This document shows positions 1-64,000 of a stretch of DNA of 64,000 nucleotides, one piece after another. The DNA is from Alphaproteobacteria bacterium. GTDB lineage: Bacteria; Pseudomonadota; Alphaproteobacteria; Rickettsiales; UBA3002. A program made the translations under genes and the position numbers. The first letter of the stretch is position 1. Each line of letters starts with the position of its first letter. Location of the stretch: NCBI GenBank assembly GCA_033763655.1, contig JANRKD010000001.1:64023-128022 (forward strand). Reading direction: 5' to 3'. The notes beneath the pieces are model-generated. The model was not told the origin of the DNA, did no database searches, and saw only the letters and a list, made by a program, of their open reading frames with translations.

Positions 1-648
1 CAGGCGGTTGACAAACACCCCCGCCACCTGCGCGCGCTCGTCCTTGAGCCCGGTTTCCTTCTCGATGACCGAGGCCAGAATCACCGCCTGTTGCGGCGTG
101 GTAACGGGCAGGTCTGCGGCGCGCATCGGCCAGACGGCGGCGAGCAGGTCGGCCTGCGCTTTCTGCATGCGGGCCAGCACATTAGCACGAGCCTCGCCGC
201 GTGCAAAATGCAACGTATCGGGCAGCAGCGACCCTTCGGCAATCACCGCCGGCAGGTCACCGGTCAGCAGCGGCTCGGCCAGCAGCGCCGCACGCACCTG
301 CGCACTGTTCCAGCCTTCAGGGATGGTAATTTTATGCACCACCACCTCGCCGCGCGCGATTTTCGCCACCACCTGCGCGGGCGTGCTGCCTGCCGCAAAA
401 TCATATTCGCCCGCCTGCAGAGTATGGTAATCGACGTTCATCAGCAACGGCAGCACCGTCAGCAAGGGCGCAGGCGCCAGCCCTTGCGCGTGCAGTTGGG
501 AAAGCAGCGCACGCACGCCGGTTCCGGGAGGCAGCATCAGGGTTGTCTGCGTCGCCGAGCGGGTATTCTTATAGAGATAGACGCTCACGCCCGCCGCCGC
601 GAAGACCAGCAGCAGGAGCGCCATCACCATTCCGGCTATTATCCGCAT
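1..648 (-). CDS. mltG: Endolytic murein transglycosylase MltG/YceG, N-terminal part only (gene runs off the left edge)
   Basis: Not in the ORF track because there is no stop in the window. Reverse-strand ATG at 648 is open to base 1. Translation: MRIIAGMVMALLLLVFAAAG (membrane anchor) ... ITIPEGW ... SVIEKETG ... AGVFVNRL, which are YceG-type motifs. Lies downstream of fabF as in many proteobacteria. Confidence 0.8.
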   Translation of the reverse strand, partial: MRIIAGMVMALLLLVFAAAGVSVYLYKNTRSATQTTLMLPPGTGVRALLSQLHAQGLAPAPLLTVLPLLMNVDYHTLQAGEYDFAAGSTPAQVVAKIARGEVVVHKITIPEGWNSAQVRAALLAEPLLTGDLPAVIAEGSLLPDTLHFARGEARANVLARMQKAQADLLAAVWPMRAADLPVTTPQQAVILASVIEKETGLKDERAQVAGVFVNRL

Positions 649-694
649 GCCTGCCTCGTATCGGCGCCGCGCGCGCGGGGAGCCCACGCTCCGG

Positions 695-1954
695 CTACCG
701 CGCCTGTTTGAAAATGACGCTGGCGTTGGTGCCGCCAAAACCGAAGCTGTTGGACAACACCGCACCGACTTTTTTCTCTTTGGCCACCAGTGGCACCAGA
801 TCCATCCCCACCACCGATTCGGACGGGTTTTCAAGGTTAAGCGTCGGTGGCAACACGCCGTGCATCATCGCCAGCACGGAGAAAATCGCCTCGACCGAAC
901 CGGCGCCGCCGAGCAGATGCCCGATTGCCGCCTTGGTCGAGGACATGCTGACGTTAGTTTCGCCAAACAAACGGCGCACCGCACCCGCCTCGATTTCATC
1001 ACCCTTGGGGGTGCTGGTGCCGTGGGCGTTGATATAGCCGATGTCGCCTACCGCCATGCCCGCATCCCTCAGCGCCATCTGCATCGACCGGTAGCCGCCG
1101 TCGCCATCATCCGCCGGGCTGGTAATATGGTACGCATCGCCGCTCAGGCCATAACCTGCGAACTCGGCAAAAATCGTCGCGCCACGGGCTTTGGCATGTT
1201 CATATTCCTCAAGCACCAGCATACCTGCACCTTCGCCCATGACAAACCCATCACGCCCCTGATCCCACGGGCGCGAGGCTTTGGTCGGCGTGTCGTTATA
1301 GGCAGTCGAGAGCGCCCGCGCCGCCGCGAAGCCCGCGATACCGACCCGGCAGATCGCCGCTTCGGTCGAACCGGCGATCATTACGTCCGCATCGCCGTAA
1401 GCAATCATGCGCGCGGCGTCGCCAATCGCATGGGCGCCGCTCGAACAGGCGGTGACCACCGCATGGTTCGGGCCTTTGAGGCCGTGCTTGATAGAAACCT
1501 GTCCCGACGCGAGGTTAATCAGCGCCGAGGGGATAAAAAACGGCGAAACGCGGCTCGCGCCACGCTCTTTCATCAGCAGCACGGTTTCCTCGATCGCCTG
1601 CAGGCCGCCGATGCCCGAGCCGATCATCACACCCGCACGCACACGCTTTTCCTCGGTCGAAAGGTCGATGCCCGATTGCTTGATGGCCTCATCCGCCGCG
1701 GCCACCGCGAAATGGATAAAATCATCCATTTTCTTCTGCTCTTTGGGCTCGATATAATGGTTGGGATTGAATTCGCCCGCCGCATCCCCGCGCGGCACCT
1801 GCCCGGCGACTCTGGCCTTAAGGTCGCTCGTCTCGAACTTGGTAATCGCGCTCAGGCCCGAATCCCCTGCAATCAGGCGCTTCCAGACGTGATCGACCCC
1901 CACGCCCAGCGGCGTGACCAACCCCATACCCGTAACCACAACACGGCGTTTCAT
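695..1954 (-). CDS. fabF: 3-oxoacyl-ACP synthase II
   Basis: VVVTGMG, TACSSGAHAIG (active-site Cys), NAHGTSTP, GHLLGGAG. Start moved to ATG 1954 (MKRRVVV, GGAGGG SD upstream) instead of the ORF-track start at 1987. Confidence 0.95.
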   Translation of the reverse strand: MKRRVVVTGMGLVTPLGVGVDHVWKRLIAGDSGLSAITKFETSDLKARVAGQVPRGDAAGEFNPNHYIEPKEQKKMDDFIHFAVAAADEAIKQSGIDLSTEEKRVRAGVMIGSGIGGLQAIEETVLLMKERGASRVSPFFIPSALINLASGQVSIKHGLKGPNHAVVTACSSGAHAIGDAARMIAYGDADVMIAGSTEAAICRVGIAGFAAARALSTAYNDTPTKASRPWDQGRDGFVMGEGAGMLVLEEYEHAKARGATIFAEFAGYGLSGDAYHITSPADDGDGGYRSMQMALRDAGMAVGDIGYINAHGTSTPKGDEIEAGAVRRLFGETNVSMSSTKAAIGHLLGGAGSVEAIFSVLAMMHGVLPPTLNLENPSESVVGMDLVPLVAKEKKVGAVLSNSFGFGGTNASVIFKQAR

Positions 1955-2038
1955 ACTATCCCTCCAGTAAAGCAAAAAGCGCGGCAAACTTCCCTTGCGG
2001 TGAGCTTGCGCGCGCTTTCCTAATGCATTTCGTTACGC

Positions 2039-2275
2039 TTACGCAGCGTTCTTTTCGATGAACTCAATCGCGTTCGAAACGGTCTGGATTTTTTCCGCCG
2101 CATCGTCGGGGATTTCCACGCCGAATTCTTCCTCGAACGCCATCACCAGCTCTACCGTGTCGAGCGAATCCGCGCCCAGATCGTCGATGAAGTTGGCCTC
2201 AGGGGTGACTTTTGCTTCTTCAACGCCCAGATGTTCAACGACAATCTTTTTCACGCGTGCAGCAGTATCAGACAT
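2039..2275 (-). CDS. acpP: Acyl carrier protein
   Basis: 78 aa with [13 protein letters not shown] phosphopantetheine-Ser motif, between fabG and fabF. Confidence 0.95.
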
Positions 2276-2504
2276 GGTATCCTCATTCGTAAGTTAAGCC
2301 AGAAAGACAGCGGATGGTTCTTGGGTTTAACCCGCCATCTTGGGAACGTCGGGCGGCTTTACCATAGGCATATCGGATTTGGCTAGAGAAATGTTACCGA
2401 ATGTAACAGGAGGCTATAAACAAAGCCTACCATCGCGGCAGCCGCACACTCCGCTTGGTCACCCCGTCTTCATGACGGGGGCTGCCTTCCTTTGAAAAGA
2501 TGGA

Positions 2505-2529
2505 CCCCGCAACACGTGCGGGATGACAG
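2505..2529. repeat. Short palindromic intergenic repeat (TGTCATCCCG-hairpin family), single unit
   Basis: ccccgcaacacgtgcgggatgacag. Same 'hairpin + GGGATGACA' design as the units at 3341-3470 and 6046-6081. Confidence 0.5.
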
Positions 2530-2578
2530 TTGGGGAGACCTACGCCGCGCATGCATCCAGTAAAGAGTGGCCACACCC

Positions 2579-3316
2579 TTACACCATTAACAGCCCGCCG
2601 TTAATATGCAGCGTCTGGCCGGTGATGTAGCTTGCCGCATCGGAAGCAAGGAAAGCCACCCCGGCGGCGACGTCCTCGGGCAAGCCGAAGCGCTGGGCGG
2701 GGATGTTATCCGTGATGCGCTTCTGCTGGTCTTCGTTCAATTTATCCGTCATCGCGGTTTTGATGAAGCCCGGCGCGACGCAATTGACGGTGATACCGCG
2801 GCTGCCCACCTCCTGCGCGAGGGATTTGCTCATCCCGATCATCCCCGCTTTGCTCGCGCAGTAGTTCGCCTGACCGGGGTTGCCCATCACCGCCACCACC
2901 GACGCAATATTGATAATCCGCCCTGCCCGCTGCTTCATAAACCCTTTCAGCACCGCCCGGTTAAGGCGGAAGGTCGCCACGAGGTTAATATCGAGCACCG
3001 AGGTAAAATCCTCGTCCTTCATGCGCATGGCGAGGCCGTCCTTGGTCACGCCCGCGTTGCAGACGAGAATATCGAGGCCGCCGAGCGCCGCTTCCGCCTG
3101 ACCGGGCAACGCATCGACCGCCGCCGCATCCGCAAGGTTGCAGGGAAGGATTTTCGCCACCCCGCCCAGCTCAGCGTTTAATGCTTCTAATGCCTCAACC
3201 CTTGTCCCTGATATTGCCACGCTGGCACCTGCGGCCACTAGCGATTTTACAATCGCCCCGCCAATACCGCCCGAAGCGCCGGTGATGAGTGCTTTTTTGC
3301 CCGTAAGGTTTGTCAT
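2579..3316 (-). CDS. fabG: 3-oxoacyl-ACP reductase
   Basis: SDR motifs TGASGGIGG and YCASKAG. Start placed at ATG 3316 (MTNLTGKKALITG, GGAGA SD). The ORF-track N-terminal extension runs into a repeat. Confidence 0.95.
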   Translation of the reverse strand: MTNLTGKKALITGASGGIGGAIVKSLVAAGASVAISGTRVEALEALNAELGGVAKILPCNLADAAAVDALPGQAEAALGGLDILVCNAGVTKDGLAMRMKDEDFTSVLDINLVATFRLNRAVLKGFMKQRAGRIINIASVVAVMGNPGQANYCASKAGMIGMSKSLAQEVGSRGITVNCVAPGFIKTAMTDKLNEDQQKRITDNIPAQRFGLPEDVAAGVAFLASDAASYITGQTLHINGGLLMV

Positions 3317-3340
3317 ATTTTTCTCCGTCGTTCTTGTTGT

Positions 3341-3470
3341 TCTGTCATCCCGGGCTTGTCCCGGGATCTCCCGCCACATCTTTGTTATTCTGTCATCCCG
3401 GCTTCATGCCGGGATCTCCCGCCACAAGTCCGATACTTTAGGGGATCCCGGGACAAGCCCGGGATGACAC
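3341..3470. repeat. Cluster of REP-like palindromic units (two direct copies plus one inverted copy)
   Basis: tctgtcatcccgggcttgtcccgggatctcccgccaca / tctgtcatcccggcttcatgccgggatctcccgccaca / inverted ggggatcccgggacaagcccgggatgaca, in the fabD-fabG spacer. Confidence 0.65.
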
Positions 3471-3475
3471 CCCTA

Positions 3476-4429
3476 CTAAGCCGCCTTGCTATAGCTTTCG
3501 AGATCCGCCGGCGTGCCGATATTCACCACCGCCATTTCCGGCGCGATGCGTTTAATCAGCCCGGCCAGCACGTTGCCGTGGCCGATTTCAATGACGCGGG
3601 TGACGCCGAGCGCCTTCATCCGCGCGACGGAATCCACCCAGCGCACCATGCCCGTCACCTGCCGCACCAGCAGGGCTTTGATTTCCACAGGGTCGCGCGC
3701 GAGATCCGCCGTGACGTTGGCAATGAGCGGCACCACCGGCGCCTTTAGGCCCGAGGCTGCAAGTGCCTGCGCCATCACCGTCGCCGCGGGCGCCATCAGC
3801 GAACAGTGGAACGGCGCGGATACCGGCAACGGCAACGCACGCTTTGCGTCGCTCTCTTTGGCCACGGCGATGGCCATCTCCATGCCGCGCGCGCTGCCCG
3901 AGAGCACAATCTGGTTGGTCGAATTATGGTTCGCGATTTCAATCACCTCGCCTGCAGGCGCGCGTTTGCGTGCCTCGGCCACGATGGCCTCAACTGCCTG
4001 CAACTCCGGCCCGATAATGGCCACCATGCCGCCCTGCCCGGCCGGCACCGCCGCCTGCATCGCCTCACCGCGCGTGCGCAGAAGGCGTGCTGCTTCGGCA
4101 ACCGTCAGCGCCCCTGCCGCCGTCAGTGCGGAATACTCGCCGAGCGAATGGCCCGCCACATACGCCGCACCCGCAGGCAGCGCAAACCCCATCTGCTTCT
4201 GCATGACCGCAAACGCCGCCAGCGACACCGCCATAATCGCGGGCTGGGCGTTTCGCGTCGCGGTGAGGTCGGCCTCCGGGCCGTCCTTCATGAGCTGTGA
4301 AAGTTTCATCGACAGTGCGTCATCGACCGCCTCGAACACTTCGCGTGCTTCGGCGAAACTGGCAGCAAGAGCCTGCCCCATACCAATGGCCTGGCTGCCC
4401 TGGCCGGGAAATACAAGTGCGGTGGTCAT
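3476..4429 (-). CDS. fabD: Malonyl-CoA:ACP transacylase
   Basis: FPGQGSQ and GHSLGEYSAL active-site motifs, in fab cluster context. Confidence 0.95.
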   Translation of the reverse strand: MTTALVFPGQGSQAIGMGQALAASFAEAREVFEAVDDALSMKLSQLMKDGPEADLTATRNAQPAIMAVSLAAFAVMQKQMGFALPAGAAYVAGHSLGEYSALTAAGALTVAEAARLLRTRGEAMQAAVPAGQGGMVAIIGPELQAVEAIVAEARKRAPAGEVIEIANHNSTNQIVLSGSARGMEMAIAVAKESDAKRALPLPVSAPFHCSLMAPAATVMAQALAASGLKAPVVPLIANVTADLARDPVEIKALLVRQVTGMVRWVDSVARMKALGVTRVIEIGHGNVLAGLIKRIAPEMAVVNIGTPADLESYSKAA

Positions 4430-4604
4430 GATTGCTCTCCTGACTATTATTTAATTCCGCTGCGATACAGGTAAGTGCCCGGCAGGTCAATGGGCTGGCA
4501 TTTTCCCCTTGCCAACTGCCGCGCCAGCCCCTATAAGCCCCGCTCCCTCGAAGGGGGAACCTTAATACACAGGTCATCCGTACACCACTACATGGGGTAG
4601 ATGG

Positions 4605-4728
4605 GTGGCTGGCTTTATAGGTGGCGAGTGCTAGGAGCATTCGTTTTTTCAACCGCAGCGTAGCAGCGCTACGAGAGGATTGGAAAAATGGATGCGACAC
4701 CGCAATCGCCACCTATAAAGCCAGCCAC
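4605..4728 (+). promoter_or_regulatory. Long perfect inverted repeat in the rpsF 5' leader (possible autoregulatory leader or small inserted palindrome)
   Basis: gtggctggctttataggtggcga (4605-4627) is the exact reverse complement of tcgccacctataaagccagccac (4706-4728). The loop contains a second hairpin, cgtagc-agc-gctacg. The element ends about 30 nt before the rpsF ATG. Confidence 0.4.
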
Positions 4729-4759
4729 GAGCGCGGTGGCCGTTAATGGGAGAAGCACC

Positions 4760-5107
4760 ATGGCATTCTACGAATGCACCTTTGTTACGCGCCCGGATTT
4801 TTCCAAGGCCGACGTACAAAAACTCACCGACACCTTAAGCAAGATCGTCACCGACGGTCAAGGTACAGTGATTAAATCCGAATATTGGGGTCTGCGTCAG
4901 CTCGCCTATAAAATCAACAAAATGAGCAAGGGTCACTACACGCTGCTCGGGATTGAAGCCGCGCCCGCGACGCTCAAAGAGCTTGAGCGCAACATGGGTA
5001 TCAACGAGGACATCATCCGCACGCTGACCGTGCGCGTGGATACGATGGACGCCACCCCGACTGTCATGCTCCAGAGCAAATCTGGCGACAGCTACGAAGC
5101 AGCATAA
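4760..5107 (+). CDS. rpsF: 30S ribosomal protein S6
   Basis: [13 protein letters not shown]...[13 protein letters not shown]. Start at ATG 4760 with GGGAGAAG SD. The ORF-track start at 4688 lies inside the leader palindrome. Confidence 0.9.
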
Positions 5108-5115
5108 GGAGAGAG

Positions 5116-5484
5116 ATGATGACCACAGGATTCCAACCGCGCGGTGAGCGCAGTGAACGCCCTTCGGCAGGCCGCGGTGAAGGCCGCAGCTTCGGCGGCG
5201 GTGACCGTAGTGAACGTCCGACCCGCGATGGCGCGGCCGGTGGCGATGCTGCCGGTGGCCGCAAAGTTTTCTTCCGGCGTCGCAAATCGTGCCCGCTGAC
5301 CGGCCCGAACGCGCCCGCAGTCGATTACAAAGATGTGAAACTGCTTGGCCGCTTCATCTCGGAGCGTGGCAAAATTCTGCCAAGCCGCATTACTGCCGTT
5401 TCCGCGAAGAAGCAGCGCGCGCTTTCGCAAGCGATTAAACGCGCCCGCAACCTCGCTTTGTTACCATACGTCGTCCAGAACTAG
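5116..5484 (+). CDS. rpsR: 30S ribosomal protein S18 with Arg/Gly-rich N-terminal extension
   Basis: Conserved core [12 protein letters not shown]...[33 protein letters not shown], preceded by about 45 extra residues (GERSERP...GDRSERP). Confidence 0.9.
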
Positions 5485-5495
5485 GAGTATAGATC

Positions 5496-6035
5496 ATGGA
5501 TGTTATTTTGTTAGAACGCATCAGCCGCCTGGGTTCCGTGGGCGACGTGGTGAAAGTAAAAAACGGCTTTGCCCGTAACTTCCTGCTGCCGCAGAAAAAA
5601 GCGCTGCGCGCGACGGAGGACAACAAAAAGGTGTTTGAAGGCAAACGCGCCGTGCTCGAAAAGCAGAACGCCGAAACCCGCGCCGCCGCCGAGAAACTGG
5701 CCGCCACCATGGCCAACCTTTCGGTCAGCATCATCCGTCAGGCGGCGGAAGACGGCAAGCTCTACGGCTCGGTCGCCGCGCGCGATGTCGAAGTCGCCCT
5801 CGCGGAAGCGGGCCACAAGGTCGAGCGTCGCTATATCGACCTCACCACGGCCATCAAATCGCTCGGCGTCTACGAAGCCATCGTCAACCTGCACCCCGAG
5901 GTGCATGTGAAGGTGAAAGTGCAGGTCGCCCGCAACGCCGAAGGCCTGCTCGCGCAGGAACTCGCCGCCAAAGCCGACGACAAAACCGACGAAGCCGCGA
6001 TGTTCGACGAAGCCGAGGACGAATCGGCCGCATAG
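5496..6035 (+). CDS. rplI: 50S ribosomal protein L9
   Basis: MDVILLERISRLGSVGDVVKVKNGFARNFLLPQKKA, follows rpsR. Confidence 0.95.
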   Translation: MDVILLERISRLGSVGDVVKVKNGFARNFLLPQKKALRATEDNKKVFEGKRAVLEKQNAETRAAAEKLAATMANLSVSIIRQAAEDGKLYGSVAARDVEVALAEAGHKVERRYIDLTTAIKSLGVYEAIVNLHPEVHVKVKVQVARNAEGLLAQELAAKADDKTDEAAMFDEAEDESAA

Positions 6036-6045
6036 CCGGCTCAGG

Positions 6046-6081
6046 GCGTCATCCCGGTTTGCGAAGCAATACCGGGATCCC
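6046..6081. repeat. REP-like palindromic unit (same family as 3341-3470)
   Basis: ggcgtcatcccggtttgcgaagcaataccgggatcccc. Confidence 0.5.
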
Positions 6082-6096
6082 CCGAATCAGCCGAAT

Positions 6097-6130
6097 AAAA
6101 ACCCGGTCAGCAATGGCCGGGTTTTTTGTT
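6097..6130 (+). terminator. Rho-independent terminator after rplI
   Basis: aaaaACCCGGtcagcaatggCCGGGTtttttgtt: short GC stem followed by a T-run. Confidence 0.6.
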
Positions 6131-6297
6131 GTCCGTTACTTATACACATCACTGGGGTACATTCACCGCACGACTCATCCTCACATTCCCACATTTCTTA
6201 TCCGGCGGTGTGGGTAACTGGAACAGTGGCATAGTCCTGCGCATGTATGTTAGTATGGTGGATGCCCACAACAAAAAATGATGGTGAGTACCCGCCC

Positions 6298-7791
6298 ATG
6301 GCAACCGTTCTCGAACACCCCAACACCAATGCAAAAAATGATGGCACAAGCGGGGCGGCGCTGAAGGAAGCACCGAATAATCTGGAAGCGGAGCAGGCCG
6401 TACTTGGCGCCATCCTCGCCAACAACGAAGCCCTGAACCATGTCGGCAGCAGCCTTGAAGCCGAGGATTTCTACGCCGGCATCCACCAGCGCATCTTCAA
6501 GGCCATCAAGCAGTTCAACGACAAAGGCCTCATTGCCAACCCGGTCACCCTCAAGCATCATTTCGCAGGCGCCGAAGGGGTCGAAGACCACTACCTCGCG
6601 CGGCTCGTCGGCAGCGCCACCTCCATCATCAACATCCATGATTACGCCCGCATCATCCGCGATCTGGCGATCAAGCGCCGCCTGATTGGCATCGGCGAAA
6701 CCACCGTGGTCGAGGCCTTCAATCCGCAAAGCGAACATGCGGGCATTACGCTGGTCGAGATGACCGAGCAGCAATTGTTCAAGCTCGCCACCGAAGGCGA
6801 CGGCGAAGGCGGCTTCAAACCCCTCAAAAATGCCGTGGTCGAAGCCTTGAACCGCACCGAAAAAGCCTTCCAGCGCTCGGGCGCGGTCGTCGGTGTCGAT
6901 ACAGGCTTCAAAGACATGAACCGTGTGCTGGGCGGGCTGCACCCTTCGGATCTGCTCATCCTCGCCGGACGGCCCGCCATGGGCAAAACCGCGCTTGCCA
7001 CCACCATGGCCTACAACGCCGCCAAAGCTCTTGCTAACGAGGATATGGACGCCCATGCGCGCAACGCAAAGCCGCGTTCGGTCGGGTTCTTCTCGCTTGA
7101 GATGTCGGGCGAACAGCTGGCGATGCGTCTGCTGGCCGCCGCCGGGGGCATCAGCTCGCACAAGCTCCAGCGCGGCGATCTAACGCAGGAAGAATTCCAG
7201 CGGCTGGTCGAAAGCTCGACCGAAATGGCTAACCTGCCCTTGCATATCGACGATACTCCGGCGCTGACCATCGGTGCGCTGCGCAGCCGCGCGCGCCGCT
7301 TAAAGCGGGTGCATAATGTCGCGCTGCTGGTCATCGACTACCTGCAGCTGGTGCGCCCTTCGAGCAGCAACGGCCAGGCCAACCGCGTGCAGGAAGTTTC
7401 GGAAATCACGCAAGGGCTGAAAGCCATCGCCAAAGAACTCGACATCCCGGTGATTGCCCTGTCGCAGCTGTCGCGCGCGGTCGAGAGCCGCGACGACAAA
7501 CGCCCGCAACTGGCCGATCTGCGCGAATCGGGCTCCATCGAGCAGGACGCGGATATTGTCATGTTCGTCTACCGCGAGGAATACTATATGCAGCGCACGC
7601 AGCCGCGCGAAGGCACCCCCGAACATAGCGAGTGGCAGAATAAAATGGCCGAAATCCACGGGCTGGCGGATGTCATTATCGCCAAGCACCGTAACGGGCC
7701 GGTGGATACGGTCACGCTCCAGTTCCAGTCCGAGCTGACCCGCTTCATGGACCATGTGAAGCCCGACCACCTGCCCGAGCAATATTATTAG
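6298..7791 (+). CDS. dnaB: Replicative DNA helicase
   Basis: NLEAEQAVLGAIL N-terminal motif, Walker A GRPAMGKTA, SLEMS, IDYLQL, QLSRAVE. Start placed at ATG 6298. Confidence 0.95.
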   Translation: MATVLEHPNTNAKNDGTSGAALKEAPNNLEAEQAVLGAILANNEALNHVGSSLEAEDFYAGIHQRIFKAIKQFNDKGLIANPVTLKHHFAGAEGVEDHYLARLVGSATSIINIHDYARIIRDLAIKRRLIGIGETTVVEAFNPQSEHAGITLVEMTEQQLFKLATEGDGEGGFKPLKNAVVEALNRTEKAFQRSGAVVGVDTGFKDMNRVLGGLHPSDLLILAGRPAMGKTALATTMAYNAAKALANEDMDAHARNAKPRSVGFFSLEMSGEQLAMRLLAAAGGISSHKLQRGDLTQEEFQRLVESSTEMANLPLHIDDTPALTIGALRSRARRLKRVHNVALLVIDYLQLVRPSSSNGQANRVQEVSEITQGLKAIAKELDIPVIALSQLSRAVESRDDKRPQLADLRESGSIEQDADIVMFVYREEYYMQRTQPREGTPEHSEWQNKMAEIHGLADVIIAKHRNGPVDTVTLQFQSELTRFMDHVKPDHLPEQYY

Positions 7792-7820
7792 GCACGGCTG
7801 GCGGCCAGTGAGGTCGCCGG

Positions 7821-7930
7821 CAGTCAGTAGCCAGTAGTCAGTAGCCAGTGAAGGAAGGAAGGAAGAAAGGAAGTAAAGCAAGGGGAGTCGCTCCCTCGCC
7901 CGCTTGCGGGAGAAGGCCGGGGTGAGGGAA
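7821..7930. repeat. Low-complexity tandem repeats plus a 'GEG' type REP-like sequence
   Basis: cagtagc/cagtagt heptamer run, (ggaa)n run, then ctccctcgcccgcttgcgggagaaggccggggtgaggg. Confidence 0.4.
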
Positions 7931-8098
7931 GTGGCAGCAAGGCAGAGTCGAAAAGAATATGTCAGCCCCCGATCATTCTCGAACCAGGCAATTCGCTGGT
8001 AATCATAACTCGCCAGAGCCTTCAACGCCTCCATGATATTGTGCCTGTAAAGGTACATCATTTGAACAGCTCCGGTGGGAGTGAATCACGCCTGCCGA

Positions 8099-8440
8099 TC
8101 AACCAATGCGCTCCATCATTGCATGGGCGCTTGACGGCGTAAGAGGAACCGTGATCAATGGATTCGCCAATTGGTGTATTATTTCTGCCAAAACCTCCTC
8201 ATGGTTTATTTCATACGCAATATCTTCCCGCCCCTCGATGGCGTTTGCCCAGGCTTCCACCTCATCTGCCGTTAGCCTTCCTTCCTCATAACGCCCCAGT
8301 ATACGCGCCACATCCGAACGGGTAAGGGTAAGCAACGCCACCGGCGAATCCCACGGAAACTTATTCAAATCCGAAACGATACGGCTCACACGATCCGAGG
8401 CCTCTACCAGACTGACCAGTAATTCTGCGCGCGTTCTCAT
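8099..8440 (-). CDS. Hypothetical protein (113 aa)
   Basis: Clean ORF in a lower-GC patch between dnaB and alr. No motif recognised. Confidence 0.55.
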   Translation of the reverse strand: MRTRAELLVSLVEASDRVSRIVSDLNKFPWDSPVALLTLTRSDVARILGRYEEGRLTADEVEAWANAIEGREDIAYEINHEEVLAEIIHQLANPLITVPLTPSSAHAMMERIG

Positions 8441-8501
8441 TTTATTCTCCGGTCACAAAAATACAGGCGGCTAGCGACGCCTTACCCGTCGCCACGCACC
8501 G

Positions 8502-8777
8502 CTACCCTTCGACAATCTCGACCGTGCCGCCCTCGCCACGGCTGACCTGCACCAGAAACAGCGCCCGCGCGGCTTTCTCGCGCACCACTTCCATCAACGG
8601 ATCGCGGATGATTTCCTCCTCGGGACGGAACTCATCCACCGCATCCACCGCCGCCGCAAGTTCGCGCAGAGCCGCAGTTGTTGCCGGGTCAAAGATGATC
8701 TCTCCCACCTTCAGAAAATCATCCACGACACTATCGTCAAATAACATATTGACCGCTTCGACGAACGAAATCGTCAT
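8502..8777 (-). CDS. Hypothetical protein (91 aa or more; frame stays open upstream to about 8880 without an ATG)
   Basis: ORF in the same patch. The upstream in-frame peptide ILTELADEDYQKRVWLNTGDAPG suggests a non-ATG start or a truncated gene. Confidence 0.45.
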   Translation of the reverse strand: MTISFVEAVNMLFDDSVVDDFLKVGEIIFDPATTAALRELAAAVDAVDEFRPEEEIIRDPLMEVVREKAARALFLVQVSRGEGGTVEIVEG

Positions 8778-9034
8778 TCCCGGCGCATCGCCCGTGTTAA
8801 GCCAGACTCTCTTTTGATAATCCTCATCAGCGAGTTCCGTCAGGATACCCAGAACATTTTTTCTGTATATTTTTCAATCATCGAAATACCTCAGGGTCAA
8901 ATTTAAATTCTTCCAGCGGAATACACGATGCCCGCCACACCGGGAAGGTGGGGGGCGAAAAACCACGTTGTGCGGCGAGGTGGCACCTGCTAGCTAAGCT
9001 TCATCCGCACGCACCACCCACCACGACCAGACAC

Positions 9035-10123
9035 ATGTATCTTACTCCCACCCTCACCGTTTCCCTGCCTGCGATTGTCGCCAACTGGCGCCTGCTTGCG
9101 CAGCGCTTCACGGGCGAGGAATGCGCCGCCGTGGTAAAGGCCGATGCCTATGGCCTCGGCGCGCTGCCGGTTTCGCAGGCGCTGGCCGCAGCGGGCTGCC
9201 ACACGTTTTTTGTCGCCACGCTCGACGAAGCGCTCGAACTACGCGAGAGCCTGCCGGATGTGCGCATTCTGGTGTTCCACGGCGTGCAGGCGGGCGAGGA
9301 ATTCGCCTTCGTCGCGCATCGCCTGATTCCCGTGCTCAATTCGCTGCCGCAGATCGCGCGCTGGAAAGCCGTCGCCGCCGAGCATGTGCACGCCGTCAGC
9401 GCCCTGCATATCGACACTGCCATGGCGCGCATGGGCCTGCAGTCCGAAGAGTTTTCTGCCCTCATGGCGCGTGACCCTGCTATCCTCGATGACTGCCGCG
9501 TCGGCCTGCTGCTCAGCCATTTCGCCTGTAGCCCGGAAAGCGACCACCCCCTCAACGCCGCGCAGCTCGCCCTGTTCAGCGCCGCCCGCGCGCTGGCACC
9601 GAACATTCCTGCCAGCCTGTGCAACTCGGGCGGCATTTTTCTTGCGCCGGAATACCATTTCAACCTCGCCCGCCCCGGCTGCTCGCTGTATGGCATCGCG
9701 CCGCAGGCGCAGGGCGCAAATCCGATGGCGCAGGTCGCCACCTGGCAGGCCCCCATCCTGATGACGCGCACCCTCGCGCACGAACAAACGGTGGGCTACG
9801 GCGCGAGCCAGACCCTGCCTTCTGGCGCCCGCATCGCCACCGTCGCCAGCGGCTATGCCGACGGCTACCTGCGGCATCTGTCGGGCAAGGCAGTCGGCTA
9901 TGTCGGTGACCATAAGGTTGCGCTTGTGGGCCGCGTGACCATGGACATGCTGTGCTTTGATGTCACGCAGGTGCCTGAGTCCCTGACGCAGGAAGGCGCG
10001 CCGCTTACCCTGCTGGGCGATGCGCCGGGCATCCGTGTCGATGAGGTGGCAACAGCGGCAGGCACCATCGGCTACGAAATCCTCACCCGCATCGGCGCGC
10101 GGGTGGCGCGGATCTATGGCTGA
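9035..10123 (+). CDS. alr: Alanine racemase
   Basis: VVKADAYGLG (PLP-Lys motif) and a GYADGY-type motif. Start placed at ATG 9035. Confidence 0.9.
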   Translation: MYLTPTLTVSLPAIVANWRLLAQRFTGEECAAVVKADAYGLGALPVSQALAAAGCHTFFVATLDEALELRESLPDVRILVFHGVQAGEEFAFVAHRLIPVLNSLPQIARWKAVAAEHVHAVSALHIDTAMARMGLQSEEFSALMARDPAILDDCRVGLLLSHFACSPESDHPLNAAQLALFSAARALAPNIPASLCNSGGIFLAPEYHFNLARPGCSLYGIAPQAQGANPMAQVATWQAPILMTRTLAHEQTVGYGASQTLPSGARIATVASGYADGYLRHLSGKAVGYVGDHKVALVGRVTMDMLCFDVTQVPESLTQEGAPLTLLGDAPGIRVDEVATAAGTIGYEILTRIGARVARIYG

Positions 10124-10183
10124 AACATGCCACCGGCAAACCTACCTCTGGACTCGCGCCCGACAACCCGCTAAACACTCCCC

Positions 10184-10975
10184 ATGCGATCCATTGCCCG
10201 TTCCAATCCGCTGACTACCATCGGCCATGTTTTCATGCTCTTTCTGGCTGCGGTCGGCCGGCTGGCGCTGTTTACCGGCAGCATCCTTGCGCAGGGCCTC
10301 CGCCCGCCCTATTACCCGAAACAACTGGCGCGGATGATTATCGAAATCGGCTATTATTCGCTGCCCGTCGTCGGCATGACCACCCTGTTCACCGGCGCGG
10401 CGCTGGCGCTGCAATCCTATTCAGGCTTTGCCGAACTCGGGGCCGAGAACTCGATTCCCCTCATCGTCGCGCTCGCCATCACGCGGGAGCTGGGGCCGGT
10501 GATGGCCGGGTTGATGGTGGCCGGGCGCATCGGTGCCGCCTTCGCCGCCGAGATTGGCACCATGCGCGTCACCGAGCAGGTGGATGCGCTGGTCACGCTC
10601 TCGACCAACCCATTTAAATACCTGCTCTTCCCGCGCCTGCTCGCCGCGACGCTGATGCTGCCCTGCCTGGTGTTCGTCGGCGACATTATCGGCATTTTCG
10701 GCGGCTATGCGGTCAGCATCAAGGCGCTGAACTTCGCGCCCATCCCCTACATCAACAACACCTGGAATTTCCTCGCCTGGTTCGACGTGATGACCGGGCT
10801 GGTCAAAGCGGGCGTGTTCGGCTTCATCGTCGCGCTGATGGGCTGCTACCACGGCTATCACAGCAAAGGCGGCGCGCAGGGTGTGGGGGCAGCGACCACC
10901 AACGCCGTGGTTTCGGCCTCGATCCTGATTCTGCTTTCGAACTACCTGCTCACCGAACTGTTCTTTGGAATTTAG
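10184..10975 (+). CDS. mlaE: MlaE-family ABC transporter permease
   Basis: Polytopic membrane protein with MlaE-like C-terminus (LVKAGVFGFIVALMGCYHGY). Followed 3 nt later by its ATPase. Confidence 0.85.
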   Translation: MRSIARSNPLTTIGHVFMLFLAAVGRLALFTGSILAQGLRPPYYPKQLARMIIEIGYYSLPVVGMTTLFTGAALALQSYSGFAELGAENSIPLIVALAITRELGPVMAGLMVAGRIGAAFAAEIGTMRVTEQVDALVTLSTNPFKYLLFPRLLAATLMLPCLVFVGDIIGIFGGYAVSIKALNFAPIPYINNTWNFLAWFDVMTGLVKAGVFGFIVALMGCYHGYHSKGGAQGVGAATTNAVVSASILILLSNYLLTELFFGI

Positions 10976-10977
10976 CG

Positions 10978-11757
10978 ATGACCGCAACGCCCAAAATCAA
11001 GCTCACCGACGTGCATAAAAAGTTCGGCAGCAAAGTGGTGCTCGATGGGGTGAATCTGCAGGTGATGCCCGGCGAGTCGCTGGTCATTATCGGCGGTTCC
11101 GGCTCGGGCAAATCGGTGACCATCAAAACCGTGCTCGGCCTCATCCGCCCGGATTCGGGCACCATCGAGGTCGATGGCGAAAACATCACCCGTTACTCCT
11201 TCAGTCAGCGAGCACCGATGCTGCAAAAAATCGGCATGCTGTTTCAGGGCGGCGCGCTGTTCGATTCGCTGCCGGTGTGGAAAAACATCACCTTCGGCGC
11301 GGCTGAACGCGGCCAGAAGCTGACCACCGCGACGGCGCGAACCCTCGCGGTTGAAAAGCTCGAAGCGGTCGGCCTGAAGGCGGAAGTGGCCGATCTGATG
11401 CCCGCCGAGCTTTCGGGCGGGATGCAGAAACGCGTCGGCCTCGCGCGGGCCATCGCCGCCAACCCCGACCTGCTGTTTTTCGACGAACCAACCACCGGGC
11501 TTGATCCCATCATGGCCGACGTGATTAACAACCTGATTGTCAGCAGCGTCAAAAAGCTGGGGTCCACCGCGGTCACCATCACCCACGACATGGCCAGTGT
11601 GCGCAAGATCGCCAGCCGCGTGGCGATGATCTATCAGGGTAAAATTATCTGGGATGGCCCCATTTCCGACATCGACAATTCCGGCAACCCGTATGTCGAT
11701 CAGTTCATCCACGGCAAAGCCGAAGGGCCGATTACCAACGAATTTAGGCGGGCCTAG
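10978..11757 (+). CDS. mlaF: MlaF-family ABC transporter ATP-binding protein
   Basis: Walker A GGSGSGKS, signature LSGGMQKRVGLARA, Walker B LLFFDEPT. Confidence 0.85.
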   Translation: MTATPKIKLTDVHKKFGSKVVLDGVNLQVMPGESLVIIGGSGSGKSVTIKTVLGLIRPDSGTIEVDGENITRYSFSQRAPMLQKIGMLFQGGALFDSLPVWKNITFGAAERGQKLTTATARTLAVEKLEAVGLKAEVADLMPAELSGGMQKRVGLARAIAANPDLLFFDEPTTGLDPIMADVINNLIVSSVKKLGSTAVTITHDMASVRKIASRVAMIYQGKIIWDGPISDIDNSGNPYVDQFIHGKAEGPITNEFRRA

Positions 11758-11826
11758 AAGGGGCATTTGCGCACAACTTCATCGAATCTTCATGTTTCGT
11801 TAGCGCTGTGCTAGTATAGTGAGCGG

Positions 11827-14376
11827 ATGGGACAAGCTACACATTATCTTGATTATAATCAGCTCTATAGCCTTTTGCTCGACTATGATGCGGCTACACA
11901 GCGGTTAAAAATCACGTTTCAAAACCCAAATGAACATTGGGATCGCTTTCCACGCGCCGTGCTTAAGCAGCTGAATTTAGCTGAGATTGCACCAACACAG
12001 CCTTCGGCATCCCCGTCATCTAAACCAACATCCTATGGGAAAAGCGTCACGTTCTACAAGGTCAGCCGCGAATTCACCCTGCGCATGGGCGAGGAACCAA
12101 TTGGCACCTACAGCATCAGTAATACGGGCACACTCACAGCAACCTACCACCGCCCACTGACGGTCGATGAAACGCGGCGCATCGGAACATTCCATGAATG
12201 TCCGCCCTACTCGCAGCGCCGCTCTGGCCTGACGTCCGAAGAGAACCAATCCCTTCTGGCCGAGGCGAAACAGGCAGTTTTTACCGATATCCATACCCAT
12301 AGTTCAGGCCAAATTAGCGCCTCAGGGCTACTTGCCGTTGCCATGCGCCAAAGGCCCTATTATTACCCTATCGCACTGATGCGTGATGCTGGCATTGATA
12401 CCAGCTACAGCGCCATTCCTGAAAAACACCGCCAACAAATACCCCGTGTCCCTTTTCCTCCCCTCGAGTTGGCGGGAGTTAACTATCCCGCTCTCGTAGA
12501 CGCAGCAGACTTACACGCTCTTAGCTCCGATAACCTCAAAAAGCTGGCTGCGCAGATGGCACTACCCGCCGATCATCAATCCACATTTTCCAATCTTGAA
12601 TACGATGGCAACCGCTTCCGCTACCCCTTAAGCAAGGATAGTTCTCTCACCATCGCCATCCGCAAAAAAGAGGCTGAAGAATACGCCGCCCAAGGCATCG
12701 AAACGGCCTTAACCTCGTTCGTTGGCATCGACAAACCCCAAACCCTCCGCGCCATTCATACCGCAGTAGAAGAATTACATGCCCATCCAAAAACACCAAA
12801 CTTCGTCCAGCGCTACATGGTTGGCATTCCGCGCGGCCTTTCCTCAGAAGAAATTCAGGCGGCGCTCGAAAAAGCCAAAATATCGCTGGATAGCCCCTAT
12901 ATTATGGGCGTCGATATGCTGGGCTACGAAAGCGATAAGACCAAAAAATTCATCACAATGCTTGATAGCTATGCTGCATGGGCCAACGAGCATAAGCCTG
13001 GCTCATTCATTCGTGTTCATGCAGGTGAGAATGACAAAAATCACGACAACGTAAAAGATTTTCTTAAAGTCGCGATTAAGTACCCAAACCTAAAATTCCT
13101 GGTTGGCCACGGCATCTATGGCATGGATGAGGAAACGCTCGGATTATGTAAGAAATTGGACAACCAAATCACTGTTGAATTGAACCCCTCCTCCAACATC
13201 GCCCTCAATAATATCGACGATGTGCGTCAGCTGCCATTCGATGCACTGCTTAACAACCATATCCCTTTTGTAGTCAGTTCAGATTCCGCAGGCATGTATC
13301 AGACTGATGCGTTGCAGTTGGGGTTAAGCGCCTATTACGGCGGATTGACTCACGAGGGTTTTCAGGCAATGCGTAAGCATCAGCAGCATTTAGTTGATCA
13401 CCTGCACGACTATTCGAAATCTGCTGCCCAACCCATCCCAAACTGGGAAACCTCTGAAGGGAAAGAAGCGTGGCTGGATGACATGACCGCACGTTTGGGA
13501 AAGGTTCCCAGCGCATCGCCGCCCCCCATCGTTACGATAGATGCCGACCACATCACCAAAAAATTGAAGACAGATCAGGTTTCTCTCATCGAATCGGGAA
13601 CGCTCCCGCCCGAACTTAAAGGCAAGTATCCTGTCACCATCATCGGCGCTTCAGGGGCTAGCTGGAGGCGCCTTAGCCCAAGCCAACAGCGTGAAAATGC
13701 CATCGCCATTGATATGCTCATCCATGCACTCGGCGAGAATTGCTACATCGTACAAGGGCGCAACAAAAAAGAAGGCTTAAGCAAGGTAATTAACCAATCG
13801 CTAACAGCATCAAATAGCACGCGCAAAGAAAACGAGACCCCCGAACTCTATAATGTCGGGCTGTATATGAATCCAAGTTTTGATGACAGCCACTCCTATA
13901 AACATCTTTCCCATATGATTCACATAGAAGGCCAGCCACTTGGACTTGCCCGAGCCATCGTCGATCACACGTTCGACCATGAAGGTGCTCTGATTGCTGT
14001 GGGGGGCGCTGCCTACACGCGCGATACTATTCATGAGGCTGACCAGCGCGGCATTCGCGATAACCATCCTGGCAACCGAAAAATGATGCTCTTACTCTCC
14101 AATACTGAAGGTGCGTCGAAGGAAAAAGCGAATAGGCTGCACCCGGATTACCAAGCAATTGATGGGCACCAACTGATCAGAAAACTGCATCATAATCGTG
14201 GCGATTTATTCCCCAAAACATTCGCATTGCGCGACCTCGATCGCTTGTATAACGAATCTGCTGCACGCGTCACAACCTATGGTTATAACATTGCCGATTC
14301 CGCTGTAAGCGAACCGCAATTACTCGCTAGACAGCCCGTCCCAACGCCCAAATCTGCTCCAAAAATCTGGCGTTAA
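11827..14376 (+). CDS. Large adenosine-deaminase-like (amidohydrolase) protein with unknown N-terminal domain and Rossmann/LOG-like C-terminal domain
   Basis: ADA-type metal/catalytic motifs in order: FTDIHTHSSG (HxH), IRVHAGEN (HAGE), LVGHGIYG, FVVSSDSAGMY. C-terminus has VTIIGASGAS ... IAVGGAAYTRDTIHEA (LOG/SLOG-like; inference). Clearly lower GC than both neighbours. Confidence 0.7.
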   Translation: MGQATHYLDYNQLYSLLLDYDAATQRLKITFQNPNEHWDRFPRAVLKQLNLAEIAPTQPSASPSSKPTSYGKSVTFYKVSREFTLRMGEEPIGTYSISNTGTLTATYHRPLTVDETRRIGTFHECPPYSQRRSGLTSEENQSLLAEAKQAVFTDIHTHSSGQISASGLLAVAMRQRPYYYPIALMRDAGIDTSYSAIPEKHRQQIPRVPFPPLELAGVNYPALVDAADLHALSSDNLKKLAAQMALPADHQSTFSNLEYDGNRFRYPLSKDSSLTIAIRKKEAEEYAAQGIETALTSFVGIDKPQTLRAIHTAVEELHAHPKTPNFVQRYMVGIPRGLSSEEIQAALEKAKISLDSPYIMGVDMLGYESDKTKKFITMLDSYAAWANEHKPGSFIRVHAGENDKNHDNVKDFLKVAIKYPNLKFLVGHGIYGMDEETLGLCKKLDNQITVELNPSSNIALNNIDDVRQLPFDALLNNHIPFVVSSDSAGMYQTDALQLGLSAYYGGLTHEGFQAMRKHQQHLVDHLHDYSKSAAQPIPNWETSEGKEAWLDDMTARLGKVPSASPPPIVTIDADHITKKLKTDQVSLIESGTLPPELKGKYPVTIIGASGASWRRLSPSQQRENAIAIDMLIHALGENCYIVQGRNKKEGLSKVINQSLTASNSTRKENETPELYNVGLYMNPSFDDSHSYKHLSHMIHIEGQPLGLARAIVDHTFDHEGALIAVGGAAYTRDTIHEADQRGIRDNHPGNRKMMLLLSNTEGASKEKANRLHPDYQAIDGHQLIRKLHHNRGDLFPKTFALRDLDRLYNESAARVTTYGYNIADSAVSEPQLLARQPVPTPKSAPKIWR

Positions 14377-14426
14377 CAATCTACCTTAGCGGTTGCGCCG
14401 AGGCTGTCCCATGACTAGAAATAGGC

Positions 14427-15848
14427 ATGGCTAAATTTTCCAACCCCTATGTCTGCCAAGCGTGCGGTGCAATCAGCGCCAAATGGGCCGGTCGCTGCGA
14501 TGCCTGCGGCGAATGGAACAGCATCGTCGAAGAAGTGCAGAGCACTGCCCCAAAAGGCCTGAAACCCGGAAAATCCAAAGGCTTACAAATTTCTACCCTC
14601 GCCGATGCGGTCGCCCCCCATGCCCGCGAAACCACCGGCATTGCCGAGCTTGACCGCGTGCTCGGTGGCGGTCTGGTCGAAGGCTCGGCCATTCTGCTCG
14701 GCGGCGACCCGGGCATCGGCAAATCGACCCTGCTCTTGCAAGCGGCGGCGGCGCTCGCAAGTGGCCGTTCCATGACACGCACAGCCTCCCCCGACGCATC
14801 GACGGCAACAGGCGGCACCCCGAAGCTCGCTTCCGTCAAAAACGTCCTTTATATCTCGGGCGAGGAGTCGCTGGCGCAAATCCAACTGCGCAGCCAGCGC
14901 CTCGGCCTGGCGGATGCACCGCTCAAACTGGCCACCGCCACCTCGGTGCGCGACATTCTCGCCAGCATCGACGGCACGCACGCCCCCGACATTGTGATTA
15001 TTGATTCCATCCAGACCATGTTTGTCGATTCGCTCGATTCTGCACCGGGCACCGTAGCGCAGGTGCGCGCCTCCACCCATGAACTCATCCGCGCCGCCAA
15101 AAAGCGCGGGTTTGCACTCATCCTCGTCGGCCATGTCACCAAGGACGGCCAGATTGCCGGGCCGCGCGTGCTCGAACACATGGTCGATACCGTGCTCTAT
15201 TTCGAGGGTGACCGCGGGCAGTATTACCGCATCCTGCGGGCGGTAAAAAACCGCTTCGGCGCGACCGACGAAATCGGCGTTTTCGCCATGAGCGACACCG
15301 GCCTTGAGGAAGTGAAAAACCCTTCCGCCCTGTTTCTGCATGCCCGCGAGCACCCGGTCAGCGGCGCCGCCGTCTTTGCGGGGATGGAGGGCACGCGCCC
15401 ACTGCTGATCGAGATTCAGGCGCTGGTATCGCCCAGCAGCATGAGCACGCCGCGCCGCGCCACGGTCGGCTACGACAGCGCCCGCCTGTCGATGATTCTC
15501 GCCGTGCTCGAAACCCGCGCGGGCATGCGCTTTGCGGATAAAGAAGTGTTCCTGAACGTCGCGGGCGGCCTCAAAATCACCGAACCGGCGGCGGATGTGG
15601 CCGTCGCCATGGCGCTACTGTCGGCATTACTCGACAAACCGCTGCCTGTGAATCTGGTCGGCTTTGGCGAAATCGGCCTGACCGGCGAAATCCGCAGTGT
15701 CAGCCGCGCCGACACGCGGTTGAAAGAAGCGGTGGCGCTTGGCTTCACCCGTGCGGTCATCCCCAGCTCGGCGCCCGAGAAATTAAACGCCCGCGACCGC
15801 GTCGCCCATGTGGACGCGCTGGTGCGGTTCATGATAGAAAGCGGCTGA
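14427..15848 (+). CDS. radA: DNA repair protein RadA
   Basis: N-terminal Zn finger CQACG...CDACGEW, Walker A GDPGIGKST, KNRFG motif, Lon-like C-terminus. Confidence 0.95.
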   Translation: MAKFSNPYVCQACGAISAKWAGRCDACGEWNSIVEEVQSTAPKGLKPGKSKGLQISTLADAVAPHARETTGIAELDRVLGGGLVEGSAILLGGDPGIGKSTLLLQAAAALASGRSMTRTASPDASTATGGTPKLASVKNVLYISGEESLAQIQLRSQRLGLADAPLKLATATSVRDILASIDGTHAPDIVIIDSIQTMFVDSLDSAPGTVAQVRASTHELIRAAKKRGFALILVGHVTKDGQIAGPRVLEHMVDTVLYFEGDRGQYYRILRAVKNRFGATDEIGVFAMSDTGLEEVKNPSALFLHAREHPVSGAAVFAGMEGTRPLLIEIQALVSPSSMSTPRRATVGYDSARLSMILAVLETRAGMRFADKEVFLNVAGGLKITEPAADVAVAMALLSALLDKPLPVNLVGFGEIGLTGEIRSVSRADTRLKEAVALGFTRAVIPSSAPEKLNARDRVAHVDALVRFMIESG

Positions 15849-15872
15849 ATTAACCCAAAACGGCGGCGCGTT

Positions 15873-16544
15873 ATGAGCGATATTTCCCTGACCCTGTTCG
15901 ATTTCGGCGTGCTTTTTGTGGTGGGCCTGTCGGCGCTGCTCTCGTTTTTCCGTGGCTTCCTGCGCGAGTTCATTTCACTCGCGGCGTGGCTGGGCGCTTC
16001 GGTGATAACCCTGCGCACCCTGCCGATGGTCAGCCACTACCTCGAACCCCGGGTCGGTAGCACCGTGGTGGCGAGCGGCATCGCGGCGGTCGCCATCTTT
16101 TTCACCACCCTCATCGCGATTTCCATGGTCAGCGGCCTGCTGCTGAAATTGCTGAAACCCGGCGCCAAAGTCGGCCTGTTCGATAACCTCGCCGGGCTGT
16201 GTTTCGGCGTGGCGCGCGGCGTGCTTATTGTCGCCATCGCCTATTTCATCATGGGCATCGTGCTGCTTGAAAAAGACTTCCCGAAAGCCGTCACCGCCTC
16301 GCAGGCACGGCCTTACATCGCACGGGTGGCCACATGGGTCGGCACCCTCACCCCAAGCGCGCTGGATGCTGTGACCGCCGCCCCTCCCGGCACGGCAGAT
16401 GCCCCGCCCGCTAAAGTGGTAAAAACCATCGACGATGCGGTGGACGATCTGCCCGATGCCGACACGCCCGAGGATTCCATGCCCTCGATTGAGGATTTGA
16501 AACAACGTATCCGCGAAGAAAACGAGAAAAACGATGTTCGATAA
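15873..16544 (+). CDS. cvpA: CvpA-family membrane protein
   Basis: Multi-TM N-terminus and acidic tail. Directly upstream of, and overlapping, purF, which is the classic cvpA-purF arrangement. Confidence 0.8.
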   Translation: MSDISLTLFDFGVLFVVGLSALLSFFRGFLREFISLAAWLGASVITLRTLPMVSHYLEPRVGSTVVASGIAAVAIFFTTLIAISMVSGLLLKLLKPGAKVGLFDNLAGLCFGVARGVLIVAIAYFIMGIVLLEKDFPKAVTASQARPYIARVATWVGTLTPSALDAVTAAPPGTADAPPAKVVKTIDDAVDDLPDADTPEDSMPSIEDLKQRIREENEKNDVR

Positions 16545-17970
16545 ATTCCACGACGAGTGCGGCGTTTTCGGCATCTTCGGCACCCCGGACGCTGCCGCCC
16601 ACACCGCGCTGGGCCTGCATGCGTTGCAGCATCGCGGGCAGGAGGCGGCGGGCATCGTCAGCCGCGAGGAAGGCCATTTTTTTGCCCACCGGGCGCTCGG
16701 CCTGGTCGGCGATAATTTCTCGGATGCGGGCGTCATGAGCCGTCTGGTCGGCCACGCCGCCATCGGCCATAACCGCTACTCGACCACGGGCGAAACGCTG
16801 CTGCGCAACGTCCAGCCGTTTTATGCCGACCTCGCGCTGGGCGGCTTCGCCCTCGCCCATAACGGCAACCTGACGAACGCCATGACCCTGCGCCGCGACC
16901 TGATTATGCGCGGCTCGCTGTTCGCCTCAACCTCGGATACGGAAGTCATCGTCCATCTCGTTGCCCTCTCGGGCGCGGCGACGGTCGAGCAGCGCGTTGT
17001 CGATGCGCTCACGCAGGTTGAGGGCGCCTATTCGCTGGTCATCCTCACGCCACAATCGCTCATCGGGGTGCGCGACCCGCACGGCGTGCGCCCGCTGGTG
17101 CTGGGCATGCTGGGCGATGCTTATATCCTCGCTTCCGAAACCTGCGCCCTCGACATTATCGGCGGCAGCTACGTGCGCGATATTGCCCCGGGCGAAATGG
17201 TCATTGTCGATGCAAGCGGCGTGCGCAGCCTCTTTCCGTTTGCGCCACAGCCGCGCCGCTTCTGCATTTTCGAGTATGTCTATTTCGCGCGGCCCGACAC
17301 GGTGCTGCAGGATAAAAGCGTCTACGCGGTGCGCAAACGCATCGGCGCTGAACTGGCGCGCGAGAACCCGGTGGCGGCGGATGTGGTGGTGCCTGTTCCC
17401 GATTCGGGTGTCCCCAGTGCGATTGGCTATGCGGAAACGGCGGGCATTCCGTTCGACCTCGGCATCATCCGCAACCATTATGTCGGCCGCACCTTCATCG
17501 AACCGTCGGAATCGGTGCGCCATTTGGGCGTCAAGCTCAAGCACAACGCCAACAGCGCGCTACTCAAAGGCAAGCGCGTGATTCTGGTCGATGATTCGAT
17601 TGTGCGCGGCACCACCAGCAAAAAAATTGTCACCATGGTGCGCGAAGCCGGGGCGAGTGAAGTGCATATGCGCATTGCCAGCCCGCCGACCACCAACTCC
17701 TGCTTCTACGGCGTCGATACCCCCAAAACCTCGGAGCTGATGGCGGCGCGTTACAATGTCGCGGAAATGGCAGATATTATCGGGGTCGATTCGCTCGCCT
17801 TCCTGAGCATCGACGGCCTTTACCGCGCGGTCGGCGAAGCACGGCGCCACCACGAACTGCCGCAATATTGCGACGCCTGCTTCAGCGGCGACTACCCCAT
17901 CCCTCTCACCGATAACGAGAATGGCGTCGGCGGCAGCCAGCGCGATTTGTTCGTCAGAGAAATCTCATGA
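16534..17970 (+). CDS. purF: Amidophosphoribosyltransferase
   Basis: N-terminal nucleophile ECGVFGIFG, PRTase motif VILVDDSIVRGTT. Confidence 0.95.
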   Translation: MFDKFHDECGVFGIFGTPDAAAHTALGLHALQHRGQEAAGIVSREEGHFFAHRALGLVGDNFSDAGVMSRLVGHAAIGHNRYSTTGETLLRNVQPFYADLALGGFALAHNGNLTNAMTLRRDLIMRGSLFASTSDTEVIVHLVALSGAATVEQRVVDALTQVEGAYSLVILTPQSLIGVRDPHGVRPLVLGMLGDAYILASETCALDIIGGSYVRDIAPGEMVIVDASGVRSLFPFAPQPRRFCIFEYVYFARPDTVLQDKSVYAVRKRIGAELARENPVAADVVVPVPDSGVPSAIGYAETAGIPFDLGIIRNHYVGRTFIEPSESVRHLGVKLKHNANSALLKGKRVILVDDSIVRGTTSKKIVTMVREAGASEVHMRIASPPTTNSCFYGVDTPKTSELMAARYNVAEMADIIGVDSLAFLSIDGLYRAVGEARRHHELPQYCDACFSGDYPIPLTDNENGVGGSQRDLFVREIS

Positions 17971-18677
17971 GTCGCCTTGCCGGCAGAATCGCCCTTATCA
18001 CCGGCGCCTCGCGCGGCATCGGCGCCGCCGTCGCCAAACGCTACGCCAGCGAAGGGGCGCAGGTCATCCTCACCGGGCGCACCGTCGGCGCGCTCGAAGC
18101 AGTGGATGACGCTATCCAGAAGATCACCGGCCAACCCGCCACCATCGCCCCGTTGGATTTACGTCAGGCGGATGCGATTGACGCGCTCGGCGCCCAGATT
18201 TACCAGCGTTTCGGCAGGCTCGATATTCTCGTCGGCAACGCCGCCACCCTTGGCAGCCTCTCGCCGATTGCCCATGCCAACCCCAGCGAGGTCGAGGATG
18301 TGTTCGCCATCAACGTGCTCGCCAACGCGCGGCTGCTACGCGCCTGCGACCCGCTGCTGCGCCTCGCGAAACACGGACGGGTGCTGATGGTCACTTCCGG
18401 GGCGGCGCAGCGCGCCACCGCCTATTGGGGGCCGTATGCCGCGAGCAAGGCCGCGCTCGAGAACCTCACCCTCACCTACGCCGCCGAAGTGGCGATGACC
18501 ACCGTGCGCGCCAACCTGATCGACCCGGGCGCGGTGCGCACGGCCATGCGCGCCAAAGCTTTCCCCGGGGAAGACCCGATGAGCCTGCCCACGCCCGAAT
18601 CCATCAGCGAATGGTTTGTGCGGCTGGCCGAGGAAGATGCTCCAAACGGCAAGCGCATCGTCGCCCGCGCGGGCTGA
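17967..18677 (+). CDS. SDR-family oxidoreductase
   Basis: ITGASRGIGAA and YAASKAAL motifs. Confidence 0.85.
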   Translation: MSRLAGRIALITGASRGIGAAVAKRYASEGAQVILTGRTVGALEAVDDAIQKITGQPATIAPLDLRQADAIDALGAQIYQRFGRLDILVGNAATLGSLSPIAHANPSEVEDVFAINVLANARLLRACDPLLRLAKHGRVLMVTSGAAQRATAYWGPYAASKAALENLTLTYAAEVAMTTVRANLIDPGAVRTAMRAKAFPGEDPMSLPTPESISEWFVRLAEEDAPNGKRIVARAG

Positions 18678-18752
18678 TTTTTGCCACCGCCCGCGCGCAA
18701 GGCTTGACAATCCCCGCCCGACTGCCTAAAAGACGGCCTCCTTCAAGGGAAT

Positions 18753-20335
<1,583 letters not shown>

Positions 20336-20507
20336 TTCTCACTCCCTCACGTTCCAGCAGCAGCTGGTGATCGGGGAGTTTGTAAACCGTGTTGATGCGG
20401 TTATGCGGCTTTTAGGCAGAGCCCTGGACATGGCCAACATCCCCCCGATCATAGAGGGATCAGGGATTCTACACCGTAAATGGGCGGTGTCACCAATCAA
20501 CATGAGG

Positions 20508-20762
20508 TTACAACACCCCAGAATCGTCTTCGATTCCATTTTGGAGATTAGCACCGGTGCAGGTAGAATCAACGCTCCGTTCGCTTCGAGACATTAAAAT
20601 CGTTTGGCAAAACCCTATCAGGCGACGCGCCGCCTGCGCTGCCTCGCCCTCGGTAATCTCGACGGGTGACAGCGCTCGCATGCGGTCGATGAGGCAGTCG
20701 AACAACTGCTCTTTCGTGCGCGTGTCGGTTCTGATGCGTTCCATCAATTCATCGCGGGTCAT
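20508..20762 (-). CDS. Hypothetical small protein (84 aa)
   Basis: ORF only. Confidence 0.35.
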   Translation of the reverse strand: MTRDELMERIRTDTRTKEQLFDCLIDRMRALSPVEITEGEAAQAARRLIGFCQTILMSRSERSVDSTCTGANLQNGIEDDSGVL

Positions 20763-20961
20763 GCGGCACCCCGCGACATTGCAGCAGCGCGCACGCTTTG
20801 CGAAAGCGCGGTCAGCTGTGAATGCAATAAATTCGTGGGGTGATTTCGCAATGCTGAGTGGCGACTTGCGCGCACATCTCGCGATTGTTGTGAAATTGAT
20901 ACCAGAATTTGTTCAACGTGAACAGTCTTTTTTTCAAGGAACATTTCGGCCCCCGTTTCGC

Positions 20962-21369
20962 TTATTTTTCAAACGGAGGGAAATTTTCACGAGTGCCGCG
21001 CGCCACATCGTGTGTCCCGTTGTGCGACAAAATGCGTACTAGAATCGCGGGTTGAGGTGGCTCATATGCCAACCGCAAAATATGCCCCTCGTGACTTACC
21101 GAGCGGAATACCCGAAGTTTTGCACGGCCAACGCTAGAGATAGCCCGAAAATCTTCTGGCCGAATGGCGATGAAACCCTGGTTATGCTCATGCCTGCGGT
21201 AATTGAATTTGCCGTTCTTAAATTCACCGCGCTCCACCCAGCGGAGCGGAAGCCATACGCAGGCACGCAACAGATCATTCTCGATAGCATAATAAATATC
21301 GTCCTGCGAAACGCCCCAGCGGGTCGCAAGGTTATGCATTCGATCATAGTCTTTCACTGGAAAGGCCAT
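20962..21369 (-). CDS. Hypothetical protein (136 aa)
   Basis: Start placed at ATG 21369 (MAFPVKDYDRMHNLATRWGVSQDDIYYAIE, HTH-like). The longer ORF-track version overlaps the neighbouring gene fragment. Confidence 0.5.
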   Translation of the reverse strand: MAFPVKDYDRMHNLATRWGVSQDDIYYAIENDLLRACVWLPLRWVERGEFKNGKFNYRRHEHNQGFIAIRPEDFRAISSVGRAKLRVFRSVSHEGHILRLAYEPPQPAILVRILSHNGTHDVARGTRENFPPFEK

Positions 21370-21421
21370 TACTTGCGCTTGTTTTAATTGTTTTTTTATC
21401 TGCTTTGCCGAGGCACACCGC

Positions 21422-21982
21422 ATGGTTCGCCGCGCAGTAGAGCGTGGGGTGCCGGAAGAAAAAATCGCTAAAGCACTCAACCTTGATATTAAAAACATCA
21501 TTCTAAAACGCGACCTACTCGAAGGTATCTGCCAAGAAGCCGCCGACATGCTCAAAGACAAGATGGTTTCTATCGGTGTGTTTCCCATCCTTAAGCGCAT
21601 GAAACCGTATCGCCAAATCGAAGCGGTGATGCTGATGAACGATGCAGGCACCTATTCCGCACCGTATGCAAAAATGCTGCTAGCGGCGACGACCAAAGAC
21701 CAGCTGGTCAAACCTGATAAGCCAAAAAATATACGCGGACTCACCGAAGAACAGATAGCACGCATGGAAAATGAAATGACGAATTTACAGCGTGATTTCC
21801 GTTTGATTGAGGAAAGTTACGGTACGGACTTTTTGAATTTTACGCTGGTTAAAGCCTATCTCGGCACACTCCTTGGTAATGCGCGGGTGGTGCGTTATTT
21901 TGCACAGCATCATGGCGAAATACTGCGTGAGTTCCAAAAGATCGTGGACATCAAGTCACTCGGAAATGAGGAAGTCACCTAA
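21422..21982 (+). pseudogene. 5'-truncated copy of the RepB/ParB-like gene found intact at 43891-44814
   Basis: The 186 aa align along their whole length with residues about 125-307 of the 307-aa protein (for example IEESYGTDFLNFTLVKAYLGTLLGNARVV vs IEESFGPNVLNLTVAKTYLATLLGNARIV). The ParB N-terminal domain is missing. Confidence 0.7.
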
Positions 21983-21989
21983 CGGTGCA

Positions 21990-22165
21990 TCCAGGCGACC
22001 GGGAGCCATAAGCGCCGGGACTGTGGGAGAAGCCGCACGGTGGGGCGGATCAAGCGCAGTGGTGGGAACAGCGGCGACCCCGTTTAAGCCCACTAGGTCG
22101 GTTCGATCATCACCGACCGGCGCACCAGCGAAGCAGGAAAGCCGTAAGACTTCGCTGGTGCTATC
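21990..22165 (+). ncRNA. Conserved non-coding element downstream of the RepB-like gene, copy 1 (candidate structured RNA or protein-binding/recombination site)
   Basis: About 170 nt, roughly three-quarters identical by eye to the reverse complement of 43680-43870. Same position and orientation relative to the RepB-like ORF. One hairpin shows a compensatory change. Confidence 0.35.
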
Positions 22166-22412
22166 GCATGTATCGCAAAAGCTGATTAAATATTTTGCGG
22201 GCATCCACTTTCAGCACCCGATAGACCGTAATGAACTCAATTATATCCAGCCTGCGCTGGCCATTTTCATATTTTGAAACGAAAGATTGAGGCTTTTCAA
22301 GCAATAGCGCCAATTCTGCCTGCGTGACGCCGACAGCTAATCTCGCTTTCACCAGCAAGCTGATAAAATACTGATCTTCCTTGGAGTAAATCGTTCTTTG
22401 CACTGCACCCAT
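22161..22412 (-). CDS. XRE-family HTH regulator (83 aa)
   Basis: VGVTQAELALLLEKPQSFVSKYENGQRRLDIIEF. Confidence 0.8.
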   Translation of the reverse strand: MGAVQRTIYSKEDQYFISLLVKARLAVGVTQAELALLLEKPQSFVSKYENGQRRLDIIEFITVYRVLKVDARKIFNQLLRYMR

Positions 22413-22626
22413 ACCTGAAAAAGTATGGGTAAAGCAGCTAAACCCGTTTTGGGATTATCCCAAAGAAGGATAATTTATAATGCCTCTATACGGCCTATTC
22501 GATGCCCTCAAATAATATATTTAATTATTCTATTTCAGCATGATGAGCATATTCATGAAATCTTCACAAAACTGTCACACACGGGAAATAAATAAAGTGC
22601 GATAGTGGGGATGCTAAATAAAAAAT

Positions 22627-23943
22627 ATGGCACCTCGGGAGCAAAAAATGATGGGTTGGTTCAAAAATATGTTTGGTGGCGCGCAAGCTGACCAAGCAGC
22701 AAACTTCCAACCGCAAGCTCCGGCGACGACGGCTCCGGTTACCACCACCCAAGCTGCCAACGATGCCGCATTCGACTGGGTAGATGCTGCAAATATGGTA
22801 ATTGGCCAGTCCCTAAAGCGCCTTCCTGTACGCCGCTACGGTGTACAAAATGCTGCTAGCCTACTTCCGCTCGAATCCGTGAGCCTAACCGGTGTAAAAC
22901 CTCAAGAGGGTGGGTTTGCGGTCCGCATGGGGGGCGCTCCTGCTAACACGACGGTTACACTAACCATGCGTATGAAAGACAAAGTCGGTAATTACGATAT
23001 CGATGCAGTCAATAACGCAATTCATGCCGTGCTAGCTAGTGTGCCTGCGCTCACAGGCAAAGTTAAATTCGCCAAAGACATTTCGCAGCAATCACTCGAC
23101 CATGATGATATCTGGAAGCAATTGCACAGCGTTATTCAAAGTTCGGGTAAATTTTCTGAGCAAGAAATCGGCCTACTTTCTGAGTATTTTGAGCAAAGCA
23201 AATTAGCGTCGGCAGAAGATACGGATTGGAGCAAAATTGAAGTACAGCATGCGGACGGCAAAGTGCAGGTACGCATTCGCCCGCAATCACTAAAAGGTGA
23301 CGAAAATGAAGCCGTATCGGGTGAAGCTCGCCTTGTGGCACACTTTAATGAGCGCAAAGATATTATTCTGCCCCTTATGCGCAACAAAGTCGCAGCGTTG
23401 AATGTTTTAACCTCGGAAGAATTAGCATCGCTCGATTTCAACGCAGCCGTGACGAAAGCCGATTGGGGCGACCAGCCGACCATCGAATTTGGCAGCAAAA
23501 CCGGCAAGGAAGGTGTGTTAGAAAAAACTGCGCTGGCGAAGATTGATACCGATAAAATCCAAGAGTGCTTTACGGCAGCGTTTTTAGAAGCTGAAAAAGA
23601 GCTTCCTTCGGTTATGGGCCGCATGGCTGATGGTGCGATGGTTGCCCAAGCAATTCGCCACCGTTTGGGCAACAACCCAACCGTGGAAAAAGCACTCGAC
23701 CACGCCATGTTCAAAAGTCAAAAAGAACAAAAGGCGGAAAATGAAAGCAAACAAGATGCAAACCTTGTGGAAATCGGCAATGCGACAGAAACCGATGATC
23801 CCCACAAACTCGTACTTACCTTTGATTTGCCGCACGGCGTAAGCCTCGGCGCATTGCGTGAAAGCGTTGTGCGTGGACAGCAGCAGATACCGATTATGGC
23901 AGCACGCAATTTAACTCAGGGTTCGGCTGCAATAGCAGCATAG
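22627..23943 (+). CDS. Hypothetical protein (about 430 aa), no recognisable domain
   Basis: Long clean ORF, divergent from the XRE gene across an AT-rich spacer. The start may be the MMGWFKNMFGG methionines. Confidence 0.65.
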   Translation: MAPREQKMMGWFKNMFGGAQADQAANFQPQAPATTAPVTTTQAANDAAFDWVDAANMVIGQSLKRLPVRRYGVQNAASLLPLESVSLTGVKPQEGGFAVRMGGAPANTTVTLTMRMKDKVGNYDIDAVNNAIHAVLASVPALTGKVKFAKDISQQSLDHDDIWKQLHSVIQSSGKFSEQEIGLLSEYFEQSKLASAEDTDWSKIEVQHADGKVQVRIRPQSLKGDENEAVSGEARLVAHFNERKDIILPLMRNKVAALNVLTSEELASLDFNAAVTKADWGDQPTIEFGSKTGKEGVLEKTALAKIDTDKIQECFTAAFLEAEKELPSVMGRMADGAMVAQAIRHRLGNNPTVEKALDHAMFKSQKEQKAENESKQDANLVEIGNATETDDPHKLVLTFDLPHGVSLGALRESVVRGQQQIPIMAARNLTQGSAAIAA

Positions 23944-24167
23944 GGAAATTTTATGGCAAACTATGAAAATGATGAAGCGCCTCTACTAGCCCCCACCATT
24001 TCCCGATCAGCAGTCTCATATTTTGAGAGATGATCGCCCTGTGCGGCGCTGTCTGGGCCACTCGCTGTCCAAAACGACACCAGAGAAACCGATTCCATGC
24101 CATTTCAGAGCCACCTTCACCCCGTTCTCTCTGCGGGGCAATTTCGGCGTGTCGTTTAGGGGGAATA

Positions 24168-25810
24168 TTAGGCGCTGAATCCGAGTGCGCGACGCTGATT
24201 TTGCCAGTCGAGCGGGATATCGATCTGGCGAATGAGCATCTGTGTCGTGAGATGGGCGGGCTGCTTACCTGCCATGATGGCCCCTACAATATCGGGGGCC
24301 AGAAATGCCAAGGGCATGATTTTCTTCACATAGCTATCGCTGACATCGTTACGCGATGCAATCTCCGCCATGGATGCGATGGTGCCTGATAGCAGCGCCT
24401 CACTCCACGCATGCGCACGCGCGATGGCATTGACGAGGGTGGAATCGATAGTGGCAGCAGATGCCATTCCACCTTCGATAACTAAACGCATCTCATGACC
24501 ACGCCGCTTGATCCGCATCGGCGTGTCACGCATCATGGAGATGTTATCGTTACCCGCTTCTGAAGATACGAGCGATGCCAACGATAGCTGGACCTGCAAC
24601 CCATCCTGCCGCAGCACTACTCGGTGCACGAACGCTTCAAAAACATGGCCTTGATATTGAGCTCCATCATGTGCCTTGGCTAGCAACGCTGGGATGAGAT
24701 GCGACGGAATGTTTGCTGCCTGCAATGCATCTACCATCGCATCGCGGTCTTTCAGCATGGCTTGGGCAATACTAAAGATGGTGTTTTCGATGGCTTGGCC
24801 TGGCAGGCGCCAGCCATTCGGAGCATCCTCTTTCGTACCCGTCTTCAACGATTGAGAAATATAGTAGCGATACCGCCGCCCCTTTTTGTTGGCATGAACA
24901 ACAACCAGCGCTTCACCGGTTGCAGCATCGAACAGCTTACCATTGAGGGATCCATCTTCAGTCTTTCGCGATTGTTCGACGATGCCCGCCCGATTGCTTA
25001 TGAGCTTTTGCTGCACCTGATCCCATAGCTGCGGGTCAATAATGCCCTTATATGGCAGGTGCCCTTAAAGCGGATCTGGCCAGCATAGAGGGGATTGGAC
25101 AACAGATGATACAACGCCCCACGGGAGAATGGCATCCCGCCAGGACGAGTATCGCTATCGCGCGCTTTGGAGTGGATGCCATTCGTACATAGATCATCGC
25201 GTAGCTGGCGGACGCCACCCAACTCCAGATACCGTGTAAAGATATGGCGGATGGTTGCCGCCTCTGCTGGATTGATAACCAGTTTCTTTTCCACGATATC
25301 ATACCCTAACGGCGCATAGCCGCCCATCCACATGCCCTTCTTTTTAGAGGCAGCGATCTTATCGCGGATGCGCTCACCAGTGACTTCGCGCTCAAATTGT
25401 GCGAAGGATAGTAGAACATTGAGCGTCAATCGCCCCATGGAGCTGGTAGTATTGAACTGCTGCGTCACCGATACGAAGGACACGCCACGCTTGTCGAACA
25501 CCTCGACCATCTTTGCGAAGTCGTGCAGCGAGCGTGACAACCGATCAACCTTGTACACGACGATCACGTCGATCTTACCTGCCTCAATATCATGCATCAG
25601 CAGCTGCAGCGCCGGGCGGTTCATCGTGCCACCGCTATACCCACCATCGTCGTAGGTCGTTTTTACCAGCTGCCAACCTTCATGCTTCTGGCTTTTGATA
25701 AAGGACTCGCTCGCCTCACGCTGCGCATGCAGTGAGTTAAAATCCTGCTCCAATCCTTCCTCGGATGATTTTCGGGTATAAATAGCGCAACGGATGATCT
25801 TGGTAGTCAT
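24168..25810 (-). pseudogene. Large serine recombinase disrupted by one frameshift (near 25050)
   Basis: The N-terminal ORF (CAIYTRKSSEEG, VYKVDRLSRS, recombinase domain) ends in out-of-frame residues. Shifting one frame restores GIIDPQLWDQVQQKL, which continues into ORF 24168-25016. Confidence 0.8.
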
Positions 25811-26253
25811 GCGGCCTCTTTCTTCAGCCCGAAGAATAATGGACCTGACCATTTGGCGCCGGTGATGACCTGCGCGATTTGCGACAGCGAACGATAGCGT
25901 TGGCCTTGATAGTACACCCCATCATCGAGCACCGTCACCTCATGGCTCACCCCATGCCATTCTCGCAGCAGCCGGGTGCCGGGTTTAACTTGCGTAACCG
26001 ACACTGCTGTTGCACGAGCTGCATGGCCATCTTCAGCAATTTTTATTAGATAGCGCTGCATGGATGGCTTCAACCCACCCAATGCTTGCTCCTGCATGTG
26101 GTAGGCAAGTGCACGTAGCATCAGGGGGTGGCTGATACTGCGAGGAGGCTCAGTACCATAAGCCGTTTGCCATGCAGCAGTCAGCGCTGCTCGGTCTAGG
26201 CTTGGCAGCCTCGCCAAATCACTGGCGAGGCTGCAGTTATTACGACGCTTCAT
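25807..26253 (-). CDS. DUF2924-like protein
   Basis: REWHGVSHEVTVLDDGVYYQGQRYRSLSQIAQVITGAKWSGPLFFGL. ATGA overlap with the recombinase start. Confidence 0.7.
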   Translation of the reverse strand: MKRRNNCSLASDLARLPSLDRAALTAAWQTAYGTEPPRSISHPLMLRALAYHMQEQALGGLKPSMQRYLIKIAEDGHAARATAVSVTQVKPGTRLLREWHGVSHEVTVLDDGVYYQGQRYRSLSQIAQVITGAKWSGPLFFGLKKEAA

Positions 26254-26606
26254 TATCGCGCATCCGCGATGCGGTACATACGACCACGTTCGCCGAACTC
26301 GGTAATGACGGGCAAGCCAAGGCGTTTCTTCAGTACGCCCGACAATGTGCCGTGCACGCTGTGCCGCTGCCAGCCAGTGGCCTCCATCAATTCTTCTATA
26401 GCAGCGCCCTTGGGCCGTTTTAGCAAGGTGATGAGGGCTTGCTGCTTTGTCGCAGCGGGCACCGCTGGCTGTGCCACCTTCGGTTTAGATTTACCGACGC
26501 TGATTTCAACGGGTGCGGCAGCCTGTTTTTTTGTGACTTTAGCAGTACGCAGTTTCGGTATTGCTGTTTCTGCGGTTTCGATCTGGTTAGGTTTTACTTT
26601 TGCCAT
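26253..26606 (-). CDS. DUF3489-like protein
   Basis: LLKRPKGAAIEELMEATGWQRHSVHGTLSGVLKKRLGL. Start at ATG 26606 with GAAGGAGA SD. Confidence 0.7.
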   Translation of the reverse strand: MAKVKPNQIETAETAIPKLRTAKVTKKQAAAPVEISVGKSKPKVAQPAVPAATKQQALITLLKRPKGAAIEELMEATGWQRHSVHGTLSGVLKKRLGLPVITEFGERGRMYRIADAR

Positions 26607-26998
26607 GGGATTCTCCTTCAGGTGACAACCCCAGCGGAATGCTGGGGCTTGTACTGCCATAAGCCCGCGTGCGGGCTGGAGATGCGGCATTAGGTGCGCC
26701 AGTAATGACAGCAATGCTTGCCGTGCGCATGAAGTCGAGTGGAATCTTATCATAAAATGACGAGTATTTCTCTTGCCTTAGTTATGTTTGCGGGTAACGT
26801 GGCCAATAGTTGGAAATGTAATCTAACTAGGGTGTTCAAACCCTTAACGTTAGCGGTCTTAGTGCACCGCTAAGCACTCCTCACCATTATGGTCGAGAAG
26901 GCGCACGTGTATGTTCAGGCTTCACGGCTAAAGACGTGCGCGACCTTGCTAACGTTAGGTTTTGAAACTCCCCGATCACCAGTGGGAGATGGAAACTC

Positions 26999-27739
26999 GT
27001 GTTCTCGCAACATGTCACAGAAGAGATCGGCCACTATGTGTATCGACTGATTGATCCACGTAACGGTGAAACATTCTATGTCGGCAAAGGTATTGGCAAC
27101 CGAGTATTCGCCCATATCAAAGGTGAGGCGGCAACTAACGGCGACGAACTTTCACAAAAATTACAGCGTATTCGAGAAATTCGGCTCGATGGTTTCGAAG
27201 TCGGGCACATTATCCATCGACATGGTCTTGACGAAAGAACGGCTTACGAAGTTGAGGCGGCACTGATCGATGCGTATCCCGCTGTTACCAACTCAGTCGG
27301 CGGTCATTATTCTGACGAACGTGGCGTTATGCATGCAACGCAGATCGTGCAGCAATATGGGGCACCGGAAGCAGTATTTAGGCACCGAGCCATTATGATT
27401 ACGATCAATCACACTGCGGCGGAACGCAGCATTTATGACGCCGTGCGCTATGCCTGGAAAATCGACCCGAAAAAGGCAAGAGAAGCCGAGTTAGTGCTAG
27501 CGATTCGTCACGGAATCATCGTGGGTGTTTTTGAGCCGAGTGAATGGCTGCCCGCAACGCCGGAAAACTTCCCCAGCACGCTAGAGATTTGGGAGGGGCG
27601 TTGGGGTTTTATCGGTGAAGAAGCACCCCCAGAGATAACGCGCCTTTATCTCCGCCACCGTATCCCCGACAGCATGCGCAAACGTGGTGCCGCCAATCCT
27701 GTTCGTTATGTAAATCCCTCCGCCGATTCTGGGGTATAA
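26999..27739 (+). CDS. GIY-YIG nuclease-domain protein with uncharacterised C-terminal domain
   Basis: YVYRLIDPRNGETFYVGKGIGNRVFAH (GIY...YIG...R), later YEVEAALID. GTG start. Confidence 0.75.
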   Translation: MFSQHVTEEIGHYVYRLIDPRNGETFYVGKGIGNRVFAHIKGEAATNGDELSQKLQRIREIRLDGFEVGHIIHRHGLDERTAYEVEAALIDAYPAVTNSVGGHYSDERGVMHATQIVQQYGAPEAVFRHRAIMITINHTAAERSIYDAVRYAWKIDPKKAREAELVLAIRHGIIVGVFEPSEWLPATPENFPSTLEIWEGRWGFIGEEAPPEITRLYLRHRIPDSMRKRGAANPVRYVNPSADSGV

Positions 27740-27741
27740 TC

Positions 27742-28677
27742 ATGCAAGTCACCGCAACAACAGGCCGCTATATCAAACTGGGCAGTAGCGGCAAATGGGA
27801 GCAGTTGTGCCTGCAAGATGGCACATTGCGCCTCGGGTATTATGAGGCGCCACATTCACCTGCTGTGGCGGGTGATAAGGAAGCAATCAAAGCAGCCTAT
27901 GCCTATCTTGATGGTAGCGTGGCGAGCGACAATGCGCGGCAAGTGCTACAGTTTTATGATCCTTCTGACACGGTGATTTGGATCACCTTCGCAGATGGAT
28001 TTCTATGGTGGTGTAAAGCAGCACCAGAAGTAGAATATTTTGGCAACGATCGTGCACTATACACCGATGGCAGCCGATTGCGCCGAGCCATCGACGGCTG
28101 GAGCAACCGCACACTTCAGGGCAAACCACTGCGGATGATGGAGCTGAAGGGCGAACTCACAAAAACCTCTGCCTACCGCAAAACCATCTGCGATTTGAAG
28201 CCGCATCTATTGGCCTACTTACTGCGCAAAATTAACGACGAAGCGCTGCCTGAAATTATTGCAGCGCAGCAGGCCATGAACGACCTCCAGGTCTCCATGC
28301 GCACGATGATCGCCATGCTACATTGGCGGGACTTTGAGCTGCTTGTGGAGTTGATATTCAGCCACAGCGGTTGGCAACGCGTCAGTGTCGTTGGCGAGAC
28401 TATGAAAACGACCGACATAGAACTCCGCCTGCCTATCACCAGCGAGCGCGCCATGGTGCAGATTAAATCCGAAACCACCCAAGCGGAGTTCAATGAATAT
28501 CTGACTGCCTTTGAACGATGGGAGATGCAGCGTTTATTCTACATCTATCACACAGCCAAAGTGCCGCTAATATCAGGCACGCATGATCCTCGTGTTACTC
28601 TCATTGGTCCAGATCAGTTAGCCTCGCTCGTGTTGCGCGCGGGCCTCGTTGAGTGGGTGATGGAGAAGGCGGGGTAG
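27742..28677 (+). CDS. Protein with C-terminal Mrr-like restriction-endonuclease (PD-(D/E)xK) domain
   Basis: WRDFELLVELIFSHSGWQRVSVVG...TDIELRL...AMVQIKS matches the Mrr catalytic-domain pattern. The N-terminal 200 aa are unknown. Starts 2 nt after the GIY-YIG gene. Confidence 0.65.
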   Translation: MQVTATTGRYIKLGSSGKWEQLCLQDGTLRLGYYEAPHSPAVAGDKEAIKAAYAYLDGSVASDNARQVLQFYDPSDTVIWITFADGFLWWCKAAPEVEYFGNDRALYTDGSRLRRAIDGWSNRTLQGKPLRMMELKGELTKTSAYRKTICDLKPHLLAYLLRKINDEALPEIIAAQQAMNDLQVSMRTMIAMLHWRDFELLVELIFSHSGWQRVSVVGETMKTTDIELRLPITSERAMVQIKSETTQAEFNEYLTAFERWEMQRLFYIYHTAKVPLISGTHDPRVTLIGPDQLASLVLRAGLVEWVMEKAG

Positions 28678-29113
28678 AGTTTATTTTACCAAGCAACTTG
28701 GTAAAGGCGTCTAGTTCCTCATCCGTCAGACTATTCAAACCTTTATCAAAAGCCTCACTTTGCTGTTTTTGTAGTATCGCTTGATCTGAAATCCCCTTCT
28801 CCTCCACGACCATAAGTAATGAAACCAACATATTGGCTGCACGTAGATCTCCCTTCGCTGCCTTTTGAGCCAGGCTTTTTGCCGAAACGACTATTAGGGG
28901 CAGCGTAAGTGTTCGTGTTCCATCATTCACTGGAACCTCTCGGTATGCTTCCCTGGCAATGATGGTAAGCACGCTATCTTCCTTTGGCTTGTTAATAGTC
29001 CCCTTTGGTCGCCCCGTGCGGTTACCAGAATGCCCCTTCTTGAATTGAGTATCCTTCGGGGGCTTGCAATAGCCTACCTTATAGCGCCCGCTGGGCTGTT
29101 TCTTTTTGCTCAT
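28601..29113 (-). CDS. DUF5681-like protein
   Basis: KKGHSGNRTGRPKGT motif. ATGA overlap with the upstream methyltransferase gene. The 3' end overlaps the convergent Mrr-like gene by 77 nt. Confidence 0.6.
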   Translation of the reverse strand: MSKKKQPSGRYKVGYCKPPKDTQFKKGHSGNRTGRPKGTINKPKEDSVLTIIAREAYREVPVNDGTRTLTLPLIVVSAKSLAQKAAKGDLRAANMLVSLLMVVEEKGISDQAILQKQQSEAFDKGLNSLTDEELDAFTKLLGKINSTPPSPSPTQRGPRATRARLTDLDQ

Positions 29114-30417
29114 ACGACCCCCGTTGCATCGCGATGTACGCATTCCGCTTCATCATGCGCGAAGGTCTCCCAGCGCGCGATGATGCGATCGCAATAAATG
29201 GGGTCGATTTCGCCGAGAAAGCCGCGACGACCAGTCTTGTGCGCAGCAATCAAGGTCGACCCACTACCACCGAATGGATCGAGCACGATGTCGCCGCGCT
29301 TGGAGACATCCTTGATGGCATCGGCGATCATCTGCACCGGTTTGACGGTCGGGTGTAGCGCCAGCTCCTCCATACGCCCAGCCCGCAGTGAATTCACACC
29401 ACGATATTGCCACACGTTGGTGCGATAGCGGCCGTTCTGGCCGAGCTCGAAACTGTTGGTATGAGCGGCGGTACCATGCTTGAAGGCAAAGACCAGTTCA
29501 TGGCGTGATCGATAAAAGGTTCCCATGCCACCATTATCCTTCGCCCAGACGATAAGGTTCTTGAGCTCGGTATATGCGGTTTTGCCAGCTGCCAATAGTT
29601 CCTGCATGTGCCGCCAATCCATACAGATGTAATGAATCGCTCCATCCACGCTATGCGCGGTCATATTCTCGAAGGCAGTTTGCAAAAATTGCGTGAATTG
29701 CGCCTCCGACATTTCCCCCGAAGCCATGGCAAACTCGCGATGCTTGATGCTGCCAGAACCGCATACATGGCCATCGACAGGCACATTGTATGGGGGATCG
29801 GTGAAGACCATCTGCGCCTTGTTGCCATCCATTAGGGTAGCAATCACTTTGGGATCAAGCGCATTGCCACAGATGAGGCGGTGACGCCCCAGTTGCCAGA
29901 TATCACCCACCGCGCAGCGTGCCTTGGTTGCATCTGACGGAGGTAGCTGGTCTTCGCGGGGATTCCCAACTTCTTCATTCGGATTGCCCTCGATAATGTG
30001 GTCCACCTCAGCGATCGAGAAGCCAGTAATGTCGATGGTAAACTCATCCTGGAGCAGCAATTCCTTTAGCTCTTCAGCGAGCAGTTCTTCATCCCATCCA
30101 GCGTTGAGTGCCAGTTTGTTATCAGCCAGCACATAGGCGCGCTTCTGCTGTGGCGTCATATGCTCCAGACGGATACAAGGCACTTCGCGCAAGGTGAGTA
30201 ATTTCGCCGCTTCCACACGCCCGTGCCCCGCAAGAATGGTATTCTCACTATCGATAAGCACTGGATTGGTGAACCCAAACCGTGTGATGCTATCTGCGAT
30301 CTGGCGCACCTGTTTCTTTGAATGGGTGCGGGCGTTATTTTTCCAAGGCTTCAGCGAAGCAATTGGCAGTTGTTCAATATGGTGGTCCATAAATTCTCCT
30401 ATCGTAAGACGTGCCAA
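29110..30417 (-). CDS. ParB-N-domain-fused DNA methyltransferase (N6A/N4C type)
   Basis: ParB-like N-terminus (ILAGHGR), TDPPYN catalytic motif, DPFGGSGST SAM-binding motif. Confidence 0.9.
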   Translation of the reverse strand: MARLTIGEFMDHHIEQLPIASLKPWKNNARTHSKKQVRQIADSITRFGFTNPVLIDSENTILAGHGRVEAAKLLTLREVPCIRLEHMTPQQKRAYVLADNKLALNAGWDEELLAEELKELLLQDEFTIDITGFSIAEVDHIIEGNPNEEVGNPREDQLPPSDATKARCAVGDIWQLGRHRLICGNALDPKVIATLMDGNKAQMVFTDPPYNVPVDGHVCGSGSIKHREFAMASGEMSEAQFTQFLQTAFENMTAHSVDGAIHYICMDWRHMQELLAAGKTAYTELKNLIVWAKDNGGMGTFYRSRHELVFAFKHGTAAHTNSFELGQNGRYRTNVWQYRGVNSLRAGRMEELALHPTVKPVQMIADAIKDVSKRGDIVLDPFGGSGSTLIAAHKTGRRGFLGEIDPIYCDRIIARWETFAHDEAECVHRDATGVV

Positions 30418-30723
30418 TGGGCACAGAGAAATGAACCCTGCGCATTAGCACATGTTAAAAATGTTGATGAAAATCAGGATGCTAAAAAGCCATGCTTTGC
30501 ATGGCTACCGCAGACCGATCAGTTTGTATGATCAGTCGCATGCCTCATTATATACATCATTTTATGCACCCCCGAAAGTAATTTGTGCGCCTGAATGATC
30601 TCGTTGGGTGCCACTTTATAAGTGATCATCAGGAGAGAAACCAGAGTTAAAATAAGGATATTCAAAACGATAAGCGCCTGATAGAAGAGATCTACAATTT
30701 CTAGTTGCTTATAGGGTTTCTAT

Positions 30724-32394
30724 ATGGCCTCTCACATGGGCGTGCAGACGCTAGCCACAAGTCGTAATTCGCAAGTCGAGTATATGGTTCATTTCGTTCT
30801 AGAAAGAGCGATGAAAGCACTTAGTGATAAAGGCCTTATTAGCAGTGCTAGGGTATCAGCCCAAAAGCAATACGTCTCCGAAATTGCTAGTGATATTTGG
30901 GATCATATTGCTACTGGCGTACAAAAAAATGGAAAGCCATTTCAATTATGGTGTCAAACTACATGTTACAAAGGAAATGGCACTGGCGCTCCCGAACCTA
31001 ATAAAACATATGAAGTTCGAGAAACGTTGGTTGAGGGCATTACAATTCGAGATCTCGTAAATCTGCAGAACGAGAATGAAGTTAGAACTCTGCATTTTAC
31101 TGTGGGAGATAGCGATTATACATACAAATGGTTTCTTGGCCTCAAATCAGCGAGCTATGATAAATCACTTTATGTCGGAAAAAAGGGCCTAGACGTTTTC
31201 GAGCTCCTAGATGCCGCCCTGCGCGGTGCCATCACAGAATCGGCAAAGGCTACGCTTTTGGAGAAATGCATTGTTGAGAAGAGTGAGCTCGGCAATCTTA
31301 TTTTGAATGCAGCCAATGAGCTGTTTGCTTGGTTCGTCGAAGGGGGGATGCCCAAGTCCAATATAGCCGATTTACAATGGCAACTGGTAAATACAGAACA
31401 TAAAAGTCATGCAGGAAAATGGCCAGATTTCTCCAAGTTAAAAGGGGAAGATATTAAGGGACGGACCAATAGGTTTCTGTTCGACGCCGACATCGTCGAA
31501 TCAGATACGCTAATACCGCGTGCTGCGGCTAAAATTCTTGAACGAAAACCATTCCTTTCGGCCGCATTAAAAGCCGTTGCAGATTGGCCCACGTTTGAGA
31601 CAGAGGTCCAGAGAATCTATGAACGGTCTGGTAGCATAGAAGATTTTGTGCGCAGACTATGGAATGCACCATCACCTTTACATTTATTAACTAGGCGCAT
31701 TCTTTTGAGAATTCATACTGGCGATAGTATTGCATACGTTCAAGATAGAGACGTCGCGGGTATTTCTGAGCATAATTTATATGCAGGATCGCATTCTGAA
31801 AAACAGGTGAGATTGATATGTAACCGAATTGTAGACGATATTTCTAAAGGCGGCATAACCACATCCCTAATGCTCATGAATAGTATATCGACGCAGGGAA
31901 AAAGAATTGTCAATCAGGCGCGGTGGTTTGAAGCAAAGAATGGCACTGAATTAAAACCTAGCTTTGAATATGCCGAAATGGCATTGCAGTCTGCGGGCTT
32001 TAAGGTGCTATCGCCAGCAGCTGCTAAATTCAAAGCCAATGGATATCATGGCGAAATTACCGTCGACAATGTAAGGCCATATACAAATCTGAAGGCAGTT
32101 TGTAATGCTGACGGAAAAATACTGGCCATTTTAAAGGCCAAATTCTTCCGAATTCAGGAATTCCCTAGAAGATGTAAGGAAGAATCATTTGTTGGACTAA
32201 CGCTAAAGTATAAATTTGAAAATGGTGCATTCGTACCGCGGCATAATATTCCTGTTGTTATGTTTGTGGACATGGCAGTTGATTGTAAACCACCAGAATA
32301 TGCCGTTAAGCGGCTAATAAGCTTTGGATGGGATGTTGTTTTCTCTACTGATGAACTAATTTCTTTGATGCATAAAATTGATCAGGGTTCATAG
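30724..32394 (+). CDS. Uncharacterised 556-aa protein (candidate nuclease/effector of the adjacent methyltransferase locus)
   Basis: Long clean ORF in very AT-rich DNA. No motif I can name. First gene of a two-gene operon convergent on the MTase operon. Confidence 0.7.
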   Translation: MASHMGVQTLATSRNSQVEYMVHFVLERAMKALSDKGLISSARVSAQKQYVSEIASDIWDHIATGVQKNGKPFQLWCQTTCYKGNGTGAPEPNKTYEVRETLVEGITIRDLVNLQNENEVRTLHFTVGDSDYTYKWFLGLKSASYDKSLYVGKKGLDVFELLDAALRGAITESAKATLLEKCIVEKSELGNLILNAANELFAWFVEGGMPKSNIADLQWQLVNTEHKSHAGKWPDFSKLKGEDIKGRTNRFLFDADIVESDTLIPRAAAKILERKPFLSAALKAVADWPTFETEVQRIYERSGSIEDFVRRLWNAPSPLHLLTRRILLRIHTGDSIAYVQDRDVAGISEHNLYAGSHSEKQVRLICNRIVDDISKGGITTSLMLMNSISTQGKRIVNQARWFEAKNGTELKPSFEYAEMALQSAGFKVLSPAAAKFKANGYHGEITVDNVRPYTNLKAVCNADGKILAILKAKFFRIQEFPRRCKEESFVGLTLKYKFENGAFVPRHNIPVVMFVDMAVDCKPPEYAVKRLISFGWDVVFSTDELISLMHKIDQGS

Positions 32395-32397
32395 CTT

Positions 32398-33240
32398 ATG
32401 TATTTAGAAAAACTTAGAGCCTTATGTGCGACCACTGCTCCTATCTTTCAAGATATAATTACGCATAATTCTGCGATTACTTCTTCAACGTGGAACGCTA
32501 AGGTAGAGACTGGAAAGGCTGTAGAATTTTATAGTCTGTGCTGTCTGGCTGCAGGTTTAGAAAAATTAGGAATCGGAATCTCAATACCAGCAATATATCT
32601 TGAGCACCCTGATTTATTTTATTTGCGCAATATTCTACCTCGTCACCATGGCACTCAAGCAGGTCATTCTGCAGCAATAAATAGCATTCCTTTGAGCGAT
32701 AGGTTTGTTGCGGCTCTTACACCCAAATTTATATTCGAAACGGTCGGTTCAAAATATGGGATCTACAGAGAAGGTTTTCCTATTCATCTCATTGAACACT
32801 TAAATAAGGGTGAAGAAGAATATCTAGATCGACCAGATGTATTGATTTGTAGAGGAACAATGACGAGCAAACTAATTAGCTCGGAAAGAATTGCCTTCAC
32901 TTATGAATCCCAAAGCGGCCGATGCGAAGGAATTCTGCGAATCAAAAACGATGCGTTAATTCCGATTATTTCGTATGACTCCAATTTGCTTAATGTCCCT
33001 GTGGTGGGGATCATCGAATGCAGTGTTAGCAAGGGTGATACAAAGGCCGAAGAGCAATTACGACGATACCTCGCCATTTACAGTGGCGCAACATCACCAG
33101 TATCATTACTAATCAATGGTAGGCGCCAGAAATGTCCTGCATACACACACGAAGCGTTTATCGATATGGACTTTGATAATGCAGAAGCCATAACAGGCTT
33201 TACTGCTGTTATTGATCGATTCAGCAAAGCGATTATCTGA
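32398..33240 (+). CDS. Uncharacterised 280-aa protein, possible PD-(D/E)xK nuclease
   Basis: Starts 3 nt after the previous stop. YLDRPDVLICRG ... VVGIIECSVSKGD is a weak PD...E..K-like pattern. Confidence 0.6.
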   Translation: MYLEKLRALCATTAPIFQDIITHNSAITSSTWNAKVETGKAVEFYSLCCLAAGLEKLGIGISIPAIYLEHPDLFYLRNILPRHHGTQAGHSAAINSIPLSDRFVAALTPKFIFETVGSKYGIYREGFPIHLIEHLNKGEEEYLDRPDVLICRGTMTSKLISSERIAFTYESQSGRCEGILRIKNDALIPIISYDSNLLNVPVVGIIECSVSKGDTKAEEQLRRYLAIYSGATSPVSLLINGRRQKCPAYTHEAFIDMDFDNAEAITGFTAVIDRFSKAII

Positions 33241-33243
33241 TAA

Positions 33244-34359
33244 TTAGAGATAGGAAAAAATTTGCCGGAATAATTGCAACGCAAAGAGCGGCGGCACGGC
33301 ATTGCCAATTTGCCTCGCCTGAGAGGTGGTTTTACCATAGAAGTTTATCCAATCAGGAAACGTCTGAAGTCTGGCTTGCTCGCGAATAGTTAGTCTTCTT
33401 GTTCCCTTGAGAGTGACTTTTTTTTGGCGAGAAGTGGATGTTTTGGGCGCATCCAGCCATGCTGGATGGCAATTCCGGAGAAGCTCCTGCAATTCATTTT
33501 GTGGCGCTCTGAATGCAATATCCTCCAGAGGTACAGGGCCAGGAACAAAGGCGGATTGCGCAGGCTCTTCACAAAGAGCAAATTCATCACCTCGAACACG
33601 AAGAGTAAACGCGGGCTCAGTATGAGCATTCCTATTTCTCGGTCCCCGCATTTGCGAATTTGCACGATGCGCAAAGAAATTACCCTGTGGCAGCACAATG
33701 TCCCCTAGTGCGTCATTGACAGAGTTATACGCATGAGCCTTGTCACAGGGGGCTATCTTCTTTCTTGGATCATAGCAAAATGCTTCAGGCCAAACGAAGT
33801 CTATGCCGCATCGGTTGCCTACGAGAATTGCTCGCTTCCGAAGCTGCGGCACGCCAAATTCTGCCATATTTACGACTTTGTAGTCTACCTTATACCCTAT
33901 GGATGCGAAATCCTCTAAAATTTGCCGTAGGATTATGCCTTGGCCAATATTTGTGATGCCTTCCACGTTTTCTAAGACAAACCATTTTGGCTGATAGAAT
34001 TTAACAATCTCTACAAAATGTTTGTATAAGTGATTCCGTGGGTCATCCACAAACCGTAATCCCCGAGCCAAAGAAAATCCCTGACAGGGCGGGCCACCGA
34101 TAATTACGTCAACATCACCTTTACGACTTTTGGGTTTCCAATTGCTGATATTTGCACATGCGACATCATCTGCATAAGGAAAGATAGATTGATATGTCTT
34201 AATCGAATCAGAATCAAAATCGACTGCTCCTAGAGGCTGGCCACCTGCGATAGCGAAACCCACACTTAGGCCTCCGGCTCCTGAAAATAAATCAAGACAG
34301 GTTGGTTTTTGTTTAAGAGGTTGATGAATATCCTCTAATATTGCGGCCATTTTGTTCAT
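33244..34359 (-). CDS. DNA cytosine-5 methyltransferase
   Basis: LFSGAGG (motif I), GGPPCQGFS (IV), ENV (VI), QIGNAVPP (X). Confidence 0.95.
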   Translation of the reverse strand: MNKMAAILEDIHQPLKQKPTCLDLFSGAGGLSVGFAIAGGQPLGAVDFDSDSIKTYQSIFPYADDVACANISNWKPKSRKGDVDVIIGGPPCQGFSLARGLRFVDDPRNHLYKHFVEIVKFYQPKWFVLENVEGITNIGQGIILRQILEDFASIGYKVDYKVVNMAEFGVPQLRKRAILVGNRCGIDFVWPEAFCYDPRKKIAPCDKAHAYNSVNDALGDIVLPQGNFFAHRANSQMRGPRNRNAHTEPAFTLRVRGDEFALCEEPAQSAFVPGPVPLEDIAFRAPQNELQELLRNCHPAWLDAPKTSTSRQKKVTLKGTRRLTIREQARLQTFPDWINFYGKTTSQARQIGNAVPPLFALQLFRQIFSYL

Positions 34360-36215
34360 AATGATTCACCATAAAATTCTTCGACAGCTTGGTCTAATAG
34401 GGACTTAGATTCAAGTGTTTCCCCGTGCTGGATAATTGATGTCACAAACCCGACTATCTTGGCTCGAGCTGCGCTCTCAACCTGAAAATGTTTGGGTAAT
34501 GGAAAATCTTTTACAAACGTTTTCTTAAATCTGAATCTTCCTTGTGCTTTTAAATTTCCAACGCTCGAACAGCGATTTGAAAAATACACTTTAGCCATTT
34601 CACTGTTAAGTATGCCTAGCAATGCCAAGTCATTTGAATCAATGAAATATGCCCCATCGGCAACTAAAGTTCCTTCGGTACAAATGGAGAATCTTTGTTT
34701 GGCGGAAAGATCGGGAAAAATGATTTTCTCCTGCAACATATCTTTATAGTAAGAGCAGGCTCTTAAACGATACCACTTCTCAGCAGAATCAACCTCGTTC
34801 CGTTTTTCTAAGATACCGCGATACTTTTCTAGATACTGCAAAAGCTCCCGCGGAGGAATAATAGAATCTTTTGGTATAAAAAGCAGATGGCTCAATTTCT
34901 TGACGCCATGCCAACTTAAGATATTGGATGGAAGGACCACAGGTCTGATCCAATCTTTCTTAATATCCGCGCTGAAATCAGCGACCTGCTCTTCATTCAA
35001 ATAGAATGCTTCAGAATAGCCTGTTCTAATGCCAGAAAAAACAGTTATTCCGAATTCTGATAATGGCTTTGTATTTTTGAGAAAGCCATCCATCTTCTTA
35101 AAACTGACCATGTCGGAATGGAAAGACCAGCCGTGCGAATCTGACATATCCGCATGAACATCCAGCATTGAAGCGAGGCTAGTCGAGAGTTGTTCTAGAT
35201 CATCTGTCTTATTCACTTCGCAATATTTTATGGTGCTATTTGGGGAATCTGTTTTTGACAGTGCATAAATGGCGGTGTGAACGCTTGCTCCACTAAATAC
35301 TGGAGTTTCACCTAAATCTATCAGTGTAGCTAGATTCGCATTCTTTTTGATAAATTTTCTTACGTTCGCACTGCTTGTCCCGCGAAGAAACCCTGCTGGA
35401 GTAATAAATGCTAAGACTCCATTATTTTTTAGGCAGTTAATGCTGCTGGATATGAAGTAATTATAAAGATCCGCGGAACCATAAAACGATTCTGGGAAAC
35501 TGAGCTTTAAAGAATTTCGATAAGACGCAGATAGGCGCGTTGACCTTACATATGGGGGGTTTCCGATAACAAAATCGTAGGTTGGCTTAGTGCTTAGAAG
35601 ATCGCTCGATTCCTTATTACGCTCCAGAAAATCGCCGCACTCGAAAGTCAGCCTACCTGATTTAATATATTCTTCAATATCTAGCTTATTTCTTTCTAAT
35701 TCAATCTTGATGTTGCAGAGGCTTAAAAAGACTGCGCTAGGGGAAAGATCATTAATCGCTATTATAGGCAGATTATCAATTTCTTTTGGATAAATGCCAA
35801 GATATGCCTCGATTAATGCTAAGGGAAACACCCCTGCTCCAACGCATGGGTCGAGCCAATTTAATTCCCGAATATCATAACGTGCCTCAGATACAATTTT
35901 ACGCGTCTCTAGTGCTAACGAAACGATCAGATTGGCAACATTCCGTGGCGTTTCCACTACCCCATTATTCAGTCGGCTTCCGCTCCATGACTCATCGCCA
36001 AAAAACAAGCGAGCTATTGAATCGTATGATTGTCCTTTTAGAACAACTAACCGAAGCAATTCTATGAATGTTGCGGGAGCAATAAGATCCAACCTTTGTA
36101 TGACTTCCAGGGACCTCTCAATAGTATTGAAAGATGTTGATGCATGCGTTTGCTTTCGGCCTGCACCTAGCCCATCAGGAATGACGACCCGAACTCGATT
36201 CATCAAGGCTGTCAT
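34356..36215 (-). CDS. N6-adenine DNA methyltransferase (gamma-class, Eco57I/TaqI-like architecture)
   Basis: LDPCVGAGVF (motif I) followed by VIGNPPYV (motif IV), with a long C-terminal target-recognition region. 4-nt overlaps with both neighbours. Confidence 0.85.
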   Translation of the reverse strand: MTALMNRVRVVIPDGLGAGRKQTHASTSFNTIERSLEVIQRLDLIAPATFIELLRLVVLKGQSYDSIARLFFGDESWSGSRLNNGVVETPRNVANLIVSLALETRKIVSEARYDIRELNWLDPCVGAGVFPLALIEAYLGIYPKEIDNLPIIAINDLSPSAVFLSLCNIKIELERNKLDIEEYIKSGRLTFECGDFLERNKESSDLLSTKPTYDFVIGNPPYVRSTRLSASYRNSLKLSFPESFYGSADLYNYFISSSINCLKNNGVLAFITPAGFLRGTSSANVRKFIKKNANLATLIDLGETPVFSGASVHTAIYALSKTDSPNSTIKYCEVNKTDDLEQLSTSLASMLDVHADMSDSHGWSFHSDMVSFKKMDGFLKNTKPLSEFGITVFSGIRTGYSEAFYLNEEQVADFSADIKKDWIRPVVLPSNILSWHGVKKLSHLLFIPKDSIIPPRELLQYLEKYRGILEKRNEVDSAEKWYRLRACSYYKDMLQEKIIFPDLSAKQRFSICTEGTLVADGAYFIDSNDLALLGILNSEMAKVYFSNRCSSVGNLKAQGRFRFKKTFVKDFPLPKHFQVESAARAKIVGFVTSIIQHGETLESKSLLDQAVEEFYGESL

Positions 36216-36463
36216 TGAAGATTACCAGATTTGATTTTTTGATTATTAATCCACGCTTCTAAGTCGTCTTTGTGAAAGCGCCATGCATTTCCTACTTTGA
36301 AGCTAGGCACTTTACCTTCTGCGGCAAATCGGTAAGCAGTTTTTTCAGCGATTTTTGAGTATCCCGCGAGCTCCTTAACAGTCATGATCTCGTTGTCTGG
36401 CATAAAAACCTGCACATAATGGCCGCTAGGGTTGAAAATAGTGGAAACAGAATGAATCATCAA
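36212..36463 (-). CDS. Excisionase/MerR-type HTH DNA-binding protein (83 aa)
   Basis: MTVKELAGYSKIAEKTAYRFAAEGKVPSFKVGNAWRFHKDDLEAWI. Confidence 0.7.
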   Translation of the reverse strand: MMIHSVSTIFNPSGHYVQVFMPDNEIMTVKELAGYSKIAEKTAYRFAAEGKVPSFKVGNAWRFHKDDLEAWINNQKIKSGNLQ

Positions 36464-36468
36464 CTGCT

Positions 36469-37026
36469 TTAACCAGTGGCTCTCCCCAGCTGAATATCCA
36501 CGCCTGTCATACGGAATCTGTAGGTCAGCATTTCATTGCTGACCATATAATGATTGCCCGCCGTTTGGTTGCACCAACCCTTATTGCGAATGTGGATCAA
36601 GGCAGGGCGCGGAAGCAGCAATGCTCCGCCTAGCCAGTCAGCTTCATCTTCCTGTTCTTGATCGAAGTGACTAGGTATAAATGATCCGTCTGAGAGTTTG
36701 TGGCCTTTTGCTACACTATGGCCAAGAGTAATATGTGCCAACTCATGCATCAGAACGCTGTTGATGCGCGGTTTAGACTGGTTCGGATCATAAACGACCA
36801 TATGGTGCTTGCCTATTTTTAAGGTAAAGGCTGACCAAGCTTCTGCACTGAGCGCATCATTCAAAACTTTTTGAGGCACCTCAGGTATTTCAGCGGCGCT
36901 TTTGACCCTGATTTGTAGATGGGCGGCTAAGTCAAACGCGTTGAGTGGGGCGCACTCACCCAAGCCAAGCTGCTTACGCATCTCAACAGATCGTCGTTCG
37001 CTTTGCGCTTTGAAACCACGTTTCAA
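36469..37026 (-). CDS. ImmA/IrrE-family zinc metallopeptidase
   Basis: HELAHITLGH (HExxH) in a protein of about 185 aa, immediately downstream of an XRE gene. Confidence 0.85.
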   Translation of the reverse strand: MKRGFKAQSERRSVEMRKQLGLGECAPLNAFDLAAHLQIRVKSAAEIPEVPQKVLNDALSAEAWSAFTLKIGKHHMVVYDPNQSKPRINSVLMHELAHITLGHSVAKGHKLSDGSFIPSHFDQEQEDEADWLGGALLLPRPALIHIRNKGWCNQTAGNHYMVSNEMLTYRFRMTGVDIQLGRATG

Positions 37027-37028
37027 TG

Positions 37029-37388
37029 TTAATGGCTCGCAGACTTAATCTCTTTTTCAAAAGAATTATATGCTGCGAGGATTAGCTGACCGAGTGCTTG
37101 CGCAGTTTTCTGATCTTTTGATTTTTTAGCTTTAAACATAATCTGGATTTCGGGCGATGATGACTGACTGGGGGCATCGGCTCCAAAACCAAAATAGCCA
37201 CGCGCATCAAGCTCGGCCCACGCGAATACTTTCTTCATCGTTTCCATGTCCGACAAATGTCCGTTCTCTATTCTGGATAGCGTAGCGGGGCTTGTGCCTA
37301 TTTCTTTAGCGGCTGCTCGTATTCCCATGCTGCCGCGCTTACGTGCGATCAACTGGCCTATTTCTTCAGGGGATAAATCGGGGTTCAT
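37029..37388 (-). CDS. XRE-family HTH regulator
   Basis: GIRAAAKEIGTSPATLSRIENGH. Confidence 0.85.
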   Translation of the reverse strand: MNPDLSPEEIGQLIARKRGSMGIRAAAKEIGTSPATLSRIENGHLSDMETMKKVFAWAELDARGYFGFGADAPSQSSSPEIQIMFKAKKSKDQKTAQALGQLILAAYNSFEKEIKSASH

Positions 37389-37415
37389 AAAAAACCGTTT
37401 CAGTTATGAAAAAAC

Positions 37416-37433
37416 TGTTTCAAAGTTGAAACA
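37416..37433. promoter_or_regulatory. Palindromic candidate operator in the divergent XRE / Ubl-operon spacer
   Basis: tgtttcaa-ag-ttgaaaca, with extra GTTTCA half-sites nearby (ccgtttcag, cagttttcag). Confidence 0.4.
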
Positions 37434-37545
37434 CATGTGATAGTGTCTCATATGTAAGACAGTTTTCAGCCAACTCCTAGATCTCGCACGGGTCAAGCAA
37501 AAAGTGTCTTTCATCAAGAACTTCTAGAAACTTTTGGAGACCACG

Positions 37546-38232
37546 ATGACTAAAAATGACACAGAAGAAACAAATGCCAAGCAGTTATCCTTCGCGGTTA
37601 ACGGCACTAACTATAAATCCAACGACCCCGTCCTTTCAGGACGGGACATATTACAAAAAGCTGGCTTCAAGCCCGCCAGTGATCACGTGCTGATCGAGTT
37701 GACCAACCCTGGTACGCGTTCAGTAGGCCTCGATGAAACGGTCGATCTTGCAATCCCTGGCCGCGAAGCGTTCTACGCTTTTTCATCAGACCGCGTCTAT
37801 AACTTCACCGCTGATGAGCTCGGGTATGAATGGGGTGCCCCCACCATTGCCGAGGCCCAATTACGTGAGGTCACGGGTGCAGATGATAGCTTAGTCTTCG
37901 TTCTGGAGCGTACGGACCAGCCAGATCAGGTGATCGAAGAAGGCGAAAGCGTAGATTTGAACGCGAAAGGCACAGAGCATATTCGCACCAAGAAGCGCAT
38001 TGTGCACATCATCGTGAACGCACGCGAGTATGAAGTCCCGGGCCCCAAGATCACCTATGATCAAGTAGTGGCTCTTGCCTTCAACCCTGTGCCTAGCGGT
38101 CCAGAGGTTCTTTTTACCGTGACGTACCGCAAGGGGCCACCTCAAAACCCCAAAGGCACTTTGCCTGAGGGCCAGTCGGTAACCATCAAAAACGGGATGA
38201 TCTTCAATGTCACGCAGACCAATCGCTCGTAG
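37546..38232 (+). CDS. Tandem beta-grasp ('multiubiquitin'-like) protein
   Basis: Two internally similar segments (SFAVNGTNYKSNDPVLSGRDILQKAGF... and HIIVNAREYEVPGPKITYDQVVALAF...). C-terminus KNGMIFNVTQTNRS. Start placed at ATG 37546 (GGAGA SD) rather than TTG 37534. Confidence 0.7.
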   Translation: MTKNDTEETNAKQLSFAVNGTNYKSNDPVLSGRDILQKAGFKPASDHVLIELTNPGTRSVGLDETVDLAIPGREAFYAFSSDRVYNFTADELGYEWGAPTIAEAQLREVTGADDSLVFVLERTDQPDQVIEEGESVDLNAKGTEHIRTKKRIVHIIVNAREYEVPGPKITYDQVVALAFNPVPSGPEVLFTVTYRKGPPQNPKGTLPEGQSVTIKNGMIFNVTQTNRS

Positions 38233-39391
38233 TCCAGACCTTGTGCGCTTGCTGGCGGATGGATACCACATTTCCATCCGCCATGGCCACCTGGTAGCAA
38301 CGAAGATCCCGTACGTGAATGCCCAACGGCAAGTCAAATACGGTATCCTCGTTGCTCCACTAACGCTGCGTAATGATGTGGCGATCCAGCCCGCCGACCA
38401 CACCATAATGTTCGGGGGAGAATATCCCTGCGATCAACATGGCAAGCCTATCGAAGCTGTTCGCAATAACTCGGATAGTTTGCGAATAGCGGACGACTTG
38501 ATCGTGCAACACAGGTTCTCCGCCAAGCCCTCAGCGGGAAATTATGTGGATTTCCACGAAAAGATCGTAACGTACGCGGCGGCCATCAGTGGCCCCGCAC
38601 AGATCATCGATCCGGCCGTTAAGCCCAATCCTGGCGGCTTTGTACCCGCAGATGAAACGGAGGATTCCATCTTTAATTATATGGATACGGCTTCCCCGCG
38701 TGCAGAAATCACAGCCGTTACCGCCAAGCTTGAATGTCGTAAACTGGTGATCATCGGATTGGGTGGTACTGGGAGTTATATCCTCGACCAGGTCAGCAAA
38801 ACGCCTATAGAGCAGATCCATTGTTATGATGGCGATATCTTCGAGCAACATAATGCCTTTCGTGCCCCTGGTGCTGCCTCGGGCGCTGACCTAGAGGCAG
38901 TCATGAAGAAGGTCGACTACTACAAGGCCATATACTCAAAAATGCATCGCGGTATTGTTGCCCATCCGTACTATGTCGATGCCAGCAACATCGACGAACT
39001 GCGCGATGCCGACTTTGTCTTTATTTGTATCGATGACGGCATTGCGCGGCGGTTTATCATTGAGAAGCTGGAAGAGTTCGGCATCAGTTTTATCGATGTT
39101 GGCATGGGTGTTGTTCTTTGTAGTGACTCACTCGGTGGCATCGTACGCACAACGGCTAGCACCCCAACAGCGCGCGATCATGTTTGCAAACGCGTCTCGC
39201 TATCCAACACGGAGGATGATAAGAACGAGTATGATAAGAACATCCAAGTTGCCGACTTGAACGCTTTGAATGCGGCGCTGGCTGTTATCAAATGGAAGAA
39301 GTTAAGGGGGTTCTACGTGGACTTGGAGAAAGAGCACCACAGCACCTACACCATCGATGGCAACACCATCGACAGTGAAGACAGCAAATGA
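38207..39391 (+). CDS. ThiF/E1-like adenylyltransferase with an extra N-terminal domain of about 170 aa
   Basis: Rossmann motif LVIIGLGGTGSYILDQV and ThiF-like fold signature downstream. Overlaps the Ubl gene by 26 nt. Confidence 0.8.
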   Translation: MSRRPIARSPDLVRLLADGYHISIRHGHLVATKIPYVNAQRQVKYGILVAPLTLRNDVAIQPADHTIMFGGEYPCDQHGKPIEAVRNNSDSLRIADDLIVQHRFSAKPSAGNYVDFHEKIVTYAAAISGPAQIIDPAVKPNPGGFVPADETEDSIFNYMDTASPRAEITAVTAKLECRKLVIIGLGGTGSYILDQVSKTPIEQIHCYDGDIFEQHNAFRAPGAASGADLEAVMKKVDYYKAIYSKMHRGIVAHPYYVDASNIDELRDADFVFICIDDGIARRFIIEKLEEFGISFIDVGMGVVLCSDSLGGIVRTTASTPTARDHVCKRVSLSNTEDDKNEYDKNIQVADLNALNAALAVIKWKKLRGFYVDLEKEHHSTYTIDGNTIDSEDSK

Positions 39392-39825
39392 AGTCAAACT
39401 TTAGCATAGCGCATGAATTTGTTGAGTTCATTCCTCGAGACATGGAGGAGCGAACGCTCTACATCGCCATGGAATTTGCCACAGCTAGTCATAGATGCTT
39501 CTGCGGTTGCGGTGCCGAAGTGGTCACGCCGCTAAGCCCAACAGCGTGGCAACTCTCCTATGACGGAGAAAATGTCTCTCTTAACCCATCCATTGGCAGC
39601 TGGAGCCTACCATGCCAGTCACATTACTGGATTCGTCGAGGAAAAGTTGAGTGGTCATATGCTATGTCGAAAGAAGAGATCGCAGCCGTTAAGCGGCGCG
39701 ATCAAGAAGATACTTTGCATTATCATGGAGCGGTGACCGCCAGTGATGCGCTACAGCGGCCTGCCGCAGAACCATTGCAGCATAAAGGTGCACTTGCTCG
39801 ACTTATGGCCTGGCTTTCCAAATAA
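39388..39825 (+). CDS. Small Cys-rich protein (DUF6527-like), third gene of the Ubl operon
   Basis: HRCFCGCGAEV ... LPCQSHYW (possible Zn site). ATGA overlap with the E1-like gene. Confidence 0.6.
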   Translation: MKSNFSIAHEFVEFIPRDMEERTLYIAMEFATASHRCFCGCGAEVVTPLSPTAWQLSYDGENVSLNPSIGSWSLPCQSHYWIRRGKVEWSYAMSKEEIAAVKRRDQEDTLHYHGAVTASDALQRPAAEPLQHKGALARLMAWLSK

Positions 39826-39826
39826 C

Positions 39827-40831
39827 CTAAAGTCCCCGCGCAGATTGTTTAATGGGTGGTCTGCTTTTCACCGAGCTAAACCCCATATCGAGTATCTTGC
39901 CATTATCGACCGTCACGGTTGCAGCGGCGAGGTGCCCGTCTTTGGCAACGCTTTGGTCGATGCAAATGGCATTGGGTGATTCGACCGTCGGATGTTCACC
40001 ACGCTGCCAATAGTGACCGAAAAAGACGGTGCTATCTTCGAGATTCTGCACCTCACGCATGCGCGCCCTGATATCATCTGGCGCGGGGACATTCGGGATG
40101 TTCTCTGGCGGCACATCGAGAATCACATCCGCGAGCTTCAAATTGGCATCATCGGGATTTGCCCACCATTTCAGCCGTGCCAATTTACGAGGTGTGCCAT
40201 CCGCATCATAGAATTTAACACCGGGAGGAAGCGGCACCTCTACCCCTTTGGTCAGCAATTCAATCGCGTCACAGCCGGGTGTATATTTCACCGCCAATTC
40301 ATGCCAACGCGTGGGATTTATCGTGCGGTCTGCTCTGAGCAACCCTTCTTTGTTAAGGTAGTCGACCGCTGGCTGGTCCCACAGCGCATGCACAAAGCGC
40401 AGCCCTTCCAGTTCGAGATATACTGGCAACGATTTTATTCACTCAATGTTTTGGGCGGCTCGCTCGGGGTTCTGGGTTGCTTCATCCAAGAACGCCTGAT
40501 GCTGGTGGACGTTCCTTGTTCCGTGCCCGCGCAATGGCCTCAACTCGCCACTTTTGTTGGGGTGCTGCGTGTGAAACAGCGAGGCATTCAGCTCATGATT
40601 ACCCATAATCGCATGCGCATGACCAGCCTGCACCATGCCACGCACGATGTCGATAACCTCGAAATTCTCTCCGCCACGATCAATATAATCGCCGGTGAAT
40701 ACAGCCATGCGGTTGGGCTCAGGGGGAATGTAAACACCATTGCCATCGCGCACGTAGCCAAGCTTCTCAAGCAATGCCTTCAGTTCAACGGCATGGCCGT
40801 GAATATCGCCGATAATGTCGTATTTTTTCAT
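39827..40831 (-). pseudogene. ApaH/PrpE-like metallophosphoesterase interrupted by one in-frame TGA (40439-40441)
   Basis: DIIGDIHGH, GDYIDRG and GNHE in the upstream ORF. The downstream ORF is in the same frame, 3 codons after the stop, and continues the family (FVHALWD...FFGHYW). Confidence 0.8.
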
Positions 40832-40971
40832 GTGCTTAACCTGTTGTTAATGTGGTTATGCCTCAAAAATGCCTTATTTTATAGCATTTTCAGGCCATTT
40901 ATTGCATAGGTAGGGGGCAATTACTAACGGAAAATTAACCATTTCACCGTATTGTCAACACAGGAGATTTT

Positions 40972-41403
40972 ATGGCTGACCCTCAGAAACCAGCACAACC
41001 TGCATCAGCACCCGCCGTCGCCCAGCCTCCGGCGTCGGCAGCGAATGCACCTGCTGCATCGCCAGCGAAAAAGCCGCTGACTCCTGCAGAGGCAGAACTC
41101 CAAAGACTTAAAGGTGATAACTGGGCCGACCCATTTTTCGATCCTAAAATAGCTCGTGAAGTTGCGGATCAACAAACACGCGAAGCAGCTATGAGGGCTA
41201 TTGAGTGGAAGAAAGAGCGCGGTGTGTACCCATGGGAAGAACCCGAATCATCGCAGGATCAACGTGTTGCCCGGCAACAAGAAGAATGGTTGCGGCGCGC
41301 AGGAATTGATCCAGAAAAGAGTCGAGATGAATATCTGGGCCGAATTAAAGAGGCAATCCGTCAGATCGAAGCACAAAAAAAAACTGACGGGCGAGGTCGG
41401 TAG
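40972..41403 (+). CDS. Hypothetical protein (143 aa), Ala/Pro-rich N-terminus
   Basis: ORF ending 3 nt before the zeta-like gene. Confidence 0.5.
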   Translation: MADPQKPAQPASAPAVAQPPASAANAPAASPAKKPLTPAEAELQRLKGDNWADPFFDPKIAREVADQQTREAAMRAIEWKKERGVYPWEEPESSQDQRVARQQEEWLRRAGIDPEKSRDEYLGRIKEAIRQIEAQKKTDGRGR

Positions 41404-41406
41404 CTG

Positions 41407-43653
41407 ATGGCGGATGATGCTTGGCACGTTCAATCTTCCGCCGCTAATCATCGCCCCTCAATAGAGACGCGACCAGCCAGTGAAACGCGCCTACTTCATG
41501 AGCTTATCATTCAAGCTGTAACGGAACGTCGCATCGACGTTGACCCCACCCAGCCATACGATAAACAACTGCAAACAACGATACGTGGTGTTCAGGCCAC
41601 CGATGAATATAAAGACCTATTGTCGCGGGGAAATGTTACGCAGACTGAAGTGGCAACGTTGCTGGACCATCAGCATCTGCAACGTCTTCCTACGGTTGAT
41701 TCTGCCAACCATGTGACCATGATGATGGCGACAGGTGGCCCTGCCACAGGCAAAAGCAGCATTATTAAAATAATCCAGCGCACGAATCCCGAGATTTATA
41801 GCAATACTGCCAAGATTAACCCCGATGATTACAAGCCACTGCTGGCTGACCGCAAAATCTATGGCAAAGATTTTGCGGATGTTGCGCATGCAGAAAGTTC
41901 AAAACTAGCCGCTGAAATTATGACACGGCTCGAGCAGAAAATGTCTGCTGGTCGTTCACCGCACATTGTTATGGATGTAGTGGCAACGAGCGAACATCGG
42001 ATGAATTTTGCCAAGCAAGCGGGACAATTGATCGTGGTGACTGGCGTTGTTCCAGTGGATGTTGCTGTGGATCGCTCATATGATCGAGCGAAAGATCTGG
42101 TAGACGGTAGAAGAATATCAACGGAGGTGGTGATCAGTGGAGCACGCAATGTTGCTGCCGAATTGCCGAGGGTATTCGATCACCCGGATGTAAAATTTTT
42201 AGTTATCAATACGGATGTACCGTATGGTTCGCCGAACAAGCCCGTTGCACAGCTTAAAAATGTCAATGGCAAGCAGACGCTTGTTGTCTCCGATCCTGAT
42301 ATATTTATCGATTTGGTTGGGCGCCAAAATCTGAATATCCATGCTCAGGCGCCCACCGAATTGTATCGACCGCAGGATCGATCCCCAGCAACCATTGCGC
42401 AAGGACTCAAGGCTTATACTGATAAGGGTGTGACACTGGCATTCCTTGATTCGCATGGGCAAGTGGCGATGACAATGGGTCAAAATGGGGCGCAACAGAT
42501 TCATTCCCTCGCGTCGAAACTAGGTAACAGCTTCTATGCTGAGTTAGCTGGTGCAGTAACTGCTTTGGCAGGGCGGCAAACCATCGAGCAACGTGCACAA
42601 GTTGAGGAGCGCACGACCACTGATGCCGCACAAGGAAAACGGACGCAGAATCCGATTCCCGTTGTCGTGCCGCCAAATGACCATGCTCAAACGCCGCCGC
42701 CGGTGGTGGTCACGAGACAAACGCCACCAGAGTCACAACCCGTGCGCATTGCTATGCCGAGCAAAATCGGTATTGCAGGCACCGCTGTGTCGTTGGCTAT
42801 CGGTCCCGTGTATGAAGCAGGGCTAGCGGCTGCGAATGATGGTAACGCCAGTGATATTACAAAAGCAGGTTTGCAGGGCCTTGCCAACAGCGCATTGCCA
42901 GGGGTGACAAATGGGTTCAAGAACATCACCGAGAACAACCAGCACCAGAACTGGCTCGACCAAACATTGAATGCTGGCACAACTGCGACGCAGGGAACGG
43001 CTGTAGGCGCATTGGCGGTGGCAGGGAGTTCTGCGCTTGCTGCACCTGTTACGGGTGGCACATCGCTGACAGTAACCGCAGGGTCGCTGGTAGTGGCTGG
43101 CGTCGCTGGAGTAGCAAACCTCGGCATTGGTGTAGCGCATGATCTGACGTATTGGACGGGTCTCTCGAAACAGGGCGGTCTCATCACTGGTATCGTCAAT
43201 ATGGGAGTGCAATTAGCTGACTCCAAAGCTGCCCACCGTGCAGGTGATTGGGTGATGAATAACGATGACAAGATCCAACAGCAGCTTGCAGCAAGGGGCA
43301 TGCAGCCCAATCAACTTGCTGCCGTCGATGAAAATAAAGACGGGAAAGTAAGTGCACAGGAAACACGTAACTATCTTATCAGACACCATGTCCCAGCCGA
43401 GCAAGTAAACAGCCTGCCAGCGAAGCAATTAGCTGATAAGCTGATATCTGTCGTAGCACCAGCAAACCATGCCGCAGTGCAGCCTCCAGCACACACGCAT
43501 CTTTCGCCCGAAATGCAACGCGCGTTAGGTATGGCTGCCAGTTGTAATCTTAGCGCATCTATTCGGTGCGATACACAACACCAAGGGCCATTGCAGTCTC
43601 CAGTAGGGTTGCAGGCTACAACGCAGCGCGCACAAGCTGCTCAAGGACGATAG
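41407..43653 (+). CDS. Zeta-toxin/AAA_33-like P-loop kinase domain protein with Gly/Ala-rich hydrophobic region and EF-hand
   Basis: Walker A MATGGPATGKSS followed by INPDDYK. Residues about 470-600 are a G/A/V-rich hydrophobic stretch. Canonical EF-hand loop DENKDGKVSAQE. Confidence 0.7.
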   Translation: MADDAWHVQSSAANHRPSIETRPASETRLLHELIIQAVTERRIDVDPTQPYDKQLQTTIRGVQATDEYKDLLSRGNVTQTEVATLLDHQHLQRLPTVDSANHVTMMMATGGPATGKSSIIKIIQRTNPEIYSNTAKINPDDYKPLLADRKIYGKDFADVAHAESSKLAAEIMTRLEQKMSAGRSPHIVMDVVATSEHRMNFAKQAGQLIVVTGVVPVDVAVDRSYDRAKDLVDGRRISTEVVISGARNVAAELPRVFDHPDVKFLVINTDVPYGSPNKPVAQLKNVNGKQTLVVSDPDIFIDLVGRQNLNIHAQAPTELYRPQDRSPATIAQGLKAYTDKGVTLAFLDSHGQVAMTMGQNGAQQIHSLASKLGNSFYAELAGAVTALAGRQTIEQRAQVEERTTTDAAQGKRTQNPIPVVVPPNDHAQTPPPVVVTRQTPPESQPVRIAMPSKIGIAGTAVSLAIGPVYEAGLAAANDGNASDITKAGLQGLANSALPGVTNGFKNITENNQHQNWLDQTLNAGTTATQGTAVGALAVAGSSALAAPVTGGTSLTVTAGSLVVAGVAGVANLGIGVAHDLTYWTGLSKQGGLITGIVNMGVQLADSKAAHRAGDWVMNNDDKIQQQLAARGMQPNQLAAVDENKDGKVSAQETRNYLIRHHVPAEQVNSLPAKQLADKLISVVAPANHAAVQPPAHTHLSPEMQRALGMAASCNLSASIRCDTQHQGPLQSPVGLQATTQRAQAAQGR

Positions 43654-43679
43654 ATTGCTGCACAAATCTTTATCAAGCA

Positions 43680-43870
43680 CCTGCGAAGTCTTACGACTTC
43701 TCTGCTTCGCCAGTGCCGTCAGTCAGCGAGAATTCAAGCTGACCTGATGGGCTCCGAACGGGTTCGCCGCCATCCCCACCCCGCACTTGATCCGCAACTC
43801 GTGCGGCTTCTCCTGCGGTCCCGGCGCTTAATGGGTCCCGGTCCCCAACTACATGCGCTCAAAGCCACCC
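43680..43870 (-). ncRNA. Conserved non-coding element downstream of the RepB-like gene, copy 2
   Basis: The reverse complement aligns with 21990-22165. No ORF of 60 aa or more on either strand here. Confidence 0.35.
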
Positions 43871-43890
43871 TTGGGCCAAGCTGCAATTCT

Positions 43891-44814
43891 TTATGCTGCG
43901 CCATCCACTCCGCCCAATGACTTCATTTCTACGATCTTCTGAAATTGTGTGAGAAACTCTGGGTGCTGTAGTGCGAGGTATTTTACAATGCGTGCGTTGC
44001 CGAGCAACGTAGCGAGATAGGTTTTGGCGACGGTGAGGTTGAGGACATTGGGACCGAAGCTTTCCTCGATCAGCCGATACTCACCCTGCAGGCTACCCAT
44101 TTCAGCTTCCATGCGCGCCATCTGTTCATCATCGAGGCCTTTTACTTTCTTGGCTTTCTCTGGCTCGACCAGTTGTGCTTTGGGGGTGGCAAGCACGATA
44201 GCGCGCACATAGGCGTAGGTGTAGTTGTTAGAGTCACTCATCAGCATGGCGGCTTCGATCTGGCGCACGGGCTTCATGCGCCTAAGCTCTACGAACACGC
44301 TACGAGGTATCATCTTGTGCTTAAAGATGTCGGCTACTTCAGGGCAGATGCCCTTGAGCAAATCTCGTCGTTGGATGATGTTATCGACTTGAAGATTCAG
44401 GGCACGGGCGATTGTTTCTTCGGAGACGCCACGCTTGATGGCCTGGAGGATCATACGGTGCTCTTGGATAGTCGAAAGACGACTGATGAATTTGTTATAC
44501 GTGAATGCCTCGTCATCAGTCGACACTAGGCAAGTTACCTCGGTCTCACCGTTCTCTTTCAGCACCTCCAGCCGCAAATGCCCGTCGAGCAAGAGATAGG
44601 TTTTTTGCCCCTTGCGCGGTGGGGAAACGACCGGCGGCTCAATGATGCCCACTTCACGGATAGAGGCCGCGATCTGTTTATATTTCTCACTCTCGCGTAT
44701 TATTGGTGTCACAATTTTGAGTGGGGTGATCTGATCAATGCCCAACCGCACGGTGTTAACGTCGAATCCAATCTTAATATCATGAAACAGCTTGGATTTT
44801 TGTGAGCGCGGCAT
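43891..44814 (-). CDS. ParB-N / RepB-C-like partition-type protein
   Basis: ParB N-domain (YLLLDGHLRLEVL) plus the C-terminal domain shared with 21422-21982. Confidence 0.8.
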   Translation of the reverse strand: MPRSQKSKLFHDIKIGFDVNTVRLGIDQITPLKIVTPIIRESEKYKQIAASIREVGIIEPPVVSPPRKGQKTYLLLDGHLRLEVLKENGETEVTCLVSTDDEAFTYNKFISRLSTIQEHRMILQAIKRGVSEETIARALNLQVDNIIQRRDLLKGICPEVADIFKHKMIPRSVFVELRRMKPVRQIEAAMLMSDSNNYTYAYVRAIVLATPKAQLVEPEKAKKVKGLDDEQMARMEAEMGSLQGEYRLIEESFGPNVLNLTVAKTYLATLLGNARIVKYLALQHPEFLTQFQKIVEMKSLGGVDGAA

Positions 44815-44816
44815 GA

Positions 44817-45707
44817 TTACCCTCGCTCAGATAATAGGTTAGCGAGTTGTTTGAGCATGGTATCAAGTCCCTCGGCACGGAGCAGTGTAGTAAAATGACC
44901 TTCCAGCTTGAGACACCGCAGTGCTTCCACCACAAACAGTAACTGACTGTTCACGGCCTCGGCGCGACGAGTGATCAGACTCTTGCGCTCCACCTCGCGC
45001 TTATAGGTTTTAACAAGTTCGCGGGCAGTGTATCCTTCATCGCGCTTTCCGCCGTAGCCTCTGGTGCCACTGCGAAAGGTTTTGCCACCACGCTGTCGTG
45101 TCTCAACCAACTTCTTGGCAGCCATGAACTTGTGCCCACTCAGCTCGCCAGTTTCATAGGCCTCACGCAAATGCTGTTGTTCATTTTGCGGCGACTGAAC
45201 GATATTGATCGCCAGCATGATTGGCATCTGGCCGGTCTCAACAGCGGAGACCAGCCGTTCCTCACCATGCTCCAGCAGCGTCAGCACCCCTTGAATATGG
45301 TCTGATGTATGGCCAGTTTTAGCAGCGATAGCTTTGGCATCGTAACCTTGGCCGCGCAGGAGCTCGACACCTTGCAGCAAATCCATCGGTTTATGCTTAC
45401 GGCGGGCGACATTCTCTACCAGGCTCATGATAAGGGCTTGTTCTTCGCTCGCTGCAATGACGATCGCAGGTATTGTAGCCTGACCGCAGGCCATGAACGC
45501 CTCAAGACGTCCCTGACCACAAACAAGATCATAGGTTTTGCCGTCAACCTTCGCTTTACGACGGGCCACGGTGATTGGGCGCTTGAGGCCGACTTTGGCG
45601 ATGTTTTGCACCACCCCTTCAAATAGCTTAGGATTGCGTACCCGTGGGTTGAGGATGTGGATCTGGTTGATCGGGATCATCTGTATGGAGGCTTGTTGCT
45701 TGCTCAT
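44817..45707 (-). CDS. ParB-like nuclease-domain protein
   Basis: IPINQIHILNPRVRN ... YDLVCGQGRLEA. Confidence 0.8.
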   Translation of the reverse strand: MSKQQASIQMIPINQIHILNPRVRNPKLFEGVVQNIAKVGLKRPITVARRKAKVDGKTYDLVCGQGRLEAFMACGQATIPAIVIAASEEQALIMSLVENVARRKHKPMDLLQGVELLRGQGYDAKAIAAKTGHTSDHIQGVLTLLEHGEERLVSAVETGQMPIMLAINIVQSPQNEQQHLREAYETGELSGHKFMAAKKLVETRQRGGKTFRSGTRGYGGKRDEGYTARELVKTYKREVERKSLITRRAEAVNSQLLFVVEALRCLKLEGHFTTLLRAEGLDTMLKQLANLLSERG

Positions 45708-47260
45708 GCCACCTCCCAGATTGCCACGCGTTCAGTTAGCATAAAGAATGGTTCGAGATCGTCGAAGCGGTAAGAATCTAGTGCGAGGCCATTATGCTCT
45801 GCCAGCCGAATCTTGGGGCTCTCGATGTCGAGAGCAGGCAGCAGGTAGTAGTCGAGTGCTGTTTCATTGTTGACACTCATGCGGATAGCGATTGTGATGT
45901 CGGGCAGCAGGCCTGTATCGAGCTGAATCTTCCAGCGGAAGGATCCAGCATCCGTCTGGTAGCAACGACCAATGACGACTGATGCGCGCAGTTCTTCATT
46001 GATAACCAATAGCTCTGAGGGTTTCTCTTTACGGACGATGCCGCCCATCTGCTCGATCTTGCGGATCGTATCGTCGACCACCGTGCTATGGAATTTACGC
46101 AAGGCTCGGTTGGTCTCAATATAGCTGAAATCACGGTCTGGAGTGTAGCCTACCAACTCATAGGCACGGATGAGGCTGCCAAAGCGGTGGGAGTAAACAC
46201 TGCTGGAGGGCATGTCTTCGGTCTCATTAATAATGAGTCCCGACAGCCAGCCATACTGCACATGCAGCTTGCGCAGCTTCTCGAGCATCTCCTCATCGCT
46301 AAATTTACGGCCACGCTCGCGAATGATGCCTTGTGCGGTATAAAAATAGCGTGGTTCTATCACTGCCTCAAAGACACCATCGGCGCGGATCCAGTTGTCG
46401 GGTCCATTGACGATACGCCGCTGCTTTAGCTTAAAGGATCTTCGGTTAAAGACATTGTTGCCAATATATTTCTCGTTGGTGAGCACCTCATGCACGGTAC
46501 TGCGGGTCCAAGAGCGTCCCAGATCGGTCAACACGCCGCGTTCATTGAGCAGGGTCATAATCTGGCGCTCCTGCAGCCCTTCTTCGGTGAACGCACGGTA
46601 GATCCAGCGTACATTCTCGACTTCCTCTAGTGGGCCGGGCACGAGAATCACCCGATCAGTCTGCAGGCTCTTATGCTCCCCACGCTTGAGTGCGGCCTTT
46701 TTCTGCCCATGTTCATCAATTAGCACGCGACGCAATCCATACCCCGCAGGCCCACCTTGGCGGTAGCCCTTCCGAATTAGGCGGCACTGACCAGCAAAGA
46801 CTTTCTTCGATAACTCGCGGCTATATTCCCCGGCCATGCTGCGTTTGGCGGCTTTGATGAGCGAAACCATGGGGCCACCATCATTAGCAAATTCTTCGGC
46901 AACGTAATGCACCGCGATGCCTGCCTTGCGGCAGATGAATTCGTAATAGCCGCTCTCATCGACATCCTGGAACCGTCCCCAGCGGTTGACATCAAGCACG
47001 AGGATTACCTCGAACGGGGTATGGCCTGCCTCCACATCGGCGATCATGCGCTGCAGGCCATCACGGCCTTTAATGTTGAGACCGCTTTTGCCTTCATCGG
47101 CATAGGTAGCGACCAGCTCCATGTTATGAATAGTGGCGTATTCCCGAATAGCCGCGAGTTGATTCTCAGTTGAGTATTTCTGGTGATCGGTCGACATCCG
47201 CACATAGGCAGCGGCGCGGCGAGTGACGATGGTCTCGTCGTTTTTATCAGTCTTATCCAT
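45704..47260 (-). CDS. Large serine recombinase
   Basis: AAYVRMSTDHQ catalytic Ser motif, LVLDVNRWGR, recombinase domain. 4-nt overlap with the ParB-like gene. Confidence 0.9.
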   Translation of the reverse strand: MDKTDKNDETIVTRRAAAYVRMSTDHQKYSTENQLAAIREYATIHNMELVATYADEGKSGLNIKGRDGLQRMIADVEAGHTPFEVILVLDVNRWGRFQDVDESGYYEFICRKAGIAVHYVAEEFANDGGPMVSLIKAAKRSMAGEYSRELSKKVFAGQCRLIRKGYRQGGPAGYGLRRVLIDEHGQKKAALKRGEHKSLQTDRVILVPGPLEEVENVRWIYRAFTEEGLQERQIMTLLNERGVLTDLGRSWTRSTVHEVLTNEKYIGNNVFNRRSFKLKQRRIVNGPDNWIRADGVFEAVIEPRYFYTAQGIIRERGRKFSDEEMLEKLRKLHVQYGWLSGLIINETEDMPSSSVYSHRFGSLIRAYELVGYTPDRDFSYIETNRALRKFHSTVVDDTIRKIEQMGGIVRKEKPSELLVINEELRASVVIGRCYQTDAGSFRWKIQLDTGLLPDITIAIRMSVNNETALDYYLLPALDIESPKIRLAEHNGLALDSYRFDDLEPFFMLTERVAIWEVA

Positions 47261-47340
47261 CCTGTAGTCCGTTACTGAATACCTGGTTCTATGCCAGCTG
47301 GTTACTTGCTCTTCGTCAATCTTAACGATGGAGAGCTCCT

Positions 47341-47940
47341 ATGTCCCCTTTGCAAATCGAGCGCGACTTATTGCCTAAAATTACGGATAAAATGATCGCC
47401 AAGCGCGTGTCAGACGCACTGCGTCATGAGCATGCCGACATCCATTCTGTAATCAAACAAATCGAACGCATCACGGGTATCAACGCACTTACTGCCAGCA
47501 ACTGGTACAAGGGGAGATATGCCCCGAAAGCAAGGCATTTGCTGATGTTGGCATCCTACTATCCGCAAGTGCTTTATGCTGTGTGTGAGATGATGGCCGC
47601 AGCACCCGTTTGGCAAGATGAGATAGATGCACAGGTGGTGAAAGCCATGCAGCAGCATTTGGAACAACGATGGCATGGTTGGAAGAAGTCACCCCCAATT
47701 GGTGACAGATCTGTCACCATTCGTGTGCACGTCGATCGTCACTATGCGGGACAAATGAACCAACGGCAGTTATGGTTCTTGGGACAGTTGCAACAGGGGC
47801 ACGCGATACATATTGAGGATCTCATGGCCGTATGGGGAATTCACGAGCGTACTGCTAAACGCGATGTGTCTGGGTTATTGACGGCAGGCCTTATTATCGC
47901 CGCAAGATCTGGTCGCACCTGCCGCTACCAATTATCGTAA
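47341..47940 (+). CDS. Hypothetical protein with probable N- and C-terminal HTH modules
   Basis: ORF. The C-terminus IHIEDLMAVWGIHERTAKRDVSGLL looks like a winged HTH. Confidence 0.5.
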   Translation: MSPLQIERDLLPKITDKMIAKRVSDALRHEHADIHSVIKQIERITGINALTASNWYKGRYAPKARHLLMLASYYPQVLYAVCEMMAAAPVWQDEIDAQVVKAMQQHLEQRWHGWKKSPPIGDRSVTIRVHVDRHYAGQMNQRQLWFLGQLQQGHAIHIEDLMAVWGIHERTAKRDVSGLLTAGLIIAARSGRTCRYQLS

Positions 47941-47948
47941 GGGGGGCT

Positions 47949-48317
47949 TTAAGCCAGATTTCCGATGTCACAATTCAGGGCACGGGCAAGTTTCCTGAGG
48001 CTGCCGATGCCAGGTTGCTTATGACCAGATTCGATGCTGGCAATCATCCCGCGCGACACACCAGAAACCGTGGATAGCTTCTCTTGTGTCATCCCGCGAA
48101 ACTCACGCCAGATCTTAACGGTGCTCTCACCGTTCAGGCGGCGAACCGTGATGCTGATGGGGATGACCTCACCCTTGCCACTCTTAAGGCGCACAAGGGC
48201 ATTCTCCATCAAGCGCATATCGTTTTGTAGCTCCATCTCAGCAAGCACGCTCTCGTATTTACGCACGGGAACGAGTGCAAAAGTCCGCCCGTTTTTTACC
48301 ACTAGTTCAAAGGCCAT
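47949..48317 (-). CDS. XRE-HTH antitoxin-like protein (122 aa)
   Basis: C-terminal HTH MTQEKLSTVSGVSRGMIASIESGH. Start at ATG 48317. Confidence 0.7.
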   Translation of the reverse strand: MAFELVVKNGRTFALVPVRKYESVLAEMELQNDMRLMENALVRLKSGKGEVIPISITVRRLNGESTVKIWREFRGMTQEKLSTVSGVSRGMIASIESGHKQPGIGSLRKLARALNCDIGNLA

Positions 48318-48352
48318 ATATCTATTCCTCCTCACGACACTGCGCAGGGCAC

Positions 48353-48407
48353 ATTGTTTACATAGGAAACAATTAGGTGCAAGCAAAATGTTTCCTATGT
48401 AAACAAT
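48353..48407. promoter_or_regulatory. Perfect 19-bp inverted repeat upstream of the XRE gene (candidate operator)
   Basis: attgtttacataggaaaca (48353-48371) / tgtttcctatgtaaacaat (48389-48407), 36-90 nt upstream of the ATG at 48317. Confidence 0.5.
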
Positions 48408-48677
48408 ATTGGCCATGCTGAAGTAGGCATCCAATTTGGCTCAACAGTGTGCCCGCTACCTGCTACTGTGAGAATAATTCCCTGTTATGAAAATGGGGCC
48501 TGGGTTGGTTTGACCAGCGTTTCTAATGCTCCCAAGCAAATCGCTTGCTAAAAATACCCTAAGAATCTCAAAATTCCCTCTATCTTCCCTGTTAAATAGG
48601 GAACTTGACGCGGAGAGGAGTTCCCCACAGACTGCCCACACCACCATTCTTCTGAAAGCGCCAGCAGTTTCAACTGC

Positions 48678-49040
48678 TTGGGATTCCTCGATTCGTGGTG
48701 GGGCACGAAAGTGAGGCATCCCGTGCGCTATTCCAATCATCTTGAACGTTCCCGACACAACGTTTTTTACTTCCGCTACCCGCTTCCATCGCTCCTGCAT
48801 CGTGCAGGAAAATCGAAACACGTCAAAGTGTCGCTGCATGATGTGGAAGCGCAGCACCCGGATGAATTTATTGCTCACTTGATTGACCTGGCACCGACGG
48901 CAGTGCTCGAGGCTGCCAAGCGTGTTCGGGCGCGGCTGCAGAACCCACCGAAGACCGTGACAGAATATCTGGATATTCTTGCCAAACAAGGGCTTCCTAA
49001 AACCGTCGATTTTCTCTCCGGGGCCCTCGCCTTAATCTAG
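48678..49040 (+). pseudogene. Chimeric ORF built from gene fragments (integrase-like N-terminus fused to an unrelated C-terminal fragment)
   Basis: RHPVRYSNHLERSRHNVFYFRYPLP resembles the N-terminal arm region of tyrosine integrases. The catalytic domain is absent. Lies at the island's right edge. Confidence 0.35.
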
Positions 49041-49129
49041 ACCAGCCCCAATTGCATTTTGGTCAGCGATCTCTCGAAATTCACCGCACCCGCATTTCCT
49101 TCTATTCAATCCCAAGTTGAGGTGGTATC

Positions 49130-49861
49130 ATGCGTCAGGCTATGAAAGACGTCAAAATCCACCCTCAGGCAGAATTGCAGACGCTCGCGCGCCTGATACA
49201 GGCAAGCGCGGCGAGCTGGCGCGGCGTGGCCTATTATGCGCTGACCCCCACACCGGGACAGGACAGGATCGATCCGCAGGCGCTCCCCCGTGGGGGACTG
49301 TGCTTTGAGGGTATGGCCGGAAAGCTGGTTTACCTTGGCAGGCCGGGACTGGATCTGCCCAATCGGATAGCGGAAATACGCGCGGTGGTGCCAGACATTG
49401 CCGCCGACCCGCATCTGGCTCTATCGTTGCTGCGCGAGGAAACGGGCCTCGCGATTCCCCCGGCCATCCCCCTTCCTCCGCCCGGCGGAAAAGAAGGGCA
49501 CAGCTTAAGCGTCCTGCTGGCGGATGACGACCCGATGACACGCGCGCTGATGGATGGATTCCTTGCCCGGCGCGTCCGGACACTGACCGTGGAAAATCCG
49601 CGCAAAGCCAGCGCCAATTTCGCGGTGCTCAATCCGGATGTCGTTTTCCTCGACCTGCATTACCGGGACGAAATCCACGACGGCTTCGACGTGCTGGGCA
49701 ACATCCTGAGCATTAATCGCGATGCTTACATCGTCATCATGAGTGGTGATCGCGATGCCGCCACCATCTATACCAGCCTGAAGAAGGGCGCGCGCGGCTT
49801 TATCGCCAAGCCCCTGCGCGCCGAGGATTTCTACAGGCATCTCACCGCGGAAGCGGCCTGA
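49130..49861 (+). CDS. Response regulator (C-terminal receiver domain, unknown N-terminal domain)
   Basis: VLLADDDP ... DVVFLDLHY ... IVIMSG ... GFIAKP. Confidence 0.8.
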   Translation: MRQAMKDVKIHPQAELQTLARLIQASAASWRGVAYYALTPTPGQDRIDPQALPRGGLCFEGMAGKLVYLGRPGLDLPNRIAEIRAVVPDIAADPHLALSLLREETGLAIPPAIPLPPPGGKEGHSLSVLLADDDPMTRALMDGFLARRVRTLTVENPRKASANFAVLNPDVVFLDLHYRDEIHDGFDVLGNILSINRDAYIVIMSGDRDAATIYTSLKKGARGFIAKPLRAEDFYRHLTAEAA

Positions 49862-49865
49862 ATCC

Positions 49866-52800
49866 TCAGGCGCCACCCCTGTCCCTGTCTTTACCCAACC
49901 ATTTCTCGAGCATGTCCGCCACATTGCGGAAATTGATGGGCTTGTTGAGGTAATCATCCATCCCTGCCGCCAGGCAGCGTTCGCGGTCGCCGATCATGGC
50001 ATCTGCCGTCAGGGCCACGATAACCACACCCTGTTTACCCTGCTTTGCCTCCCACGCGCGGATGTGCCGCGTGGCCTCAAACCCGTCCATTTCCGGCATC
50101 TGGCAATCCATCAGCAGCAGGTCGTAGGTAAATTTCTGCACCATATCGACCGCCTCCTTGCCGTTGGCGGCGGCATCCACCCGAATGCCATGTTTCTCCA
50201 GCACTTTGGTGATGAGCATCAGGTTCACCACGACATCCTCCACCACCAGCACACGGGTGCCGGGGTATTGCATCGTCTCCACCGCCTGCTTCTGCACCCC
50301 GTCGGACATCATATGGGTAATCATATGCCGGGTAATCAGCCCCGGAATTTTTCCTTTCATCCGCCCATCAATCAACACCTGCAACAGCGCCTTAATCTGC
50401 TCCGGATAGAAGGGCTTGAGCAGGAAGCCGTTAATCCCTCTGGCTTCCAACTCTTCCGGCGTTCCCACCTGCGCGGCTGACGACAGCATAATCAGTAATT
50501 TGTTGGTCTGATCCGGGTCGCGGCGGATTTTATCCACGAACTGCAGGCCGTTCATCTCCTCCATGTGATAATCGACCATGGCGACAGCGTAGGGGCGCCC
50601 CTGCGCGCGCGCCGCCAGCACCGCCTCGTAGGCTTCTGCACCCGAGGTGCGAATGTCGCACACCATACCCCAATTATGCAGATACCGGCACAGGACTTCG
50701 CCATTGGCAGGGTAGTCATCCACCACCAGCACCCGCATTCCGGAAAGGTCAACATCCGGAACGCTGCCGCGCGCCTCTTTCCCTTCCGCGATCGGGAGCT
50801 GTATATCGAAATGGAAGGTCGAACCACTACCCGGCGTGCTCCTGACGCCGATACTACCCCCCATCATGGCCACCAGGCTTTTTGAAATCGCAAGCCCGAG
50901 CCCGGTGCCGCCGAATTTGCGCGTCGTCGATTCTTCCGCCTGCGAGAATTTCTCGAAGATATAATCGAGTTTGTCTTCCGGGATGCCAACCCCGGTATCC
51001 TGCACCTCAAAGAACAACCGCACGTTGCCATTTTCCCGCTCGCCGCGCACGGTAATCAGCACATGGCCTTTCTCGGTGAATTTAGTGGCATTCCCCGTCA
51101 GGTTCATCAGAATCTGGCGGATGCGGCTAGGGTCGCCGACCACGAACTTCGGTGCGCTGGGGTCGAAGTTCACCAGCATTTCAATGCCCTTTTCCTGCGC
51201 ACGCAGGTATAAAATATCCGTCACTGCCTCGATGGCCTCAGGCAGCTTAAAGGCAATCGGCTCCAACTCCAGCCTGCCTGCTTCAATCTTCGAAAAATCA
51301 AGGATGTCGTTGATAATATCGAGCAGATTCTCGCCGGACTTCTTGATAATCCGAACCCAGCCGCGCTGCTCCGCATCCAACTGGGTATCGAGCATCAGTC
51401 CCGCCATGCCCAGCACGCCGTTCATTGGCGTGCGGATTTCATGGCTCATATTGGCCAGGAAATCGGATTTGCTACGGCTGGCGCGCTCCGCCTCATCGCG
51501 CGCAGCCTCCAGCCGCACCGTATATTCCTTTAACTGCTTCTCATTTGCTTTGCGCTCGGTCACATCATAACAATACACATAGAAGGTGAAACCCTCCTCC
51601 AGCGGAATGCGAGCCACCCGTTGTTCAAAAATAGTGGCACCGACGGTCACCTCCATATAGGCGATATTGCTTTCCGTCTGCGCTTCGATTTTCCGAATTA
51701 ACACCGGAAGATTCTGCAGAAGCGGATGCACAGGGTTTTCCTTAACGTCCGGAAACTGCTTCAGTGCCGTGCGGTTGGCAAAGACCACCTTGCCATCCTG
51801 GCTGTATTCAAAGATTGGCATGGGATTATTTTCCGGATAGGCGGCCAGTTTCTCCGCCGCCTTCTGCGCCTTGACCGCGTCGAAGTGCGATTTTTCCACG
51901 CGCCGCGTATATTCCTGCATCTGCAGGTTCATCCGCTCCTTCTCCTGAAGCTCGGCTTCCAGCTCCTTTTTGGCACTGCCTGTTTCCCGCTCGCGCTTTT
52001 TGAGGATATGGAGGAATCCCGTAACAAAGATCGTCCCGGCAACGGCAGCGGAAAACAGCGCCAGCAGCAAATCATTAATACTGTCAGAGACAATAGCGTG
52101 CGCCTTCTCAGTCGGCAGATTGACCTCCAGCACACCACGCACATCGCCGACTTCCCAACCGGCGCGCGGGGTACTCGGGTGCGTGTTATGGCAACCCACG
52201 CACGATTCACGCATGAGGTCTGCCGTCGCAAAATACAGCACCTGCCCGCCATTCTTCTGGTCAAAACGGTAGAAGGGGTCCCTTGGATTTTTCTGCAGCC
52301 TGTCCCAGGCTTCCTGTTCAAACGGCGTTTTAATGCCACCCGACGCCGCCCGCCACGGGAATGGGTAAGGGCTATACAGGCGCGTCTGCCCCCCATTGAG
52401 CTGCCGGGACAACTGGCCCCCAAGCATCATGCTCAGGGTCGTGGGCAACGGAATAGCATTCTTCTCATTCCGGTAATCATGCGTGACATGCATGCCCGCT
52501 TCCTGCGCCCGGGTCACTACCTCGGAGGTATAGAGGGTGCGAAATTCGCTCAGCGCCTTAGAAAGGTTGGTGGCATTCTCCAGAGCGACCAATTGCACCA
52601 GTCGGGATTGGAACTGCTGCAGTTCAAAAAACAATACGCCGAAGATAGCGACGGTGGACACGACAATAATCATGATTGCATGCCGATAGAACAGAGTTCC
52701 GGCCAGACGCCGCAATGCAGAGTCTTTTGCCTCCTGCCTGTTGAGCTCCACTCCAAAGAATAATGCCGCGCCGAGAATCACCGCCGTAATCACACCAATG

Positions 52801-53501
52801 GCCAGTGCCAGCCCGAAAAAGCTCTGGCTCGAATCATACCGGCAATCCGCCCAGGGCAGAAACACCGCCGCCGCCATCCCGGTATAATGCATGCCGCAGA
52901 TAGCCCCGCCCATGACCAGCGCCGCCATTATTTTGTATAGGACCCGCCGCGGGCTTTCATGGCGCGCGAGAAAAAAGACAATCACTAATGCGGCGGCGGA
53001 GGCAGCGATGGCGATAATCATCGACAGGGCGAATAATTTCGGCACATAGCGCACATCGGCGTCCATTCTCATCGCCGCCATCCCGGTATAATGCATGGCC
53101 CCGATGCCGACCCCCAGCAATGTCGCTCCGGCGATGACTTTCCCTAACCTCAGCCGCTCCCCTCTCACCAGATCCAATACAAAATACGCAACGGTAACCG
53201 CCACCAGCATGGAAAAGAAGGTCATGAAGGGGTCGTAGTGCGTTGCCATATTCATTTTGAACGCCAGCATGCCGATGAAATGCATCGACCAGATGCCCGC
53301 CCCCAGGGCAAATGCCCCCAATATATGGATGATACGCCTGCTGACGCCGCGTTCTTTGCCCACCAGATATCCGGCAAAATCAAGTGCGATATAGGAGGCC
53401 AGCACCGCCACGATATACGACAATCCAACCAACGCCAGGTTGTATGTCCCATGCTCCGCATTGGCCGGGATGGGGCCCAGAAGGAAGTACTGTCGCAGCA
53501 T
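49866..53501 (-). CDS. Hybrid sensor histidine kinase (MHYT membrane domain, CxxCH-containing periplasmic/sensor domain, PAS, HisKA/HATPase, two receiver domains)
   Basis: Repeated MHYTGM motifs in TM helices, CVGCHNTH, H-box [17 protein letters not shown]-boxes, two receiver domains (VLVVDD..., VLVVEDV...). Start placed at ATG 53501; the ORF track gives 53606. Confidence 0.9.
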
Positions 53502-53585
53502 TACATCATTCGCACATAATAAATGTTGCCTCGAAGAATAGTCGCATTTACATTTAAATGATTCTAATATGAGTTGCAATAGAGT

Positions 53586-54494
53586 ATGCTGGCCATGTTG
53601 ATACAAATCATACAGAATCAGGCGGAAGAACGCTTCCTCGAAGCGCTGGAGGAGTATGCCGCAACACCGGTGAGCCGGGGTGTCCTGCTGTGCACTTTTT
53701 CCCGCGTTCCTCTCGTTTCCGATCCGGATACCGTCCTGCCCGCCGTGAAAGATATTCTGCGCGATTACGAGGCCCGGCTTTACTGGTGCGCCGACGGCGA
53801 CATGGTGGTATGCTGGCGCGGCGGCTCCCGGAAAACCCTGAAAATGATTATGGCTGCGTTATCTGCCTGCCACAAAACGGCGCTGGAAGGGGTTGACCCG
53901 GCCAGAGCCTTTCACTATTTCGATGCGCTGGCCCATAGCGAGGAGTTGCGCCTCATTTTCCGGCAGAAATTGCAACGGCGCCTCCAGCACGCCGCGAAAA
54001 CTGCGCATCCTGCCGATACCCCGCCACCACCCGCCGCCATGACACCCCCACGCCGGGAAGCAGCGTTTTCTGCCAAGCAACAGCAATCCCTGCACGCAGC
54101 GTTCGAAATCCGCAAGAGCCGCAAAGCGCCCGAATTCCTGATTGTCGAGGATCAGGATTTTTTCCGTAAATTACTGGCGGGCGTGTTCGAACACAGCTAC
54201 CGCTGCCATCTGGCAAAAAATGCGGAGGAAGCCCTAAGCGCGTATGCTGCGCATGCGCCCGACATGGTTTTTCTCGACGTTGAGCTGCCCGATGCGGATG
54301 GGCATACGCTTGCCGCACGCATCAAAGCACAGGATCCTGAAAGCTTTATTGTGATGGTCACCGGCAATCACCGCGCCAAAGACGTGGAGGCGGCAAAAGC
54401 CAACGGCGTTCAGGGCTTCATCGCCAAACCCTACAACAAGCTGAAAATCATGGAAGCGGTCGAGGCGTTCATGAGCACCCACAGGAAAGGATAA
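53586..54494 (+). CDS. Response regulator (C-terminal receiver domain, unknown N-terminal domain)
   Basis: FLIVEDQDF ... [14 protein letters not shown] ... IVMVTG ... GFIAKP. Confidence 0.8.
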
Positions 54495-54498
54495 ACAC

Positions 54499-54864
54499 AT
54501 GACCGGTTCCGTCGATTTAACCGACCTGCGCAGCATGACCGATGGCGATGCGGAAATGGAGCGGGCGCTGTTTGCGGCATTTTATGCTGCGAGTGAAGCG
54601 GCGTTCAGCCTCATGGCCGACCATTGCACGGACGCGCCGGATGAAGTCTGGCGCGCCAATGCCCACGCGATTAAAGGCAGCGCCTATAACCTTGGTGCCA
54701 AAACGCTGGGTGATTTATGCAGGCAGGCGCAGGAAAATCCGGGCGCCAGCCGCCGCGATAAGCAGGCCCTGCTGGAGAAAATTGCCTCGGAATATGCGGC
54801 GGTGAAAGCGACTCTGCAGACGGTGCATGGTTCGACCGACGCGGATTATACTCCTTCTGAGTAA
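54499..54864 (+). CDS. Hpt phosphotransfer protein
   Basis: HAIKGSAYNLGA (HxxKG phospho-His motif). The last 6 codons and the stop lie inside a MITE end. Confidence 0.8.
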   Translation: MTGSVDLTDLRSMTDGDAEMERALFAAFYAASEAAFSLMADHCTDAPDEVWRANAHAIKGSAYNLGAKTLGDLCRQAQENPGASRRDKQALLEKIASEYAAVKATLQTVHGSTDADYTPSE

Positions 54865-54908
54865 TTTCCCTCCCATTTGCCGAGAGCCAATTTTTCAGAA
54901 GGAGTATA
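54847..54908. mobile_element. Short MITE derivative (about 62 bp) with 14-bp terminal inverted repeats
   Basis: tatactccttctga...tcagaaggagtata. The interior matches the inverted right end of the long copy at 58596-58871. Confidence 0.6.
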
Positions 54909-54919
54909 ACAGGAGCTGC

Positions 54920-55843
54920 CTAAATCCTGTTGAATACCGCCGCAAGCCAGAGGTAAAACGTGCCGCGCCAGCTCTGTCGGTAAATGCCGGCGACCTGCAG
55001 CAGGCGAACCCGGTCTTTTAACGGCGCACCCCGAAACTTGCCGTAGATATCCAGAATTTCCTGGTTGTCCGTGGTTAACAAATGGCGAACGCTGCAAAGT
55101 GCGGCATAGTTCATATCGTTCCAGCGCCTGAAGCGTCCGCGAAACACATGGAGTATTCGTTCAATCCTGCCCCTGATCGAGCCATCGGCTCCTATCGCGG
55201 CATTGGCATGCTGCCGGTAGCGCAAGGAGGGCCGGGTATCATAAAAAACCTCACCCCCGGCGCCTTTTACAATCTGGTACAGCCACCAATCATGCGCCAC
55301 CACCTGCAGCAGACCGGCTTTTTCGAGCAGTTCTTTCGTAGAGTGGTTAAATAGCATGGTGTTGCCGCCGGCAATACTTTCAACCAGCGCGTTACGGAAT
55401 GTTTTGGGCAACGGGAACTCCGCCGAACACCCCTGCGTGTTCAGGGCTTCATCAACAATCTCAGTGCGGCTGCAATAAACCCGGGGCCGTGACGAGTCGT
55501 CGCTCCCGTTAAAATATGCCGCTGCCCTGCTCAGTTTATCCGGCATCCAGACGTCATCCTGATCCGAGAACGCATACAAGTCGGCGCGCAGGTGGGGGTC
55601 ACAGGCCATCGACAGAAAGTTCCGGCAAAAGCCCTGCTGTGGCCCCTGACGCAGTTCGAGGCGATTACTTCCCCATTTTTCCTGGAATTGCCTGGCGATG
55701 GCAACCGTGTCATCCCGCGATCCATCGTCACTGATTATCAGGCGCCAGTGCGTATGGGTTTGCGCTTCGATGGATTGCAATTGCTCGGCAAGAAACTTCT
55801 CACCGTTGTAGGTACCCATGAGAATACAAATATGAGGGGGCAT
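54920..55843 (-). CDS. Family 2 glycosyltransferase
   Basis: ICILMGTYNGEKFLAEQLQSI ... ISDDGSRDDT ... FSDQDDVW. Confidence 0.85.
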   Translation of the reverse strand: MPPHICILMGTYNGEKFLAEQLQSIEAQTHTHWRLIISDDGSRDDTVAIARQFQEKWGSNRLELRQGPQQGFCRNFLSMACDPHLRADLYAFSDQDDVWMPDKLSRAAAYFNGSDDSSRPRVYCSRTEIVDEALNTQGCSAEFPLPKTFRNALVESIAGGNTMLFNHSTKELLEKAGLLQVVAHDWWLYQIVKGAGGEVFYDTRPSLRYRQHANAAIGADGSIRGRIERILHVFRGRFRRWNDMNYAALCSVRHLLTTDNQEILDIYGKFRGAPLKDRVRLLQVAGIYRQSWRGTFYLWLAAVFNRI

Positions 55844-55897
55844 GTTTTTCTATATGGTTGTTTGGCTCTAATCTGCCGCGATTTATTGCGGCACCAG

Positions 55898-58594
55898 CTA
55901 TAGCCCCTCCCTTTGGGGTTGTCTAGGAATCCGGCTGGATCCGCCGGATGGTTTGCCGCTGCGCAGCCAGAGCAGGATGAGGGCGGAGATGCCGATAATT
56001 TTCAGCCAGTCTGCCGCGCCTAACGGGGCCGTCGCAAAAAGATGCTGCATCCAGGGAAGGTAGGTGAACCCGGCCTGAAAAACCATCACCCCGAAGGTGG
56101 CCAGAACCACGGGCAGCAGCCCGGCGCGACTGCGTTGCAGCGGAAAGATTCCCCACAAATAATAAATCTGGAAAAACACCAGCGCGTTGACTGCCATGGT
56201 GCGGGCGGTGGCAAGGTCGCTGCCCGCCTTCAGTTCATAAAGGAACAGCGTGATTGTCCCCACGGTAATGATAGCAATATGCCAAACCATGGCCCGGATG
56301 GTACCGCGCGAAAAAAGCGGCGCCTCGGGGGGGAGCGGCGCCCGGCACATCACGGAAGGGGCGTGCGGCGAGAAGGCAAAGGCGAGCGAGAGCGTCACCG
56401 CCGTCACCATGTTCACCCACAGGATCTGCAGCGGCGTGATAGGCAAGGTGAACCCGGCGAGAACAGCAAGCAGCAGCGTCAGCCCCTCGGCGCCATCCGT
56501 CACCAGCATGAACTGGATGGTGCGTTTGATATTGCGGTAAATCGTGCGGCCTTCTTCCACCGCGTGGACAATGCTGGCGAAATTATCATCGGCCAGCACC
56601 AGACCGGCGGCCTCCTTGGCGACTTCCGTGCCCTGTTTCCCCATGGCAATGCCAATATCGGCGCTTTTAAGCGCGGGCGCATCGTTGACGCCGTCGCCGG
56701 TCATGGCAACCACTTCGCCCATGGCCTGAAAGGCCCGCACCAGCCGCAATTTATGTTCGGGGTGCATACGCGCAAAGATATTCACCTGCGCGATGGCCCC
56801 TGTCAGCGCCGCGTCGGAAAGCCGGTCGATATCTGTGCCGGTCATGACCTTTTCGCTGGCGGGAATGGCCAGCGCCGCACCCATCGCCGAGGCGGTGAGC
56901 ACATGGTCGCCGGTAATCATTTTAACGGCGATGCCCGCACTCCGGCAGGCGGCAATCGCGGCCCGCGCTTCCTCGCGCGGCGTATCCATGATGCCGAAAA
57001 GCCCAAGCAGCGTCAGCCCTTCCTCGATATCCGCCGGCTTAAGGTTCCGATGTGCCGACGGCACATGGCGGTGGGCAATGGCGAGCACGCGCTTGCCCTC
57101 TCTGGCGAGTGCATTGACCTGCGCCTGCCAGTAATCCATCCGCAATGGCTGATCCTGCCCCCGGGCGCATTGCTCGTGCCTGCACATCGCGAGTATCTGC
57201 TCGGGCGCGCCCTTGATGTAGATGCGGCCACGGCCATCGGCGTGATGGTGCAGCGTCGCCATGGTGCGCGATTCCGCCGAGAACGGGATAACATCGGCAC
57301 GCGGCCATGTTTCGCGCACCGGCTTTTCCTGCTGCCCCGCCTTACGCGCGAACGCCATCAGCGCCCCTTCGGTCGGGTCACCGTTAAGTTCCCACACGCC
57401 TTTTTTCAGCGTCAGCGCCGCATCATTATTAAGCAGGGCGGCACAGCCCATCTCGCCGACGGTGGGGTGCGCCGCCAGCACGATTTCCTGATTCTCTAAC
57501 CAGATGCTGCCATCGGGCGCATACCCCACGCCGCTGACGGAAAATTGCCGTTCCGCCGTGACAATATCCGTCACCGCGAGTTCGTTTTTTGTCAGGGTGC
57601 CGGTTTTGTCGGTGCAGATAACCGTCACGCTGCCCAACGATTCAATCACCGGCAGGTGGCGCACAATCGCGTGGCGGGTGGCCATGGCACGCATACCCAA
57701 CGCCATGGTGATGCTGATGACGGCGGGCAACCCCTCGGGGATGGCCGAAACGGCGATGCCAATCATCACCATGAACATCTCGTTCATCGGCAGGCCGCGG
57801 CCATATACGCCAAAGAAAAATGCCGCGAGCGACAGTGTCACAATGCCTGCCGCCAGCAGCCGTGAGAAGCGCGCCAGCTTCAGCGTCAACGGTGTTTGCG
57901 GCGATTCCGCCTTGCTCACAAGCGCGCTGATACGCCCGATTTGCGTCGCCGCCCCCGTCGCCACGACCACGCCCCTGCCCTGCCCCGAGGTCACCAGCGT
58001 TCCGCTGTAAGCGATCGAATGGCGGTCGCCCAATACCGCATCTTCAGCCACCGCGTGGGCGGATTTCTCGACATCCAGCGATTCCCCGGTGAGAATCCCC
58101 TCCTGGGTGCGCAGGGCGTGAGCTGAGAGCAGGCGCAGATCGGCGGGTACTTTGTCGCCGGCGGTCAGCACCACCACGTCGCCGGGCACCAGCAATGCCG
58201 CCTCAAGCAAATGCGGCGCGCCGTCGCGCAGCACCGTTGCCTGCAGCGAAAGCAGGTTGCGAATAGCCGCCAGCGCCTGCTCGGCCTTGCGCTCCTGAAA
58301 AAAGCCAATCAGTGCGTTGATCAGGATGACCGCCACGATTACCCCGGCGTCCGTCCAGTGCCGCATCGCCGCCGTCACCAGCGCTGCTACCATAAGGATG
58401 CCGATGAGGACATTATGAAACTGCGCAAAGAAGCGCCGCAACGGCGAATACGGGCGCCCGGCCGCGATGACATTCCTGCCGTATGTGTCAAGCCGCCGCG
58501 CCGCCTCGGCACCCGGGAGGCCGTCAGCATCGCCGGCAAGCTGCCGTAGCACTTCGGCGGCGGGAAGGCTGTGCCATGCGGTGTCCGGTGTCAT
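55898..58594 (-). CDS. Cation-transporting P-type ATPase (type II, Ca/Mg-like)
   Basis: ICTDKTGTLT, MITGDH, MTGDGVNDAPAL, N-terminal cation-ATPase domain, 10 predicted TM helices. Confidence 0.95.
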   Translation of the reverse strand: MTPDTAWHSLPAAEVLRQLAGDADGLPGAEAARRLDTYGRNVIAAGRPYSPLRRFFAQFHNVLIGILMVAALVTAAMRHWTDAGVIVAVILINALIGFFQERKAEQALAAIRNLLSLQATVLRDGAPHLLEAALLVPGDVVVLTAGDKVPADLRLLSAHALRTQEGILTGESLDVEKSAHAVAEDAVLGDRHSIAYSGTLVTSGQGRGVVVATGAATQIGRISALVSKAESPQTPLTLKLARFSRLLAAGIVTLSLAAFFFGVYGRGLPMNEMFMVMIGIAVSAIPEGLPAVISITMALGMRAMATRHAIVRHLPVIESLGSVTVICTDKTGTLTKNELAVTDIVTAERQFSVSGVGYAPDGSIWLENQEIVLAAHPTVGEMGCAALLNNDAALTLKKGVWELNGDPTEGALMAFARKAGQQEKPVRETWPRADVIPFSAESRTMATLHHHADGRGRIYIKGAPEQILAMCRHEQCARGQDQPLRMDYWQAQVNALAREGKRVLAIAHRHVPSAHRNLKPADIEEGLTLLGLFGIMDTPREEARAAIAACRSAGIAVKMITGDHVLTASAMGAALAIPASEKVMTGTDIDRLSDAALTGAIAQVNIFARMHPEHKLRLVRAFQAMGEVVAMTGDGVNDAPALKSADIGIAMGKQGTEVAKEAAGLVLADDNFASIVHAVEEGRTIYRNIKRTIQFMLVTDGAEGLTLLLAVLAGFTLPITPLQILWVNMVTAVTLSLAFAFSPHAPSVMCRAPLPPEAPLFSRGTIRAMVWHIAIITVGTITLFLYELKAGSDLATARTMAVNALVFFQIYYLWGIFPLQRSRAGLLPVVLATFGVMVFQAGFTYLPWMQHLFATAPLGAADWLKIIGISALILLWLRSGKPSGGSSRIPRQPQREGL

Positions 58595-58595
58595 C

Positions 58596-58871
58596 TATAC
58601 TCCTTCTGAGTAAATTCCCTGCAGTTTGTTGCTGGAGAAAATCGTTGCTCCGGGATGGCGTGGCGCACCGCCTGTAGCGGGGCCTACAGGCAAGCGACAT
58701 GTCGTTCCGGGCGGCGATTTTCTCCGCAACCCTTCGGGCCGAGGCGAATTTTTCCGATGCGCGGCGAGAAATTTTCTTCCGACAGCTTCGGCTATCGGAA
58801 GAAAATTCCCCTTGCTCCTCCAAAAAATTGGCGCTCGGCAAACTGTAGGGAATTTACTCAAAAGGAGTATA
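58596..58871. mobile_element. MITE-like element (about 276 bp) with imperfect terminal inverted repeats of about 25 bp
   Basis: Left end tatactccttctgagtaaattccct, right end agggaatttactcaaaaggagtata. No coding capacity. Fills the whole ATPase-osmC spacer. Confidence 0.65.
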
Positions 58872-59273
58872 ACCCACCGTGCGTATCACCACGTCCGATT
58901 GCAACGTCCGCTGCACCGGGCATTTCTCCGCCACCTCGACCAGTTTCCGGCGTTGCTCGGACGTGAGCGCCGCACCATGCACCGTCACTTTCTTCTCGAA
59001 CGTATCGACCTTGTCCAGCTTCTGATGGGTGAGGCTGACCTCAACTTTTTCGAGTGGCCATTGCTGCTGCCGCGCGTACCAGCGCACCGTCATCGCCGTG
59101 CATTCGCCCAGTGCCGCCAGTAGCAAATCATACGGCGCGGGGCCGAGATTGCCGCCGCCAAACGCCACCGGCTCATCGCCCTTAATCCGGTGGCCCGATA
59201 CGTCGATAGACACCGCGTAGGCGCTTTCGCCGGTTTCCTCAACCTGTGCTGAGATTATTGCATCGTTGCTCAT
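58854..59273 (-). CDS. OsmC-family protein
   Basis: LLAALGECTAMT and OsmC-like length. The last codons and the stop lie inside the MITE end. Confidence 0.85.
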   Translation of the reverse strand: MSNDAIISAQVEETGESAYAVSIDVSGHRIKGDEPVAFGGGNLGPAPYDLLLAALGECTAMTVRWYARQQQWPLEKVEVSLTHQKLDKVDTFEKKVTVHGAALTSEQRRKLVEVAEKCPVQRTLQSDVVIRTVGYTPFE

Positions 59274-60303
59274 GGTGCGGCCTTTCTTTGGGTGTTGTCA
59301 GGTGGTTTTTGCAGGCGCGGGCGAGGACCATCTCTTCGTCCGCAGGAATCACATGCACCGGGAAATCCCCCGCCCAGCGCAGCAATTGGGTGATTCTTTC
59401 GCGCACGGTAGCCGCATGTTCGCCGATGCCGCCGGTGAACACCAGGCCGTCGATGCCGCCCAACGCCGGCAGCAGGGCGGCGATGGCTTTGGCCGCCATG
59501 GCGCCATAAAGCGCCACTGCCTCCTGCGCCGCCGGGCTGCTATCGGCCAGCAAGGCGCGCATGTCGCCGCTGATACCCGAAACGCCCCTGAGGCCGGATT
59601 CATGGTAGAGAATCCGGGTTAATTCGGGCAGGCTCATCCGCCCTTCGCCGAGCAGGTAGAGCAACACGCCCGGGTCGATCGCGCCGCAGCGCGTGCCCAT
59701 CATCAGCCCGTCGAGCGTGGAGAATCCCATTGTGCTGGCGACGCTTTTCAGGTCGTGCAGGGCGCAGGCGGAAGCGCCGCCGCCCAGATGCGCCACCACG
59801 ATGCGTCCACGCGCCGCATCCCCCATCACGCCCGGCAGGACATCGGCCACATGCTGGTAGGAAAGCCCGTGGAACCCATAACGCAGAATCCCCTGATCAT
59901 GCAGGGCGCGCGGCAGGGCGAAGCGGCGCTCATCCTCACGCATCGTGTGGTGGAACGCGGTGTCGAAACAGGCGATGTGCGGCACGGCGGGATAGCGTTC
60001 CTGCGCCGCCTCGATGCAGGCCAGCGCCGCAGGCTGGTGCAAGGGCGCCAGCGGAATATAGCTGCGCAGTTTTTCCTGAACGCCCGGTGTGATAATGACC
60101 GGCTGCGTGAAATCCAGCCCGCCATGCACCACGCGGTGGCCGATTGCGACGACCTCCTGATTATCCGCGCCATGCAGCCATGCGAGGGTGGTAGCCGTAT
60201 CGAACGTCGTCGCCTGCCGGGTGCGTGCGAGGGTGCGCGCATCGAAAGCCGCCAGCTTGGTGTTGCTGGAACCGGCATTGCAGGTGAGGATGACGCCGTT
60301 CAT
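59239..60303 (-). CDS. ackA: Acetate kinase
   Basis: LTCNAGSSNTK, HRVVHGG, GFHGLSY, VAHLGGGAS, GTRCGAIDPG, FTGGIGEHA. Start at ATG 60303 (ATGA overlap with pta). Confidence 0.85.
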   Translation of the reverse strand: MNGVILTCNAGSSNTKLAAFDARTLARTRQATTFDTATTLAWLHGADNQEVVAIGHRVVHGGLDFTQPVIITPGVQEKLRSYIPLAPLHQPAALACIEAAQERYPAVPHIACFDTAFHHTMREDERRFALPRALHDQGILRYGFHGLSYQHVADVLPGVMGDAARGRIVVAHLGGGASACALHDLKSVASTMGFSTLDGLMMGTRCGAIDPGVLLYLLGEGRMSLPELTRILYHESGLRGVSGISGDMRALLADSSPAAQEAVALYGAMAAKAIAALLPALGGIDGLVFTGGIGEHAATVRERITQLLRWAGDFPVHVIPADEEMVLARACKNHLTTPKERPHHEQRCNNLSTG

Positions 60304-61700
60304 ACGGCCTTTGCCCGCGCATAAAGCAGGGCCAGCGCGCACGAGGCAATCCGTGAATCAATGTCGCCCGAACGGCTGGTGAGAATAATCGGCACCTTCG
60401 CGCCGAGCACAATGCCCGCCCCCTGCGCGCCGGAGAAATAGCGCAGTTCCTTATACAGCATATTGCCCGATTCGATGTCGGGCGCGACGAGGATATCCGC
60501 ATCGCCCGCCACCGCCGATACGATGCCCTTCACCGTCGCCGACTCGCGCGAGACGGCATTGTCGAACGCCAGCGGCCCGTCGAGCAGGCCGCCGGTAATC
60601 TGCCCGCGCTCGGCCATTTTGCATAGCGCCGTGGCATCGAGCGTCGAGGGGATTTTTTCGTTCACCATTTCCACCGCCGAAAGCAGCGCCACCTTCGGCA
60701 CCCCAAGCCCAAGCGCGGCAAACAGGTCGATGGCGTTCTGCACCATGTCTTTCTTTTCCATCAGGTTCGGCTTGATGTTAATCGCCGCATCGGTGAGGAA
60801 CAGCGGCTTGGGATAGCTCGGCACGTCGAGCACGAACACATGGCTCATGCGCCGCCCCGTGCGCAGCCCGTGCTCGCGGCTGATCGCCGCTTCTATCAGC
60901 TCATCGGTATGCAGCTTGCCCTTCATCAGCGCCTCAACCTCGCCGTTTCTGGCCATCTCGACCGCTGCTGCCGCCGCCGCATGGCTGTGCGGCGTGGAAA
61001 CAATCCTGTAGGCGGAAATATCGATATGCGCGTCCTGCGCCGCTTTCCTGATTTTCGCCTCCGGCCCGACCAGCACCGGCGCGATGATGCCTGCTTTCGC
61101 CGCCGCCACCGCCCCCGAGAGCGACAGCATATCCACCGGATGCACCACCGCCACCGTGAGCGGCGGCATCCCGGCGATTTTATCAATCAGCCATTGCTCG
61201 TAATTATGCGACGGCGTTTTCATCTGCACGTCAGGCAGCGCGGTGGCCTGCCATGCGATTTGCCTAGTCGGCGCCAGCACCAGCGCCTCGCCTTCAAGCA
61301 CATGCTCGCCGCGCTGGTTCGCGCAGAGTGTGCGGAAGGTGATATGCTTGTGCGCGTCATCTTTTTTGATCACGGTGACGGAAGCGGTAATCATATCGCC
61401 CAGATGCACGGGTTTGAGGAAATTAAGCGTCTGGCGCAGGTAAATCGTCCCCGGCCCGGGCAATTGCATCCCAAGCAGCACCGAAAACATCGACCCCGTC
61501 CACATGCCGTGCCCGACAATCTGCTGGAAAATATCGGTCTTGGCATAGGCCTCGTCGAGATGCGCGGGGTTCATATCGCCGGTGACTACCGCAAAGAGTT
61601 GAATATCGCGTTTACTGAGCATGCGCGTCAGCGTGGCGGAATCGCCCAGCGCAATCTGGTCGTAGGTCTTGTTGGTAATGCAGGCCTCGGGGGTAATCAT
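60300..61700 (-). CDS. pta: MaoC-like hydratase / phosphate acetyl(butyryl)transferase fusion
   Basis: N-terminal hot-dog domain (FAVVTGDMNPAHLD) plus a C-terminal PTA_PTB-like domain. Coupled to ackA. Confidence 0.8.
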   Translation of the reverse strand: MITPEACITNKTYDQIALGDSATLTRMLSKRDIQLFAVVTGDMNPAHLDEAYAKTDIFQQIVGHGMWTGSMFSVLLGMQLPGPGTIYLRQTLNFLKPVHLGDMITASVTVIKKDDAHKHITFRTLCANQRGEHVLEGEALVLAPTRQIAWQATALPDVQMKTPSHNYEQWLIDKIAGMPPLTVAVVHPVDMLSLSGAVAAAKAGIIAPVLVGPEAKIRKAAQDAHIDISAYRIVSTPHSHAAAAAAVEMARNGEVEALMKGKLHTDELIEAAISREHGLRTGRRMSHVFVLDVPSYPKPLFLTDAAINIKPNLMEKKDMVQNAIDLFAALGLGVPKVALLSAVEMVNEKIPSTLDATALCKMAERGQITGGLLDGPLAFDNAVSRESATVKGIVSAVAGDADILVAPDIESGNMLYKELRYFSGAQGAGIVLGAKVPIILTSRSGDIDSRIASCALALLYARAKAV

Positions 61701-61725
61701 GGGGTTCTTCCCTTCATCCGTTGCG

Positions 61726-62499
61726 TTAATCCATCACTTCGTAGCCGCCATCAATCAGGTGGACGCCGCCGGTGATATTTTTTGCCAGATCGCTGACCAG
61801 AAACGCCGCCATGGCGCCGACATCCTCGATAGCAATCCGCCGGTGCAGGGGCGTTTTCAGGGCGGCGGCCTCCAGCAGCTCGTCGAAATGGGCGATGCCC
61901 GACGCCGCGCGCGTTTTCAGGGCGCCGGGCGACAGGGCGTTCACGCGGATATTTTTCTCGCCCAGTTCCGCCGCCAGATAGCGCACACTGCTTTCGAGCG
62001 CGGCCTTGACCGGCCCCATCAGCCCATAATGATTCACCACCTGCGCTGCCCCCATATAGCTCACTGTCAGCAGGCTGCCGCCTTCTGTCATCAGCGGTTC
62101 GGCGCAGCGGGCCATGCGGATGAACGAGTGGCAGGAAATATCCATCGCGGTGAGGAACCCCTGCGATGAGCAATCCGTCACGCGGCCCTGCAAATCTTCC
62201 TTCGGCGCGAAGGCAATCGAATGCAGGAGAAAATCGAGCCGCCCCCATTGCTGCCCGATCGCCTCGAACACCGCGCCAAGCTGCGCCGCGTCGCGCACGT
62301 CGCACGGCAGGATCATCGGCGCGGCCAGTTCTTCCGCCAGTGGGCGCACATGCGGCTCGGCCTTTTCGTTCAGGTAGGTGACAGCCAGCGCCGCCCCCGC
62401 CTGCTGAAACACGCGGGCGCAGCCATAGGCAATGCTCTGCGCGTTGGCGATGCCGACGACGAGGCCTTTCTTACCTTGCAGATCGAGGATGGCAGTCAT
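61726..62499 (-). CDS. fabI: Enoyl-ACP reductase
   Basis: GIANAQSIAYG ... SYMGA ... Y..MG.VKAALE pattern. Confidence 0.9.
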   Translation of the reverse strand: MTAILDLQGKKGLVVGIANAQSIAYGCARVFQQAGAALAVTYLNEKAEPHVRPLAEELAAPMILPCDVRDAAQLGAVFEAIGQQWGRLDFLLHSIAFAPKEDLQGRVTDCSSQGFLTAMDISCHSFIRMARCAEPLMTEGGSLLTVSYMGAAQVVNHYGLMGPVKAALESSVRYLAAELGEKNIRVNALSPGALKTRAASGIAHFDELLEAAALKTPLHRRIAIEDVGAMAAFLVSDLAKNITGGVHLIDGGYEVMD

Positions 62500-62614
62500 G
62501 ATTCTCCTTCGCAGCGCCCGGTCGGCAGGTTACCATCGTTGCGGTGACTATAGGATGAAATACAGGAACTGGCCACCGAATATGATGCGCGCGGCAACGC
62601 CCTGCCTCATGCGG

Positions 62615-63250
62615 CTACAGGCCGAAGAATGCCGAGGCCGAAAGCAGCAGCCCCATCAGGAAAGCGGCGATGACCGTCGCGCTCAGCAGCGCCACCGTCA
62701 GCCCGAGGAGAACAAACAGCCCGTCGCGCTGGAGGATACCGATGGCAAACAGGCAGATCGCCAGCGCCGGGAAGGCATTGCCAAACGGTATCGGCATCGC
62801 AATCATCAGCGACAGGATAACGCACAGCAACGCAATCAGCCGCACGGCGGGCGGCGAAGTCAACAGCATCAGCCGCGGCGTCATCACATATTCCAGCTTG
62901 CGCATGGCGGGAACCATCCGGCTACAGACGCTGCGCAGGTGGGATGTCTTAATCCGGCGGCGGGCGACACCCCCCGGCAGCCACGGAGTTTCAAGCCCCA
63001 GCACCTGCTGGAACGTCACCCATAACAGCGGCAACCCGAGCAGCGCCGAAAGCCCCGGCGCGGGCACCGGAATCAGGTTGGGCAGGGCCAGCACCAGCAG
63101 CAAAATGCCATACGCCCGGCCCGCCAACGCCTCAAGAAGCGCGCCGACGGTGGTGTGTGACGACGGGAAACGATCCGGCAGAGTGGCAAGAATATCCGAG
63201 ATACGGCGGCCATTGAGCCCGCCTGCGGCAGAGGAAGGGGTGCGTTCCAT
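62615..63250 (-). CDS. exoD: ExoD-family exopolysaccharide synthesis membrane protein
   Basis: LLEALAGRAYGILLLVLALPNLIPVPAPGLSALLGLPLL. Start placed at ATG 63250. Confidence 0.75.
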   Translation of the reverse strand: MERTPSSAAGGLNGRRISDILATLPDRFPSSHTTVGALLEALAGRAYGILLLVLALPNLIPVPAPGLSALLGLPLLWVTFQQVLGLETPWLPGGVARRRIKTSHLRSVCSRMVPAMRKLEYVMTPRLMLLTSPPAVRLIALLCVILSLMIAMPIPFGNAFPALAICLFAIGILQRDGLFVLLGLTVALLSATVIAAFLMGLLLSASAFFGL

Positions 63251-63367
63251 AAAAATTCCCGGCTGGGTTCTCCGGTATGCTGCACCTGCGCATATCCGCA
63301 CGGCCAGGGCGCATCCGTTTTCAGCAGAAAGCACTATAGCGGCACGTCCGATAATCGCACGGATTAT

Positions 63368-63952
63368 TTATGCCGCCAGCGGTTTGAGCGCCAACCGCAG
63401 ATACTGCCGGGTCATTTGCGCATCCGTACCCGAGCGCGACCATATTTTGACCGCCAGCATGGTGATAAACAGGTAATGCGTCAGATTTTCGCTGGTTTCC
63501 CGAGTGACCAGTTGTTTGTTACGCCGCGCCTTCTTGACCAGCGCTTTGATCTGCAGGCGGATATAATCAAGCTTTTCCCGGATGTTCGCCGCCAGTTCGG
63601 GGTCGGCATTGGTCAGGTCATTCGCGGTCTGCACGAGGTAGCACCTGACAGGCATGGCGTCGTCGTCGCATTGCCCGGCAAGCGCATGGAACATATCGAG
63701 CAGGGCCAGCCGGGCGTTGTCGCGCGCCAGCAATGCCTCGAAATTGGGTTTTACATAGCGCTCGAAATAGCCGTCGAGCGTCGCCATGAAGATGGATTTC
63801 TTATCGCCGAAACTGTGATAGACCGACGCCACCGGCACACCGAGCGCCGCCGCAATATCGCGCATGGTGGTCGCTTCATAGCCCTTGCGCCAGAACAGGT
63901 GCATACTGTTCTCCAGCGCCTCTTTTTTACAGAAGGTAAGTTTACGCCCCAT
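63368..63952 (-). CDS. TetR-family transcriptional regulator
   Basis: GYEATTMRDIAAALGVPVASVYHSFGDK HTH. Confidence 0.85.
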   Translation of the reverse strand: MGRKLTFCKKEALENSMHLFWRKGYEATTMRDIAAALGVPVASVYHSFGDKKSIFMATLDGYFERYVKPNFEALLARDNARLALLDMFHALAGQCDDDAMPVRCYLVQTANDLTNADPELAANIREKLDYIRLQIKALVKKARRNKQLVTRETSENLTHYLFITMLAVKIWSRSGTDAQMTRQYLRLALKPLAA

Positions 63953-64000
63953 CGTGAATATACGCCTTATTTATTCCTGCATTGAACGGTAAGCCCCGCC

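What the first reader, a model, noticed from the sequence alone, without database searches (positions are those of the whole stretch)
37546..39825. Minimal three-gene ubiquitin-like conjugation operon (tandem beta-grasp protein, E1-like enzyme with extra N-domain, Cys-rich small protein)
Seen in the sequence:
- Three translationally coupled genes (26-nt overlap, then an ATGA overlap).
- Gene 1 contains two internally similar beta-grasp-length repeats and ends ...NGMIFNVTQTNRS, with no terminal Gly-Gly.
- Gene 2 has a ThiF/E1 Rossmann motif (IIGLGGTGSY) preceded by about 170 aa of unknown fold.
- Gene 3 is 145 aa with CFCGCG...CQSH.
- No JAB/MPN peptidase and no recognisable UBC-type E2 gene is present.

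Established knowledge, from memory: multiubiquitin + ThiF + DUF6527-type neighbourhoods were predicted bioinformatically. Related 'Bil' and 'Bub' ubiquitination-like operons have only recently been tied to antiphage immunity.

Inference: the N-domain of gene 2 or gene 3 may supply E2-like or peptidase activity. The target and biological role here are unknown. The location inside a defence-type island supports an immunity role.
Basis: partly seen in the sequence, partly recalled or inferred. Interest (0 to 1): 0.75.

Follow-up and report, generated by a model that had tools for sequence, protein, structure and literature searches.

The report
Type II Bub ubiquitin-like conjugation operon
The three genes are an intact copy of a bacterial ubiquitin-like protein-tagging system (a "Type II Bub" operon) that was characterised biochemically in 2024-2026, so this is a correct find of a known kind of system rather than a new one.

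Summary
Three coupled genes lie at 37546-39825 (+), with a 26-nt overlap and then an ATGA overlap. They match Pfam Multi_ubiq (E 1.5e-42), DUF6791+ThiF (5e-51; NCBIfam PRK06153, 9e-155) and DUF6527 (1.8e-25).

This is the gene set of a Type II Bub operon (formerly "6E.2/DUF6527"; Ye et al., bioRxiv 10.1101/2024.11.21.623953):
- BubA: the ubiquitin-like protein, here with three beta-grasp domains, not two.
- BubBD: an E2-E1 fusion.
- BubE: a Zn-binding Ser-His protease.

Every published catalytic residue is present and conserved among relatives:
- BubBD: Ser105, with His65 and Lys119/Lys107, plus Arg219 and Tyr342.
- BubE: Cys37/39/41/76, Ser68 and His79.

A divergent CapH+CapP-like regulator pair (HTH + M78 peptidase) lies upstream. 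The operon sits in a roughly 29-kb low-GC mobile island with serine recombinases, methyltransferases and a PD-T4-3 defence gene.

Likely mechanism, by homology: BubA is adenylated, passed as oxyesters via Tyr342 and then Ser105, and joined to a target lysine. BubE removes the conjugates.

The biological role remains unproven: no phage protection has been shown for any Bub operon.

Two small extras: BubA ends in serine in all 48 relatives checked, and the 26-nt bubA/bubBD overlap is kept across phyla.

Verdict: new member of a known kind; low to moderate interest.

The parts
36469..37026 (-). capP-like gene: M78 (ImmA/IrrE) zinc metallopeptidase, 185 aa, with an HELAH motif
   Evidence: Pfam Peptidase_M78 E 6.9e-13. 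PADLOC capP E 4.9e-6. The same HTH+M78 pair sits upstream of bubA in 5 of 5 other contigs examined.
37029..37388 (-). capH-like gene: helix-turn-helix repressor, 119 aa, divergent from bubA
   Evidence: Pfam HTH_3 E 9.8e-6. Position and pairing with the M78 peptidase match the CapH+CapP pairs reported next to 31% of Bub operons.
37389..37545 (.). Divergent intergenic control region. It holds a perfect palindrome TGTTTCAA-N2-TTGAAACA (37416-37433) and a 20-nt direct repeat (37389-37428); this is a candidate CapH operator.
   Evidence: the repeat finder. The consensus scan found no sigma-70-like promoter here. The operator role is an inference.
37546..38232 (+). bubA: ubiquitin-like protein with three beta-grasp domains (Ubl3), 228 aa. 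The C-terminal residue to be activated is Ser228 (codon 38227-38229).
   Evidence: Pfam Multi_ubiq E 1.5e-42 with 3 stretches. Full-length match to PDB 9cd2, E. coli ZDHYS365 Ubl3, E 3.5e-31, with the same ...GMIFxVTQTxxS end. C-terminal Ser in 43/43 and 5/5 relatives.
38207..39391 (+). bubBD: E2-E1 fusion, 394 aa.
- E2-like DUF6791 domain, aa 10-161: Ser105 (codon 38519-38521), His65, Lys107/Lys119.
- E1 adenylation domain, aa ~172-394: GxGxxG at 184-189, Arg219 (38861-38863) and crossover-loop Tyr342 (39230-39232).
   Evidence: Pfam DUF6791 E 5e-51 and ThiF E 9.6e-10. NCBIfam PRK06153.1-4 E 8.9e-155. Residue conservation: S105 40/41, R219 41/41, Y342 40/41. H65, S105, K119, R219 and Y342 are invariant in 58 sequences. 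The AF2 model's best PDB match is the Citrobacter BubCD E1, E 4e-13.
39388..39825 (+). bubE: DUF6527 protease, 145 aa. It has a C4 zinc site (Cys37/39/41/76), a Ser68-His79 dyad (codons 39589-39591 and 39622-39624) and a C-terminal amphipathic tail ...GALARLMAWLSK.
   Evidence: Pfam DUF6527 E 1.8e-25; newer Pfam labels PF20137 'BubE'. C37, C39, C41, C76, S78 and H79 occur in 44/44 sequences and S68 in 43/44.

Best explanation
[quoted passage not shown] It lies under a CapH+CapP-type regulator pair and is carried on a mobile genomic island of an alphaproteobacterial MAG.

Mechanism, inferred by homology to the E. coli ZDHYS365 and Citrobacter systems:
1. CapH represses the divergent promoter. 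DNA damage or phage stress activates the CapP peptidase, which removes CapH, and the operon is transcribed. The overlapping genes are probably translationally coupled.
2. [quoted passage not shown] It adenylates BubA's C-terminal carboxylate (Ser228) using ATP, with Arg219 in the active site.
3. Tyr342 on the crossover loop attacks the adenylate to form a BubA~Tyr oxyester.
4. BubA passes to Ser105 of the E2-like N-domain, probably that of the other protomer, with His65 and Lys119/Lys107 assisting.
5. BubA is transferred to a lysine of a still-unknown target, or of another BubA.
6. BubE, a zinc-stabilised Ser68-His79 protease possibly held at the membrane by its amphipathic tail, cleaves BubA-target conjugates and so restrains the system.
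7. The first two beta-grasp domains of BubA may drive Ca2+-dependent dimer and filament formation. Candidate ligands Asp82 and Glu134 are conserved.

Shown here: gene content, domain identity, conservation of every catalytic residue, the fold of the E1 domain, and the genomic context.
Inferred: all of the chemistry, the regulation, and the biological role (antiphage or stress response).
For: - Domain hits.
- Published definition and biochemistry of Type II Bub. The definition is Ubl + E2-E1 fusion + DUF6527, with no JAB peptidase. In E. coli BubBD, the R219A, Y342F and S106A mutants abolish conjugation. BubE S92A and H102A abolish cleavage.
- The window's BubBD has R219 and Y342 at identical numbering and Ser105 in HRFSAKP. 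All three are conserved in 41 genome-derived and 58 database homologues.
- The BubE C4 site and Ser/His dyad are conserved in 44 sequences.
- BubA aligns full length to the solved E. coli Type II Ubl3 (9cd2), with the same C-terminal motif.
- The AF2 model of BubBD (pLDDT 81.6) best matches the Citrobacter BubCD E1, E 4e-13, followed by PaaA, MccB, ThiF and UBA5.
- Gene order bubA-bubBD-bubE is kept in all complete loci among the 47 genomes, which span many phyla.
- An HTH+M78 pair lies upstream here and in 5 of 5 other contigs. Their neighbours are integrases, Tn7-like genes, T4SS, plasmid genes and R-M systems, and never thiamine or molybdopterin genes.
- The island here carries 3 large serine recombinases, a PD-T4-3 homologue (E 8e-103) and several methyltransferases.
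Against: - Nothing in the sequence contradicts the assignment.
- The E2 fold of the N-domain could not be confirmed independently. A confident AF2 model (pLDDT 92.9) gave no Foldseek PDB hit with E <= 0.001, and Citrobacter BubB was not among the top 50. E2 and UEV folds recur only as weak hits, led by Atg3 at E 0.02. A sequence profile of the domain found no PDB relative.
- Reported BubE protease activity is very weak in vitro (48-h incubations).
- No Bub operon has yet protected against phage, so the biological role is open.
- No promoter was detected by the simple scan.
Confidence: 0.87

Rival explanations
1. The Bub conjugation machinery is the same, but its biological role is a general DNA-damage or stress response, or upkeep of the mobile element, rather than antiphage immunity.
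For: - No Bub operon has been shown to protect against phage, and the authors themselves raise this alternative.
- The regulators are DNA-damage responsive.
- The Ca2+-dependent filaments formed by Ubl3 proteins are proposed to act as a stress sensor.
- The operon travels with plasmids, ICEs and transposons.
Against: - Co-location with defence genes: PD-T4-3 and methyltransferases here; a Type ISP R-M system and helicases in the closest relative.
- CapH+CapP and CapW/BrxR mostly accompany immune operons.
- The related Bil and Type II CBASS conjugation systems are antiviral.
Confidence: 0.35
2. BubE is not primarily a deconjugating protease. Instead it acts as an E3-like or transferase adaptor, a zinc-binding domain that positions the BubA C-terminus for transfer to targets, possibly at the membrane.
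For: - Ye et al. note that the Ser/His pair next to the BubA C-terminus would fit either Ubl transfer or proteolysis, and the protease activity needed 48 h in vitro.
- The BubE fold has no structural homologues.
- No PDB sequence relative was found here.
- A conserved aromatic/basic C-terminal tail suggests localisation.
Against: [quoted passage not shown]
- Conjugation proceeds in vitro without BubE.
Confidence: 0.1
3. The trio is a sulfur-carrier or cofactor, or peptide-modifying, ThiF/MoeB/MccB-type adenylation system rather than a protein-conjugation system.
For: - The ThiF domain hit and weak NCBIfam ThiF hits.
- ThiF, MoeB and MccB appear among the structural matches.
Against: - BubA ends in Ser, not Gly-Gly.
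- No ThiS, ThiG, MoaD or MoaE, and no sulfurtransferase gene, lies nearby here or in 5 other contexts.
- The best sequence and structure match is Bub E1.
- A dedicated E2-like domain and a protease are always co-encoded.
Confidence: 0.02
4. The operon is decaying, non-functional cargo of an old island.
For: The neighbouring metallophosphoesterase gene carries an in-frame TGA.
Against: - All three ORFs are intact and full length relative to homologues.
- Every catalytic and zinc-binding residue is retained.
- The regulators are intact.
Confidence: 0.04

Closest known systems
Type II Bub operon of E. coli ZDHYS365 (BubA/Ubl3, PDB 9cd2; BubBD, WP_063617865.1; BubE). Sources: Ye et al. bioRxiv 10.1101/2024.11.21.623953; Gong et al. 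10.1101/2024.11.21.623966.
   Same: - Same three genes in the same order, with no JAB peptidase.
- BubA is a three-beta-grasp Ubl3 that aligns end to end and ends ...GMIFxVTQTxxS.
- BubBD has the same length class, with R219 and Y342 at identical numbering and the E2 serine one residue off (105 vs 106).
- BubE has the C4 site and the Ser-His dyad.
- It lies in a mobile element beside a tRNA gene.
   Different: - A different host: an alphaproteobacterial MAG.
- BubA is diverged from the E. coli protein (E 3.5e-31). The window BubBD was not compared directly with E. coli BubBD; its closest species-representative genome hit is a Caulobacter MAG at 72%.
- Nothing here has been tested biochemically.
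Type I Bub operon of Citrobacter sp. RHBSTW-00271 (BubAB, BubCD, BubE; PDB 9ea4, 9ea5, 9ea8, 9eae, 9eav)
   Same: - A homologous E1 adenylation domain; it is the best sequence and structure match in the PDB.
- A crossover-loop tyrosine, oxyester chemistry and a DUF6527 protease.
- A Ubl3-type BubA.
   Different: - In Type I the Ubl is fused to the E2, and a JAB peptidase is fused to the E1.
- Type I BubA is released by cleavage after a conserved Gly. Here BubA is made free and ends in Ser.
- The E2 catalytic environment is Ser+His+Asp in Type I and Ser+Lys+His in Type II.
- The Type II E2-like domain is so diverged that Citrobacter BubB did not appear among the top 50 fold matches.
Bil (bacterial ISG15-like) BilABCD systems
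   Same: - A Ubl (sometimes a Multi_ubiq Ubl3; PDB 8u38 is hit at E 1.5e-13) conjugated by E1/E2 enzymes.
- Located in defence islands.
   Different: - Bil uses cysteine thioesters.
- It has a separate E2, a JAB deubiquitinase and a tandem-domain E1 with a Cys domain. None of these is present here.
Type II CBASS Cap2/Cap3 (E2-E1 fusion plus JAB peptidase)
   Same: - An E2-E1 fusion architecture.
- Frequent CapH+CapP regulation.
- Weak PADLOC E1-E2 hits over the ThiF region (best E 1.6e-8).
   Different: - The substrate in CBASS is the CD-NTase C-terminus, not a Ubl.
- CBASS uses a Cys-based E2 and E1 and a JAB peptidase.
- There is no CD-NTase or effector gene here.

Membership tests
Type II Bub operon (6E.2 / DUF6527 operon) | [quoted passage not shown] | tested here: met
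   ORFs and overlaps. Pfam Multi_ubiq, DUF6791+ThiF and DUF6527, with no JAB hit. The definition is from Ye et al.. The same order is found in all complete loci among 47 genomes.
Type II Bub operon (6E.2 / DUF6527 operon) | [quoted passage not shown] | tested here: met
   Three Multi_ubiq stretches, E 1.5e-42. Full-length alignment to the three-domain crystal structure 9cd2, E 3.5e-31. The structure of the window protein itself was not predicted.
Type II Bub operon (6E.2 / DUF6527 operon) | The BubBD N-terminal domain carries the invariant catalytic Ser with accompanying invariant Lys and His (no catalytic Cys) | tested here: met
   DUF6791 E 5e-51. Ser105 40/41, and invariant in 58 sequences. 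His65 and Lys119 invariant; Lys107 38/41. Ser105 corresponds to E. coli S106.
Type II Bub operon (6E.2 / DUF6527 operon) | The N-terminal domain adopts an E2 (UBC-like) fold | tested here: inconclusive
   - AF2 N-domain model: pLDDT 92.9, with N-terminal helices, a beta-meander, a loop carrying Ser105 and a long helix.
- Foldseek vs PDB found nothing at E <= 0.001. The best hit is Atg3 at E 0.02; Atg10, UEV and UBC E2s recur among the weak hits.
- The sequence profile vs PDB found nothing.
Type II Bub operon (6E.2 / DUF6527 operon) | E1 adenylation domain with a nucleotide-binding loop, a catalytic Arg and an invariant crossover-loop Tyr in place of Cys | tested here: met
   GLGGTG at 184-189, R219 and Y342 are present. 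R219 41/41 and Y342 40/41; both invariant in 58 sequences. The top fold match is the Citrobacter BubCD E1, E 4e-13.
Type II Bub operon (6E.2 / DUF6527 operon) | BubE: DUF6527 domain with a C4 zinc site and a Ser-His dyad | tested here: met
   PF20137 E 1.8e-25. C37, C39, C41, C76 and H79 in 44/44; S68 in 43/44, within the PSIGN motif. The motif layout matches Citrobacter C57/C59/C61/C99, S92 and H102.
Type II Bub operon (6E.2 / DUF6527 operon) | ATP-dependent BubA conjugation through oxyester intermediates, and BubE deconjugation | not testable with these tools
   This is biochemistry, known only for the E. coli ZDHYS365 and Citrobacter homologues.
CapH+CapP-regulated operon | A divergent HTH repressor plus an M78 metallopeptidase immediately upstream of the regulated operon | tested here: met
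   HTH_3 E 9.8e-6 and Peptidase_M78 E 6.9e-13. PADLOC capP E 4.9e-6. A palindrome lies in the intergenic region. DNA-damage responsiveness was not tested.
Bil (BilABCD) system | A JAB deubiquitinase, a separate Cys-E2, and an E1 with tandem adenylation domains plus a Cys domain | tested here: not met
   No JAB or UBC hits. The E1 has a single adenylation domain of about 220 aa.
ThiF/MoeB sulfur-carrier system | A single-domain carrier ending in Gly-Gly, and neighbouring thiamine or molybdopterin biosynthesis genes | tested here: not met
   BubA ends ...TNRS, and Ser ends all 48 relatives. The neighbours are mobile-element and defence genes here and in 5 other contexts.

The most novel reading that the evidence does not exclude
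Type II Bub Ubls form a distinct chemical class. They are activated at an invariant C-terminal serine (consensus tail NVTxT[DN][KR]S), not at glycine. That tail is encoded inside a 26-nt out-of-frame overlap with the start of bubBD, and the overlap is preserved from Proteobacteria to Bacteroidota, Clostridia, Planctomycetota and a Nitrosopumilus MAG.

If the terminal Ser hydroxyl or the tail takes part in catalysis or recognition, Type II Bub would differ mechanistically from every Gly-terminated Ubl system. Examples would be substrate-assisted acyl transfer, or specific reading of the tail by BubE. The same would hold if the fixed overlap enforces BubA:BubBD stoichiometry.

The main text of the preprint I could read stresses only the Type I C-terminal Gly and does not mention a terminal Ser. 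I could not see its supplementary figures or the 2026 journal version.
Probability: 0.2. Interest if true: 0.5.

Novelty: new member of a known kind. Interest (0 to 1): 0.27.

Why it matters
Bub pathways are the most diverged relatives of ubiquitination known in bacteria. They are so far the only ones reported to run entirely on tyrosine and serine oxyesters instead of cysteine thioesters. Their targets and biological role are still unknown.

This locus adds a clean, intact, CapH/CapP-controlled Type II example from an alphaproteobacterial mobile island. It carries no feature that changes the picture.

Its practical value is as one more candidate for testing in a non-enterobacterial host, such as Caulobacter or other alphaproteobacteria, where phage protection or the conjugation target might finally be seen.

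The comparative by-products are small but testable additions to the family description: the invariant C-terminal Ser of Type II BubA, the fixed 26-nt bubA/bubBD overlap, and rapid switching between one-domain and three-domain Ubls among close relatives.

Tried and rejected
- Sequence-profile search of the DUF6791 N-domain (23-sequence alignment A1) against PDB sequences found only chance-level hits (E >= 0.2). It found no E2 and no BubB.
- Foldseek of the confident N-domain model against the PDB gave no significant match. E2 and UEV folds appear only as weak hits, so I could not confirm the E2 fold independently.
- BubE against PDB sequences found nothing.
- A search for att-like direct repeats bounding the island (18-50 kb, seed 14) found none. 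This is expected if serine recombinases mobilise it.
- The sigma-70 promoter and terminator scan gave nothing above background in the control region or after bubE.
- An exact-match look-up of the window's own BubBD contig found no record. The host is known only as 'MAG: Alphaproteobacteria bacterium', from the name on the 100%-identical protein.
- The older Aravind-lab papers that defined '6E' (PMC2732565, PMC5938088) are not held. That history is cited only through Ye et al.
- Considered and rejected, for the reasons in the membership table: Bil, Type II CBASS/Cap2 and ThiF/MoeB sulfur-carrier assignments.
Full report
**1. Observation**

Listing ORFs over 36.5-41 kb recovers exactly the three plus-strand genes described.
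- Gene 1: 37546-38232, 228 aa. An upstream TTG lies at 37534, but GGAG sits 8 nt before the ATG.
- Gene 2: 38207-39391, 394 aa.
- Gene 3: 39388-39825, 145 aa.

The 26-nt overlap and the ATGA overlap are real, and every quoted motif is present. The genes are far from chance ORFs:
- Gene 1: Pfam Multi_ubiq, E 1.5e-42.
- Gene 2: DUF6791 (aa 10-161, E 5e-51) plus ThiF (aa 172-300, E 9.6e-10), and NCBIfam PRK06153.1-4, E 8.9e-155.
- Gene 3: DUF6527, E 1.8e-25.

One correction is needed. Gene 1 has three beta-grasp units, not two. Pfam reports three stretches, and the protein aligns end to end with a solved three-domain protein. Pairwise internal similarity is weak, with z = 3.0, 2.3 and 0.7.

**2. 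What it is**

The only papers in the library that mention DUF6527 are two Corbett-lab preprints. Ye et al. (10.1101/2024.11.21.623953) rename the '6E/DUF6527' operons Bub, for bacterial ubiquitination-like. [quoted passage not shown] That is precisely this trio.

Their biochemistry on the E. coli ZDHYS365 Type II system shows ATP-dependent BubA conjugation that is lost with R219A (adenylation), Y342F (E1 crossover loop) and S106A (E2). For the Citrobacter Type I system they show oxyester chemistry through Tyr and Ser. They also show that BubE is a zinc-dependent Ser-His protease that removes BubA conjugates.

**3. Membership tests on the window's proteins**

*BubBD.* The protein has Arg219 and Tyr342 at the same numbering as E. 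coli, and Ser105 in HRFSAKP. I fetched 47 related loci from species-representative genomes and extracted the three genes from each.
- In 41 full-length BubBDs, S105 is kept in 40, R219 in 41, Y342 in 40, H65 in 40, K119 in 40 and K107 in 38.
- In a second set of 58 database homologues, H65, S105, K119, R219 and Y342 are all invariant.
- This fits the paper's 'invariant serine with invariant lysine and histidine' for Type II.

*BubE.* Among 44 sequences, C37, C39, C41, C76, S78 and H79 are invariant and S68 (PSIGN motif) is kept in 43. This matches the published C4 zinc site and Ser/His dyad.

*BubA.* It aligns over its full length to PDB 9cd2, the E. coli ZDHYS365 Ubl3 (E 3.5e-31). Both proteins end ...GMIFxVTQTxxS.

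*E1 domain.* An AlphaFold2 model of BubBD (pLDDT 81.6) best matches the Citrobacter BubCD E1 (E 4e-13), followed by PaaA, MccB, ThiF and UBA5. The best PDB sequence hit is also BubCD.

*E2 fold.* This is the one feature I could not confirm independently.
- The N-domain model is confident (pLDDT 92.9). It has N-terminal helices, a beta-meander, a loop bearing Ser105 and a long helix.
- Foldseek found nothing at E <= 0.001. Atg3 (E 0.02), Atg10, TSG101-UEV and several UBC E2s recur among the weak hits.
- A sequence profile of the domain found no PDB relative.
- I therefore mark this feature inconclusive. The E2 assignment rests on the published mutagenesis.

**4. Surroundings**

Divergently upstream are an HTH_3 protein (37029-37388) and an M78 peptidase with an HELAH motif (36469-37026; Pfam 6.9e-13, PADLOC capP 4.9e-6). 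This is the CapH+CapP regulator pair that Ye et al. found next to 31% of Bub operons. The 157-bp intergenic region holds a perfect TGTTTCAA-N2-TTGAAACA palindrome and a 20-nt direct repeat, which may be the operator.

The operon lies in a roughly 29-kb stretch of lower GC (0.41-0.55, against about 0.60 in the flanks). The stretch begins at a tRNA-Ile gene and contains the following:
- three large serine recombinases;
- RepB/ParB-like genes and a ParB-methyltransferase;
- a PD-T4-3 homologue (E 8e-103);
- a C5 methyltransferase and an Eco57I-like methyltransferase;
- a Zeta-toxin-domain protein.

The flanks carry housekeeping and signalling genes: a purF-like gene, a MHYT histidine kinase and a P-type ATPase. 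The 100%-identical protein in the database is labelled 'MAG: Alphaproteobacteria bacterium'.

Five other contexts of homologues all show the HTH+M78 pair upstream. Their neighbours are integrases, Tn7-like genes, a T4SS, plasmid mobilisation genes or R-M systems, and none has thiamine or molybdopterin genes.

**5. Mechanism**

This is inferred by homology.
1. CapH/CapP de-repress the operon on DNA damage.
2. The E1 domain of dimeric BubBD adenylates the BubA C-terminus.
3. Tyr342 takes BubA as an oxyester and hands it to Ser105 of the E2-like domain.
4. BubA is then joined to a lysine of an unknown target.
5. BubE (Ser68/His79, C4 zinc site) reverses the conjugation.

The Ubl3 architecture suggests Ca2+-dependent dimers and filaments, as in Gong et al.. 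The acidic residues that appear to correspond to the published intra-dimer site (Asp82, Glu134) are present.

The biological role is unproven. The authors found no phage protection, and a 2026 EMBO J paper still says so.

**6. Rivals**

- The main open alternative concerns role rather than mechanism: a stress response instead of immunity.
- An E3-like or transferase role for BubE is possible but disfavoured by the published mutant data.
- A sulfur-carrier system is excluded by the C-terminus, the gene content and the context.
- Decay is unlikely, because all ORFs and catalytic residues are intact.

**7. By-products**

- BubA ends in Ser in 43 of 43 genome loci and in 5 of 5 further contigs, and in 9cd2. 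Type I BubA ends in Gly. The preprint's main text does not mention a terminal Ser.
- The bubA stop codon lies 26 nt inside bubBD in 38 of 39 loci, across very distant phyla, and in the five extra contigs. The Ubl tail and the BubBD N-terminus are therefore co-encoded.
- A relative whose BubBD is 88% identical carries a one-domain, 96-aa BubA with a nearly identical tail. The number of Ubl domains therefore changes quickly.

**8. Verdict**

The finding is real and correctly interpreted, but the system is already described and biochemically characterised. It is a new member of a known kind. Interest is low to moderate and comes mainly from the unresolved biology of Bub systems and the small comparative observations above.

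Noticed in passing
window 38207-38232; loci L001-L053 at the bubA/bubBD junction: The 26-nt out-of-frame overlap between bubA and bubBD is kept in 38 of 39 genome loci from very distant phyla, and in 5 further contigs. The BubA tail (NVTxT[DN][KR]S) and the BubBD N-terminus (MSxRPIxRS) are dual-coded.
   Followed up: partly
window 38227-38229 (BubA Ser228); L001-L053: The last residue of Type II BubA is Ser in all 48 relatives checked and in PDB 9cd2. Type I BubA ends in Gly. The main text of the Bub preprint does not mention a terminal Ser.
   Followed up: partly
L048 9736-10026 compared with window 37546-38232: A relative whose BubBD is 88% identical has a single-domain 96-aa BubA in place of the 228-aa three-domain one, with almost the same last 19 residues. 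Ubl domain number changes among close relatives.
   Followed up: no
window 39827-40831 (-): A 335-codon calcineurin-like metallophosphoesterase ORF is interrupted by a single in-frame TGA at 40439-40441 (...QNIE*IKSLP...). It is probably a pseudogene or a sequencing error. It converges on the end of bubE.
   Followed up: partly
window 26999-27739 (+) and 27742-28677 (+): A strong homologue of the PD-T4-3 defence protein (GIY-YIG; PADLOC E 8e-103). It is followed by a protein with a weak Mrr_cat hit (Pfam E 6.5e-4, below the curated cut-off) and a weak PADLOC PDC-S02 hit (E 8.5e-6).
   Followed up: no
window 30724-36215: The lowest-GC stretch of the island (0.41-0.45). Two large ORFs (556 and 280 aa) have no Pfam or PADLOC hit. 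They lie next to a C5 cytosine methyltransferase and an Eco57I/TaqI-like N6 methyltransferase on the opposite strand. This may be an R-M system or another defence system with unrecognised effector genes.
   Followed up: no
window 40972-43653 (+): An Ala/Pro-rich 143-aa ORF is followed by a 748-aa protein with a Zeta-toxin (P-loop kinase) domain. Neither has a PADLOC match.
   Followed up: no
window 18753-20335, 24998-25852, 45704-47260: Three large serine recombinases lie within the low-GC island. The first one's 3' end overlaps a stand-alone tRNA-Ile(GAT) gene at 18753-18829. No long direct repeats flank the island.
   Followed up: partly
window 37389-37433: The capH-bubA intergenic region contains a 20-nt direct repeat (37389-37428) and a perfect palindrome TGTTTCAA-N2-TTGAAACA (37416-37433). 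This is a candidate CapH operator.
   Followed up: no
window 39775-39822 (BubE C-terminus); L048-L053 bubE: BubE proteins end in a short aromatic/basic amphipathic stretch (GALARLMAWLSK here; IWARIMTWLSK, LVRRILRWFGG, FWERVRKWWFKQ, GFWQKLKWW and GFWASIRGFFR in relatives). This fits the peripheral membrane association proposed in the literature.
   Followed up: no
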